A stretch of DNA of 64,000 bases from Podarcis gaigeae (lineage: Eukaryota): assembly GCA_964106915.2 (NCBI GenBank), contig OZ066915.1; one strand, given 5' to 3'. The position numbers and the translations under genes were made by a program. The notes under the pieces are model-generated. The model did no database searches. It had not been told where the DNA came from and saw only the letters and a program-made list of their open reading frames with translations. Positions 1 to 64,000 of the stretch are shown piece after piece (positions within the stretch are counted from its first letter, which is position 1; each line of letters starts with the position of its first letter).

Positions 1-708
1 TCGTCTTAACTGGGAAGCAGATTGACAAAGGGCTAGTCCACACTTTCACTTATGTCATGCATAGAAAGCATGGGTCCAAGCAGTTTCCTGCAGATTTCTG
101 CATGACCCACACTTTCAAGGCATGGGTCCAAGCAGTTTCCCCCTTGCCCCGCTCCTTTCCAATTGAAAATCTGCTCTTTAGCAGCAGGATGAGAGGAAGT
201 GTGGATAATCTGGGAGAGCGAGCTCACAAAGTAACCTTAGTAGTCTCTAGTTAAATGAGACAGCTCTGTGGTGTCCCCAGTTACAAAAACAATTCAGGAC
301 AATGTCCCTTATTTTAAACACAAACAAAGAAGAATGCCCAAAACAGAAAGGAGCAACATAGTGGAACTCAGAAGACAAAAAGTACTGTACTCCCATAGAA
401 ATGAAATGGCCTTTATGGTTTGCATTTTGCTGGAAGAAACCTATATTATCAGAATGTTCTGGCTGAAGGCAAAACATCCTTAACTATAACTAAAGTCACA
501 CAGGTGATGTTATCTGAATTAGAGGTGACAGACCATGGCAGGAAAGTCAAAGGAAAACCAGTACGTAAAACTAATTAACGCATCTTGCCCCCCCCACCCG
601 CCAGCATTGCACCTTCCACAGAAAAATTCTAAGAGTCTGTAAGGATTCGACATTTCCTTCTGATACAATCTGTATATGTATTTTTATGTAGGTAAGAATC
701 AAGTAGGT

Positions 709-846
709 AAGGTGTGGGGAACCCATGGTCCTTCTCCACACATTTCTAGACTACATGTCCTATCATCCTTGATCCTTAGTAATGTCAGCTGATGGTGATG
801 GGAGTTGGAATCCATCATCTGGAGGGTCCGAGGTTCCCCACCCCTG
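709..846. mobile_element. Decayed ~135-bp palindromic hAT-type MITE (same family as 61651-61786)
   Basis: Ends gtggggaac...gttccccacccctg; internal arms catcc/gatgggagttg match the intact copy at 61651. Confidence 0.65.
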
Positions 847-1064
847 AAGCAGAAGGCATATATTTAAAATTAAAGATGTGTGTGTCTTAGGATGGAGGTG
901 TGTGTGCATGTATATACATGCAGTTTTCTTCTTAAACCCTAACTTGATCACCATCTAAGAGAATGTAATAAAGGCTTGCTTTGCTCTGTACTTTGGTAGC
1001 TGCTATCTCATAACATGCTTTCCCATGTACTTCTTCATGCAGTGCATTGTTAAACAATGAAACA

Positions 1065-1328
1065 GGAGGCAGTGATGGGCAAAATGTTGGACAGCTTTTG
1101 AAGAGGATTAGACAGAGTTCATGGAGGATGCTATCAGTGGCTACTAGCCATGATGGCTACTAGCTGTGCCTCCACTGCTGGAGACAAAATACTTCTGAAT
1201 ACCAGCTGCTGGAAACCACAGGCAGGGAGAGTGCCCTTGTCCTCCTTGTGAGTTTCCAACAGGCGTCTGGGTGGCCACTGTGAGAACAGAATGTTGGATT
1301 AGATGGGCCAGAAGGCTCTTCTTATGTT
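1065..1328 (+). mobile_element. CR1-type LINE 3' fragment
   Basis: gaggattagaca..ttcatggagga..ctatcagtggctactagccatgatgg...ccactgtgagaacagaatgttggattagatgggcca...ctcttcttatgtt resembles squamate CR1 3' ends (recalled, not searched). Confidence 0.55.
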
Positions 1329-1879
1329 TGCATCAGACCCTTAAAAGTCTGCAGTTCACACATTAGATGGGGAACAGATCCGCAGCAACTCTAAGGAATA
1401 TAAGCCCAGCTCTTTCAACTCCCAGACCTGTACTCTGTTACACTGGATGTCCCTGCAAGCATTCTATTATGGGTACTTCACAATACCAAGAAATAGACAA
1501 CCTTATAAAAAACTTAGCAAACTGTGATTCCCAGCGGCCTTTCATGAGGTTGTAGCTGGTTCCATTGGTTCCGTATCTGCGCTTCCTAGTTTCATATTCA
1601 TAACAGGTCGGACCTAGCAGAAGCCAGTGCGACAGCTCCCACTAGTGCAATGTCCTGCAGTGCAATGCCTCCTGCTCCGGAGTGTGGGGAGAACCCCCAG
1701 AATAGTGCAGGCGGGGGGTTGGGGAGAGAAAGACGCGAGAAAAGGCGGCATATAAATGCAACAAGTACACAAATTATAAAGAAGCACAAAGGAAACCCAA
1801 GCGCAGGCAGGAAAAAAATGCTCTTCCATATTTGGAGCAGTTCAGCTCCGGCTGGTCTTCAAGTGCGAGAGGTACGTGC

Positions 1880-2012
1880 CATAGAATCACAGAACTGTAG
1901 AGTTCGATCCAGAGGGTCATCTACTCCAACCCCTGCAGTAATATTTTGCTCCCCGCGGAACTTGCACCCAGGACCCCCTGAGATCAAGAGCCTCAGGTTC
2001 TATTGACTGAGC
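1880..2012 (-). mobile_element. Short tRNA-headed SINE with CR1-like tail
   Basis: Reverse complement begins gctcagtcaatagaacctgaggctcttgatctcaggg (tRNA-like head) and ends ...ttctgtgattctatg (CR1-like tail). Confidence 0.5.
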
Positions 2013-2182
2013 AACCGGGCAGCATCTTCTAACAGCTCTACGACCCGTCATGACTCCCAGACATGCTCCCTAGTCCCCATCAAAGCTGAGTGGAGATGCA
2101 CGAATATTGGCGAGGAGAACGTCCAAAATATCATTGACGGCGCGGCGGCGCTGATACTGAGCTCGGGCAGCGTTTTGGTGCC

Positions 2183-2198
2183 CTCGCGCATGCGCGAG
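2183..2198. promoter_or_regulatory. NRF1 binding site (perfect palindrome CTCGCGCATGCGCGAG)
   Basis: Contains GCGCATGCGC; a second NRF1-like GCGCGTGCGCA at 2308-2318. Confidence 0.7.
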
Positions 2199-2383
2199 CG
2201 AGGAAAAGCCGCGAGGCAAAACAAGCACAGCGGGCAAAAGTGGAGCCGTGCCTTTGCGGTGGGCGGAGGAGGAGGATGATAATATGGTGGCCTGGTTGGT
2301 CCTTTCGGCGCGTGCGCACTGCGGTGTTTGTGTATTCTGGCTGCGCGGTGGCGGCAGCGTCGGCGGCTCCGGGGGAGGGGGGG

Positions 2384-2394
2384 AAGATGGCGGC
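2384..2394 (+). promoter_or_regulatory. YY1 motif overlapping the start codon (AAGATGGCGGC)
   Basis: Exact YY1 consensus, doubling as a strong Kozak context. Confidence 0.6.
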
Positions 2395-2510
2395 GTCCTC
2401 GCTGGAGCAGAAACTGTCCCGCTTGGAGGCCAAGCTGAAGCAGGAGAACAGGGAGGCCCGGAGGCGCATCGACCTCAACTTGGACATCAGTCCGGCCCGG
2501 ACTCGGCCTA
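2387..2510 (+). CDS. MAP2K7: MAP2K7 coding exon 1 (coiled coil, JNK docking site D1)
   Basis: MAASSLEQKLSRLEAKLKQENREARRRIDLNLDISPARTRP; donor A|gtaagg; 124 nt, phase 1. Confidence 0.98.
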
Positions 2511-5408
2511 GTAAGGGAGGCTTTGAGGGGGGAAACGGGGGCGGCGGCGGCGGCAGGGGAGGCTCCGCGGAAGGCCCCCCCCCCCTGCTTGGGCGACTAA
2601 CACGGGCCCGCCTGGGCAGGAGCCCCGGGGCCGGAGGGATGCGGGCGGGGATGGGAAGAGCCGAGCTGCCCCGGAGAGGGGCCGGTAGGGAAAGGTCCTC
2701 CCGGAGAAGCGAAGGGGTCGGGAAACCCGGGGCGCGGAAACAAGGGGGCTCTTGTTTACCACGGAGCCTGGGGGAGGCGGAGGCCCAAGGCCAGAACACA
2801 CCGGGGCAGGGAGAAAGAAGACCCAGGGGAAAGGTAAAGAATCCAGTGGGGAAGGGACTTGGAGGAAGGCGTGGGCGTGGGGGGCGGGGAAGAGTTCGAG
2901 AAGGAAGAAACATGTAGGGAACAGAGTTGGGACCTGGGACCCAGTGCCCGGGCCGTGATCTGCGTGTGGGTTTTTATAGGAGGACTCAGGGTGGAAGGAG
3001 AAGAAATGAGTGTAGCAGTAGGGGGCACCGACAGGAGGTCATTGGGGACCTTAGGTTAATCGATCTTCCTGGGGGTGGGAAACCACCTGTGTGTTGAGCA
3101 TCTGATGTGATGGCATTAGTGGACCGTGGTTCTTTGAGATTTTATTTAAAAATGAGGACAGTACTTAGAGCTCAGAGTTGCTTTCGTGGGGCCAAGAGGA
3201 GTTACCATGTACTGTATTCTGATTAGAAAGATTGATATACAAGGAGTTGTGCTGCAACTGTTATACTGGAGGAAGTAAAAGTGGATTTAGGATCCCCCAA
3301 TTTCCACATTATAACTATGTTTTTAAAGTTAGGGAAGTCTAAGCAACTGCTCACACCCTGCAGTGGAGAGGGAGGAGGGGTGGGTTAGGAATACTATGAA
3401 ATATTGGTATACTTTGCTCAGAAATGTCCCCAAGTGTATGCATCTCTAGATCAGGTTCCTGTCATTTGCTGGACTAGTATCTTTTTGTAAACAAAGAAGC
3501 TCACAAGTGCTCTTTATTTAAGTTCTAACTTAAATACAGGAAAGTTCCATATTGTGTATATAGCAGTGCTTCCAAAATTTATATGGTTTCCCCACCCCAT
3601 CTTGGATTAAAATTGAATGCATCTTTCACCCTATACTCAGATGTGTGTCAGGGACCCTTCTTGTGTCATAGTCTAGTTAATAGTGCATCTTGGTTTACTG
3701 TTTCTGTTTAGTTATCTTCATTGGTGTTTCTAGGAAGACCAAGCACTTGCCAGTTGTGCAGTGGACTATGGCAAGGACTTACCGTACCTGTAGCCTCCAT
3801 ATGCTGAGGGATATAGACAGGTGTATGCATCCAATATGGTGACTTAATTCTTTCAAGACACACTTCAGCCTCTCTCATGACACATTAGATGCTCCAGCAT
3901 GCAGTTTAGGAATCACTGATGGCAAAATGTGAATATATTCACTTAAGAAGAGAGCTGAGGGAGGAACTTACTTATTTGGCATATTTATAGGCCTCCCTTT
4001 AATAAAGTTGTCAGGGTTGTTCACAGCCAGAAAAGCTCAGTCAGTAGAGTAGAGTATGGATCAAAACCTACAAACTTCAGCTACTGGTTTTGAACAGACT
4101 AAAATTTTCATGATCAACCAACAGCCCAAGTTTTTATGCTTACTATAGCTGTTTGACCCATATTTTGAGATACATAGCTGAAATTTAACATGGAATTAAT
4201 AATTTTTTGTACCACTGAAGGATTTCCCCCTGTAATTGTATTGTATTGCTATTTGTTAACTTGGCACACAGGACAAAATATTAGAAAGTGTGTTGATAAC
4301 ATGTATAAGTTTGTCATAAGCAACATAGAATGTATATTACAATGATAGTGACATTGAAAAGATTTAGAATATTTTAAAATCAGATTTCTAATCGTTGGGC
4401 AGTAGATTATTCTAGCTGTATAGTCTGTCTCTGTGAATAAGGCACTTACCTGTGTGGCCAAGGTGAAATTGCCAGGGCAAGAGTGAAATGAACAACAAAT
4501 CTAAATCATAATTTTTTTCTGACAAGCCAATGGCTTAATATGTTGATCAGAGTACCTCTGATAGTCATTCTATGGTTGGAGCAAATCTCCAATTATAACA
4601 ACTGAGACTTAAGCATGCACAGCTCAAAGTTTTGGTGCAGACACAGGGCTCTTACCTGTGCAGGTAGGTAGACTCTGCCCCATTCAGTATAGTGCCTGGG
4701 ATGTCTCTGTCCCTACATTTGCCTCTACTGCATGCATTTGCCTGCTGCTGGAGCAGAATCCAGAAGTAGCTATGTCACTGAGAATGGGAGAAGATTTCCC
4801 TTTAAAGTCAGTTAGAGGAGGAAAAATGTGAAGCTCATCTGTTCCTCACTGCTTTTAAAGTTGAATTACCTCTGGAGCATGGGAGCTATTTCAACACTGT
4901 CTGGACCTGCAGTGCCATGATAATGTGCACAAACAAACATCACGTGAGTGGATGCTTATTTATTAATTTTGATGGTTTATGTCCCACCTTTCAATCAAAC
5001 AGTTTTCAAGGCAACTTACAAGCAGGAGGTAACAATACAACCCCCCACCCCCAATTCACACATACAATCTGGCAGCTGCTGGATGGGACCAGAGCTTGCT
5101 TTTCATCAGCTCTCTAGTCTCAGGGCAACTGGCAATTGAAGTTGAGTGTTCTTTCTTGAAGCAAGGGGGAGGGAGGAAGCAAATTCCGGCAGCTGCTCAT
5201 TCTCTGGCTGATGAATGGGGCCAGACTGGTCTCCCTTTTGCCTTACTTCCTGTGAGGCAGGGGGTGCAGGTTCCCAGTGGCCCTGCTGTCCTGGCCAGAG
5301 AGAGAATGGGCTTCTCTTCTGTTTTCTGGTACTTGTATTACATGATCTCTGCCGAGATTGAAATTGGAATGTGGTTGTTTCTTATCCTGGTGGTGTGGGA
5401 AGTAATTA

Positions 5409-6248
5409 CCGTATTTTTCGCTCTATAACACACACCTGACCATAACACGCACATAGTTTTTAGAGGAGGAAAACAAGAAAAAAAAATCTGAATGAAACAG
5501 TGGATGTATCATTTTTGTGCTTCATGCTGTGGCCACAGACATGTGATTTGATGGTGAGTTTGGGGTAGCCCAATGCAAAAATCCTGAGAATCCATGTGGA
5601 TCTGTGCTTTGTAACCACGTTTTTGCACCATTGTGGCCCCAGGCAACAGTGGGTGCATGATTTCTTTGGTGCAGGCTGTAGCCATGGACATGCTATGTGA
5701 TCTGATGGTGAATTTGGAGTGACCCAATGCAAAGATCCTGAGGATCCATGTGGATCCGTGCTTTGTAACCACGTTTTAAGTGGGGAGGGAAGGAAAAACA
5801 CAGAAGGGACAAGGAGCACGAGAGGGGTGTGCGGAGAAGCAGCTGGCTAACAATGCAGGAGAGGGGTTTAACGGGAGGGAGGAAAGGAAGGCAAAAGTCC
5901 CCCCCAAGCCAGCCCCCCTCTCCCTCCCTCCCTCCCTCCCTCCCACCTGCATGTTTTTCGGCTGCCTGCGAGTCCCTAGAATGCTGGATGCAGCACCAGC
6001 ACCGGAGCATGGAGAGGAGGAGGTGGTGGCTGTCGGTTGCGCTCCTAGCAGACGGAACCTGAGCCGGGTGGGCTGGAGCCTGCGCGCAGTGTGACTAGGA
6101 AGGAATTAGAAGGAATTTTTGCCTGATTTTGCCCCTGCACTCGGGCCAGTCGGCTCCAGGGACCACACATTTGCTCAATAACACGCACAGACATTTCCCC
6201 TTACTTTTTAGGAGAAAAAATGTGAGTGTTATAGAGAGAAAAATACGG
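5409..6248. mobile_element. Non-autonomous Tc1/mariner-superfamily (pogo/Tc2-like) DNA transposon
   Basis: TIRs ccgtatttttcgctctataacac / gtgttatagagagaaaaatacgg; TA on the left, TC on the right; no transposase ORF. Confidence 0.8.
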
Positions 6249-6793
6249 TCTATTATCCCATGTACCCACGTGGTTCTTGTATCTACATAGTACTGGGGTT
6301 TTCTGAATCCAGGATGTAGACAAGCAGTTCCAATAGTGTAATGCTAATATTTGAATTGTTCTTTAATATCCAATAAAGAACAAAGAGCAGATTCAGTTTT
6401 GAGCCACTTTTCAAATCAGCTCACCTGGTGTAAGATGTCGGGGGGGGGATGGGAAGGGATGTTTTAGCTCCTACAACTAGTTGTGGGTTTAATGTGAGTG
6501 TAATGCTTTCTGGTTCCACTTTCCATTGTGGTTTTGTGGCTTGGATGTAGCTTCTTTCAATCCTGAGTCTAGAAGCTGGAAGTGGAGATTACACTGTGTA
6601 TGTTACCATAGGTTAGTAGGTTATGTGTGTGTAATTAGTTAGGGGAGGTTTCTGATAACCCTTCCATGTATTCAGAGACTATATGAGGAGAATTGTGGGG
6701 CTGCATGAGCTAATCCTGGCTCTATTGCAGTATCTAGCAGCCCTGTACCCCCCACTTCACTATGTGAAAAGAGGCTTGCTGTGCATACTGAAA

Positions 6794-6830
<37 letters not shown>

Positions 6831-6920
6831 CAGTAGTTATTTATTAGCTACCCATCTGACTGGGTTACCCAACACTCTGGGAGGCTTCCAACAAAATATG
6901 AAACCACAGTAAAACATCAG
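6794..6920 (-). repeat. (ATT)n microsatellite plus 3' tip of an L2-type LINE
   Basis: (TAT)n followed by cccatctgactgggttaccc..actctgggaggcttcca, similar to 58062-58103. Confidence 0.7.
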
Positions 6921-8641
6921 TCGTGTGCATCAAGGTCCTCCACATAAGTTGGGATCTTGATGCACAGATATTGGTATATTTGTAGAGCCCCTTCTCCTGT
7001 GTGCTAATTGCAGGTGAGTGGGCCTTCCTGCTATGTAACTGGCAAGAGGCAATTCCTGCTCATGTGGTTCTGCAAACTCCTTAACTTTGACCACATGGGG
7101 AGAGTCATTGAACTAACCCCCCACCCAATTGAACAACCATTTCTGATCTAGGCTTTCTAAATATTTATTCAATGTACTTCTGTTTAGTTCATATTCTGTC
7201 TTTCTGAAATATTGTATGCTTTTCACACATGTGCGTGAGGGAGATAGTGTTCATGAATGCCTAATAATGTACCCCATTAACCTTAAGAATGTTTACAAAA
7301 TATTTCACAAGAGTGACAAGAGTCATGGTCCTTCCCTAATTAAGAAGCATTTCTTCAGTAAGAATAGATGCTACCTTCTTATATGGTATAATGGAACTAG
7401 AACCAAGGTCTGTATCCTTTCTACTTTGTCGGATGATCCATAGCTATCTAACAGAGAAAATCTAATTTACCAGATCGTAGAGGTAGAGGAGGTTTTGTAT
7501 TCATTTAAAAAGGACAAGACATACACTTGGTTTCTCTAGTGGAATGAGACAAGGGTAGTGTAGGCGAGAGATTAAAAGGAGAAACAAAAGTTCAGATATG
7601 CTTTATGGAGAATCCAGATGCACCTCCAGGATTTTTGTTTTACACACTAGCCTCAAACTTAAGTGTAATGTGAGTCTTTCAGTATGCTTTATGCAGAATA
7701 AAAAGTTTTTATTGAAGGTGACTTTTCTGTTTTGTTCTGGGTAGTCCACAAAGGCAACAAAAAGCTATTATGTACTTGATGTTTTTTGCCATACTCTCAA
7801 GCTTCTGATATAAAACTCCTGAATTCTACACTGCACTTTGATTCACATTTCAGGCTATCCCATCTCATTTTGCATGTGGGTATCCTTTTAGAGAATGAAA
7901 TTTGAGAATGACTTATGTGGCCATGTCTTCATAATTGCAGGCTTTTTGTAAGAAGATGTTAATAGTAGTTTCTTGTAGAATATGTGTGACTTCTGGTTTG
8001 TGCTGTTGGGTGCTTATACGCCAGATGTAAATAAACATGATGAAAATGGAGTGTTCGAAAGTTGCCTTGCTGAAATTAACTCTTTTAAAGCAGATCATGT
8101 TAATCCATTTTAACTTAATAATGACAATTTAAGACACCTTTTAAAATTATTAGCATGAGGCAAGTAGAATTTTGACAAGTTGCTACATTGGTATAGACGT
8201 TTCATACTTATAATTCTTGTAACAATGCTCTTGTGTAAAAACACTTTTCAGTGATAATGTGGTCATAGCAACTCTATAAAGTTGTATGTACCACTTTTAA
8301 GAAAGGGGCTGTAGTTTAGAGAGATTTACTTCCCAGTGTCTCTTAGTGAACCCATGACTAAAATGAGGGGGAACGTAAAATGATGACTGAGACATGGCTT
8401 CTTGATTTATTTTATTAAGATGGTGAGGATCAGTTCTTGTTTATTCAGGCTCTTACTTGCAAAAACAGAGTGGAAATTGGGATTTATGATACATTTACAA
8501 TTAATATTCACAATAAATGGAGGCTTGAACTGGTTTTGAAGAGTATAAAAGTCCAAGAGAATATATTTGGAAGTACACCTAGGTTTTTAATGTGAATGAT
8601 GCCATCATTGTGACAGAAGTCCTACCAAGTAATCCTTATGG

Positions 8642-9118
8642 CACAGTTTTTCAACCATTTTGGTCCATGGCTCCCTTGACCAACTACATTCTTTGTGCAA
8701 TACCCCTGTGGGGCTCAGGAGCGCAGTTATGTCATCCCTTGCCTGCCGAGCCGGCAGCTCCCTTGTGGAGGGCTCCCTCAGCCTCCTCTCTTCTCCCCAT
8801 GGGAGTCCTCTGGGCATCTGCAGCTGCTGCCCCTGGTCTCTGAGCTGCCTCCCCTGCCCCAAAGAGAGGTGCCTCCTCTCACTGTTCCACAGGGGCCTGG
8901 GAAGCACGCCCTGGTCAGCTCCAGACACACCATTCACCTGGGAGCTTGTAGCCAAGGCTGCTGCAACAAACAACTGTGCAGACCTTGTGAGACAGAGATG
9001 TGAGAAAGCATCAGATGAAGGGAGGGAAAGAGGGACAGAGGCCAGTATTGCCCATGGCACCCCTGAACATCATTCAAGGCACCCCAGGGTGCCATGGCAC
9101 ACTGATTGAAAACCACTG
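8642..9118. mobile_element. Non-autonomous hAT (Charlie-like) element
   Basis: Ends cacagtttttcaac / attgaaaaccactg; 8-bp flanks ccttatgg / tcttatgc (6/8 match). Confidence 0.7.
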
Positions 9119-9410
9119 TCTTATGCCTCAGTCTGCAAGAAGCAACACCAGAGAGCTTTTCATTGTATGTATATGATTTGATGTTATGAGCAGGTTTACT
9201 TTGTTTGCTGTTCATATTGCTTATAACATTATGTATATCAGTAAGCCAGTTAATTAACCTCCATGTGTTACCATGAACCAAAGCAAGGAGTTCATATCCT
9301 GTCTCAGATCTTGTTCCCTTTCAGGGCATGTAGTGGTGGTCCAACAGAATGAAAGAATAAATAAGGTGAAGGTTCAGAGAGTGGCGGTTTTCCTTTGATA
9401 AGCTAGAGTA

Positions 9411-9547
9411 CAGGTGGGGAACCTAAGGCCCTACAGAGGTTGTTGGAATCCAGTTCCCATCATCCCTGACAATTGGCAGTGCTGTCTGGGCCTCATGGGA
9501 GTTGGAAGTCTATTAACTTCTGGAGGACCCCAGGTCCTTCATCCCTG
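9411..9547. mobile_element. Decayed palindromic hAT-type MITE; further copies near 13460-13573, 17299-17438, 21228-21353, 55304-55410, 56262-56381, 60255-60355
   Basis: caggtggggaac...ttcccatcatccctgac...atgggagttgga...atccctg. Confidence 0.65.
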
Positions 9548-10618
9548 AGGTAGAGGCTGTTAGCAGAAGATACTGTTTTTATCAGTTGTCTTTTAATGTC
9601 ATTAGCTTTCAACAGCAGGAGCAATCATTTCTGCTTCTACTTCTTCGGGATCAACTAAACACCTTTTTTTACCTTTTATTTTTTCTAAGAGAATGGGCAT
9701 ATTTTATAACAAAAAAAGAAATTACGTGCATCAGTTGGGGTGGAAGGCTTTTAGAAAGCAATTTTCAAGGGGAAATGAAGAGAAGATATTAGCATTTGAG
9801 CACTTGGGTAAAAACTAGAACCTTTTGATAACTTAAAGTAGAAAATATTTCATGAGTTGCAGGGGCATAAGGTTTTGAATAAGGTGAGATGTTGCTTATG
9901 AGAGGTCTGTTTAACATAAATAGAATCAAGGAGCATAATTTATGTTATCGTCTTTAGATTATCCTAGTCACCTCTTATGGTTTAAAATGCTGTTAGTAAA
10001 CATCATTTTGAGAGTATAGCAAGATCATGGCCTTTAAAGCAAGTCTTTATACTGTGATCAGACCTTGGAACATCACAGATAAAAGGTTTCCTAGGCATCT
10101 AGGAATATGAAATATTTGAATGGCATTGGTGCCAAAAAGAAGTGGAGTTTGATGCACATAATATAGTCAGCCAGGTGCAATCTTGGAACATAGACATTTG
10201 ATGCTGACTTTGAAAAATTAGAGCTTTGCCCCTGGGTACTTGTACGTACATTTCATGTGTATCTATGATTGTGAAGCACTGGGCTAGATTGTTGATGAAG
10301 CCATAGTGAATGGGTTTTGCTTTCTGGAAGGAAGGAAGGCCATTGACCAGAACACTGCTGTGCAAGGGAATTGTTGGCTAACAGAAAAAGAACCATAGCT
10401 GTTTTTCATGTTAGAAGCGCTAGGGATGTGAAACCTGTGGAATTGATTCCTTACTGTTTGGTGCATCACATTTTCACCTTGTCTGTCCCCTTTGTTGGTT
10501 TCTTGCCACCTCCACTCTTTATCCTGTAATTGATTTGAATATGAGTTATTTTCATTTTGATGATTTGATTGTTTCTGTTGTGATTTATCGTGTTTTTTTC
10601 TTCCTTTTCCCAATCCAG

Positions 10619-10666
10619 TTATTGTGATCACTCTAAGCCCTGCTCCCGCTCCATCCCAACGTGCAG
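10619..10666 (+). CDS. MAP2K7: MAP2K7 alternative cassette exon 2 (gamma isoform)
   Basis: ccag|TT ATT GTG ATC ACT...CGT GCA G|gtacc; 48 nt, phase 1-1; encodes IIVITLSPAPAPSQRA as in mammalian MKK7gamma. Confidence 0.95.
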
Positions 10667-11986
10667 GTACCAGAACTTTTTATCATCGCAGCTTGGATTT
10701 CTTGCATCATTTATTTAATGCTTCCTTCAACTGCATAGAATTGCCACTTGTCTGCTTTTCTTCCAAGTGTGTGTCTGACCCTGCTTCCTTCCCCACTTTC
10801 GTATTCTCCTTTACTATTGATCTTGCCTTACTTGCCAAGACTGGCTAGGCAAAGCGGTATGTAAGGCCATGCATGAAAACATGTTTTGATTGTCCACAGC
10901 TGCAGTAGTTGCTTAGCACCTTCCTTTCCTGATGATGTCAAAGCACTTTCTGAAGACAGGTAACCATTAAATTTTCACTCTGATATTTTCCACCTTCTAT
11001 CTTCCACCTTCCACTTTAATGTGCCAGAGCCCTCAAGTGGCAAATGGCAGAAATTCATATTGCCATACATTTCCTTAGATTTTCCTGAGTGGAAAGGCAA
11101 TATCGAAATGCCAACCTGCATACAGCAAAATTAAGTAGGCTCTGCTTTTTGTGATGTGCAATTGCCTCTGAGGTAGAACCCAGTAGCAGACTGTCAGTGC
11201 TGTTGCACACTAGTTTGCTTTAGGGCAGAAAGTCAAGACTGTCCTTTTAGTCAAGGGCAGCTGCTGTAGGGATTTTAAGATGGGAACAGAGTAGCCTTCC
11301 TTAGAGTTGAGCAGGGCTCAGATTTCTATGAAGCTCCTAGTAGTGTCTGTTGCATCCCACAACGGTGCCAGACTATGTTTCTGATATAATCTCAGGAGGG
11401 CATATATTTATCTGTATTTGTTACCTTTGTATGCCTCTTTCCCCCAAAAGAATTTTGATTACTATTAACAGGTTTTCCATGCAGATTCTTGTCTAGGTAT
11501 CATTTGGTCCCAAATATGCTAAGCTTTAGAGATGGACCTAAATGAGCTATTTCAGACAATTCACTGGGGCTTTTATTGCACATGTTTTGGAGATGTGTGC
11601 TGTAAATATATAAATGCTACCTAAATAAGCTGTAATTGGATAATATAAGGTCAGGTGAGAGAGAGCTTTATTTTATTGTTTTAAGAACATCCATTAAACA
11701 GTTAATAAAATTCAGTGAAGCACAGATCTAATGCCATAGCCTACATGATATGGGGTGGGAGTCTACAGCAGAAATAAAGCTAGTTCCTCATTTTTTAGTT
11801 AGTTGCTGCTGTTGCATGGTGTGGAATCTTCCCTCCCCCTGCCTCATACAGCGAGCTGTCCTTGATCTTCTGGATGTTAAAATTATGCTCTGGCAGTTAA
11901 AAGGATGCTGTACTGTTAATATTGCTGTAGCAATATCTCTTACTAAGATTAATGAATTAATTAGGCTCTGGGCATATTGGTGCTTA

Positions 11987-12095
11987 TAGAATCATAGGAT
12001 TAAAACTGTAGAGTTGGAAAGGACCCTGAGGGTTATCTCGTCCAACCCCTTGCAATGCAGGAATCTCAACCAAAGCATCCATGGCAGATTGGACG
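11987..12095 (-). mobile_element. CR1-type LINE 3' tip
   Basis: atagaatcatag...gagttggaaaggaccctgagggttatctcgtccaacccc. Confidence 0.6.
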
Positions 12096-13595
12096 AGTCC
12101 ATGGTAGTACATGAAGAGGGTTGCACTGTAAATGTTAAAGTCACAGCCTTGGCATAGCTTATCATGCCAAGTGTTTTCTTTAGTTTATGCAAATGGGTTT
12201 CTTCACCTTCTACCCTGAGCTACTTTAGCTGTGCATTGTGAAATAGCTACTGCATTGTTTTTCTACCCTAGAGGCAGCAGTCTTTGAGTATAGAAAGTAC
12301 AGAGACCAGTCTGCCATTTTATCTAGTGGGTGCTTGCCTTACAGTGCTTTGAAGCCTTTCAGGATGGGAATGTGTTTCATTAGATTACCTTCCAATGCTT
12401 TCCAGTCTTGCCTACCACTAGCTCTTACCTGTGCTTTTGTGCTATGCCACTTGTTCTTTGCAGCTGCCATCCAGCAGAATTTCTTACCCTTCCATTTTCA
12501 AGTAGTTCTTATTCTAACACTTTCTTCTTAAAGCAGCAAATTGGTAGTTTGTATGATTATTAGGTTTAAGCATGTGTTACTCTTGACTTGCCAGTTCATG
12601 GCAGCCATCTGAAGTGCACATGGTACAGGCAACTCATTGTTGACCAAGGTTAACTATGCAACCAGAGCAGCTTGCGAGCAAGGTGGGTTAGTTTCACTTG
12701 AGTCTGCACACCTGATCAGGTACTGCCACAAAATCCCATCTCAGCTCCAACTTTTTGGCTTCATTTTTTTCAATTATTTATTGGAAAACTTAATTTTAGT
12801 TAATTTCTCTTATATTTGAGTGAATGGGAAGATTCCAGCTTTAACTTTGAATTGTTTTTTTTTCTATATTGGCTGTATAGAAAGTTTAAAATATGACCAC
12901 TGTGCCTTTTATTGCCTAGAAGTCTAATGGCAAAGAACAATCCCACAAACATTATTTTGTAAGCTGTCTATTGAATTGGCAGATGGCGAAACTTAGGTGA
13001 CACTTGCAAATATATAGGATTGGCAACTACCTGTATAAAATACATTAGCTGTGTCTCAAAAAAACATGTTGCTACCTGAAATTCTACATGTGAGAGACCA
13101 CTGGGACATGCCTAGGATTTTTCTGTAAATGGTGCACTTCCATGTCTTCTTTCTGGGTAAATGTAGTCAAAGAGGAACATGGCAGCTTGCTGCTTGAATT
13201 CCAAAGGAATTCATGGATCATATTGCTGGATAGTGAGTGAGACATTTTGCAATTTAAATGGTGCAATGCTACTTTTCCTCTCTGGTACACTTCTCCAATG
13301 ATTAATGGACTGTTAGTTTTAAAATGGATATTCAGAATCTTTATTCCTTTCATTAAGGTAGAAGTGAAAAGGCATATAAGCTATATGCATTTTGGGATGC
13401 AGGCAACAATATAGGCTTGAGTTATTCCACTAAGTACTGCTGTACAACCACTTTCTAAGCCAGGGTTGGAGGATCTTGTTGGATTCTAATGAGCCCCAAC
13501 CAGCATGGCCAGTGAGGGATGGTGGGTGTTGTGGTCCAGGAACATCTGGAGAGCCACAAGTTCTGCATTCTGTTCTGTGGGACAGCATTCTGCAT

Positions 13596-13596
<1 letters not shown>

Positions 13597-13642
<46 letters not shown>

Positions 13643-13686
13643 TTTATTATTTATACTCCACCCATCTGGCTGAGTTTCCCAGCCAT
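13597..13686 (-). repeat. (AAT)n microsatellite plus L2 3' tip
   Basis: About 15 AAT units, then ttatactccacccatctggctgagtttcccagcca. Confidence 0.75.
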
Positions 13687-16600
13687 TTCATTTGGAATAG
13701 GTAGTAGAATGCTTGGTGTTAAAAATGGCCAGGTTTTGGAGGATGGGGAGATTAGGAAGATAGAATGCAGCTGCTCGAATTAAAATAAAACCATTTTTGT
13801 GCTTCGTTATGGAAGGAAAGTTTCCAGACCACAAAGACGGAGGCCCACATTTCTCAGCTTGCAGTTTCTGCAACCTGAAACTGCTCTTATCCCTATACAG
13901 ATGATTCTGTGTCATGCTCTAGTTAGCTTTTTCATTCAAATGCTGTCTTGGCCTTTGCCTGCTTAGCTTGTCTTCTCAATCACAAGAGGCCTGAGTTATG
14001 AAAGGCCTATAGATTGTTGTCTTGGGGGGGGGGGGGGGGGGAGATAGAGAAGCACTTGCAGTCCAGCAGCGGAACGGCAGGTTGGAGCTAGACATTATTA
14101 AAATGGCCCTTCTAGGCAATATTGTTTTTAAAGTCTCCTTCTGTGAAAAGAATCTTTGCCTCCCATTCTTATGGAAGTCCTGCCTACTGTCCGCATCACA
14201 ACCATTGGAGAATAAACAATTTCAAATATCCCCAAATGAAAAAAAAATCCATACAAATTGAGCAATGATGACAAATTATGCCACTTGACTTTATTTGCAT
14301 ACATTATTTCACAGGGATGAACTCTAGATTGTATTTTTTAAAGAAAATTAAGCACAGAATTCAAGATTACTTGCTTATATAGAGACCAGCTTGGCCTTAT
14401 ATAGCAAAAAATCACTCCTTCGCAGAAATGTAACAGACCAATGATGCTTCACTGTATTTGTGACTCTGGAATGCTACCACATGCTACCACATGAAGGTCT
14501 TTTTAGTCACTAGAAGTAAAAAAAACAACAACCCTTGAGATAACATGATTTCTTCCTTTTGTCACTTCCGTTGCCAGGCCTATTTTTCTTTGTATTTTTT
14601 TTTTAATACACATTCAAATAGAAAGCTAAAAGGAAGTATTAAGTCTAGTCTTCATTCTCATTCCCTGTGTGGGTGGTTAGTGTTCCTTGAACCTCACTCA
14701 TAATCATATCTGTAATTTGCCTGGCACAGGATTAATTCAGTATATGCCAGGAAGAAACAGGATCTAAGTGAACTTGAACTTCCAGGGTGGTGAAAGTATT
14801 TGGTTTAACTTCAGATTTTGAACAAGTGCTAAACCTATGAATATTGACTGGGTTTTTAAAATTAAAGGCATGGGAACTGACACAGAGCATAATTAAATAT
14901 AACCAAATATTTTTGGAAATATGAAGATTTCACAGTTATCTTTCTAATACTTCTGAAGGTTAGATATATTTCCCCCACCTAACCCAGCAGGATTGTGGCT
15001 TTAGAAATTTGACTTCCATTAGTTTCAATTTTTGATGGAAATCTCTTTGCTAAAATGCAGGACTTTTTATTTATTATTGCATAGATAGACATATTTCACT
15101 GAGAACATATCAGTAATACTGACTTTGTAACTCATTCTCTAGAAGCATCAGGGACTTAATTTCCTAGTTTATGACGATTTTATTTTATTTTTTTAATGAA
15201 TATTTATTGGCATTTTCAAATGACGATTTAATTTTAACCCTTTATCACATGCGTGGTTATTTCATGCATTCTTAATCAGAATATTAAATCACATTAAATC
15301 CACCACTTCCTGGTTTAAAGTAACTAGTGGCTCACAAGCAGAGACAAAATGGAGCTATTTGAACTGGCTTTAGGGGAATGCCTTAAAGCTGCAATGTGGG
15401 AAGTTTAAGCAAAAGAAAGCATTATTATGCCATGAAACTCCATGTGCCTTTCCTGAGCAGTCAGGTATATAAGCTCTATCAGCAGTCTCAGTTTAGAGGT
15501 GATTTGCAAGAATAATAATTTCCATGACTAAAAATAATTATTTGGGAATTTGCCCTTAACACAAGAGATCTATTTTTCAAATACATCTGGTGCAAGTTTC
15601 TATCACATTTAATATGATTGGTACATTGAGCCTGGTTTCAACTCTGGTTAAAATGCTGGTTTAAAGAAAAGCCTTGTATGGGCATGCCAGCAGCTGGAAC
15701 TAGGTTGTCCTTTTAGCTTGGCTATCACCATTACAGTAATTTAAGCTGATTTATGAAGCTTGCAAAATGTGCAAGTCTGCTCTGCCTGCACTTCTGCCTC
15801 CCTGTTCCTAGCCATTGTCGTTCAAAGTAGAGTTCATGTTGAATTCCGTCAGTGCTGGTCTGAAATGGCCATGTTAGGGTTATGCCCCATAGCTGGCAAA
15901 CCACATCATCTGAAGTATCTGGTGAATACTCCAATGTCAGCAGCCTAACTAGTGTTTCTCTTTTCCTCTGCTTCCATTCTGTGTGCAGTACCTGCTTATG
16001 CCCATCAACTGAACTTCCTGCTTTGCTCTGCTTCTGTTTTGGCTTTCTTCCATGTCCTGTTCTTCCCACTACAACCGTTTTCTTCCCCTTTAATGTAACC
16101 TTTTCCAGTGCTGTACTGGATTGATTGACCATTTCTGCAGCATGATTTTCTCCTTTGCTGTGGTTCTCCTTTTGGCAGACAGAGGCTGACAGGTTTGCAT
16201 GATCAAGCTGTAGTGTAGCATGCAGGCTTCTTCGATTGAGAGCTTGAGTGGGGAGCGTATTATAAGAATGGATTTCTCCTTTACAGACTATTTCTATATT
16301 TGGATGCAAGGGGGAGGTGTGCAGTGCAGTAGGGTGTGATGGGGAGAATAGCAGCTAGATTTGCCATACAGTATTTTCACAAGCATTAACGTTTCTGGGT
16401 TTCTGAATTGGTATATTGATATCTAGGATTAAGAGAGTATACCCTTTATCCTGTTCGGTGCAGCATGATTGATAGTCCTCTACTTTCTTCATGCCCATCA
16501 GCTTCCAGGCAGAACTCTCTGCTGCTCTCCAGAGGGCCCCATCCAATGGGACCATGCTAGTCTGGGCAGTTCAGTTGAAACTCTGGTTCATATGCTCACC

Positions 16601-19600
16601 TTTCAAACTGCACATCAAAGAAAGCACGTGCTTAACCCAAGAAGATTAAGCCCTTTTCTGTTTGCAGAAGCATCCTGACTGTCCTTGTGTTGGAGGGTAC
16701 CTTAGCTCCATTAAAGATGGCGAAACCAGAGGGAAGCTGGTGTCCTTTCATGATAGCTGCCTCTCTTTTTCTTTACTTCAACAAACGTGATTCTGCTACT
16801 GGTTCTGAAAACACTTTCTTATGTTATATAGAAGGGTATAAGAAGAAGTTCAAGACTTCAGTAATGTGGAACCTGCAGATCTCAGAGATAAACAAATCCC
16901 AAGTTACAGTTGAATGGGGGGGGGGGAGTGGAAGCTGCCACTTCTGTCTGCCTTATGACATATGAACAAGCCCCCAGATTAATATATGCCACTCCTCTTG
17001 CTTCAGTCAGGAGAGGCATATCACATAGTTCAGACCCACTACCAGGGGCCAAGCAAGCACAGTTGCATTGTGCTAAATATGGCACATATGATTCAGATAT
17101 AAGTCAGCCTGGTACAAAAACTCGTATCAGCCTAGATAATTGTGTGTGTGTCAAGGCAGCTGAAATGCAGTTTTTTTGCAAACCATATTCCCAAATAGAA
17201 TTACTCACTGCCAAACTGGTTTAGTCCCATGAGACTGACTGTATAAGAACCATTATGTTCCTAAGGAGGCAGGAGAAAACAGCAATGAATTCTGTAGAGC
17301 AGGGGTACCCAACATGTTGCCCTCCATATGTTGCTGGACTTGAATTCCCATCTTATCTGACCATTAGCCAAGCCAGCTGGGCTGGTGGGAGTTTGAGTCA
17401 AACAGCATTTGGAGAGCACTGTGTTTGCTACCGCTGCTGTAGAGGCTTCTGGAACACATTTTTAAATGGCAAAACTGCTACTTCTTTGCCAATAAACTTT
17501 GCAGTGTTTGTCCATCACAATACTCTTATTAAGGTATTATTTTCACTTTATAGGTTTCATTCCCTCCAGGGTTAAATTATACTGCTTCATTGGTCACTGG
17601 CTTGCTTTTGTTAATAGAGATTCTTAAGCAACTTTAATCTACTGCATGCAGTTGGTATAGGCACAATCCTATCTGTGCTTGACAAACCAAAGTGTTCCCA
17701 ATAGTAGGAAGCCCCAAACCACTTCTATAAGAGCATGCAGTAGAGAACCATTGGAGAGGTAAGACTGAATGTTTTATAAGAGATATATTTTTTAAAAAAA
17801 ACCAAGTGAAGCCAGAAGAAAACTTTTGAGATTGTAGCTCAGTTCACTTGTAAATGTCTGCTCAGTGTGGGACTTGGTGAAATGATGATTTTCTATCCAG
17901 AAAAATCTTTGAAAATTATCATTTGCTTATAACTGCAGTCATTTGTGTTGTAGACATAATCCTGACTCACCCTTTTGGTATTTTGGCCCCTGGATCCCTT
18001 GCTCTTTCAGAACCCTAAGGTACTCATAAAAAATGTTGTAGTAAAAGAAACAGATACAAAATGTAATTCTAAATCAAAAAATTGTCCCCGATTCTTTAAC
18101 TTATAAACAGAATATTGCCCGAAACTATCTACAGAAATGGTGTACATATTTACATGGCAGTCAAAAGTGTTTGACGGATTTGAACTGCGGAGGCTTAAAA
18201 TACTATAGTGATAAGCACCTATGTCCAACCCAGAGTCCATTTATTTGAGAAGGCCTGTTCTGAGCATGACTAATGTTGAATATCAGCATATGTTCCAAGA
18301 AAACTTTGAAATGACATGGATCCTACCAGATGGGTTTTTAATGAGCTTAAGACCAATCTCTGTTCATTTTTGTAGTGTTGATGTTCAAAATGGATGGGCT
18401 GTTGTCTCAATGCGGAATTCTGTTAACTTCACTAATTGCTGTAGCACTTTGCTTTTGAAGTCACTTGCAAAGTAATATACCCTTTTTTTAACCTATGGAC
18501 ACTGGTGTGGGAAGAAAAGCCAAACTATAAAAAGAATGAAAAAGCCAGTTAAAGGAATAAACTCATAATGAGTTTTTTTATTCTTTACATTGTTTCTGAA
18601 GAAACTCTTCCATAGCTCTCCCAGGGCAAACCAAAGATATGCTATGGTGCTGAAAAAGGTTTTTTTGAAATGCTATGTGTGGCTCCTTTAAATCTAAAGC
18701 CTATGCCATTGAAAACTTTATGAAAAATTGTTGCCAAACCTGAGCTTTAATACAACATAGCTGTTCCATGAGCAAGACTGAAGTGTTTCTGAAAACTATG
18801 GGAGACCAGGAAAGAATATCACATTAAATAATGGTTTCTTAAATTAATGTAATTCAATAGTGTTTGAGACTTCATCAGAGTTGAATCACCCATTTTTGCA
18901 GCAATAACATTTCTACCTCTTTTAAATAGTTTTTATCCCCTAAAATAAGCAAATGGGTTAATGCCTTTCATACCTGCCAGGTGGAGACAACCTGGAGAAC
19001 AGATGTTTGTATGATGACACTTAATTTCTACCATTGACCTGCCAGACTTGATCTGCTATTAGTGAAAACTAGGCCTCAGCTAGTTAGCTGCTTCTAAGAC
19101 TTAGCTAGTTAGGACCCACCTATATACCCCAGTCCTTTGACGGAAATTGAAGCACTATTAGATTATTTTGCTCCTTTGCCCACAGAACCAATCCTACCAA
19201 CACATCCTCCAAACTTCTCATTAGAAATTTGTTTTACTGTCGCAACAGAAAACCTTAATAAAACCCATACTATTTCCTCTTATGTTGTATTTATTGCATA
19301 CATTGTAATTAATGCTTTAATCTGTGCCTTTCTGGTAATTGAATAAGTTTAGAGAAATTCAAGGTAGCGCTGAGCTCTAATCGGTGCAAGCAGTTCTGCT
19401 TGTTTGATGAAACAACCTCTACACTCCCCCTGTGTCATTCTGGGGAGTCTCTAGAACATCTCACCCCACCCCATCCCAGCCACTGGGTGGGCATTGGGGG
19501 AAACTCGGTTGTGTGGTGGAAGCATTTGCATGGACTTCTGCTAGTGAGATCATTTAGCTGAATCTGGCCCCTTGTGCTTTTTGTCAACTTGGACTGCAGA

Positions 19601-19951
19601 AATTTTCATCCATTTCCTGTATTTTCTTTCTTTGTTTTCAGGTTATACTAACTAGAAGCTCCTTTTCAGGGAATTTAAAAATCCTTCACTGGCCATTTTA
19701 GAACTCTCTTGTCCTTAGCAATAAAAATGATTATGCCTTTAAATATATACATATTTCAGAAGTAGTCAGCTCTCCTTAATTCATTTTCTAGCTGAGGAAG
19801 CTTCCCTTTTGGAGTTGAATTCAGATGACCTGTACTCCATTGGTTTTCTCCTATTCTCTGCCTCAAGGGATTATGTACAAGCATTTTGTGGTCACTTGCA
19901 AGAGAAGCAAGCATCACCTTTAGTAGTTTCCATGAACTGGTACTAATTGAG

Positions 19952-20127
19952 TTACAGATAGGTAGCCGTGTTGGTCTGCCATAGTCAAAACAAAAAAAAT
20001 TCCTTCCAGTAGCACCTTAAAGACCAACTAAGTCAGTTCTTGGTATGAGCTTTCGTGTACACGAAAGCTCATACCAAGAACTGACTTAGTTGGTCTTTAA
20101 GGTGCTACTGGAAGGAATTTTTTTTGT
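19952..20127. mobile_element. Penelope-like element terminus in fold-back (inverted) configuration
   Basis: Same sequence as 41931-42040; flanked by direct repeats tggtactaattgag (19938-19951, 20128-20141). Confidence 0.75.
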
Positions 20128-22564
20128 TGGTACTAATTGAGATGAACCACAATTTTAAAACCCCTTACTCTTCAATTGGGGGGGGGGGGTCTGTCTCCAA
20201 GATGTTGTCATCCTATAAATCTTTGTAGCGTGGACTGCACTGCACATTACAATGAAACATATCAAGAATAAGCTCATCTGAGTGTTAAGACATCCCTTCT
20301 TACAATCTCACTTCATGACCTCTTTTGGCTAGTCTCAGTATCCCTTTCTCCACCTGTTATACTGATGTACCTTACATAACAGTTGTAAGGATTATAGATG
20401 CAATATAAAGGGAGCTCTTTTAGCAGAAGACGTACATTTTGTTATCTTAATAGAGCTTCATTGTTTATATTTTAAAAAGTATTCCTATTTTATGCAGTCT
20501 CAGTCTTGAGGCCAGGAGAGTCCATGGGGACTTCTTACTTGCTTTCTTCAAACAGCAGCTCCTCTCTTTCCCCATGTCATACGAGACATTATTTTTGAAG
20601 CTGAGAAGAATTTCAAGAGCAGTTTGTGACTTTTGTGAGAATTAGTTGTTCAAAGAAAAGCAGTCAAAACATTTTACTGCCTCACTATGAACTATTATAC
20701 CTCTTTAGATCCCAGGACAGAATTCTAGCTAGCATGTTGCATTGCACGTTGATCTGTTATTCATGGCTGATGCAGCTGCTCTCGAAGTGGAAGTTGGGGG
20801 CTGCCCAAGCATTGAGAGTGGGTTCACTTGTTAAGTATTTTGTATAGAACCTGGCACAATTCTTCTGAACCATAATTCCTGCCTGAAATCATCACTTCTG
20901 CCCAAGTATCAGGAAACTGATACTTGAGAATCCACTTTAGTACCGGCAACCTATCATAACTAACTGACAGTAGCAGCACTTTTCTTTCTGCCTCTCCCAC
21001 CTTAATATTTGCAACCTTGGAGGGGATAGAAGTGTTTCAGAAATTAAAATTAAAAAATAACGCTGTTACTGAGTTCCGTTGAGCAACCTTGTCATTGTTA
21101 GTGGCAAGATTGCAATATGGAAGCCAGTATTTCTACTTTAGCCAAGGGCTATTGTTGAGGTTGATGAAGGAAGTTGTGTGTGGCTGAGCTTTTTATTTTT
21201 CAAATGAGCAAGCAAATCCACTGGGGCCAGGGTGGGGAACTTGCGTCCTGCTAGACGTTGTTGAATTCCCACCTCCCGCCAGCATGGCCATTGATCAAGG
21301 ATGATGCAGGTTGGATTCCGGCTTCTGGAGGGTCACAGCTTCCCCACTCCAGCACTACGACTTATTCACTTGTTGATTTAAGGGACATTCCTATTCCCAT
21401 TTTTAGAAATAAGCCATATCACCAAGAATATGAGTTGCAGCTTTGCTTGATCTCATGATGCACTGCTTAGCCTCTGAGCTAAGTGGAGGTGAGTTGGGAT
21501 GTCTGTGTAGAATTGTTGTACTCTGGCTGTGTGCCTCGCTGTGTCTTCCTATTTTTGGATTAAAACCTATGTAGACACAGGAAACCAGGTAAAATATGAA
21601 AGGTTATGGGAAGAATTGCAGTATCAAATAATTGTACACATTGTGCTGGAAAGATTAGATGTAACCATTCAGCTACTAACAGATGTTTCTAAAACCTGTG
21701 CAGCATGACTTCTGCTTGCCTGTGCTATTCCCAGGATACAGCAGTTTCTTGATCTAGGTGCCCTGAAGAATCCCCTCTTTTAGATTTGTTCAAAAATGGA
21801 TAGTTGCCCTTAGAAAGCTCTCTTCAGGCTTAGCAGAGACCTCTGTCTAAATATGCTTGTGCTAAGACCAAGCAGGAAGAAAGTTCTTGGTGCTATCTCA
21901 CATCACACTCACTGCACAAGCCCCTGGGCAAAGAAACTAGGCTTTATCTTTAGTTCCAGAAGCAGGTTCTTTCTAAAAAATGGATTTAATTTTAAACCAC
22001 ACATACACTCCCTCCTGGTCCTACGCCCAGATTAAGCCTGCAAACAACTTGCCAGTATAATATCCACACAGTCATTGATCTGCCTACCAGGCGGGTCACT
22101 GGTGCCTACCAATGTAACATGAATATGCCAGTTTATGGCTTATTCCCAGTCAAGAGATGCCTACTGTTTTAATATATGCATAGGCACCAACAATCCAGTT
22201 TAACTTGCTGCACGGATCCTCATATGAGTGAAGCCTGGCCACCCTCTCAGGAAAACAGGGGAAGACCTATTTATTGTGCCCAGACAGAGCTATCCCCAGG
22301 ATGGTACAGTTACAAGCTGTGGCTTCCACACAGATTTGAGAAGATGGGATTTTAGAACACCTTGGGAGTACAGTAGGGCTAAGCTGACACCTCAGAAGTC
22401 AAGGTAACAACTGACTTTTTATTGGAACCACAGGCTGGTTTTCTAGCACCCCTGCCTTCAAGACAAGAAACATTGTGGGCTTGGGCTGCGAAGGAACCTA
22501 GCTTGAACCAGGAGCCCATGCATTGAAGCCTCCCTGCCTGACTTTTCCTCTCCTCTCCTCTCAG

Positions 22565-22715
22565 CATTGCAGCTTCCCTTAGCCAACGATGGAAGTAGCC
22601 GCTCCACCTCTTTGGACAGCTCGCCCCAGCATCATCACACTCATCCGTCACGCCCCCGAAACTTTCTGGGTCTGCCTCCTCAGCCCCCCTTCCACATGAA
22701 CAAGAGCATGGAGAG
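22565..22715 (+). CDS. MAP2K7: MAP2K7 exon 3 (D2 C-terminal half, D3 docking site)
   Basis: tcag|CA TTG CAG CTT...ATG GAG AG|gtaag; LQLPLANDGSSRSTSLDSSPQHHHTHPSRPRNFLGLPPQPPFHMNKSME; 151 nt. Confidence 0.96.
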
Positions 22716-23587
22716 GTAAGCAGAACTAGAGCAAAAGAGGCAGGTTCTGGTGTGCTATGCTCATCTTCACTGCTGTATTGAGACAGGAGGGACCAACTTT
22801 TTTGAGAAAGGGAAGCAGTTTGGAGCAAAGGTTTTGTGTTGTGCTTGCCATTTGATCAGACAGGTCTGCGCACAATACATGAAGCGTTTGCTGTCCTTGT
22901 GCCTGTACAGCCGTGGATAATAGCATGTTGGGGAACTGAATGTTCTCTAGGCACTTTAATCTTGTTGCTTATTGCTATTGCCACAGTCTTTAACAGCTGC
23001 CTCACACTGTTCTTTTGATGTAAGAGGCAGAGCTTTTGAAAAGGGCTCCTGTCTCAAACCATCTTTGTTAGGTAGATACGGAACTTTCATAACCCCTAGT
23101 TGCCTTGAGTTGCATTATTTTTTTTGTAATATCATGTAATATCAGTAGCAGCCCATGCAAAGTTTAAACTCTCCTGTTTGTGAATTAACGGGCTAAGTTT
23201 GTCTGCTAAATGAGTGACTTATAGCATGCACACAAAAATATACAGCAATGGCCCTGGGAGTTAGTAGAGGACCTGCTGCTTTTTTGGGTTTCAACAGGTA
23301 ATAAAAACTCATGATTTAACCTGCACTGTTCTGATCTGCAGATTGAGATGTCTTGTTATGTAAGTGACTTGTGAGTTGCTGGCTTTGAATTTGTATTAGA
23401 AATTCTCTCATGATGGAGATCTACTAGTTCATAGGGTTCTCTAGATGCCCTTGTTGAGAAGAAGAATGTGTGGTTCTCCACAGAGATGGAGCCTGTTTCT
23501 GCAAAGAGAAGGGTCTGAGATGTTCGTATGCCATGGCTAAATGGAAGCAAACACAATATTTTTACTTTTTTCTCTTTCCCTTTCTAG

Positions 23588-23654
23588 TATAGAGATTGAT
23601 CAGAAACTGCAGGAAATTATGAAGCAAACAGGTTACTTGACCATCGGAGGGCAG
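23588..23654 (+). CDS. MAP2K7: MAP2K7 exon 4
   Basis: ctag|T ATA GAG...GGG CAG|gtgag; IEIDQKLQEIMKQTGYLTIGGQ; 67 nt. Confidence 0.97.
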
Positions 23655-23795
23655 GTGAGCTGATTTGACAGGTGCAGTAGTTCGAAATATATTGAAGCCT
23701 GATGTATATTAAGAATTAACCAAAAGCAACCCCCCACCCTTTTCAATATAAAATGGATTGACGAGTAGCTTCTCTATGTGCTCATCTTCTCACAG

Positions 23796-23909
23796 AGATA
23801 CCAAGCAGAAATCAATGACCTAGAAAATCTGGGTGAGATTGGAAGTGGGACGTGTGGACAGGTGTGGAAAATGCGTTTCAAGAAGACTGGACACATCATA
23901 GCTGTGAAG
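23796..23909 (+). CDS. MAP2K7: MAP2K7 exon 5 (Gly-rich loop, VAIK lysine)
   Basis: RYQAEINDLENLGEIGSGTCGQVWKMRFKKTGHIIAVK; ag/gt; 114 nt. Confidence 0.98.
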
Positions 23910-24233
23910 GTGAGGTAGATCTACTGGGTGTTGAGTGGAAGATATCTTAAGATGAAAGGAAATGGCAGAGTTGGACTTCTAGAGGGTTCATTGCTGGTGA
24001 AACTCTTAGGTGCCACAGATTATTTGGTTCCTGTGTCAGCTGCTGAGAGAGAATCCAGCTAGGCAGGATTAAGTGGGCCTTAACTTTCTTCGATGGAAAG
24101 TAGTGATGCTCTGTGAATTAATCATAAAGCAGTTAAGGGCCATGAGGCCCTTTGTGGGTCAAAGCATTATCACCCACGACTCTTTAGTCTCTTTCTACTT
24201 CTGCTCCTAATTCCCATTCTCTTCTCTGTTCAG

Positions 24234-24353
24234 CAAATGCGTCGTTCTGGTAACAAAGAGGAGAACAAGAGGATTCTGATGGACCTGGATGTGGTGCTGA
24301 AGAGTCATGACTGTCCTTACATTGTTCAGTGCTTTGGAACTTTCATCACAAAT
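24234..24353 (+). CDS. MAP2K7: MAP2K7 exon 6
   Basis: QMRRSGNKEENKRILMDLDVVLKSHDCPYIVQCFGTFITN; donor AAT|gtaaat; 120 nt. Confidence 0.97.
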
Positions 24354-24478
24354 GTAAATGAAGGCGATGCTACTGTTTTCTCAAGTCTGCCTGTATTTTT
24401 CAATGTATTTAGAACAGCCACATCATAATAACCTTAACTTTTACTTCTTTTTTTATCCCCCCCCCCCCCGTCCCTTAG

Positions 24479-24586
24479 ACTGATGTTTTTATAGCCATGG
24501 AGCTAATGGGCACATGTGCAGAGAAGCTGAAAAAACGAATCCAAGGGCCTATCCCTGAGAGGATCTTGGGAAAGATGACTGTGGCG
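24479..24586 (+). CDS. MAP2K7: MAP2K7 exon 7
   Basis: TDVFIAMELMGTCAEKLKKRIQGPIPERILGKMTVA; 108 nt. Confidence 0.97.
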
Positions 24587-24760
24587 GTGAGGGTTTTGTT
24601 TTTTGTTTTTTGTTTTGCTTTTTACATTTAGATCCCACATTTCTCCCATCTAGACATTGGCCCAGTTCACATGTCATGCTAAACATGGAACGAATAGCAT
24701 GCTGGTATAGGCTACTTAATAGTACTCCTTCCTTGCTTCAGCTGTGGCAGATTCACAGAT

Positions 24761-24943
24761 AAAACAAGCTATATATCTGGTCTGTCATGTCGCCTGGACT
24801 TGGGCTCATGGCTTGTTTCCTCCAAACAACTGATGAGTAGTAACACAGGTTTATTCTTGGGTTACCACTTGAGGTTTGTTTGGAGGAAACAACCCATGAG
24901 TCCAGGTCCACACAACATGACAAGCTAGAATCTGGCTTGTTTT
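24761..24943. repeat. Imperfect inverted repeat, probably a MITE remnant
   Basis: aaaacaagc...tgtcatgt...tggact..gctcatgg.ttgtttcctccaaacaa mirrored by ttgtttggaggaaacaacccatgag..ggtcca...acatgaca...gcttgtttt. Confidence 0.75.
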
Positions 24944-25826
24944 GTCTGACACAGAGGAGCCATTAATTGCTTCCAGGTTTCCATGATCATGGCTTTTAAG
25001 GAGATGTGTTGTGCTTCAAACTCCTTCCTGCCTATGGCATCCAGGTATTTTTCTTTTTCAGCTGTGTTTTCTGTTTTTGAAGGGACAGCAACCATTCTCC
25101 ACTTGTTATTTGTTATTTTATATAACATTCTCCTCCATTTACTTGAGCCTCACACGTCTGTTTCTCTTTTGACACACAGAAATGAGCTAAGCTTCCCTGC
25201 TTGGAGCAAAATGCTGTTGTGGACAGCAGAGGGAGTAAGATTTTTTAAATAGTGACTGCACTGTTGGGCGGATTTTGGCAAAATTTGGAACCCAGGAGTG
25301 GGTGCTCTGTTCTGTGTGGTTGTTTTGATTTCCTTTTGGCCATGTGCGCCCCCCCCCTTGATGCTGCATAATGAGATGTGGTAAAATCTAGGGCTCGGTT
25401 GAAGTATTATCATACCCCACTGAAAACTATGAAGCCCAATATCTCACCTTAGGATTCCAAGAATAGTAACAGCATTTCAATAGTAACAACAGTTCATGAA
25501 CATGCCACCTTTCTTTTTCCCCGGTGGTATCCCTGAAAACTGCTTGGTAATCTACATGACTGAAGGGCTGTGCTGTAACGCTGTCTCCCCACAAGTTGTT
25601 GTGTATACAAGACGTTTTGCCCCAGATAGCTGAAACTATCTTTTCCAAGTATCACGAAAGCCTCAGACTGATTGCTGAGTGCATAACCTTTGTTCTCTAA
25701 GCAGCACATGTTTTTACAGGCACGTTGATAAAAGGGTATCATGAGTTCTAGACTAGTTCTGAGTTGTTTTCCTTATAGTGAGCAATGATTAATTCTTCCG
25801 CATTGTTTCCAATGTGTTGCTTTCAG

Positions 25827-26006
25827 ATTGTCAAAGCGCTCTACTATCTGAAAGAGAAGCATGGTGTCATCCATAGAGATGTGAAGCCTTCAAATATCTT
25901 GTTGGATGAGAGGGGGCAAATCAAATTGTGTGACTTCGGGATCAGTGGGAGGCTGGTGGACTCGAAAGCCAAAACCCGGAGTGCTGGTTGCGCAGCATAT
26001 ATGGCG
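25827..26006 (+). CDS. MAP2K7: MAP2K7 exon 8 (HRD, DFG, SKAKT activation loop)
   Basis: [60 protein letters not shown]; 180 nt. Confidence 0.99.
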
Positions 26007-26792
26007 GTAAGAGATGGGCAGATGGCGAGAGAACAGCAGCAGGAATCTTGCTGCGCTGTGATGGAACTGAGTGAAAAAAACCCCTAAAAAACAACTGACT
26101 TTGTATGTTGCTCTTCCTGCAAATTGCTCAGAATAGCTTGTGTATGATTTAATTAAATACTCTTTCTTTGTTAAACTTTTATGTCATTCTTCCTCCAAGC
26201 TGCTTTGCATGGGTTGGGTATGATCCCTAGCAGTCTCATCCTAGCAGTGCTCTAGGCCAGACCTGCTTCGTTGCAGCCGTTGAAATGCAGCATGTGTCTC
26301 GATAACTTCTCTCCAGGACTAAGAATTCCATCGCTTGCATTTTACAATAGAAAGTTGTCACTAGAATTGGCCTGAGCTTTTGGGAAACTGTGTGGCAACT
26401 ATTACGCAGATGCTGTTACGGTATCAAAACAGCCTGCATTTTGTCTTAGCAACATCCAGTAGGATTCAGCTAAGTTTTTGTGTGCATGGAACAAGGCCCA
26501 CTCATGCAGTGAGACTTTCCCTCCTCTCCCCATGTACCCATGTGCTTCCCCCTAAATCTGCTTTGGAAGGTTGAGGGAACCCCCAGAACAGGTTTAGGAG
26601 GATGGGGGAAGTCTTGTTGTGTGAGTGGCGTTCATTCTGTGCACACCCACACACCCACTTCATGCTGCATTCAATTCCACCCATGGTTTGGCTTCTGTAA
26701 TTAGGGGAATCTTGCTAGGTGCAGATAAGAGACCAGTAGCAAAGAGTAGCAAAGATTTTTGACCGAATTTGTAATAATCTTTTTGTTTCCAG

Positions 26793-26873
26793 CCTGAGAG
26801 AATAGATCCCCCTGATCCCTCAAAACCAGATTATGATATCCGTGCAGATGTTTGGAGCCTGGGCATCTCTCTG
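26793..26873 (+). CDS. MAP2K7: MAP2K7 exon 9
   Basis: PERIDPPDPSKPDYDIRADVWSLGISL; 81 nt. Confidence 0.98.
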
Positions 26874-27377
26874 GTAAGTAAAACCTGCTCCCCATTTTAA
26901 AGAAAATTTGTGTACCTTAATATGCTTGTTGGGATCTTCAGGTTCTGGATCATATCTCAACCATCCTTTAATGTATGCAGTGCTTAATACATGACATAAA
27001 CAGCAATAAGCTTTGGGGTGAGTTTTTCTTCAATTTTTTAAAATGGAGTTAACTGATTCAAAGGAGGCTGAATTCTGGCTATCCTGAACCCCATTTTTGT
27101 CTCTGCTGTTGAGGCTGGATAAGCCAAGTGATCATTCTGTTCCACATTTCTTCCCTTTCTTGCTCTCATCTCTTTCCGTACAATCATTTAGAATTGTGTT
27201 GTTTGTATGGATTTTTATCTATTTGCTTTTGTTGTAAACTGCCCTGCGCCTTATATGCAAATAGTGGCATATACATCACTGAAGCATCATTGAAGAGATG
27301 CTGATGATAATAATGCTTTTTAGATTATTCCCATTTTTAAGCACTTATTCTTCATTTCTCTACCACCCTTAATGCAG

Positions 27378-27520
27378 GTTGAGCTGGCTACAGGTCAGTT
27401 CCCCTACAAGAACTGTAAAACAGATTTTGAAGTCCTCACCAAGGTGTTGCAGGAAGATCCTCCCCTCCTCCCAAACAACATGGGATTTTCTGTGGATTTC
27501 CAGTCCTTTGTGAAAGACTG
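27378..27520 (+). CDS. MAP2K7: MAP2K7 exon 10
   Basis: VELATGQFPYKNCKTDFEVLTKVLQEDPPLLPNNMGFSVDFQSFVKD(C); 143 nt. Confidence 0.98.
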
Positions 27521-28437
27521 GTGAGTGAAGTGCCTTAAATTCATGTTATGTAGAGCGGCTGCTTCAATATTTCTTACATAGACAGGAAGCCCTGCAGTTC
27601 CAGCTGGTTCCTCACTTTCCTGCTGAACTCTTGCATACCAGTTGCCTTCTCAGATATTGGTTAATGTTCATTCTAGGGCACCCCATCTTCAATACTATTA
27701 ATAGTGTAGATAAAAGAATTGGAACTGTTCTGCTTGTTCAAACTGGTACCATGCTCTTCTAAAGACTGAACTCAACCTGTGCTGGTGATTTCCACCTAGA
27801 AAGGAAATCCCTTATCTGCCTCCAGGACAGCTGTGCTTAAATTCTGGGCTAGCACATCGTTGTGTATGACCTCTTCTTGTCTACACATTCCTGGCTCTTA
27901 CCTCTTTTCTGTGTCTGATGTACCGATTCTTAAAGGTGTAGGAAATCCTTCATTGCCATGGAGATAAAAAGTAACATGTCGTAAGTTAGTTACATTTCCC
28001 CATCTTTCCTTGTTTCCATTCCTTCCAACAATTAGGCAGCTGTAAATGAATTGCACTCCTTGCAACTGGCATTGACACTTCCACAAATGTTCAAACAGAA
28101 AATCCTCTTCTGATAGTGATTGTTTTGTTTCAGTTAACTTTGAGCTTATGTGTCCAATTTGCCACTCCTGGATTCCATCATCCTCACGTAAGATTGTTGC
28201 AATCTGCCATGGGATACTGGGCATAGGCAGTTGACCCTGAAAGATTATTGGTACAGCAGGATAATGGACTTCATCCTGTTTGGCTGAGAGAGTTTGAAAC
28301 TTAGAGTAGACCTATGTCAATATGAGCTCTGTTTGCAAGGATCCATTATGCATCAGGTAGTGGAAACATGCCGTGTTGGTTGCTCCATAAAATAAATTGG
28401 ATCCTGTGTTTTGAATGTGTGTTTCTGTTATTTCTAG

Positions 28438-28483
28438 CCTTACTAAAGATCACAGGAAGAGACCAAAGTACAACAAGCTACTT
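28438..28483 (+). CDS. MAP2K7: MAP2K7 exon 11
   Basis: LTKDHRKRPKYNKLL; ctag|...|gtaagt; 46 nt. Confidence 0.97.
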
Positions 28484-28874
28484 GTAAGTATTGGTCACAC
28501 CTCTTTCATTGTGAATATTTAAAAAAAATCCCCCAGGGCTTGGAAAAAGGCCACAGTGGGTGCTTCTGCCAACCCTTAAAGTTTAGAAATAACCAGTAAC
28601 ATTTCTTGGAACTAGTTTGTGCCAACTGGCACGGAAGCTGAGATTAATAAAGTGACATCCTTTCTTTTCTCCACATAGTTTCTTTAAAGAAAAGTTATTT
28701 TACTTTTTTATTTGACTTTGGTCAGATTTTTCCCTGCTCATGTTTGGTGCTGTTGTGTACCCTCCTTGTTGCTTAGCTATAGCTGACAACTGTTGCTCAC
28801 AGCTCTGTAGAAATAACACAGGTGGTGTGACTCCCTTGCTTATTTTCCATCTCGTTTTGCCTGTTTCTTTGCAG

Positions 28875-29012
28875 GAACATAACTTCATCAAGCGTTATGA
28901 GACACTGGAAGTGGATGTGGCGTCCTGGTTCAAAGATGTCATGGCTAAGACAGAGTCACCCCGCACGAGTAGCATCCTTAGCCAGCACCACCTGCCGTTC
29001 TTCACCAGGTAG
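28875..29012 (+). CDS. MAP2K7: MAP2K7 last coding exon (DVD domain, stop)
   Basis: EHNFIKRYETLEVDVASWFKDVMAKTESPRTSSILSQHHLPFFTR*; all exons sum to 1320 nt = 439 aa + stop. Confidence 0.97.
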   Translation, partial: EHNFIKRYETLEVDVASWFKDVMAKTESPRTSSILSQHHLPFFTR

Positions 29013-30705
29013 CCATGTAGAGTGGCTATTGTGCCAAGGAAGGACCCCTTGGCAGACAGAGCTTGCAAGGTGGGGCAAGAGAGAGCACCACAACAGACAC
29101 CTGCCCTCACAACAGCAACTCTTCAGTGGCATGAATTGTTTGCTTCACCTGCTCAAATCACCCTTGCCCATCTTGTCTTTTCCTTCAGTATTGCCATGAA
29201 GAGATGGGGTGGCTGTCTGGTCTTTCTGGAATGTGGGTGTGTTCTAGAGCCCTTGGCATTTCTGGCGCCAGGCAGCCCAAGAATACAAGGCCTTTTCCAG
29301 CCTGTGCTTGTTATCTTTCTGTGATAGAGCGCCTGCCATCCGGAGTTGCCACAAAGTGACAGCCGCTCCCTGCTTGTCTCTCTCCACCTTGTCTGGAGGC
29401 TCAACAGTGACCCTTGCTCACGCACTGTGAACAGACACAAAACACACAAAAGGAAAAAGAAGATATTTTTTTTACCACTTATTTATTAAGTTTGGACTTG
29501 TGGTGCTGCGGGCCGCCTGCTGCACCCGTTCACCCATCCCTGCGTTATTAATGTCTGTCTTTGTTTTTTGTTTTTTCATTTGTGTTTTTGGGATTGTATT
29601 TGCTGAGGGGGAATGGGGCTGGACGTAGATGGGTCGTCTGCTGCTTTAGATTCTGAGCTTAGCTGTTGCTGTTGTCTTGGTTTCATTTTTTCTTAGGGCT
29701 TGGGGAGACAGGAAAGTGTAGGTTTGAGAATTATTCTCATCCAAGAGTAGCTCAGTTAAAGTGATTTTTTCCCTCTTCAATTCTTTTTGAACTCAGGGGT
29801 TCCTATTCTTTTGTTTTGAGCGTGAACAAAGTTTTGTCAGTGGTGTTTTATTTACCAAAGTGTGTGTTTGGTGCTAGGATAAATGCTTGTTCATTTTCTT
29901 CCAGTATTTAAGAAAAGGAAAAGCAGAACTTAAAAGATAATCCTGGCATCAAGAAAGCCATTTTTTAAAAATGATTCAGCCCAAATGATTCTTACTGCTG
30001 TGTCTTAGGGATTCTTTAATATATTTAAATAGTAACACATTTATGCCCTATTGTGGACTTTATTGACTCGATTCTTAACTGGTCACAAGTGTGTATCTCC
30101 AGTTGAGAATTGGTCAGAGTTTGCTCTTTGGAGATCATGGGCTAGAATCTGCACTGTCTGTCTAGATGCTCAGACTTCATGAAATCTCAGACGCGGGATT
30201 CTAAATTATCCAAAAGGCTTGGAGGATGAAGGCTGAGCACCCTCCTCAATCCTACTCTTTCAGAATAAAGCTTTTTTTCTGCTAGTGTTTTTAACAGGAT
30301 AAGAAGCCAGAAGGGACAGAATTCCAGTCAACTCTAATTGACAGGCATTCCCAAAGTGTTGGGGCCATGCTGTAGGCACCAAGGTCTCTGGGTCATTGAA
30401 GTTGTCATATAAACCTTTAGGAGCAACAATTGCCACCATCAGCCTTGGGAATGAGAGGTGGTCAGAGACTTTGGGAATGAATCCTGGTTTTCTTCTTGAG
30501 TCAATTCTGCCAATAACAATTGCATTTCAGGTAGTCCAGAGGTTAAAGCACAGTCCTGAAGCTCTGACTGTTAACCTGAAGGTGAGGCTTATTCCTGCTT
30601 TCTCTTGCTAGCAAAGGTTGGAGTACCATAATCTTAGCTCTTGTCTCAATCCTATGGATATGTGGGTTAGTGTGGTTACTTGTGGCGCAGGCATGATGGT
30701 GCACT

Positions 30706-30766
30706 AGATGTATAGATCAACTATACCAGATGTATAGATCAACTATACCAGATGTATAGATCAACT
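30706..30766. repeat. 22-bp tandem repeat, about 2.8 copies
   Basis: agatgtatagatcaactatacc x2 plus a partial third copy. Confidence 0.95.
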
Positions 30767-33700
30767 TCATAAACCCAACACACACACGCACATAGAAGTT
30801 TTAAACTAAAGTCATAACAGTACTTGGGATGTCCTGAAAAGGAGATGCACCTGTGGTCATTGATGAGGCTGGGCTGTCTGCTTAATACAAGTCCTTGAGA
30901 CATGATTCCATCTATGTTCTGGCTGTTTCCAGGGTGGAGCTCCTATATTGTATTATGCTTCCAAAGGGAGCCAAAATTAGGTACATTCAGTGGCAGAATT
31001 AGTGGAAGGAGGAGCAGTTATAGCATAATCCATGTTCGGGCATGTCCTACAAAGTGCTTGGGGGTGCTGGGCAACCTGCCAGAAAGTCAGACCAGACCAA
31101 GAGCGTCCTTTGAAAATGGGGTAGTGCACTTGCTTGATTTGTGAAGAAGTGGGTGTGTGTTTTCTGTGACTGATTAGATTTTTAGAGTGGATAGTTGCTA
31201 ACAAAATGAGGCAAGTTACCAAAGCGCTTGGAGGACATGGAGAGTTCATTTCCTGAGAGGGTGGAGGTCTTCATTCCTTGTGACTGGGACATCCTTACAA
31301 CACAGTGTGGAAGTTCAGTTATTCTGCTGACTGCAGTAGTGACTGTTAATGTGGCAGCATTTTTCGGAATATGAAGGAAGGCAATTTCATTTGCACACAG
31401 GCTTTATGAGTAGGTGGTTTTGTGTCTAAAAGAAAATGGATGGAGTGTATTATATGAAAAGACATTTGCTGTATGACAGAAAGTTGGAAGTGAAGAGCTG
31501 GTGAAAACTAAAGGGCAGTGAGCAGAGACAGAAAGTTTCAGATTTAAGATGCGTCCATACTGTTGAAACAGTGAGTGAATATTAATGGTTTTTATGGAAG
31601 TGGAGTAGGAAAAGCAATGAAGTTTACCTGTGGGTGTAAAACAGAAGGTGGTGCTGTGGTGCATGTTTAAGAGATGCCTAGCCTCCAAGATGAATTCCTT
31701 TAGTATTGTGGAGGCTTCAACAACATGTTTATTTAGCCTCTTCTGGGAACTTTGGCTATGATGTCTTCCTAAACTCTCTAGAATTTTAAGAAAATCTGAG
31801 TGTTTTCCAAAGACATTATGCCACAGTTTGAAAGTAGCTTGAAAATAGTGTGCTAAACCATAGTTTGAGAACCAGGAACAAACAACAAACTCACACACTT
31901 ACCTTTCCCATTAGTGATCTGATCTTGTTAGAGTAAACTACAGTTTCCCATTGGATCTGAAATAGTAAACCGAGCTGTTACAGTTCTCTAGCAGTAATAA
32001 TAAACCATGGTTTGATCCTGGTTAGTAAAATAACAGTTTGCCAATTCAGACATAATGGGGAATTGCAGCTGAAACTAACCAGGATCTCTGCACCAACACA
32101 GGGTGGGGGTAAAGGGGGAGAATGCATGCCTGATGTTTGCTGACTTCCTAAACTTTGATTTAGAGAGTCAGTAATGTACATCCAGACGTGGTTTTGATTT
32201 CAAGATATTGAGTCGTGCTTTTCAAATAAATAAATAAATGGGTGGTTTTGCATAGGCACAAGACTTCGTTATTTTCAATAGCAAGATATTTTTGTCGTAT
32301 TGGAAGATCTTTGGGTAGAGGACAAACAATAGTATAAATGCAATTTTGTGTTTCACTTGAGCAAAATAACAAGAAAGCTCATATTAAGACTACTTGGAGA
32401 TATCATCTATCGGCGTGAAGGGCATAGGAGATCATTTTGCCACAGAAATGTGTTTTGGTTAGGAATCGTTCAGGCTTCCCAACTTCAAATTGATACAAGA
32501 ATGATCCCATAAAGATGCAGATTTGAGATGTCACTTGGACACAAAAAATGGTTTGGAAAAGAGTAAAGCATGCTTTCTAGGGCATCTTCCACAAGATTAC
32601 AAGAAGAGCAGTGCACTGTCAAAATATTGAACTGCCTAGAGAAGGAGTGGGGAGAGGGTAAAACCTTTTATAGCAGAGGACAAGGTAGAGTGTCTGAAAG
32701 ATATAATGAGAAACTCATAGGAGAACTAAAGCCCTGGTGACCAGTAGGACCAGTTGCAGTAGTCTTCTCCGTGGATGATCAGGGTGGCCTGTCTATCTCA
32801 GTGATAGGCCCTCACCCTTCTGCTTGCTTTTGCACAGTCCTTCAATTGCGGAGTTAATCACTACTTTTGGGAATTCATCTTGGAAAGTAGGCTGGTAGTC
32901 ATCAAAGGTCTGGGCGTGTTTTGTCGGGGAAGTGAAGCACCTTGGGTAGAGAATGCTGGCGCAGGTGAGGGAACAGAGGAGATATAGGAAGTGTGAAAAG
33001 TTGGACTCGAGATCCAGGTGGAAGAACAGCACGTGCAAGTTGAGAACGGCACTGGGCTGCGTGTAGAAGAAAGTGGTGTTTAAATTGGATGTCAAGTTAA
33101 TGTGCGGAGTGTACTGGGAAGTACAGAAGGTGTGGGAAAGAGATAAATAGAAAGGGTTGGTAGAAGCAGTCCAATGGGAGCCGTTTTATTGCCTTGTCCT
33201 AAAAGCTGGGTGTGCCCTCCTTTTGGCTCTACAACCTGTTCTTCCATTGGACTTCTATGAAATGTACTTTAGCAAATGAAGTATACTAGTTGGCAGAGAA
33301 TTGGTGATATATAGTATGACAACTGGCGCTGGTACCTTTCCAAAGTGGCTGATATCTAAAAGTGGAACTAGGAGTGGATCTACCTTCTGGCTTGACCTAA
33401 AAAGCATGGTTTAGCTTTAGAGCACAGAGCCTCTCAAAACTTTTTTATTAGCCGTTGCCAGCATGAATTGGTTAGATGTGCACCACAGCCCTAATCTTTA
33501 GTGGCTGGCTGGCTAGGCCCTGGAAATCTTAAATCAAGAAGCATTGGTTGGAAGAAGATAGTTGAGAGTACAAGAATGTTATTAGAGCACTGGGTTTTCT
33601 AGTGCTAATGGAAAGCAGGTGCCCCTAATGATGGGATTGGCTTTGCAACAATGAGATTTTTCTCTCTAAAGATGGCTTTTGGGTTTTGTTTCTTCTTGGT

Positions 33701-36700
33701 GTTTAAGAATTTGTAGGTATCTGCTTTGCTGCACCTAAAAGCTTTATTCCGTTTAAGATTCCAAGTGATGGAACTGTCAGGTCCTATGAATAAGTGCCTC
33801 CTATAATGTAACTCCTGAAAAGCTATTTTGTCCGTTGATTTTTTAGTGGATATTTATTGAACATTTGTGTCGTATCTTGTGAACTTGGAATTTAAGAAAA
33901 GAGCCCTTTAAAAAAAAAGTTGCTTAAAATAAGTAACTTCAGCCTTGCGCTGTTTTAACTTTCCATCTGGAAGTTTGTTCCAGCCATTAAATAAATATAT
34001 AAATCTTTTGGCTCTCCTTTCTCTAGTGCCTCAAGACGTCAAGGTTTAGAAGTGCTCCTCCCACAAAGTTGTGAAATAAATTTGCCTACATGTTTGGAAA
34101 TGTGACGTATGAGATTTTTCCTGCACATTTCATCATATGTACAGCAGAGCAGTAGCTAGAAGAGATACCAAGAGATTTCTCCAGGTGTCTGAGTTTGTGT
34201 TCTTGTCTTAGGAAGGCAAAGGATACCAGCAAGGGTCTTCAAGGGAATTAGACTGTTTGCATGCAGGTACTTCAGTACATAGTGAAGCATGTACTTGAGT
34301 ATTTATAAAATGACTATTAGATGAAACGCAGTATAATGACTTGGTAAAGTCCCAGCACTAAATCAGATTTTTTAAAATAAAAAAAATAGAAGTTGTGCAA
34401 ATGTCAATTAAGGTTAAAATTCAAAATTGAAAAAATTTCTCGTGAACTGAAAATTTATCCTGATGGAGAACATGGCCGAAGTGTTCCAAAAAATGGGAGG
34501 GGGTAGATTATAAAACATAATATTTACACAGGTTCAGAATTATTAGAATGTTGTTCAGCATTTGAAGCGGAAAGCTTCTGGGTTCACTTTAAAAATTGCA
34601 CATTTGTCCCTTTCAAGAAATGAGTTTGGATACAGTATTCTATTTCCCTTTGGACTTGAAGCTCTCAAACATGGCAGACCACCCAAAAACAATTGACCTC
34701 TTGAAGAGCCTGGTTCACCTTACCTTTACTTCAAGAGAAAGCAAGAATAACCTCTTATCAGGAGATTGCCTAACTCTCAAATGTGGAAGGGTGTTTTCCA
34801 TTCTCAAAAGAAGGTTATAATTTAGCTTGCCATGGTGGGGGGAGCATACAGGGGTGGGATAGGTTTGGGAAACGTTAAAGGTTTTTTCAAACGTTCAAAA
34901 ACACGGGATGTCTTTTCAAGAAAAATTGAGGAAAAAATGCAGTTTTATTGCATTTTTTAAATTATTTTTTTAATGTATTAATTTAGAACAAATCTTTGTT
35001 AATGTTATTTTTAATCTGGATGGCTAAATGTTTACAATCGCCTGCCTGACATCTGCTCTTAAAGTGTGTGGGGATATTGGGGTGGGTGGGGCACAGGTGT
35101 GCAGCGTGTGGTGCATGCAATTCAAATGGGGGATTTTAAAACAAACAAAACTGTAAAAAAAAAAAATCATGCCAAAGGTAAGGCAGAGACTAGCTGGGTA
35201 GATTGTTATATTCTAGACATTAGCATTTCACTATATTCTCTATATACCATATATTATAAATTTGCATGTTAAAGTAAATAGAAGTAACTTCTATCTTATA
35301 CAGAAAGGGACTTTAACTTTGGATTACTTGTAAATTTGGTCACTTGTCTTGATTCAGGACTGCCTGAACACCTTAAGCTTTAGGGGCTGCTTGATTTTGT
35401 TTTTGTATTTTGTTTTATTTTTGTAGCCACCAAACTTTTGCTTTGCTGCCTTTTCATTAAAAAGGGCATGATCCAAAGTTTCATAGAGGGGTTTGAGAGC
35501 AGAGCTACTGAGTGGTGGCAGCCAAATTGACTTGAGTTGCAGCCACCATAGAACTAGTAGCCAATTTGCTGTATCTTCTCCAATGCTGTATCTTCCTTTG
35601 CTGACCTGTTATACTGAAATCGGCGTCATGGAAACACCTGGAAGCTTTGTATCACGGACATCCACCAGGACAATGCTGTACTCATGTGAGCAGTCAGAAG
35701 GTTTCAGACGGCCAGCAGTTTAGCTTTGCTTGCTCAACCAACCTCCCTCATGTTAGTTCCAAGTAATCAAAGCTACACTTTTGTGCACATTTATTTATTG
35801 CCCACCGGGAACTGTGTGTGTGTGTGTTTAATTTATTTTTTAAAACTTCCCTTTCTTTGACTTCTTATGGAGGGTGTATTTTTCATTTATAGTATTTGGT
35901 GAGTAGACTGTTTTCTCAAAGTGGAGGAATGGAGCATCACAAACAGATTTAATTTCAGGTTGCAGACCACAGTCCAAATTAATTCCAGTGCTTGATTCTT
36001 CTCTAAGAGACTTGAAATGCTTGGGCTGTGGTTGGGCACGCGAAGTCTTGGAATCATGTAACTTTAAAATTCCCGGGATTCAATATCATAAGGCTAAGAG
36101 TCGGTGAAGTTGCTCATAGGTAATATTGGAAGAAGGACTGAGGCTGGAAATCAAGAGAATCATGATTATGCAGATTGACCAAACTCTGTGTTGAAGAATT
36201 CATGAAATTTGCTTTAAAATGATAATTAAGCTGATAAGTTGAATATTTATGCTTGCCTGCTGGCTTCAGAATTTTAATGTAGAACAAGTGCTAGTCAGTT
36301 ACCTTTTAAGAATTTTTTTTTCTAATGTAGATCAAGCTGCAATAGGTTATTCTCCAAACACCCAATTCACAAGAGTTGCAGTCAAAAACATGAGAATTTA
36401 TAGCCGTGTAAAAGAGGAAAATTGACCAGGAGATGAGTTGGAGAACTTGCAGACACCCTGCCAATATTGAGTTTTATTCCCAAGTAGAGAGAAAATACTG
36501 TTCCTCTGTAGCTGTAGTGGATTTTGCCCAAATAAAAGAACACAATATTTCAGGATGGTAGCATAGGAATTGGCATGCAACATGAACTGATGGGGGGTGC
36601 CTATAGGTAGAGGAAAGGGACTTAGGAGAGACAGTTCACATTACTTGTTTCTGTCACATCCTAGTTTTAGAGATGGTTTGAACACTCACACAGTGAAGTT

Positions 36701-37902
36701 TGGAGAAATGGTTATCTCAGAGAACTTTGGGATCAGGTCTGGAGAGAAGTCCTGTTTTGTTTATCCTGCTTAAGGGGAGCTTCTTAAAAACAACAAAATT
36801 GTCACCATATATATATACACTTACCTGTAGAGTGGTTCTTAATTTTTAAGAAAATAATAATTTGGCTCTAGTTTCACATTGGTGCTGTAAACCAAACCAT
36901 TTTAAAAAGAAAGTAATGCTCTATATACCAAAGTATTTCAGCTATTTGTTTGGAAGTTTGTGGAGTTTTTAATAGCATAACCATCTCCTTCCTATCCCCA
37001 CAGCAGGCCATTTTATTAGTAGCTCTCCTTAGTTACTTCCAGTTTAATGTCCGGTTAATGGACCCTTTTTATCTTGTTGGAGGGTTTTTTCCCACCAGCA
37101 CCAGTTGTTCCCAGAGCCATTTGTCACGGGCAAGAAAAGGTTTAATGCTAGGTTTAATGCTTAGTATGCTAGATGTTATAATGACGTTCAGAAAGCATGG
37201 AAATGGCTTATCCCAGGGATAACATGTTGAGTAAATTCCAATAAAGTAAGTACTGGAGTTTGTCTCAGAAGAGGAATGTTCTTATTTATGATTTGATTTT
37301 AAATGATTTCAGGCTTAGAGTGCCCTAGGCATCTCTGGCCAGTTTTGGGGGTGAGTGGATAATTTGCTGAGCTAATTGCTTTCCCTACATGCTGAGGAAT
37401 CAGAAATCGAGCAGTTGCCCTTTTTAAAATATCAGTTGTACCTTGGATTTTAAAAGATAATAAGAGAATAGTATCTCCCTGGGGTGTCTTCAAGAGTCTT
37501 TGTGAAACACCCTTTTCTGTGCCCTATGGGACCCAACCTTGTAGGTTCAGTCCAGCAACATGGGACAGTTCAGTGTCACTTATTTCCAGTTATGGTTTGC
37601 TAGTCACCTCTCAGTGCGATTTCACTGTCCTAAATTTCACTGCCAACTACTTGGCATGCACCAAATTTTAGAACAGAGACTTTCCTTTTCCTAGTCAGCA
37701 CCCCACCTCCCCGTCAGCAGTCCAAACAGCTTGTCAGAAGTAGTTGCCTGCCTCCAAGCAGCGAGGCCAGTCTGATCAATTTTAGTGGAACTTTTGGATT
37801 TAGAAACATACCTACAATAGTATAAGGTAAATGACATTCTTGCTTACTTTTGAAAAGCTTTTTTTTTTACTCTGTTTGTAAAAACCCTCATAGAAGCTTA
37901 AA

Positions 37903-37908
37903 AATAAA
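37903..37908 (+). terminator. Candidate distal polyadenylation signal of MAP2K7
   Basis: AATAAA preceded by a U run and TGTA, followed by tgtctgtttctttcc. Confidence 0.55.
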
Positions 37909-39591
37909 ACTCTCTTTCCCTAAATGTCTGTTTCTTTCCATTTCATGCACAATTTTAAAGCAGCTTCCTTCCCCAGAACGAACTTCTAAGTCATGAATCA
38001 TTTTGTACTTGGAATCAACAAGAAAGGCATCCTGGCAACCTTAAGGGACTCCATCATGGTTTTAAATGGGTGGAGAACCTGAGGCTAAGGGGACTCAGTG
38101 CAGCTCTCCAGGTCTCTCTCTTTAGCCTTTGGGACTCCCCCCAGTCCACACACACTCCGGCCCAGCTTCTCATCCTCCTCTACTAGTTTTTGACTGTCTG
38201 AAATGTGTCCTTGAATTCTTATAGCCCCTCTTGCATGAATGAAGGACAGAGAGGGGCTGCATATATGTGTGGAAGCTAGCCTACTGTCCAAAGGTAAAGT
38301 TCACATTTGTTGTTCCACCCACATTTTGCCTCTGCCCATTGTCTCTGCTGCCCATCCCCAGAGGTCGCCCAGGAGGGGATGATGTGACCCACAGGCTAAT
38401 AAAGGCTTCCCACTCCTGATCTAAAAGATTGATATTTCAGAGGTAGGAAGTGCTGAGATATCTGACAGACTTGAAGCTTGGAATAAGTATTATTAAAATT
38501 TCTATACTGTCCTTCACCCAAGGATCACAGGGCGGTTTACAATATGAGAAAACAAAATGTGTAACGTAACAAGCAGAAGAGAGTAGCAAGTGGTGAATGC
38601 ATTAATTTGAGCAATATCTGTTTTGTCAATCAAAGAAGTAGGGTAACTGATAATTTGAAGATGGAGGGAAAATCATATTTGGTCTTTGGGCTATACAGAG
38701 GCCTCCAAGCAGTTTACAGTTAAAACTAACGTAGCAGTTTCTGGGTGCAACGTTAAATCATGCAAATTGACTATTGGAATGTAATGTGCTGAATACATTT
38801 GCCACATGTCATCTGTCGTAAACTTGGGAAACTGTGACCTGTTGGCCTGTCTCCTGCATTTGTTTAACATGTAGAGTAAAAATGCTAAAATTGTCATAGA
38901 GGTGAGACTCAACTTACATGGGGGTTATGTTCTGGGGATGAATCAAGCCAGAATCATGGATAGTCCAACAGTGTTGCAGCAGCAGAACCACTCACAAAAC
39001 GGAAGCAGAGTTTGATAATTACTGGTGATGGTTTTTACTGATACCTAATCCATGTTAGAAAATTGACTAAATTCTTTGCTGAAGCATTTTTTGTGCGACT
39101 AGGAGCTCATCTTTCCTCAAGTTCAGTACATTTGCTCTGGAGGTTTTGTGACTCAGCCTGCCCATTTTAGGCAGAATTTGCTGAATCAGAATCAAAATGC
39201 AGAAAGCTTATCCTTTTATATCTTCCCCTCCCCACCTCCACATTCTTCTCAAAAGTATTTTTACCCATCTCCTATAATTTCTTCCCCCATCCTTCTTCAG
39301 CTTTCTTTTCAAACCAGCCAGTTATTTCATTTCTCCTATCTGGCCCTTTTACATTAGCTACGTCTTCCTATCACAGCCTTCCTCTTATCCTTTTTCTTTT
39401 CTGTTCTTGACTTGGAGTCAAATCCCTGCTCAGCTGTGAAGCTCACTTAGAAGCCTTTCAAGAAGGACTGGTTTCTCAGCTTTACCTACTGCATCGGCTG
39501 GAAGAGCATCAAAGTGTATTTAGTGCTGATGAAGGGACCCCACAACAGCAGCATCTGAGATAGCGTAAAAACTGCTTAAAAACCTGTAATA

Positions 39592-40260
39592 GATGAGAGT
39601 CCACATTCTGAGGCAGTCCACTGTCCACTGTCAAAACAGTTCAGGACGTTCTTCCTAATGTTTGTAATTTAAACCCATTGTTTTGGGTCACACACTGGAG
39701 CAAGAAACCTGCTCCATCTATGTGGCAACCTGTCAAATATGTAATGTCCGCTCTGCCCCACACAGCCAAACCAGATCCTTCAACCTTCCCTCATCAGCCT
39801 TGGTCTCAGGCTCACTCATCATCTTTATTGCCCTCTTCCTTAAATTCTAGCGCCCTGTTCCTCAGGTGAAGTGACCAAAGCATTCTAGAGTGGTGCCATT
39901 ACTCCTGAATGGGACACCGAAACTCCTGTTGATGCAGCTCAGGGTTGCATTATTACTTTCACATAAGCCTCAAGGCAATTTGCAGTTACACAATAAAAAC
40001 AAAATAGATTTTAAAACGACACCCCCCCCCAGGCTTTAAAAAAAATACAAATAAACCTCCAATGTACAGATCCATTTGCTTGTTTTTTCCCCCCAAAAAA
40101 GAATCCCAACCCATTTGGAAACGCTTTTCTTTTTAGCCACTGCATTGAACTCTGACTCCAGTTTAGCTTGTGGTTTGCTAAAACCCTTGTTTGTTTCCCC
40201 ATGTACTGTACATTTAGACTAAAATTCCTCTCTGGGCTCTTTGAAGACTGTTTTAACATA
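39592..40260 (-). mobile_element. Old CR1-type LINE fragments
   Basis: Minus-strand RVLANHKLNWSQ resembles CR1 RT GVLVDHKLNMSQQC; ttcttcctaatgttt motif. Confidence 0.5.
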
Positions 40261-41905
40261 AATACAGTATGTTAAAACTTTTACAATTTGTGGCGAGGCT
40301 AATGTATCTGATTTAGTAACAGTCTGAACCACATATTATTGAAGACAACATGAGCTGCCCTACTGAGCCAGATCATCCGTTTATTAGGATCTGATTCTTG
40401 TAGGAAGAAGGATGCTAGGCTGAGTGGACTCAGGACAGGAAGACCTTGATCACATGATACAGATTCAATTATGCTAGCAGAAGCCAGTGCAAGGACTTGT
40501 CACTAGCACAACAGGGCTTTGCCCCACTCCTCTAGAACCTCCAGAACAGCAGGCAGGAGGAGGAGAGGAGACTGTTCCATTGCGCAAGCAGAACTCCTCA
40601 CTCTGGATTGTATGCCACATGGCGCTCGCTCTCCTTCCTAGCATGAGCTCTCTTGTTCACACTTCCAGCTAGCCAGTCAGCTTTGCCCTCCCTCCAGGAT
40701 ATGCCATTTCTTTGCTCCTCGCATATATTTCACATTTTTCATTTCCATCTGACAACGAGGGAGCACGCTTTGTCCTCACTGAGCTAAGTATTGATGGGGA
40801 AGAGGGGATCCCCTTTAGATTTTATATTTAAAGGATATTTTTGTACATCTGCAGATTTCAGCCGAGCACGCTCAACCTCTCTCTTGTTTCTTGGTCACTC
40901 TGCTTTGGTTCCCACCATCTTGGATTCGTTATTCAGGACACAGATGTTAAGAATAAGAGCTTTAAATAAGTACCTGGGCTTTGAACACACCTGCTTCCGT
41001 GCACTTCCATGTGAGCAGTTCAAATGGTCCCATTCTCAAGTTTGCTTTTGAAAAATAACCTTGGAGCGCAGCTCCGTTTAGCCCATAACTTTGCAAAGGT
41101 ACAAAGGTCCAGTTAACATGTTGCACTCCACCATTTACAATCAAAGATAATTTAGTAGTAATTTGTTACACCTTCACAATACTTTTAAGACCCAGAGCCT
41201 TGTGTTCTTAGCATGTTGGTTATATGACATATATATCTTGGGAACTCTAGTTTATTCCTCGGTACTGTATTACAATACCCAGTTCCCTTAAACTGCAGTT
41301 CCTAAGATTATTTGGGGGGAGAGTTATGTGCTTTAAATGTATGCTGTGTATGCCACCCTGTATGAGACCCCACAAAACTTCCTCTGTTCCACTACCACTG
41401 TATTGTCCAGCAATTTAGGTCAACTCTCTGCTTTCTGTCTGGCTTAATATTTTCTCCTTCCCTCCCTTCCTCCCTTCCATGTCTGCAAATGAAAAGGCAA
41501 AGGCCAATGTAGCCCCACCCAACCGCGGACCCAGAAGTGTATCAGGCATTGGCAAGGAGGGACTGACAACTGTTTTTGCAAGAAAGGAAGGAATAGAGAG
41601 ACTCCATGGCCAATTTGGGGGTGGGGTGGGGGGAGGGAAGAGAGGCTATGAACCTCAATAATAAAAAGCAGGGCTGGCTTGACGTTTAATCTTCCATAAT
41701 TAAACACTTCTGCAGTAGAGAACTCTGCTCACTCAGACATACTTTCCAGAAATGACTATGCCACATTCTTATGTACGAGTAGTAAACAAAGTTTATAAGA
41801 GAGAGAGAAATTCCATGGACGAGATAGAGGGGGAGGGAGTGAAACAAATCATAACATGGGATTTCTAGTCTAATATAAAACGATTGTATGCAAACTAACC
41901 AGTTT

Positions 41906-41948
41906 TGGTTATCTGAAGAAGTGTGCATGCACACGAAAGCTCATACCA
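41906..41948 (+). ncRNA. Minimal type I hammerhead ribozyme motif
   Basis: tat-CTGAAGA-A-gtgtg(catg)cacac-GAAA-gc-TC-ata: catalytic boxes, 5-bp stem II, palindromic AGCT stem III, short stem I. Confidence 0.7.
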
Positions 41949-42038
41949 AGAACTAACTTAGTTGGTCTTTAAGGTGCTACTGGAAGGAATTTTTTGTTTT
42001 TGTTTTGACTATGGCAGACCAACACGGCTACCTATCTG
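41909..42038 (+). mobile_element. Penelope-like element terminus (5'-truncated)
   Basis: Flanked by 13-bp direct repeats taaccagttttgg (41896-41908, 42039-42051); homologous to 19952-20127. Confidence 0.75.
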
Positions 42039-42409
42039 TAACCAGTTTTGGGTTACTGAGTTTTCAAAGGCAAGGAAGTTCCTGTGAAATTCTTTTCTCT
42101 AAAGGTGTTGGATTTATTATTAATCAAATTTATATACTGCCCTAAACCCGCAGATCTCAGGGTAGTTCACAGGAGTAATCCATACCGTGATTCCCCCAGG
42201 AACAGACATGGCCAGTAAAAAGTTAATAGGAGTTTTGACCCCCTTTGGAGTGGCAGGGATCAGATGAGCCCCTGTGGGAGCACCCTCGGGCCAGTCTTGA
42301 AAAGCCATGAGGCCTACTTAACTCCTTTGTCTGAGGAGTCTGCAACACTTACTGTAGGTTCTCATCTGGAAAATGTTTTATGTTCTATATTCAGTTGTAG
42401 AATGATGGG

Positions 42410-42900
42410 GATGATGATAATAATTATTATTATTTATATCCCGCCATAACCAGGCTAAGGGTGGCTAACATAAAAATATAAATACATTAAAACATAAAAT
42501 TCAGCAATTGACTGAAATACAGCTTAAAATCGGATTAAAATCAAATAAGATAAGAAGGCAACCGGCAAATTATGACTATAGGGGTTGGGAACCTTAGGTA
42601 CACACCAGGTTCAGCTATTTATATGAACCGGTGAGAGGAATTAGAGAGACCTATTATATGTAGGGTCTTGTAGGAGGAGAGGGGTCAGACTGGGCCCTGA
42701 CAAAAGGCCTGGCGGAACAGCTCTGCCTTACAGCCCTGTGGAGAGATGTCAAGTCTTTTGCGGCAGGGTGTTCCACCAGGCTGGGGCCAGGGCCGAAAAG
42801 GCCCTGGCTGTGGTTCGAGGCCAGCCTAACCTCCTTGAGGCCCGGGTCCTCCCAAGATGTTATTGTTTGCAGACTCTAGGGTCCTCCGTAGGGCATACCA
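42410..42900 (-). mobile_element. L2-like LINE 3' fragment
   Basis: AAT-rich tail then ttatttatatcccgcc; ggcagggtgttccaccaggctggggccagggccgaaaaggccctgg parallels 58215-58260. Confidence 0.55.
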
Positions 42901-43189
42901 TTCCTGTTGGACATACCTGTAGGGCATACCATCCCTGTTGGAAATCTAGTGAATCTAGTTACAACCACTTGTGCAATCCCTTATCCAGACTTTCTCCAAC
43001 CCAGTCTTAATGGTAACCAAGCACTGCCCAGTGGTCTTCCATGCACCTTATGCAATGGACAGCATGCAACGTATAGTCCGCAGCATGCTTATGCTACCCT
43101 TATATTGATTGCTTTTGCTACGACAGACTTCCGCAGCTGCTCTGTTCAGGAGGTGTAGGATGGGACAGTGCATTCTGAGGCCTGCTGCT

Positions 43190-43540
43190 GTGTCTGTGGC
43201 CTTGGATGAATCACCTGGGTTACGTTTATCCCTCCCTGTGCCAGGCTTGTTCGTTTTTTTCCAGAAGGCCTTGGAGTCTGCCAGAGCATTCTGGGAAAGA
43301 TGAACATCTTGTAAACAGGCAGCCTGTGGCCTTGGAGCCGTGTGCAGCTCTCTCTGCCTAATTTCTACCCAGGTGCTTGGCAGGCAGGTAGAAAGAGAGG
43401 CCTGCTCCTCCTGCTTTTTGGGTTCTGTCCTGTCCATCTGACAGGATCTCTTGCAAAGGAGTAGCGGCACTTGACAGGCAATGATGCCTTCCCTGCCTGC
43501 TGGTATAAAAGGGCGAGTTACCTCAGGCCTTGTCGCGACT
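43190..43540 (+). promoter_or_regulatory. TGFBR3L: Putative TGFBR3L promoter: TATA box plus NR5A1-type sites
   Basis: TATAAAAG at 43504; TGGCCTTGG at 43197 and 43327, AGGCCTTGG at 43266, AGGCCTTGT at 43525. Confidence 0.6.
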
Positions 43541-44326
43541 GGAACTCCTCTGCTTCCCTGTTGCCTCTTCTCTGTCCCCTGGTTAGTGATCCGTTAAAGC
43601 CAGGGCAGATACCCAGAACGTCTCCTTCCTGGCCCTACCTCACTGGGGTGGTAGGCAGGTCACGCTGACCCAGATTTCAGCACAGCATACCTGCTGGTGC
43701 CTCTCAGAAAGTCTCCTCCTCTGCCTGCGTTAATCATAAATCCACCCCAATCTCCTTGGTAACCCAAGCGGGGGCTTGCCTTGTGTTTCTCACTCTGTGG
43801 GACATCCTTCGGGGTGAAGGTCGCTTGCTTGATGGCTCCCTGCTTGAGGGGGGGGGAGCCATCTCCCCGCTACGGGGAGGGGGGTGATGAACCTGCCACT
43901 CGCACAGTGAGTTCCTGGGATCTGACAAGGGAGGAGAGGCAGACAGACACACAAAGAGAGGGAAAGGGAGCGGATGCTTCTTCTTGTAAGTCTCTGCTTT
44001 CTTAATACCTTTCCTCCACTGCTGAATTCCCTTAGAAATAAACAGCTTGCCACATAAACCATGCCCTCCTCCCCTCTCACTTGTAACTTGACCCTCCTTG
44101 TGGGCCTAGAGTTATTTTTAACCTCCCATTGACCCGCATAACTTTTTTATTATTGTTGTTCATTAAACTATGCCAGTCTGGAGATAGGAGGCCTTGAATT
44201 GGCTCACGGTTTCTGCATCCCCTGGATTAAGCGCTGCGAGTCCTCCCACTTGCTTCCTGTCCTTCAGTTCAGGTAGCGCTTTGTCCAACCCCCTCCTCCT
44301 CTATTTTTCTCCTAACCTGCATCTAG

Positions 44327-44360
44327 ATCCACTGGCAGTGGGAGAGCTCTGCTGGGCAAG
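44327..44360 (+). other. TGFBR3L: Putative 34-nt non-coding 5'UTR exon
   Basis: Pyrimidine tract, cctaac branch motif, ctag| acceptor, AAG|gtaagt consensus donor. Confidence 0.6.
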
Positions 44361-45556
44361 GTAAGTGTTCCTCTGGCATTCCCTCTCCACATTCGGGAGC
44401 TTGGCTTGCTGGGAGGTGGAAAATGTCCTGGAAACTTTTAATTACAGCCAGTCTAATCCTGTAACACTGAATCTTGCTGTCTCAGTGCAGCCTTCTTTTA
44501 AAACAGAGCCATAAAGGTGGGAGGGAAGTTTTTGTGGGAAACTTGAGACAGGAGGGAAGAACGCCTTTTTGACTGACAGAAGTTGGGACCAGAAGGTGAG
44601 GGAGAGTAAGTTGCCTTCAGAGAAAGATTGCAAATCGAGTCTATAGAACTGAGAAGCAAGTGTTGGGCAAAATCCTTCTGGCTAGAGACAGATCATCACA
44701 GTGGATAATACTGAGCAAAGTGGACCGATGATCTGGATTAGGCTCACACATCTTCCGATTTTCAAGGAGTAGAAGCCATTAGATAGTAAACAATTTGGAA
44801 GCAGGGTAAGCTCTGGGGTCCCCAATGTGTCACTCATGATCATCATAGTGCCCTCCTCTTGGTGCTAGCCAAGATCCCCTGACCCCATTTTTTTTAAAGA
44901 AATTGAGGCTTTTTGTGATGAGGAGAGTGGGTTTTTTTTTTGCGGGGGAGACATTGTCTGCTTTTTGTGTCACTTTTATTTCTTTTGAGTGGGTAGGTGT
45001 TTAGTCTGGTTTCTGGGGATGAGGGAGGGGTGCCTGAGCATCACCCATTTTTCTTCAGTGAAATGGGTATTCTTAGATTTCTGACTGTTTGCTCAGATTG
45101 AAAAGGTTGGAGTCCCTGGCTATATGCTATACCCTTTCACTTTGTGGTGTTAATCGGAAGGGTGGCCACCACCTTCCCCTCTGCTTACAATTGGAGAAGC
45201 ACCCACTGCACCAGAATGAAGTCCTTCCACCACCCCATCCTGCTATGATTGCGCATATGACAGGATAGTTGAAGGAATGTATAATCCGTATTAAGGGACA
45301 CTGAGTATGGTCTGTATGCTTGTTTCTGTAGCAGATAGATCAGGAACGGAGAGAGGAAATGTTGAAGTTCTGTCCCAAAATCCGAACCACAAATTGACTG
45401 GTATGAGGTCTTGAGGGCTGGAAAGTGTTTCCAAGTAGCTCAGAGGTCGTGCGACGGCATTCCCTTCAACTCCTGTGCTTTCTTGTCCTGGCTTTGCTTT
45501 CTTTCCTAGGGTGGAACAAGAGGGAAATCACAGCTTCTCTTTGGGTTCTGAACACC

Positions 45557-45641
45557 ATGCATAGAAACTGCCTGCATATCGATCACCTATGGAGACAGTA
45601 CCTCCTCCTGCTGCTTGTCGGCTGGGGGTGCTCTGGGACAG
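45557..45641 (+). CDS. TGFBR3L: TGFBR3L coding exon 1 (signal peptide; exon starts at 45510)
   Basis: caccATG; MHRNCLHIDHLWRQYLLLLLVGWGCSGT; G|gtaaag phase 1 fits the next exon. Confidence 0.8.
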
Positions 45642-46020
45642 GTAAAGTCTAACAGAGTGGCTATTGTAAACATTTAAATGGGCTGCACAATAATTATCCA
45701 CACCAAAGGTGTAAAACGTTTTGCTAAAACAAAACAACAAAACAAAACAAAACAAAAACATTATTGTAGGGGAGCTGTCCAGGATACATTGCTGTATGTA
45801 TCCTGAAGTGTACATGTAAAAAATAAATTAGCAGTCTTAAAATACATTTTTCTTTGCAACCTTGAATGTAGAGCAGGTCTTTCAACTTTGCTAAATAGAC
45901 ATGTGTGCGCTCACACAGAGCCATTTGGACTTGTCAAATTTTCTTCCCTTGCAGCAGAATAGGTAGATGAAGTTGTCAGAGTATAAATGTATTCAATAGG
46001 GTTTTATACTAGGGGCTTGA

Positions 46021-46397
46021 GGGACGTGGGTGGTGCTGTGGTCTAAACCACTGAGCCTCTTGAGTTTGCCGATCGCAAGATTGGCAGTTCAAATTCACAC
46101 AATGGGGTGAGCTCCCATTGCTCTGTTCCGGCTCCTGTCAACCTAGCAGTTTGAAAGCATGCCAGTGCAAGTAGATAAATAGGTACCGGTGTGGCGGGAA
46201 GGTAAACGGCGTTTCCATGTGCTCTGGTTTCTCTCACAGTGTTCCATTGTGCCAGAAACAGTTTAGTCATGCTGGTCACATGACACGGAAAAGCTGTCTG
46301 CGGACAAACGCCAGCTCCCTCAGCCTCAAAGCAGAGATGAGCGCTGCACCCCAAAGTCAAAATCGACTGGATTTAACCATTCATGGGTCCTTTACCT
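46021..46397 (+). mobile_element. Sauria SINE
   Basis: gggacgtgggtggtgctgtggtctaaacc head, cctttacctt tail, flanking tactagggg repeats; homologous to 46898-47246. Confidence 0.9.
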
Positions 46398-46897
46398 TAC
46401 TAGGGGTTTCTCAATTCTGCATGATGCTTCTGATGCCCTTTGTCCTGCTTCTCTTTATTGGATGTACCTTCAGTGAGCAGCTTGGATTTGCAGAGTGTCC
46501 TTCATTCTGTACCTGCTTATTTTTCACAGGATGCAATTTCAGTTCCTTGATAACCAAGTACACACAGCTAAGGGCACTTTTAATCTCCAGCTCGGCACTC
46601 AGTATTTGTTTTTGACATTGATTACCATAGGGCAGGTAGATGCTGCCTGTGGGTTGTTTATAGCACAGAGGCTGTTAAGCTATCTGCTGAATTCATAGCC
46701 AGCCGACCATGGTTGCTTCCTATAAAGAGAAGAGCCCAGGCTTCCAAAGTTGACCAGGAGTCATAGTTTCTGTTCTGAATGGTGAGGGGAAGGCACTCTG
46801 CACTTGCTGTAAGGTACTTCTGCTATTTCTTCACATTCCCAAATTGGGGGGAAAACATCCATGTTGAACACTCCTGCAGCTGTACAGTACTCTCTGT

Positions 46898-47246
46898 GGG
46901 ACGTGGGTGGCGCTGTGGGTTAAACCACAGAGCCTAGGACTTGCCGATCTGAAGGTTGGCAGTTCAAATCCCTGCAATGGGGTGGCTCCCGTTGCTTGGT
47001 TCCTGCTCCTGCCAACCTAGCAGTTCGAAAGCACGTCAAAGTGCAAGTAGATAAATAGGTACTGCTCTGGCGGAAAGGTAAACTGCGTTTCCATGGGCTG
47101 CTCTGGTTCACCAGAAGCGGCTTAGTCATGCTGGTCACATGACCCAGAAGCTGTACGCCGGCTCCCTTGGCCAGTAAAGCGAGATGAGAGCCGCAACCCG
47201 AGTCAGCCACGACTGGACCGAATGGTCAGGGGTCCCTTTACCTTTA
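46898..47246 (+). mobile_element. Sauria SINE
   Basis: gggacgtgggtggcgctgtgggttaaacc...ggtcaggggtccctttaccttta; imperfect TSD ending ctctctgt. Confidence 0.9.
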
Positions 47247-47373
47247 CAGCTCTCTGTTCCTTTCTCATGGTGCCAGAGCATATTCTTTCACATGGAATGT
47301 TAAGGCAGGTTGAGTTGGTAGAATCCTTCCATGAAATGGAATTGAAATGGAATTGTACCATCAGGCTGCAGAT

Positions 47374-47480
47374 GGTGTCCCCCCTAAAGCTGTCTGTGTC
47401 CCCCCCTAAAGGGTGTCCCCCCTAAAGCTGTCTGTGTGTAAAATTCTAGTACACTGAGGAGATTCTAGTACACTGAGGAG
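47374..47480. repeat. Local short tandem duplications
   Basis: gtgtcccccctaaag x3; attctagtacactgaggag x2. Confidence 0.85.
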
Positions 47481-47834
47481 AAAGAATTAGCTCCCTGGGG
47501 CAACTTAATAACTCTGCCCAGAAGCATAGGCAGAAATGAGAGAGCCCAGGCCAGGCAGCTCCTGAGGTCGCCCTGAGAATATTTGGTAGCTTTTGTTCCT
47601 TCCAGTATTTTAAATTGAAAATTGCCTTGGTAGAAAGGCAACAAACCAGCCCAGCCTGCTACCTACTGTGTTAGCTTTCCTATTACAAGGAACTTTTTAC
47701 ATTGTAGTCTCAGAATAGCATATAGTCTGGTCTGCCACCACATTCTCACCCAGTCTTATTGTTGTGTATGTAATGTGTAGCCCCCGTGCAGGGCTAGCAG
47801 CTTCCCTGTAATTATTTAATTCGTAAAATGAATG

Positions 47835-47955
47835 GTCAGTGGTTAGAGCACCTGCTTTGCATGACGTAGGTCCCAGCTTCATTTCCCAGCATCTTCAGGT
47901 AGGACTGAGGTTGTCCCTAGAGAGCTGCAGCCAGTCAGTGCAATAGACAATACTC
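47835..47955 (+). mobile_element. tRNA-derived SINE (Squam-like)
   Basis: tcagtggttagagcacctgctttgcatg..ggtccca...cagccagtcagtg..gacaatact. Confidence 0.6.
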
Positions 47956-48655
47956 TCATCTTCATAATGAAAACAGACTTTAAATAATAATTCTCTTTAA
48001 TAGGGTTGAGTGCCAAACATGGCCACTGAAAAACAAGAGGAGTGCCATCAACATGCCCGGGAGAAACGCGGGGGGGGGGGACTAAAAGGGAGGAACCCCC
48101 CCAAAAAAAACCACTTTCCCACCCAGCAAAGGCTCTACATGCTGAGTATCCTTTGGAAAAGGAATTTAAAGGGAAGGAGGAGACTGAGCCCCTTACAGTT
48201 TATAGTATCTTGGTGGAGGGAAAGGATAGCTGACTGAAAAAGAAACACTTTTTTCCCTTGTACAACTTGTACAATCTAAAAATAAGCCAGTAAGCCATTG
48301 TTAGGAGCAATTCACAGTGACCCTCCCCCCTCAGTGTGGGGACCATGAAATGCACACTAATCCATTTCTGTCCCATCATACCAGTTCCCCCAGAGTTTCT
48401 TGTTTTATTTTTCCCTCCATCATCCTCAGTCATTGGCCAGATATTCCATATTTTTTGTTTCTCAGACACAGAATGAATTATGCAAAAAAGAAAAAAGAAA
48501 AAAAGAAAAAAAGTTAAGCTGGTGTATCATTTTGAGCTCAGGCACCTGAGCACTTTGTGTTTTGGGAGAAAGGGGTTGCCAAATGTACAGAGTTTTGGAA
48601 ACTACTTTTCTGAAACCCCGTTTCTTCCAGCATTGCTCTTCTCCTTCCCCTGCAG

Positions 48656-48828
48656 CCACCTGGCACCATCTTGCTTGCCTCCCCATGTCTGCCTCTACCC
48701 CACATCCCGTCCTCGGCTTCTGGGAATCACTGCGAAAAGGCACCGGATGCACCAGCCGGGGCCGCTCTACCCTGGGGCAAGAAGTCCATGTCATCAGCCT
48801 GAAGAAGGGATTGCCGGCAAATGGCCAG
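48656..48828 (+). CDS. TGFBR3L: TGFBR3L exon, orphan domain part 1
   Basis: CLPMSASTPHPVLGFWESLRKGTGCTSRGRSTLGQEVHVISL matches betaglycan HPV..MES..GCASRG..EVHVLNL; 173 nt, phase 1-0. Confidence 0.92.
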
Positions 48829-49252
48829 GTATGGGAGATCCCCATCCATACCACCTTCCCATGTATGAGGCGGTATGATGGGTCTTGCTACAGCTCCATT
48901 GGATACCCAAACAAGATGGCCGTTCAGCTTGGCACTACAGCTCAAGGTGTCTCAGTCAGTCAAAAAGGCAAAACTCCATTTCAGTCACTTCTTCACAGTT
49001 GTCAGGGCCTCTCTTAAGTCACAGAAGCGTTAGGTTAGCCAAGTTGTGAGAAGCAAAGAGGAACACTCTCGCGCAGGGCCTGCTTAGTGCTGGAGGTGGG
49101 AACATGCCTCACCTGCTGAACATCCAAGGGGTAAGTTGCTAGGCCGTCTTTGGTGGTATATCCTACCTTCTCTGGTTCTTTTCCAATCCCTTCTCCATTT
49201 CGCTCTTTGATCATGCATGGAGAAGGTACCTGTCCCCTTGATCCTCTTTCAG

Positions 49253-49372
49253 GTAACTCTGATAACTCTGGACCCAGATCCCCACGACAGAGGCCCCATC
49301 TTTGTGCTGTATTCCCGGAAGCCTGTGCGTTGGGTGTTGCTGTCTCCCCCTGGAAAAAACTGGACCTTCCAG
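49253..49372 (+). CDS. TGFBR3L: TGFBR3L exon, orphan domain part 2
   Basis: VTLITLDPDPHDRGPIFVLYSRKPVRWVLLSPPGKNWTFQ (cf. betaglycan VTL...FLLNSPxPLVW); 120 nt. Confidence 0.9.
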
Positions 49373-49589
49373 GTGAGATGGGATAGAGGGCCAAAGGGCC
49401 TAGAGAAGATCATGGGGGTCACTGAGGGGGTCGTTGGAGTCCCTGCTCTACGCAAGCATAGAAGATGAGTGGCATCTATGGGAAGGGTGGATGGAAAAGC
49501 TAATTTGCTACCTCCACAGCACTTTTACAAAATACTTTCAGATCTAGCTCTGTTTGTCTTCAGAAGCATCTTGTGTAGTAAGTTCCTAT

Positions 49590-49720
49590 TCTTCCCATTT
49601 TACAGATGGGGGAAATTGAGGCTGAGGGAGGCTTGCCTAAGGCCACCCAGTGAATCTGTGGCTGAGGTGGAACTTGAACCCAGATCTCCCAGATTAAAGT
49701 GCAGAACTGTTCAACTTTAA
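49590..49720 (-). mobile_element. MIR-like CORE-SINE fragment
   Basis: cccattttacagatgggggaaattgaggct...gaacttgaacccagatctcc. Confidence 0.7.
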
Positions 49721-49804
49721 TGCACTCCCCAGTGTGGGGTGCCAGAGAGGGGGGGAGGTTCTCCAGGCTAGTATATTTTACCTTTGCCTTCCTCCTATCT
49801 ACAG

Positions 49805-49988
49805 GTCTCCCCTGGCTCTAATGTTTCAGCCCCGGGGCCAGTGGCTTCTGCTGAGACCAACTTACCAAAGACGCCCAAACGCCTGCTGAAGTGGGCACGG
49901 AGGGAGCATGGAGGGGTCACCTCTCTGGCTGAATACCATGGAGTCAACAGAATCTACACACACCTGGGGGCTGGCATGGGCAACGAGG
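49805..49988 (+). CDS. TGFBR3L: TGFBR3L exon, orphan domain part 3 (3' end at 49988 GT or 49973 GC)
   Basis: VSPGSNV...LLKWARREHGGVTSLAEYHGVNRIYTHLG (cf. LLxWAxKEYGAVTSFTE...NIYIKVG). Confidence 0.9.
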
Positions 49989-50448
49989 GTAGATATCGGC
50001 TCTGAGGAAAGGGTGGCATTATGGCTGTGTGTCCTACAATTCCCCATCCCTGACCACTGGCCACCCTGGCTGGGGCTGATTGGAGTTGCAGTCCAGCAAC
50101 ATATGGAGAGAGACAGGTTCCCCATTTTCGCTACTGCAGTGTGATAAGCAGGAGGAGGGCAGGCAGCTGATCTTTTGGGTCCTGGGCTAATGCAGTAACT
50201 GTGCAGAAGTTGTGCAGGTCTGGGTCTGGTCAGTGCTTGGAAGGGAGACCATCCAGGAAGGAAAGATCTGTGCACTGCAATCACAGAGGGAAGATGGAAT
50301 ATATACACGGCACAGATAAATAAGACTCACCAGTATCAACTGGAGAGCAGTTGCCAAAGAGTTTGCATTGCTTGCAAAAAAAAGAGTAAATCGCAGCAGC
50401 TCTTCTGTGACCATTCAGTCCAGATGCTTCATTCCTTTCCTTCTCCAG

Positions 50449-50608
50449 ATGGGATTGCCCCAGCCGCTTGCAGATTAAGTAGGAATTTCCTGACCCCAGT
50501 GCACTTTGCCTCCAAGTGCCAACTCCAGCCTCTGAGAGTTTGCCTGCATCCTGACCCTCCGCAAGTCCTTGAAGTTCACATCATCCTCTCCAAAGGAGTT
50601 GCACCAAG
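50449..50608 (+). CDS. TGFBR3L: TGFBR3L exon, orphan domain part 4
   Basis: DGIAPAACRLSRNFLTPVHFASKCQLQPLRVCLHPDPPQVLEVHIILSKGVAP (cf. C..NFL...C...EVHII); 160 nt, phase 1-2. Confidence 0.92.
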
Positions 50609-50860
50609 GTGCGTGCCACGGAGGCATCGCCAGAGCTTCAGCATGCGGCTGTTGAACCGGGGGGGGGGGGGAGCAGGGGGTTGGCAAAATGTTCATAACG
50701 AGATGCCGTGTCTTGAACAGGGAGGTTGAAATTGTTCTTAGTGTAGATGGGGAAGGGGGACGGTGAGGAAGAATGAAACCTATGCAAGAAGCTGCCTATG
50801 ATAAGTGACCCTTGTGTTAAAATGGATAAGATATAATAAACAGGAGCATGGAAGCTGGTT

Positions 50861-50993
50861 CATCTAGCCTGGTACTGCTGACACAGACTGGCAGCAGATC
50901 TCCCATGTCTTTCTCAGCTCTGTCTGGAGATGACGGGGATCGAATCTCTGCCCTTCTGCATGCAGAGCAGTTGCCCTGCCACTTAGCTACGGC
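50861..50993 (-). mobile_element. tRNA-derived SINE (same type as 47835)
   Basis: Reverse complement gccgtagctaagtggcagggcaactgctctgcatgcagaagg..gattcgatccccgtcatctccag. Confidence 0.65.
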
Positions 50994-51176
50994 ACTTCCC
51001 CCGAAAGTCAAGGCCAGATGGACACTGAGCCAAAAACGAGTAGCGACAGTGGCTGGTATTAGGCCTTGAATATTGGGCAGGGAACTCTGAGTTGGGGGAC
51101 GGGTGGTGTGGGGCTTCACTGGCTTCCATCATGTGCTTAATCCTGTTGTGGTGGGGGGCAGCCTGCTCTCTTCTAG

Positions 51177-51318
51177 GCCCACCCTGGCTCATTTGACTGT
51201 GGAACTTCATGCTGTGCGAAGGCCCCCCCACTGGGGACTGATCTTGATACTGAAGAGTGAGGGAGCTGCTGAGTGGATGGTTCACACCCACCGCCTCACT
51301 GGCCGGCTGCATGTCCTG
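51177..51318 (+). CDS. TGFBR3L: TGFBR3L exon, orphan domain part 5
   Basis: PTLAHLTVELHAVRRPPHWGLILILKSEGAAEWMVHTHRLTGRLHVL (cf. NLILILK..VNWVI..GxLKVI); 142 nt, phase 2-0. Confidence 0.92.
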
Positions 51319-51458
51319 GTAGGGGCAGGACCTGCTCTGGGTATAGATCTGTAACGCTCTAGGCCAGCTAATATGCTTCTCTCTCTCCCCCTCCCCAAGT
51401 TGGTGGCAGTGGCACACATCTGGAAGGGAGCAGGGCACACATGTGCTCAAAGCCAGAT

Positions 51459-51680
51459 ACAGACGCTTCAGGTTCCAGACGTTTCAGGTTCCAGACTCCG
51501 CTAACCCAGAAATAGTGCTTCAGGTTAAGAACTTTGCTTCAGGATGAGAACAGAAATCATGCTCCAGCGGCACGGCAGCAGGGGGCCCCATTAGCTAAAA
51601 TGGTACCTCAGGTTAAGAACAGTTTCAGGTTAAGAACAGACCTCCGGAACGAATTAAGTTCTTAACCTGAGGTACCACTG
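51459..51680. mobile_element. Tigger/mariner-like MITE lacking its left end
   Basis: Internal cttcaggtt repeats; right TIR cctgaggtaccactg followed by TA. Confidence 0.7.
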
Positions 51681-52176
51681 TATAGCCAAGTGTGTCATCA
51701 ACATCAGTACAAAACTGGGTGGGATTTATTCCTTAATTAACCTGAGGTACCACTGTAGATGCATTATGCAGAATTGCAACCTTTCCTAGTGGAAGCAGTT
51801 TGGTAATTTTATATGCTTGGCTTCATGCTATTATAAGGGATATATTATGGAGGGTTCATTCTGCTAACTCCTGCCTTCACAGGTCCACTAGTGAGCTTTA
51901 CCAACCCTCTTCCATAAGCTTCCCCTGCATTCTCCCTATAACTCTAGGTTTGCCTCCTCCTCCTCCAGCCTTATTTATTTATTTATTTTTGCTAAAGTGA
52001 GCCAAGGAGTCTTACTTCCTGGCTCCAACTCTCCACCCCACTAGGCTACTCCCTCTTGGGAGTCTGTCTCCATGCTGCCATTTGATTCCCCTGGACCGTC
52101 TCTTGTTTATGGTGTGCTGCTGCTGCTCTCCATGTCTGGGCCTTGTATTGTAACTCAGGCTGGGATTCCTTTCTAG

Positions 52177-52363
52177 GCTTCGCACAAAGTCACAGTCAGC
52201 AGCACAGAAATGGATCTGCCTCTGACTGTGACCCAGCGGACGTCCCCTCGGCTGATGACCCTCGACCCTTTGCAGTTTGCAACGGAGCAGAATCTGCCTG
52301 CCTTTACATCCTACGTTGAGGCTGAGCGGGTGAACAGGTTTCTCCTTTTTGTTGGGATGAATG
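52177..52363 (+). CDS. TGFBR3L: TGFBR3L exon, orphan domain part 6
   Basis: ASHKVTVSS...LQFATEQNLPAFTSYVEAERVNRFLLFVGMN (cf. TSYTxAPVANRFHL); 187 nt, phase 0-1. Confidence 0.92.
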
Positions 52364-52583
52364 GTAGGTTTGGAGGGATTCAATGGACATGAATGGGAAA
52401 AGTGCCCACCAGAGAGCTTAGAGGCAAACCTCTAGTGACCGCTGCAGTAGATTCCTGGCATTTATATTCCAGTTCCTCCTGCACCATTTTACCCTAGAGT
52501 ATACAACCTCAGTTTTATTTTAGGAATGCACCAAATCAAAACATTTTCAGCATGAAAAGTATGCTTCCAAGGGGGCTGAAATG

Positions 52584-52585
<2 letters not shown>

Positions 52586-52618
<33 letters not shown>
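52586..52618. repeat. (AC)n microsatellite
   Basis: About 16 AC units. Confidence 0.95.
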
Positions 52619-52621
<3 letters not shown>

Positions 52622-53222
52622 CCAAAGCATATATTTTGGTGCTTGTTAACAGATGTTTTGCTGCTTCAGTGCCATTTTCCCAAACCCTTTTGAGAGCTTA
52701 TTTCCTAGTCGTTATGTGATCCCAGCCAATCAGGATTCACGTAGGGATGATAAATGGCGTCAAATAGGCAATCAGCTGTGGCTACAATGGTAAAATCAAG
52801 AAGGGCAAATGAAACTGCATTGCATTCTGAATCCTGAGCTCATGGAAGAGAAAAGGAAGGCGTGCCATATTATGTCAGAATGTGCAGACCTTTCACTTAG
52901 GTAACAGAAGGAATAGATACAGGGTTGCCAACATTCTTGGGCCCATGGGTAAGTCTGCAACAGAGATATTGTTGTGAGTACCCTCCCCTCCTCTCCTGCA
53001 AACTATTCTATGTGCTCCAATAGAATGCTTCTTCTGAGCCTAATTATAGTGCTGGGAGGGGAGGCTAGCTTGTAGACTGTAGAGAAGGCCTCTGTGAGCT
53101 GGGCACATGTGTTCTTTGGGACCACACTGGTGATGCTTGGAATAGATCATATTTTGATTAACAGCAGCAGTGTATAAGGCATATGATTGCATCACACCCA
53201 CACACCTGTATTTCCTTTGTAG

Positions 53223-53470
53223 GGGCCACACCTCCTCTAGAAGAGCCAACACTCTTTTGGCCCATATTTCTGCATCCTCCCAGTTTCACAGCCTCTCAAC
53301 AGGACTTTGCAGAAGCCAACACAGCTGGCTGGGAGGTGACAAGGCAAGACTTTGGGGGAGAGGATGGTTCCGTTACCTACCCACCGTCTACAGCCAAAAC
53401 AGAGGGGACAGAATCTATCTTGTGTCTTGGGGACCATAAGCCTATTCTTGAAAACCAGGACACTCAGAGA
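53223..53470 (+). CDS. TGFBR3L: TGFBR3L exon, linker plus first ZP-N strand remnant
   Basis: gtag|GG GCC ACA...CAG AGA|gtgagt; open in the required phase 1-0; ends SILCLGDHKPILENQDTQR; 248 nt. Confidence 0.8.
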
Positions 53471-53612
53471 GTGAGTAGCCAAGGATGACATCTCCAGATG
53501 GACAGAGGGAATCTACTTCCTACAGTGCCATTTCATGTGGATGTGGGATGGGTGGGTATTCTCTTGCCGTTCTACATCAATACCGCTCCACAGACCTGTT
53601 TTTCTCCTGCAG

Positions 53613-53792
53613 GTCTCCTGTGTTTCACCTTCTCCAACCCAGATATCTCCCTCAGAAGCCGCCACGGCCTTCCAGGATCCCCACCTTCACCTTGGCAATG
53701 CCCTCATTAACCTAGAGCTCTACAACACAGAGGCTTTTGCCAAGCAACTTGGACCTTTTGTCGTCTCAGCCAACAGCCCTGTCTTTGTGGAG
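53613..53792 (+). CDS. TGFBR3L: TGFBR3L exon, start of ZP-C
   Basis: VSCV...GNALINLELYNTEAFAKQLGPFVVSANSPVFVE (cf. GNxTFNMELYNTDLF...VYVE); 180 nt. Confidence 0.93.
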
Positions 53793-54505
53793 GTAAAGCG
53801 GACGATGAATATGCAAGAGCTGGCATTGGACGCAGCAGTTACACACCAGAATCTTGTCCCTAAGTGATTCCTCCTCTGTCCAGAGATCTGGTGGTTTGCA
53901 GCACTCCCTGTCTCTCTCAGAGCCTCAAACAGGGCAGTTGACCTGCTTGTTGCTTTGTGGGGGGTGATAAACTTACACTGTAGCTCTCAAAGGGACGAAG
54001 TAACAGGGGTGATTTGCCATCACGTTTTACCAGCTTAGAAGGGCAACGTGCATCCCAGGGAAGGTCATGATTTTGTAAGCAAAACAGCAAGGAATAGACT
54101 TAGCAGATTTCATACTGCGGCTCAATTCAAGGTCCAACTTTATGGTTGGTTGGCAATGAAAAAATAGGTATAAAAAGACAATTCCTGGATGCCAAGAGCC
54201 AAGTTTGGGGCAAGTATTCTTTGGTGAGAGAACCCCAGCAGAAATTTAAAACAACAAACATCTAGCAATGTAAAGCATGGAAATATAGGTTGTTATTCTT
54301 AGAATATGACTTTCTAAGTTCCTTCCAAAATTCCCCTCTTCTCCTGGCATAGAAAATACCATGTGTGTGGTAAGTTCAAAATGGTTTACTTACAGACTCT
54401 CCAATGATCAGATTCATGTGCTTTTCAGTGCAGCATTCAGAAAACGTTGGCAGCAAAACGGGCCCTGGTGTTTGCAGACTAGATGGTGTTTCCTTTTTCC
54501 TCCAG

Positions 54506-54826
54506 GCTTCCTTGGCAACCTATGACTCGTCTCTCAGCTTCACCATCCAGAAGTGCTTCATCTCTAGCTCCTCAGATGCTTCAGAGGCCTCAGTGTATCT
54601 GCTGGTCCAGCATGGCTGTCCTGTGGCCGCCGCCCAAGTCAGGCTGTGGAAACCCGAGCTGCCAGGCCAGGCCCAGGCATTGCCTCTGGGGTACCAGGAA
54701 CGCCAGCGACTGAGCTTTGTGTTGAGGCCACAGTCCAATGCCTCCATCCACTTCTTGCACTGCCGTCTGACTCTCTGCAGCAGGGGGTCTCAGGACCCCG
54801 CCAGACCCAAGGGCGCAATCCCCAAG
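54506..54826 (+). CDS. TGFBR3L: TGFBR3L exon, ZP-C core
   Basis: LSFTIQKCFIS...GCP...RLSFVLRPQSNASIHFLHCRLTLCSR...IPK; 321 nt; donor AAG|gtctct. Confidence 0.93.
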
Positions 54827-54980
54827 GTCTCTGGCTCCCTGGGCTGTAGAAAGAGCCTCCCAGTTAGCTGTAGAAATGAGCTGGCTGGGCTTATGGAGAA
54901 GCAGGTGGGATGTAAGTGGGCCGAGGTCTACCTCCCACTGTTGGGATGAGGCACTCTTCTGAAGCAGGTTTTTGTTTCAG

Positions 54981-55113
54981 TGTCAGTCTGAGAACGAGGC
55001 CTGCAGGGGAGAAGAGGAGGCGGTCCCAAGCCGCTTCCAGCGCACCATCACAAAGCCTATGCTAGTGACTGTGGAGACTCCGCTCCGAGCTGCCTCTCCT
55101 GGCCCGAAACCAG
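54981..55113 (+). CDS. TGFBR3L: TGFBR3L exon, ZP-C end and external hydrophobic patch
   Basis: CQSENEAC...RTITKPMLVTV (cf. CVxPDxAC...KTFTKPLAV); 133 nt, phase 0-1. Confidence 0.92.
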
Positions 55114-55629
55114 GTACTTTCCTGTGGGTTCTAGATAGCAGCCAGGAGAGAGCAGTTGGCTTGAAGGCTTTGCAGTTCAGCACCCTGGCTGCATGCTGGA
55201 GAGAACTGCCCTGCAGAGTGAGTGAGGAACTGAAAGAAACTGATGGGGGAGTCCTGCTTGCTGGGGAGATGGAGGTGTCTCCTTATGCATCTCTCCAGAG
55301 CAGAGGTGGTGGACCTGTAGCCCTCTAGATATTCTTGGACTCCAGCTCCCATCACCTCAAGCCACCATGGCCAATGGCAAGGGATGATGGGGCTTGTAGT
55401 TCACCAGCATCTCCTACCCAGGAGATTGATGCCTTGGATCTCACCATGCTACAGGCCCAGACTTTGCCAATGGCATCTTGCATGTTCATCCTGAGTGAAG
55501 CAAAGTAGCAATGATGAGCAGAGTTATGCACTCATTTCTTTTCTCCCCCTTGCCACCCGGAGGCTATTTTCTTCAGACACGCCCTCAGATTATCTGTTCC
55601 TTCCTTGACTTTGGTGTCTTTTTCTGCAG

Positions 55630-55704
55630 CTAAGGTCCCAGACAAACAACAAGGAAAAGCACCAAAGGATTCAGCCCACAAGCGGAAGACTCAGGTAGTC
55701 CGAA
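55630..55704 (+). CDS. TGFBR3L: TGFBR3L basic stalk exon
   Basis: Long pyrimidine tract, gcag|CT AAG...CGA A|gtaagt; 75 nt, phase 1-1; KVPDKQQGKAPKDSAHKRKTQVVR. Confidence 0.7.
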
Positions 55705-55988
55705 GTAAGTAAACATCCCCATGCTCTCTTGCTGGCCTTGTTTCCCAGGGATTTGGGGACTGAAATTGGTTTTAGACTGGAATTCTACTCCTGGCTCTGG
55801 GGGGGGGGGGAGTGGAGTTGAGGATTCCTGCTGCTGTGGGCTGGAGCAAGAACTCTGATCCTCAGACTTTTTCATTCTCTATTACCCCATTTTGGGCCCT
55901 GGCCCATCTCCCCTTCCTGGACAGAGAGTGAGAACGAATTTTTGTGCTCTTTCTCCACACATCCTCCCCATATCCCGCTTCTTTGTAG

Positions 55989-56099
55989 CTGCAGCTGCGC
56001 CAGGCCAGACGGTCCCCGCAGTAATTGGGATAGCTATTGCAGCCTTCCTCATCGGCATCTGCCTCACTATTGGGCTCTGGTTCATTTACACCTATACAG
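55989..56099 (+). CDS. TGFBR3L: TGFBR3L transmembrane exon
   Basis: VPAVIGIAIAAFLIGICLTIGLWFIYTYT (cf. [26 protein letters not shown]); 111 nt. Confidence 0.95.
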
Positions 56100-56945
56100 G
56101 TAGGTATGGAGAGGGTCCCCTCAGTGCTGTAGGTACCATCTATTTTACTTGAATGATTGATTTTTGGCAAAGCCTGGGGGAGCACACCTTAGCATTTCTG
56201 TAAAGGTAGACTGGGCCACATGTCCGAGATGGGAAAACTCTAAATTATAGATCATGAAACCTTTCCTCAACCTATTGCCTTCCAGCTGTTTTGGATTTTA
56301 GCTCTCATCACTAGCTAGCCATGCTTGCTGGGCCTGGACCTTGAGTTGTTCTCTCAAGCAGCTGGAGGGCACCAGGTTGGGGCTGATTGGCTTCTGCCAA
56401 CTGTCTGCCTCCATCTCTTCCGTCAGAGCCAGAATATGCATTATGCAGTCACATGTACCAAGGTTGAGTTACAGTAGGCCATGGATCTTGGGGTGGAAGC
56501 TGGCAGCCAAATGATCCCCATTGCTGTTGGCTTCTAGGAAGGATCAAAGAATGGGAAACATGACCTTTAGGCGATCGAAGATGCAGCAGCTGAAATACAT
56601 ATTGGAATCAATGGGATTATGTGTCTAGGAAATTCACATCATTATTCATTTTGGTCTGCTTTTGCACAGTTGTACTTGTCCACCCATCCACCATGGAAAA
56701 AAGAAATAGAAACAGAACAAATAGGATGATAAAAAGGCCAGACAGCCAAAGGAGGAAAGTAAAGGTCAGAGGGGAGGGAGAGGGATTTATGTGCACATCC
56801 ATATTATTGATGCCAGTCTGCTTTTTATTTCTGGTTATTTTTTATTATTAGACAGTGCACATGCATTTTCACACCTTTCTCTGAAATGAGACGGTCTGAA
56901 CAAAGCTTTAATTACTAAATTTTAATGCCAGCCTTGAACTTGTAG

Positions 56946-56990
56946 GTGGGTCGGCTTCCGGGAGGAGGAGCCAGCCTGCAGCTGAGACCG
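56946..56990 (+). CDS. TGFBR3L: TGFBR3L cytoplasmic exon 1
   Basis: gtag|GT GGG TCG...GAG ACC G|gtaagg; GGSASGRRSQPAAET; 45 nt, phase 1-1. Confidence 0.75.
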
Positions 56991-57749
56991 GTAAGGTGAC
57001 ACATTGGCTTTTGAGAAATCCTTCATTTGAGCAGAGGCTTTGATTCTGCACTCATTTCCATCTCTGGCTGTGAATGGAATCGGTGGTGCGCACTTATAAT
57101 AACTTTTAATTATTTTTCAATGTTTAATTGTTTCAAACTGGTTCTTTAGTTGATAATTTCAACATTATAAGCACCTTAGAGGTTTGACTACAACTAAGCA
57201 GTATACAAAATTTGTTAAATAATAATGAATACATATTGCATGGGTGTCCAGTTCAGCAACCGCAGGCACATATGCACCTTGAGACCTTCCTGGTGCCTGC
57301 AAGTCCCCTTCCCTCTGCTGAAATAAGTCACCTATTGTAGCTAATATAAGGCAGGGAGAGTTCTCTCCCAGCTATACCTAGAGATGCTGGTGAACTGAAC
57401 CTTCTGCATACACCTGGATTCGTTTGAAGCATCCATAATGCAAAGGCAGAGCCAGGAATTCAAGAAAGCTGTCCTTACTACAGCAGGTTGCTGTATGCAA
57501 GAGAGCCAGTTCATTGCCTCCAGGATTAGCCAGTTTTAAATATACCCAAGCAGTTTTGCTTCATCTCAATACTTAAAAGTGGAACATTATAAATATGCTA
57601 AGACTTGGAGAAACTAACATATGCAAATAGGAAGAGGGTGCATTTGTTTACCTCTGGAAGGGGGTTAGTGTGGTGGTGAGATGGATGGTTGCAGTGCAAT
57701 TGGGGGCGGGTGGGGGGCACTGCTGCATTTTCTTCCTTCCTCCTGCTAG

Positions 57750-57865
57750 ACCCTGTAGGACCATCTGCTCCAAAGCGTGAAGACACTTTGTCAGCTCCAG
57801 CTGCAGCTGGCCCTGCACGCCGCACGTGGTGCTCTACCCTAAGAAGCCTCTACCGAAGAAGGTAA
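57750..57865 (+). CDS. TGFBR3L: TGFBR3L cytoplasmic exon 2 (stop TAA at 57863, or donor after 57861)
   Basis: Pyrimidine tract, ctag|; DPVGPSAPKREDTLSAPAAAGPARRTWCSTLRSLYRRR*. Confidence 0.65.
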
Positions 57866-58027
57866 CTAGATTTCAAAAAGTTCATGGGAGGAATGAATTT
57901 GGAGAATTGGAAGGGGATTATTTATTGACTTGGATCTTTTGTGCCCCCTGCATTTCCAGAGTTTGCCTCTGCAAATATGCAGGCTTATGCAAGTAGCGTG
58001 GTGATGTTTTGGGGTGATTTTTGTTGA

Positions 58028-58962
58028 TAATAATAATACAATAATTTATTATTTGTACCCTGCCCATACGGCTGGGTTTACCCAGCCATTCTGGGCTGCT
58101 TCCATCAAAATATTAAAATACAGTAGTCCTTCAGATATTAAAAGCTTCCCTAAACAGGGCTGCCTTCAGATGTCTCCTAAAAGTCTGGTAGTTGTTTTTT
58201 CCTTTGACATCTGGTGGGACAGTATTCCACAGGGTGGGAGCCATTACCGAGAAGGCCCTTTGCCTGGTTCCCTGTAACTTTGCTTCTTGCAGTGAGGGAA
58301 CCGCCAGAAGGCCCTCAGTGCTGGAGCTCAGTGTCTGGGCAGAATGACGGGGGTGGAGCCGCTCCTTCAGGAAAACTGGACTGAGGCTGTTTAGAGCTTT
58401 AAAGGTCAGCACCTACACTTTGAATTGTGCTCGGAAACGTACTGGGAGCCAATGTAGGTTTTTCAAGACTAGTGGTATGTGGTCTCAGCGGCTGCTCCCA
58501 GTCACCAGTCTAGCTGCCGCATTCTGGATTAGTTGTAGTTTCTGGGTCACCTTCAAAGGTAGCCCCATGTAGAGCGCATTGCAGTAGTCCAAGCAGGAGA
58601 TAACTAGAGCATGTACCACTCTGGTGAGACAGTCTGCAGGTAGAAAGGGTCTCAGCCTGCATACCAGATGGAGCTGGTAAACAGCTACCCTGGACACAGA
58701 ATTGACCTGCGCCTCCATGGACAGCTGTGAGTCCAAAATGACTCCCAGGCTGCACACCTGGTCCTTCAGGGGCACAGTTACCCCATTCAGGACCAGGGAG
58801 TCCTCCATACCTGCCCGCCCCCTGTCCCCCCAAAACAGTACTTCTGTCTTGTCAGGATTCAACCCCAATCTGTTAGCTGTCATCCAATCTCCAACCGCCT
58901 CCAGACACACCCACAGGACCTTCACTGCCTTCACCGGTTCCGATTTGAAAGAGAGATAGAGC
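58028..58962 (-). mobile_element. 5'-truncated L2-clade LINE (RT C-terminus, broken frame)
   Basis: WMTANRLGLNPDKTEV, LGVILDSQLSM, LDYCNALYMGLP, LQLIQNAAARL, RAFSVMAPTLWN; AAT-rich tail. Confidence 0.92.
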
Positions 58963-59443
58963 TTTCAGCACATTTGTTTAACTTTTAATGGATTTTTGTT
59001 GCATATTGTACTTTGTCTGTTGTCTCTGCAACTCACTTTGGGACTTGAAGCAATACACCAGTTGAATAGATGGAATTGTTCATGGGATGCCTTCCATGTC
59101 TGTAACTGAGAGATGGAAGTCAAAACTAGTAGGGATCTTGTATTTGAAAATGGTCCTTTTCTGTTGTTCATCTCATATTAGCATTCACAAATGAGATACT
59201 CCAGCCCGAATGGGAGGAAATTTTTTAGGGTCAGTTATAAAACCATTCATCTACAGCATGAAGCACTGCAACTGTTAGCTGATGAGTCTGTGGTGGTAGC
59301 ACAATGACGAATATGTAAAATGTTTGCAGGACGAGAGAGGAATGGGGAGCCTCGGTCTGCAATAGGTTGGCAAGAGAGGCAGGCAAAGCAGGGCCAGTGG
59401 GGAAGTCTAGCCTGTCATCCGCACTGATTTATCTATCTTGTAG

Positions 59444-59450
59444 GTTCTAG
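59444..59450 (+). CDS. TGFBR3L: Possible terminal TGFBR3L exon start (...RRRF*), then 3'UTR
   Basis: ctgat branch-like motif, tcttgtag|G TTC TAG; fits the phase-2 donor at 57861. Confidence 0.45.
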
Positions 59451-60672
59451 GATGTTTTTCCTGTGACCAAGCACCTGTTTCGGTGAATCCGCTTGCATTC
59501 CCCTGTACCAGCAACTCTTTCAGGCCACAACATCTTTATGGCTTCAGTCCAGCAGCACAACTGATTCTGAATCAATACCTTTCGACACTGGAAAACCTCA
59601 GACTTTAAGCTTTAGCTTAAATATGCAATTGTGTTTTCTGGCAGTTGTATGGGATTTTCATTGATTTGGGTAGCTGCCTGGAGAGAGCTGTGCTGCTTCT
59701 TCATTGAGTTTTGCTCTTTGTATCTGCACTGCCGAGTGTGGACTAAAAGGCAAACTCAGTCTCAAATCTTCGCAGAATGTTTGCACTACTGCCTATCAGG
59801 TCTGCAATTTCCCTCACTTTTGGGGAAGCTCTTAGCTACCATTGTGGCCTTGCAATCGCTCTTAGGCCTGCTTCAGCACTTTGGGAGAAGAAAACCATCA
59901 TTGCATTTGGCTGACATTGCCACTGGTGATTTGGTTTTTGCTTCCTATCTGACTACAGTAATACCTTGTACTCTCTTTGTAGGAATGTTATGTTGTGATA
60001 TAAATTCAAGTTTTCATGCCATTGCCCAGCTTCACAAGGAAAAAAGCCCAGGATAGACAACTGGAAAGTATGTACTTGAGAATTTGGCTGGAGACAGAGT
60101 AAACAGCCTCTAAATCTTATGTGTGATCATAAGTGTGGAGAGAAAAGGTGAATGTTGCTTTTGGTATATTTTCTTCAGCAAATACAGAAATAGCATGCAA
60201 TCAATTCCACCCATAAACTGTGCTATTGTAGGGAAGGAAACGCTGTATTTTGGGCAGGGATGGTGAACATGTGATCCTGCTGGACTCCAACTCCCATCTC
60301 CTCCAGCACCGGTTACACGGACTGGGGTTGGTGGGAGTTGGAGTCCAACCTCCCTGATATTGCCAGATATTTCGCATGAGGCTTGGGAGTCTTGTGTTAC
60401 TTCAGGAAAGAGCCATTGCTTGTGTTGCAGAGCTTTCAGCCTGATATGCTGTCGTGTTTGTGAGTTTTGTGAATTAGCTGGATACCATGATCTAGGCCTT
60501 CATGCAGCAAATGTAACCCAGAACTCCCACATGGGCAGGTAGTACAATTCTTTTGTAGAAGAAACTATGCGCTGGGCACCCACCCAATGCACGCAGGTGT
60601 TGTTTTCTCTGTGACTAACACCCACCATCACCACTAAAGTCGGAGACAGAATTATTAAGACAGTGTAAATAG

Positions 60673-60678
60673 TTTATT
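60673..60678 (-). terminator. Polyadenylation signal of a convergent - strand gene
   Basis: Minus strand reads tgtacaaaataatatctgtactttc...gAATAAActatttacactg, then GU-rich gtggtgatggtgggtgtt. Confidence 0.6.
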
Positions 60679-61650
60679 TCGTCGTTTTTTTTGAAAGTAC
60701 AGATATTATTTTGTACAGCAGTATTTGTTTTAAAATGGGTGTGGGCTGAAAAGAATGGCAGTTTATATTCTGAGGAGCAGAGAAGGGACACTGGTACATA
60801 GTTACACTAAACGCATGACTTGAGGAACAGTTGGGGACTATGGGGGGAGAAAGATTCCTTCCAACCTGGAAAGCCCTAGCACTGCAATGTGCACATTCCC
60901 TTTGGACAGATGCAGCTGTGGGCTAGTACTGGAGCCGTGCAGAATACAGGGGCTTTCAACCACATAGTCATTTCACACTGTTCCACAGGATGGTATAAAA
61001 TTGGAGCTGGATTTTTAGCTAAAGGTGTGGCAAGTGTGTACCACTACCTCCAATGCTGCTTTATATCAGCTGGGCAACTGCTCCCACTGGATTAGAGCAA
61101 TTCTGGATTTTAAGGTGAACTTCAGAAACTACCACACAAACAGCAACAATATTTTACATTTTTTTACGCACCCAGCAGAAGTCTTTTTTTGAAACAGTGG
61201 TGACACAGGGGTAGGAGGAACATCAGACTCACTACAGAAAACCCTAAGATAGTAACCAACCTTTAACACATGGTGTTTGTGTAATTATGACGTCTGCTAA
61301 TACTTTTCAATGCTGAAAAAGAGTGCAGTGCTCAAATAAAACTCCTCAGCTGTGCTACCTTCTTAGTTCACTGTTCCTTTCTTTTAAGGACTACTAACCT
61401 GTCTGGATGAATTGCTCCTCCTCATAGCAATTTCTGATGCAAAGTCACTCTGGTCAAGCTTAATTCTGGTACCACTAAAAGCACCCTTCCATCATAACAA
61501 CATCACCATGGTTTGTGTGTGGGCATGTGTGTCGAGTCAGTGCAACAGGCCAGGTCCTAAGTGAGGTTGTATTACCAGCTCCCACAGAGATCATGAATGT
61601 GTGTGTGGATTAAATAGTTGTTGCAGATTGATGTAACATTCATTCTAAGG

Positions 61651-61786
61651 CAGACATGGCCAAACTTAGCCCTCCAGCTGTTTTGGGACTATAACTCCCA
61701 TCATCCCTAGCTAACAGGACCAGTGGTCAGGGATGATGGGAATTTTAGTCCCAAAACAGCTGGAGGGCCAAGTTTGGCCATGCCTG
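61651..61786. mobile_element. Young intact palindromic hAT MITE
   Basis: TIRs cagacatggccaaactt / aagtttggccatgcctg; perfect 8-bp TSD ttctaagg (61643-61650, 61787-61794). Confidence 0.92.
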
Positions 61787-64000
61787 TTCTAAGGGCACTG
61801 GCAATGGATCTGTGGACTCCAGCTCTGCAGCTTGCATTACACATACATAGCAGCAGCCTTAATGTTGCAGCAGAAAAATGTGTCTTACTCTCACTCTTGC
61901 CCTAGGGCCAGACTCTCTTACTACTTTTTAAAAAAATGGCACATGTGTGTTTTATGCATACAATTTTTCCACCATGTGGGGAAAAAATATCAAACATTAA
62001 AAAGCAACACAGCAAACCATTTCAGGGGACAATGTGTGTTGGCAATTTCACAGGTGCTAACCAAGTGGGACCCACAAGCACTAACTTGGTCCATCCATGT
62101 TCCAAACATAACCAGGCAGAGCCAGTTTCCACTTTCTCTAGGACAGAAAATGTACAGTTAGGTGGATGGCAGTGCTGAAACTCTTAATTTAACTCTGCTC
62201 CTCGCTGTTATTCTTTCTAGAATAACAAACTAGAATCTGGGGAGCGCACACTCATTCCTTCAATCCTCTAGTTCTGCTTTGTCTCCAGCAGGATACTGCC
62301 TTTGCAGCTTGTACACTGGGACCTAGTCTGAGAAGCCAAGTTCTGTTTAGTATAATTAACAAAGGGCCACAGATCTATTCACAAGAGTACACTCGGCCTC
62401 TCCCGCTTCTGTAGAAGGGGATGCTGTGGTGCACAAGAAGGGGATGGATGCATTCAAGGTAGAGAATAACTAGAAGTCAAGTGTCACAGGTGGGAGAACA
62501 GAAGCAGCACTCCCAACCCCAGTCTAAACACAGCACCACGTTGTTTTCCCTCAATGATGAAGGGAAAGAGTTACTATTAAAGTGCAAATTGAACCTTGTC
62601 AATACCTAGTAAAGATCACACACAGGCACCATCTCCAGCCTACCTGTCCCAGGAGAACAGACTGGAGCAAGACCTAACCACCTGCTCTAGGATATTGGTT
62701 TTTCTGCAATGGTGGCACCACTGTTTGCTGGTACGTAGTATAGGAATCTGTAGGCGATCAAACACAGAAGGCCAGATTCCTGATAACCTGCTGCTGTTAG
62801 AGATACAGGAGGGTCACAGGTGTAGCTCAAGAGAAGAGAAAAGGTCTGTGCAAACTTAATTTAGGGTAGAAATAGGTATGCAGCCCCCCCCATGCTTTAA
62901 AATCCATTCACAATATTTAGTGTTATAAAAATGTAATACAAAAGTCAAAGCAAGATTGTGAGGGTGGCAAAGAGAGAAGGGGGGGGGAAGGTGGCTTAGC
63001 ATGGTCTTTCTATGCATCTTGCAGCACAAAACCCTTGCTCCAAGACACCAACACAACGCTGCCTGAGAGGGTTTTGGGGCAGCCAGACCGAGGGGCTTCA
63101 AGTCTTCTCCTATCCTCTATGCCAAGGCAGAAGCTTGCTTTGTAGTCTGTGTGTGGATAGTATGCAGAAGACCAGCACTTCCAATATGCAAGTATCCATC
63201 ACATGAGCCCCCCAAACACACCATTACCTTTTAAGCCAATGATTACCACAAGAAATAGGAAAATCCCTTTGAGATCAATACAGTACTTTTTTTTTTGTTA
63301 GCTTGATTTAAAGGGGTTGTTTTTAATGACCTTAAGTAGATGTGCATGAGAAGTAAATCACTTCAATATAAGCAATAAGGTTAGGGGTTTTTTTAAATTA
63401 AAAAAATCAGCTACATGCCCTAATGTTATTCAGCTCACTGGGGATTATCCTCACCTAGCAATTAGCCAAACTCAGTGGGGAGAAACAGGCTGCATCAGCT
63501 TGAAGCAGTAGATTGAGTCCCTTGTGCTCAGTCACAAATCATAGCAAAGTTAGAATTGCCCTTGCCCTTAATGCTTGTCATTCTTCCATGGTACCAAGGA
63601 GTCAAATTAGGCTTTCATTAAAAATAAACTACTGTTTTTAGAGCTTTACTGCATGTTATTCAAAATAATTATTTCATCATATGGTTGTATGTTGCTCGCT
63701 CTGAGCATCAAAAGGATATAAATAAATATTCCTTGCCAGAGTGCTTGTCCCTTACTCTCCTGTTGTTGCATGGATCTAGTCTGAGAGACAACTCTGGGAG
63801 AAAGCCACTTATTTTGAGCACACTGTGATTTCTTTTACAGTATGGAAGGGAAAACACAAATTTCTTCTTAAACTCTTGTGTGTTTTGCAGATAAAGCAGC
63901 AGTCAGAGTTATCAACTATGTAGCAACTTTTGGTAAAACATATTGCCCTGTTCCACAGCCATAGTCTCGAAACCACTGCAACAGGGGTGACAGAAAGGTG

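Follow-up and report, generated by a model that had tools for sequence, protein, structure and literature searches.

A long TGFBR3L gene model with a betaglycan-type orphan domain in the lizard Podarcis gaigeae

Analysis of the window, i.e., the whole stretch of 64,000 nucleotides of Podarcis gaigeae DNA, revealed a 15-exon gene that is very probably the lacertid orthologue of TGFBR3L, predicted to encode a type I membrane protein that combines a betaglycan-type orphan domain with a ZP-C domain and has an inferred role with inhibin B. In the published work searched, TGFBR3L is presented as a ZP-C domain alone on a membrane anchor, and its inhibin B preference is left unexplained. Orthologues from reptiles, turtles, lungfish and ray-finned fish show that the mammalian short form is derived and represents the minimal version of what was a full-length betaglycan paralogue, and they provide a natural domain-deletion series for asking what share each domain has in the binding of inhibin or other ligands. 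What is new here is the reading of public gene models, with function addressed by sequence comparison only; the TGFBR3L assignment also sets right the names given to several database entries.

Gene model and transcript forms

The exons of the gene are located on the + strand between 45557 and 57865, with AG acceptors and GT donors throughout (Table 1). The joined coding sequence of 2295 nt encodes 764 amino acids without internal stops, and the phases agree at 14 of 14 junctions. The initial annotation had proposed 15 exons in consistent phase and an uninterrupted frame of about 759 amino acids, and this was borne out: the 759-residue form results from an in-frame alternative acceptor of E6 at 51177, 15 nt downstream of 51162, while the acceptor found in the RNA contigs is 51162, giving the 764-residue form. 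The order of parts was also recovered as proposed: a signal peptide, an orphan domain that is complete and encoded by six exons (E2-E7), a linker, a six-cysteine ZP-C, a basic stalk, a transmembrane (TM) helix and a divergent tail. In addition, the orphan domain was seen to have two lobes, the linker to be disordered and the tail to be short. The extent of the gene to 59450 was not upheld, as the coding sequence closes with the TAA at 57863-57865 and is followed, about 250 nt past the stop, by polyA signals near 58112 and 58137. The TAG at 59448-59450 terminates an unsupported open reading frame. Support for coding sequence was absent from 57866-59450, and this segment contains a retrotransposon fragment on the - strand.

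Table 1. Coordinates of the TGFBR3L exons and of neighbouring features in the window
Feature	Position	Strand	Evidence
MAP2K7 kinase-domain exons; upstream neighbour and synteny anchor	25782..26897	+	kinase motifs; PDB match
Possible first exon of the Zootoca RefSeq model, alternative or 5' non-coding	44209..44274	+	100% match, residues 2-23 of P0094
Possible upstream exon; 44-aa N-terminal extension of Podarcis model	45316..45405	+	90% match, residues 1-30 of P0087
E1; start codon and signal peptide, phase 1 end	45557..45641	+	donor CAG/GTAAAG
E2; orphan domain, first lobe	48656..48828	+	97% identity to P0087; splice sites
E3; orphan domain	49253..49372	+	93% identity to P0087; both ends phase 0
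E4; orphan domain	49805..49988	+	PDB TGFBR3 orphan-domain match; donor 49988 fits Podarcis protein
E5; orphan domain, OD2 loop homologous to betaglycan L208/L210/L213	50449..50608	+	E5-E6 RNA joint, four runs
E6; orphan domain, starts within homologue of betaglycan TGF-beta binding loop	51162..51318	+	RNA contigs
E7; final orphan-domain exon	52177..52363	+	RNA joints E6-E7, E7-E8; 97-100% identity to lacertid proteins
E8; linker with ZP-N remnant (first strand, Cys423)	53223..53470	+	RNA joints; alignment
E9; Cys441 (equivalent of last ZP-N Cys), then ZP-C start	53613..53792	+	RNA joints E8-E9, E9-E10
E10; ZP-C core, both ends phase 0	54506..54826	+	Pfam PF00100 at 8e-9
E11; ZP-C end (Cys606, Cys613) and FG-loop region	54981..55113	+	E10-E11 RNA joint
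E12; basic juxtamembrane stalk	55630..55704	+	RNA joints E11-E12, E12-E13
E13; TM helix	55989..56099	+	hydrophobicity peak; RNA joint; donor CAG/GTAGGT
E14; cytoplasmic tail, 45 nt	56946..56990	+	78-83% identity to lacertid proteins; splice sites
E15; tail end and stop TAA	57750..57865	+	100% identity to P0087 residues 770-799; splice site

Exons E1-E4 and E14-E15 were placed by orthologue alignment and splice signals only, and E5-E13 additionally by RNA contigs. The Met, hydrophobic core and phase-1 donor of E1 are the same in Elgaria and Tiliqua; an acceptor is predicted at 45510, downstream of the possible upstream exon. The contigs, which come from two related lizards and not from P. gaigeae (four runs, presumed to be RNA), contain GT..AG joints at eight consecutive introns, from E5 to E13. 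In related lizards, TGFBR3L is transcribed as a single, spliced unit. Single contigs link orphan exons with ZP-C exons, one of them running from the orphan exons into E8 (X1 record 1) and another from E5 through E10 (X4 record 10), which contradicts the possibility, considered in the initial annotation, that the two sets of exons are not spliced together.

Contigs in all four runs also continue unbroken and unspliced through 54850-55110, over the E11 acceptor, and represent a second transcript form. When E10 is read into intron 10, a stop is reached 40 codons on, so that retention of this intron would terminate the frame ahead of the TM helix. Together with the several isoforms listed in RefSeq for many species, these observations are consistent with a reading in which the long form is made but lizards rely mainly on a shorter or soluble isoform, generated by alternative splicing or intron 10 retention. 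However, the canonical E10-E11 joint is present as well (X6 record 16), unprocessed RNA commonly keeps short introns, and contigs do not give isoform proportions; we consider this reading improbable.

Domain homology, selection and ligand contacts

Whole-protein homology and fold were assessed on the Podarcis muralis orthologue (P0087) rather than on the joined window model. A search of the PDB with E4 alone retrieved TGFBR3 orphan-domain chains (E 4.7e-6), and P0087, through which E2 also aligns with the betaglycan orphan domain, spans residues 9-329 of the 339-residue rat betaglycan orphan construct (E 1e-30) and matches betaglycan in its ZP-C (E 6e-22). The precomputed domains PF26060 and PF00100 are found on all orthologues. 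The predicted fold of P0087 is confident in the orphan and ZP-C regions and has a pLDDT of about 25 in the linker; the best Foldseek matches were betaglycan orphan domains (E 5e-22), including those of zebrafish and rat, and the ZP-C of rat and mouse betaglycan (TM 0.83-0.88).

Further sequence analyses revealed that the six cysteines of the ZP-C, encoded by E10-E11 (aa 515, 536, 584, 589, 606, and 613), are invariant across 38 sequences. No Pfam match to ZP-N was obtained in E8, E9 or P0087, and of this domain only the first strand and two cysteines (Cys423 and Cys441) align, with E7-E8-E9-E10 joined directly in RNA and an intron 8 of 142 nt. The lizard protein therefore does not contain a complete ZP module, as the ZP-C is present and the ZP-N core is missing. 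The linker comprises about 110 residues and is predicted to be disordered in the orthologue model. A single TM helix corresponds to the hydrophobicity peak at about aa 682-707 and is followed by a tail of about 55 residues with basic residues at its end. The two Ser-Gly pairs of the lizard protein are in the signal peptide (aa 26) and the cytoplasmic part (aa 716), and neither an extracellular Ser-Gly glycosaminoglycan (GAG) site nor a C-terminal ...STA ending was found.

Pairwise dN/dS was 0.22-0.34 for the orphan exons and 0.31-0.40 for the ZP-C, values near 0.3 being moderate and the dS of 0.45-0.88 high enough for some saturation. These ratios contradict neutral evolution of the orphan exons, which the initial annotation had named as an outcome against its proposal, and, as judged from sequence divergence, both the orphan and the ZP-C halves are under purifying selection. 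It could be argued that the orphan exons are spliced in but functionally dead, a relic decaying toward a mammal-like short form, since the TGF-beta contact residues are lost, the stem branch of the reptile orphan-domain clade is long (1.1 changes per site), and close relatives differ in these exons by 6 synonymous and 6 non-synonymous substitutions, a count that is weak on its own. Nevertheless, no squamate or turtle model has a broken frame, the orphan dN/dS is not above that of the ZP-C, the orphan domain is closer to those of Elgaria and Tiliqua (73-77% protein identity) than the ZP-C is (65-66%), the reptile clade has conserved orphan motifs of its own, and the orphan fold is predicted confidently, all of which makes decay very unlikely.

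Regarding the ligands, five orphan-domain residues of betaglycan are required for TGF-beta binding, namely F49, L210, L213, F250, and D253 (PMC11865472). The lizard residues at these positions are, respectively, L, P, F, T, and H, a non-conservative replacement at three of the five sites whose mutation abolishes binding, and the homologue of the TGF-beta binding loop has extra residues in the lizard. Across 15 TGFBR3 sequences, the contact motifs hardly vary. In the ZP-C, the hydrophobic FG-loop motif through which betaglycan contacts TGF-beta (A158, I161, W162, and M165) is replaced by an acidic, variable segment throughout the TGFBR3L clade. As the contact motifs are replaced in both domains, betaglycan-style binding is improbable, and lizard TGFBR3L probably does not bind TGF-beta in the manner of betaglycan. 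The second ligand-binding surface that the initial annotation suggested for reptiles is possible, but it is not supported as it was framed.

Mouse TGFBR3L, of 297 amino acids, acts in pituitary gonadotropes as the co-receptor for inhibin B (Brule et al., 2021, PMC8673766); that the protein binds inhibin B selectively and is expressed in gonadotropes is known for mouse and human only (PMC8673766). By orthology with the mouse protein alone, we infer that the lizard ZP-C acts as an inhibin B co-receptor, where it would assist inhibin in sequestering activin type II receptors. The orphan domain that the lizard has kept would perform work preserved by selection, either binding some ligand or partner or serving as a scaffold.

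Public gene models, synteny and phylogeny

The initial annotation had left undecided whether automated annotations already contain the long form. They do, for dozens of reptiles: it is predicted in RefSeq and UniProt for over 25 squamates, among them P. muralis, and for over 12 turtles, and practical novelty is limited because these models are public, although a literature search found no paper discussing the long reptile form. The predicted orthologues include those of P. muralis (P0087, 808 aa) and Tiliqua (XP_066469001.1, 757 aa), and the Trachemys isoforms (743-827 aa). Lacertid models are colinear with the window and 93-100% identical for most exons, with lower identity (83-87%) for E1, E11, E12, and E14. 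Several reptile models have doubtful N-termini; the Podarcis model carries a 44-aa extension, and that of Tiliqua starts in another frame and consequently has no signal peptide.

Such faulty 5' ends, together with short Ensembl-type turtle models of 311-317 aa (P0008 and P0011), might suggest that the long frame is a gene-model chimera of two transcription units and that the true TGFBR3L is as short as in mammals. This is hardly credible given the single contigs from four runs in which exact GT..AG joints connect orphan exons to ZP-C exons, the agreement of phase at every junction, and the prediction of the same colinear model in more than 35 reptiles.

The identity of the gene as TGFBR3L, proposed in the initial annotation, was supported by synteny and phylogeny. 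The kinase exons upstream showed MAP2K7 as the best PDB match (E 1.6e-35; 4e-23 for MAP2K4), and TGFBR3L starts at about 44-45.5 kb, directly downstream and on the same strand, an arrangement that we take to be that of human TGFBR3L as well; in a turtle read-through model (P0104) MAP2K7 is fused to TGFBR3L. The ZP-C/TM tree placed the lizard gene inside a TGFBR3L clade of 24 tetrapod rows (support 100/98), which takes in two marsupials and two eutherians, and a separate TGFBR3 clade (93/97) holds the Podarcis TGFBR3 (P0171). In the orphan-domain trees, a split of 99/96 separated the L-type proteins of reptiles, lungfish, sturgeon, and Amia from TGFBR3; fish endoglins were located beside the TGFBR3L-type clade, on a very long branch flagged unsafe. 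Trees of both halves thus put the gene outside TGFBR3, contrary to the grouping that would have spoken against the proposal, and on this phylogenetic evidence both halves derive from an old full-length betaglycan paralogue and not from TGFBR3 itself. That the gene belongs to TGFBR3, either as its orthologue or as a lizard duplicate of recent date that chances to adjoin MAP2K7, is suggested by the full-length orphan-domain alignment to betaglycan and by the name "transforming growth factor beta receptor type 3" given to some orthologues (Varanus P0001, Pogona P0080, and Anolis P0091), but can practically be dismissed, as both trees separate the two genes, TGFBR3-invariant motifs are replaced in the lizard gene, and a distinct TGFBR3 of 840-845 aa that includes ZP-N is present in each of Podarcis, Sceloporus, Rhineura, and Varanus.

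Domain losses and comparison with known receptors

The squamate architecture, PF26060 plus PF00100, is common to all squamates. Orphan domain, ZP-N, and ZP-C are all kept in turtles (where ZP-N is PF23344), lungfish, coelacanth, and the ray-finned fish Amia and sturgeon. Caecilian and salamander models contain ZP-N and ZP-C without the orphan domain, while frogs and mammals have the ZP-C only. Since ZP-N is kept in turtles and fish, its loss in squamates is independent, and the amphibian models are without the orphan domain, the domain losses appear mosaic and lineage-specific; squamates would have deleted the ZP-N core from an ancestral protein with all three domains. The origin of mammalian TGFBR3L from a full-length betaglycan paralogue, as the initial annotation held, is in line with these comparisons, but the lizard form is not, as was also held, an intermediate on the way to mammals. 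More tentatively, TGFBR3L may have arisen full-length as the third member of the betaglycan/endoglin family and been trimmed differently across tetrapod lineages, with a selected orphan domain in squamates and turtles that binds a ligand other than TGF-beta. If so, the reptile protein would act as a co-receptor with two binding sites, of which the mammalian inhibin B co-receptor would be the minimal remnant.

As previously proposed, an orphan domain and a ZP-C without ZP-N form an architecture distinct from those of betaglycan, endoglin, and mammalian TGFBR3L. With mammalian TGFBR3L, its orthologue by MAP2K7 synteny and the ZP-C/TM tree, the lizard protein shares the ZP-C with identical six cysteines, the single TM helix, the short tail and the lack of the betaglycan hydrophobic FG-loop motif, but it adds about 470 N-terminal residues comprising the orphan domain and the linker with the ZP-N remnant. 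It resembles betaglycan (TGFBR3) in the two-lobed orphan domain (PF26060), the ZP-C, the TM helix and the order of these parts, and differs in the missing ZP-N core, extracellular GAG site and ...STA ending, in the replaced TGF-beta contacts of the orphan domain and ZP-C FG loop, and in being a separate, old paralogue. In endoglin (ENG), too, the orphan domain precedes a ZP-type module and a TM helix, and the human endoglin orphan region was matched by Foldseek (E 1e-12), although sequence similarity is much lower and endoglin retains ZP-N. The predicted reptile "transforming growth factor beta receptor type 3-like" proteins represent the same gene, with ZP-N retained in those of turtles.

Gene model and exon joints

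From 45.5 to 57.9 kb of the window, which contains no runs of N, the + strand carries betaglycan-like open-frame pieces, and the kinase exons of MAP2K7 lie upstream on the same strand. The gene model, built from orthologue alignment, splice-signal scans and RNA contigs, has 15 exons, all with GT-AG borders, and a CDS of 2295 nt that encodes 764 amino acids with 0 internal stops. E2-E7 encode the orphan domain, E8 a linker, E9-E11 the ZP-C domain, E12 the stalk, E13 the transmembrane helix and E14-E15 the tail. Searches of the window were run exon by exon, and the exons were joined to check phase and stops, for alignment and for tree building; the query for whole-protein searches and fold prediction was the closest public orthologue, P0087 of Podarcis muralis.

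The start codon proposed in the initial annotation was retained, with the same methionine, hydrophobic core and phase-1 donor being present in Elgaria and Tiliqua. The 3' end, formerly placed at 59450, received no support from the orthologues: polyA signals occur approximately 250 nt downstream of the stop codon, and no supported exons were found between that codon and 59450. E6 has two in-frame acceptors 15 nt apart, the choice of which adds or removes five residues, and the pair falls inside the loop homologous to the TGF-beta binding loop of betaglycan. The downstream acceptor, our initial choice, yields the length of about 759 amino acids first proposed, but it was rejected because the RNA contigs splice at the upstream one, which gives 764. 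Squamate RefSeq models differ by species, some taking the upstream-type acceptor and others the downstream-type.

The N-termini of two public models are questionable. Translation of Tiliqua XP_066469001.1 begins in another frame, so that the conserved signal peptide is absent (L002 6014-6139), and the Podarcis orthologue model carries 44 extra residues from an upstream exon that would bury it.

Coordinates of features at the TGFBR3L locus (window positions)
Feature	Position	Strand
SF-1-type motif (CCAAGGCCA)	43197-43205	-
SF-1-type motif (CCAAGGCCA)	43327-43335	-
Upstream exon of the Podarcis orthologue model	45316-45405	
Start codon	45557	+
Stretch used for the splice check	50430-56429	
E6 acceptor, upstream (used in RNA contigs)	51162	+
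E6 acceptor, downstream	51177	+
Interspersed repeat, intron 6	51430-51830	
(CA)n microsatellite, intron 7	about 52560-52600	
ZP-C exon used in the exhaustive search	54506-54826	+
Intron 10	54827-54980	+
Contigs continuous across the E11 acceptor	54850-55110	
Stop codon	57863-57865	+
Open frames like the C-terminus of a non-LTR retrotransposon reverse transcriptase, downstream of the stop codon	58134-58964	-

The splicing of orphan exons to ZP-C exons was examined in four sequencing runs, from two organisms and four studies, whose contigs were aligned on a 6-kb stretch of the window. The runs come from relatives of the window's species and were taken as RNA by guess, intron skipping at eight successive introns being otherwise hard to explain. 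In twelve small runs from one related organism, 10-14% of the words of a 6-kb stretch were present, approximately as expected from its exons. The contigs cover exons and skip introns, with GT..AG at E5-E6, E6-E7, E7-E8, E8-E9, E9-E10, E11-E12 and E12-E13, and the E10-E11 joint was seen in one contig (X6 record 16). A single contig of 1152 nt (X4 record 10) runs from E5 through E10, so that in transcripts of these relatives the orphan exons are joined to the ZP-C exons, as had been proposed. Another, of 1144 nt (X1 record 1), contains E5-E7 and 30 nt of E8 together with 610 nt upstream of E5, which by length would correspond to E1-E4 plus 48 nt. In all four runs some contigs were continuous from 54850 across the E11 acceptor, which means either retention of intron 10 or use of 54850 as an alternative acceptor. 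Translation continuing from E10 into intron 10 ends at a stop after 40 codons, and this form would have no transmembrane helix.

The interspersed repeat in intron 6 carries a GGTACCTCAGGTTAAGAAC-type core in inverted copies. Its summed contig depth was 40,000-330,000 in the four runs, where most exon bins had 3-45, and ARAGORN detected no tRNA-like head. The two exact SF-1-type motifs, separated by 130 nt, precede the first RefSeq-type exon by about 0.9 kb. Across the whole window YCAAGGYCA occurs 4 times against 4.5 expected, which is no enrichment.

Domain identity and public models

Pfam recognised ZP-C in the largest open-frame piece and no other domain in searches with single exons. Since the local Pfam copy leaves PF26060 (TGFBR3_N) unmatched even on true TGFBR3 proteins, the orphan domain was identified by PDB sequence matches, precomputed Pfam labels and fold. 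The 49.8-kb piece on its own matched the TGFBR3 orphan domain in the PDB (E 4.7e-6). P0087 (808 aa) aligned with residues 9-329 of the 339 of the rat orphan construct (E 1e-30) and with betaglycan ZP-C (E 6e-22), and gave no match to ZP-N. In an AlphaFold model of P0087:45-735, built with 38 aligned sequences, the orphan region and ZP-C were confident and the linker of about 110 residues had a pLDDT of about 25. The best structural matches comprised the betaglycan orphan domains of zebrafish and rat (E 5e-22), human endoglin (1e-12) and betaglycan ZP-C (TM 0.83-0.88).

When the ZP-C exon was searched exhaustively, the top matches were reptile proteins named 'transforming growth factor beta receptor type 3-like' (Tiliqua, 757 aa; turtles, 743-827 aa), and a word search with the Tiliqua protein revealed the PF26060 + PF00100 architecture in over 25 squamates and over 12 turtles. 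The initial annotation had left open whether automated annotations hold such a model; public models exist in many reptiles. The closest to the window are P0087 and then P0094, the Zootoca RefSeq model, both lacertid, with 93-100% identity in most exons and 83-87% in E1, E11, E12 and E14, which assigns the window to a lacertid lizard. The accessible part of the TGFBR3L literature searched describes the protein solely as ZP-C-type, and pairing the gene name with evolutionary and taxon terms brought up a single paper, on a catfish genome, which mentions it once. The result is a well-founded interpretation of a gene model that already existed but had drawn no comment, and its evolutionary framing is corrected here.

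The turtle protein P0104 (Mauremys reevesii, 759 aa, 'MAP2K7 isoform X8') also carries PF26060 and PF00100 and is a read-through model fusing MAP2K7 with the adjoining TGFBR3L. Two uncharacterised proteins of the pipefish Dunckerocampus, P0002 (3056 aa) and P0017 (1970 aa), match the lizard ZP-C exon in 9 and 6 stretches, respectively, as if ZP-C-like domains had multiplied in tandem.

Origin and retention of the orphan exons

In a tree of the ZP-C-to-TM region, common to all family members, the window gene stood beside Podarcis in a squamate clade that tracks the species tree. This clade is nested in a tetrapod TGFBR3L clade (100/98) that includes marsupial and eutherian proteins, and TGFBR3 forms a separate clade (93/97) containing Podarcis's own 844-aa TGFBR3. 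The orphan-domain tree likewise separated the TGFBR3L-type proteins of reptiles, lungfish, sturgeon and Amia from TGFBR3 (99/96). Both trees thus place the window gene outside TGFBR3, so its orphan exons came down with the gene itself and were not acquired from TGFBR3. Endoglin fell inside the TGFBR3L-type orphan clade, a position discounted as a probable effect of its long branch; the main split was stable whether or not the endoglins were included. The Amia ocellicauda protein P0047, which is named TGFBR3, and the 867-aa P0035 of Acipenser sinensis lay in the TGFBR3L clade in both trees, and therefore ray-finned fish seem to keep a full-length TGFBR3L-type paralogue under another name.

Pairwise codon comparison of the window with Elgaria and Tiliqua, partners more distant than Zootoca or Rhineura and with fairly high dS, gave dN/dS of 0.22-0.34 in E2-E7 and 0.31-0.40 in ZP-C. 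The orphan domain shares 73-77% protein identity with these species, more than ZP-C does (65-66%), and neutral decay of the orphan exons is therefore not supported. A synonymous/non-synonymous tally from RNA-contig differences comprised very few sites.

The lizard form had been regarded as an evolutionary intermediate towards the short mammalian protein. A Pfam and alignment survey of ZP-N and orphan domains contradicts this view: ZP-N is complete in turtles, lungfish, coelacanth, Amia, sturgeon, one caecilian and two salamanders, whereas squamates keep a remnant of the first strand and two cysteines. The caecilian and salamander models (474-501 aa) contain ZP-N and ZP-C and are too short for an orphan domain, although their 5' ends, like that of the Sphenodon model, may be incomplete. 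Frog and mammal proteins have ZP-C only. From these sequences, the ancestral protein probably had orphan, ZP-N and ZP-C domains, with separate lineages dropping separate parts.

Ligand-contact positions compared with betaglycan

For TGF-beta binding, betaglycan depends on the orphan-domain residues F49, L210, L213, F250 and D253 and on a hydrophobic motif in the FG loop of ZP-C (PMC11865472). The literature searched gave no definition of inhibin-binding residues. Across 15 TGFBR3 sequences, ranging from fish to mammals, the TGF-beta contact motifs of both domains hardly vary. In lizard TGFBR3L, however, the five orphan-domain residues are L, P, F, T and H, respectively, and the binding loop is longer at the E5/E6 junction by extra residues; the lost orphan-domain motifs are substituted by others conserved within the TGFBR3L clade. 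In ZP-C, replacement of the FG-loop motif extends throughout that clade, mammals included. Judged from these replacements, a betaglycan-like TGF-beta site in lizard TGFBR3L is unlikely.

Follow-up and report, generated by a model that had tools for sequence, protein, structure and literature searches.

A squamate TGFBR3L gene without the two ZP-N exons, and its likely role as an inhibin co-receptor

The 64,000-nucleotide window analysed here, from the lizard Podarcis gaigeae, carries a compact plus-strand gene (45557-57865) that is the TGFBR3L of a lacertid, next to MAP2K7. In its product a signal peptide precedes a full orphan domain, which a linker connects to a ZP-C domain; a stalk, a transmembrane helix and a tail follow (Table 1). 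The nearest database protein is a Podarcis muralis TGFBR3-like sequence (93% over the ZP-C exon), and a quick tree of the region from ZP-C to the transmembrane segment (50 rows, computed without bootstrap) unites the window gene with mammal, bird, amphibian, turtle, lungfish and fish TGFBR3L in one clade (SH-aLRT 99), with the TGFBR3 branch separate (support 95). Sixteen of 66 rows were omitted from this tree, four of them, including Phrynocephalus, for want of a usable ZP-C or transmembrane segment and the rest as near-duplicates. Bird TGFBR3L clusters with mammals in it, for which long branches and composition are probably responsible. True TGFBR3 is a separate gene on another contig of the same genome (G000:C15). 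The best PDB matches of the upstream kinase exon are to MAP2K7 (E 2e-35); database labels imply the same adjacency in turtles, and human TGFBR3L presumably adjoins MAP2K7 as well. Several turtle TGFBR3L proteins (P0028, P0036, P0041) carry the label of MAP2K7 isoforms in databases, an error that comes from annotating the two genes as one.

Table 1. Features of the TGFBR3L locus, in window coordinates
Feature	Position	Strand	Basis or remark
MAP2K7 kinase exon, upstream neighbour	25827..26006 (ends approximate)	+	PDB matches
First coding exon, signal peptide, likely start	45557..45641	+	agrees with orthologue N-termini
Orphan domain, six exons, complete	48656..52363	+	open frame, canonical splice sites
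Orphan exons 1-3	48656-48828, 49253-49372, 49805-49988	+	
Orphan exons 4-6	50449-50608, 51177-51318 (alternative acceptor 51162), 52177-52363	+	
Linker exon; 3′ end apparently the decayed first strands of ZP-N, with Cys1 (codon 53423-53425)	53223..53470	+	
142-bp phase-0 intron at the site of the two lost ZP-N exons	53471..53612	+	no remnant detected
Exon with Cys4 (codon 53619-53621) and ZP-C start	53613..53792	+	
Main ZP-C exon	54506..54826	+	Pfam PF00100, E 2e-8; joint in 3/4 runs
ZP-C end exon	54981..55113	+	
Stalk exon	55630..55704	+	coincides with a loose end of run X1
Transmembrane exon	55989..56099	+	
Cytoplasmic tail exons	56946-56990, 57750-57865	+	inferred from orthologue P0001

Two features of the transcribed region deserve mention on their own account. 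Contigs of runs X1 and X14 read into the intron that follows the main ZP-C exon (54827-55006), which has a weak donor, suggesting intron retention, and a repeat element in the preceding intron (54150-54450) attracts a pile-up of many unrelated contigs.

The critical part of the gene is the joint between the linker exon (phase 1 to 0, ending at gtgagt) and the exon after it (phase 0 to 0), which are separated by a GT..AG intron of only 142 bp. The joint 53470-53613 is present in contigs of 4/4 runs (four studies, three organisms); these come from relatives of the window's organism and their status as RNA is a guess, though the joints are GT..AG. At the equivalent place in TGFBR3 of the same genome the flanking exons lie 4651 bp apart and enclose two extra exons of 150 and 141 nt, phase 0 at all boundaries, encoding 97 aa with two cysteines (Cys2 and Cys3) and both acidic Ser-Gly sites. 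Since ZP-N disulfides join C1 to C4 and C2 to C3 (PMC5464963), the missing block holds one complete pair, and the proposal made from the sequence alone, of a clean phase-0 loss of a ZP-N core carrying Cys2 and Cys3, is borne out by both the joint and the paralogue. A profile scan for ZP-N and ZP-C was suggested in the same reading. HMMs of the two extra exons score 63 and 21 bits in TGFBR3, whereas a six-frame translation of the window gives no match of that order, the best hits (E 0.019 and 0.86) each lying far from the gene; the ZP-C exon matches its Pfam family. Neither translation nor HMM revealed exon remnants in the 142-bp intron, which is too small to hold the ZP-N exons because the turtle orthologue needs 252 nt for them. 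Two further negatives are given no weight, namely a short-peptide search of the genome, which found no match, and the absence of ZP-N in Pfam, which had no turtle control and whose precomputed tag misses some exon-bearing turtles.

The block is missing from 27/27 squamate sequences (the window and 26 database proteins), which cover geckos, a skink, a cordylid, lacertids, an amphisbaenian, anguimorphs, iguanians and snakes; a further Phrynosoma match likewise lacks it, as does the tuatara in one partial database model. It is retained in turtles, lungfish, fish and salamanders, and an HMM of the first ZP-N strands scores 0 in squamates and 28-34 in turtles. Of the 19 turtle entries, 16 contain the core exon; the other three are isoform models, two of which (P0032 and P0039) omit the pair of exons at the junction that lizards have and one only the first. 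In terms of the dating that the sequence-only reading had proposed, this distribution places the loss no later than the origin of squamates and perhaps, on the single tuatara model, as early as that of lepidosaurs. It also bears on the explanation that an assembly collapse or a faulty gene model conceals the ZP-N exons, which we consider scarcely credible. The window contains no N, the identical joint occurs in contigs of three other organisms, none of the 26 proteins from other squamate assemblies carries the block, and when the whole genome was searched with the protein of a turtle, none of the seven matches fell on ZP-N exons near the gene.

Along with the ZP-N core, the glycosaminoglycan (GAG) attachment sites had been described as absent, and the mature ectodomain indeed contains no Ser-Gly dipeptide, making it very likely that the window TGFBR3L is not a proteoglycan. 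Betaglycan carries two GAG-bearing Ser-Gly sites, Ser535 and Ser546 (PMC2119924). Their removal by the exon deletion itself is contradicted by the orthologues: an acidic Ser-Gly (at least three acidic neighbours) between Cys3 and Cys4 occurs in 0/28 TGFBR3L proteins that keep ZP-N versus 5/7 TGFBR3, six fish proteins being assigned by similarity and not by tree, and a Ser-Gly of any kind occurs there in 13 of the 28. This pattern indicates that the GAG sites were lost long before the ZP-N exons, and the gene is properly compared with the TGFBR3L of turtles and fish instead of with betaglycan.

The cysteines encoded at 53423 and 53619 are, as described from the sequence, the homologues of ZP-N Cys1 and Cys4, and splicing places them 17 residues from each other (residues 418 and 436). 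As a matched pair they fare less well, since the homology holds and the conservation does not: both are present in only 14/27 squamates, Cys1 alone in 11/27 and neither in two, both Anolis, and Cys4 without Cys1 is never seen. Cys1, which occupies one of the best-conserved linker columns, is kept in 25/27, including 7/7 snakes, all without Cys4; Cys4 is kept in 14/27, or 14/17 of those having the segment. Squamate pairs are 17-18 residues apart, and the tuatara model has both cysteines 12 residues apart. The persistence of Cys1 in snakes without Cys4 appears to conflict with the view that it is purely a relic; the joint loss in Anolis and the zero count of Cys4-only cases would fit a genuine pair.

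Structure prediction does not favor a folded remnant. AlphaFold2 assigns residues 406-508 of the P. muralis orthologue, which include the two cysteines (467 and 485), a pLDDT below 50 and no strands, low confidence of this kind not being proof of disorder, and in a turtle control ZP-N folds at pLDDT 76-92. Over the 15 places that follow Cys1, the share of large hydrophobic residues is 0.16 in 21 squamates versus 0.40 in ZP-N keepers (the 26 of 35 that the pattern matched). With two cysteines instead of four and no predicted beta-sandwich, the segment lacks the features of a ZP-N domain, and the suggestion of a mini ZP-N finds no support. Nor does the orphan domain seem to be drawn close to ZP-C, as had been supposed: about 114 residues separate them in the window protein (111-116 where lizards have the full exon and 99-104 where its start is shorter, against 174 in turtles), and the predicted-disordered chain is longer in the lizard orthologue (103 residues) than in turtle (52). 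A disulfide loop may well form in the window lizard, but these models leave a mini-domain joining the two domains unsupported.

We therefore regard it as unlikely that Cys1 and Cys4 staple a small structured remnant that pulls the orphan domain towards ZP-C. The distribution of the pair in squamates and the tuatara model, its joint loss in Anolis, and the fact that the exon start containing Cys4 is the spliced form in 4/4 runs speak for such a staple, and in three of the 11 species with Cys1 alone (Varanus, Elgaria and Gekko kuhli) the absence of Cys4 may reflect the model's choice of a downstream acceptor. Against it stand those 11 cases as a whole, the lack of predicted structure and the vanished strand pattern; furthermore, closing the loop would take up about 17 of 114 linker residues, and the lacertid ectodomain has an odd number of cysteines (13, the extra one in the orphan domain), so that alternative partners exist. 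Lacertids are also without a ZP-C cysteine pair found in most squamates (residues 211, 482 and 502 of the window protein are concerned).

A different fate for Cys1, re-use as a disulfide link between two receptor chains, at least in species or splice forms without Cys4, seems to us about as improbable as the staple. It would account for the retention of Cys1 in nearly all squamates, Cys4-less snakes included, and has a precedent in the inter-chain disulfide of endoglin Cys516 (PMC5464963). An in-frame CAG at 53640-53642 offers an acceptor (53643) 30 nt downstream, with a good pyrimidine tract, whose use would drop Cys4 and free Cys1 in the window lizard, but it is used in none of the joints listed for the 4 runs, a list that excludes 13 weaker joints. 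Cys1 is, moreover, lost in both Anolis, and an extra orphan-domain cysteine, gained at the equivalent of position 280 by five colubroid snakes, could pair instead. Gene models of snakes, Varanus, Elgaria and Gekko kuhli begin near the position of acceptor 53643.

The orphan domain has an open frame and, in the P. muralis orthologue, a fold predicted at high confidence that matches betaglycan orphan structures. Its modal identity across squamates (0.82) equals that of ZP-C (0.81), with the linker at 0.66, which suggests that it is under selection. In zebrafish betaglycan, L210, F250 and D253 are needed for binding TGF-beta (PMC11865472); by alignment only, their equivalents differ in the window protein, and the domain has probably given up the betaglycan mode of TGF-beta binding. 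That change, together with the loss of the orphan domain in amphibians, birds and mammals, could be taken to mean that the gene is decaying to the mammalian ZP-C-only form and that the orphan domain is functionless. We think this very doubtful, given an identity as high as that of ZP-C, the open frame and the confident fold. The tandem acceptors 51162 and 51177, 15 nt apart, alter by five residues the length of the loop that aligns with the TGF-beta binding loop of betaglycan, and both loop lengths are found among squamate models.

ZP-C is homologous to that of betaglycan by Pfam, predicted structure and structure match, and is followed by a transmembrane helix. The TGFBR3L of mammals binds inhibin B but does not bind TGF-beta2 (PMC8673766). 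When the P. muralis ZP-C was modelled together with the presumed inhibin alpha and the betaB of the window genome, the predicted complex scored 0.69 against 0.01 for the best of three controls, with a partner pLDDT of at least 72 and at least 64% of contacts common to the runs; ZP-C is placed on the inhibin alpha fingers and on betaB residues 54-68. The mark was attained by 51/78 solved and 2/108 mismatched pairs (eukaryotes, 39/65 and 2/126), and, as a like complex has been solved (betaglycan ZP-C with TGF-beta2, 8DC0), a pass may mean likeness only; such a prediction can neither show binding or selectivity nor choose among family members. Locus L040 is taken by us to be inhibin alpha on a sequence motif, its PDB matches being at family level only. 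The presumed mature chain (L040:1498-1824) is short, at 109 aa, with most of the heel helix region missing. The lizard ZP-C likely captures inhibin and acts as an inhibin co-receptor. Expression confined to pituitary gonadotropes is among the features by which TGFBR3L is recognised. In Pogona embryos the gene is reported to be regulated (PMC8049264).

The window gene is one of several reduced forms. In a survey of named database entries, P0033, P0056, P0063, P0073, P0207, P0133, P0105, P0156 and P0229-P0232 among them (gene models scored with region HMMs, with no crocodilian or monotreme orthologue among the matches listed, which is not evidence of absence), gar, bowfin, teleosts, lungfish and turtles have the full architecture. 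Two caecilians and two salamanders have ZP-N plus ZP-C without the orphan domain, frogs, marsupials, eutherians and five birds have ZP-C alone, and lizards and snakes have orphan plus ZP-C. Mapped on the accepted species tree, ZP-N was apparently lost some four times (lizards and snakes, frogs, mammals, birds) with ZP-C always spared, and the orphan domain about three times. This repeated pruning of TGFBR3L in vertebrates, as read from the gene models, is the larger result.

Among known systems, mammalian TGFBR3L belongs to the same clade and shares ZP-C, the transmembrane helix, a short tail and the absence of ZP-N, as well as inhibin B binding (PMC8673766), which is predicted for the window type. 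In contrast to it, the window protein has a full orphan domain and the long linker, about 750 aa in all versus about 300; the single extracellular ZP domain that characterizes the mammalian protein does not describe an orthologue of this architecture. Betaglycan (TGFBR3) resembles it in exon phases and order and in the orphan and ZP-C folds, and differs in being a separate gene with a ZP-N core, GAG sites and a TGF-beta loop that is not conserved in the window orphan domain. The TGFBR3L proteins of turtles, lungfish and fish are direct orthologues, which have the orphan domain and ZP-C, lack an acidic Ser-Gly and keep a folded four-Cys ZP-N, skipped in some turtle isoform models. Survival of ZP-C after loss of ZP-N, more than once, is also known from the standalone ZP-C of nematodes, an unrelated lineage, which is called the first natural case in PMC7456536, the excerpted text of which does not treat TGFBR3L.

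We propose, as the probable account, that lizard TGFBR3L has lost its two phase-0 ZP-N exons in all squamates examined and consists of an orphan domain, a predicted-disordered linker and a ZP-C that serves as a likely inhibin co-receptor. The exons would first have been skipped and then deleted, an order suggested by the turtle isoform models that skip them, and the frame would have stayed intact because both flanking introns are phase 0. In betaglycan, ZP-N binds no ligand, is not fixed to ZP-C and is unneeded for TGF-beta potentiation (PMC11865472); on the first two of these grounds it would have been dispensable in TGFBR3L too. The leftover ZP-N strands would have decayed into the linker, where the two cysteines, if both are kept, may close a 17-residue loop, a relic and not a domain. 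ZP-C is predicted to hold inhibin by the fingers of its alpha chain and the heel helix of betaB and would thereby help inhibin B to block activin type II receptors, as with mammalian TGFBR3L. A bolder version, in our view unlikely, is a natural two-armed, ZP-N-free co-receptor in which ZP-C binds inhibin, the orphan domain binds another TGF-beta-family ligand through a rewired, alternatively spliced loop, and Cys1 dimerises the chains in the manner of endoglin, the whole being the outcome of one among four separate reductions of an ancient betaglycan paralogue, with ZP-C spared each time.

Short squamate TGFBR3L proteins are already in public annotation. In a search of openly accessible papers we found none on the domain architecture of non-mammalian TGFBR3L; PMC13187141, in its excerpted text, deals with other receptors. 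Loss of ZP-N is not in itself very surprising, because betaglycan was known to bind its ligands without help from this domain, and its dispensability is here confirmed in nature. TGFBR3L, described from mammals as a small co-receptor for inhibin B, emerges as an old full-length betaglycan paralogue trimmed variously by lineage, a natural deletion series for dating inhibin B specificity and for probing the role of the orphan domain outside betaglycan.
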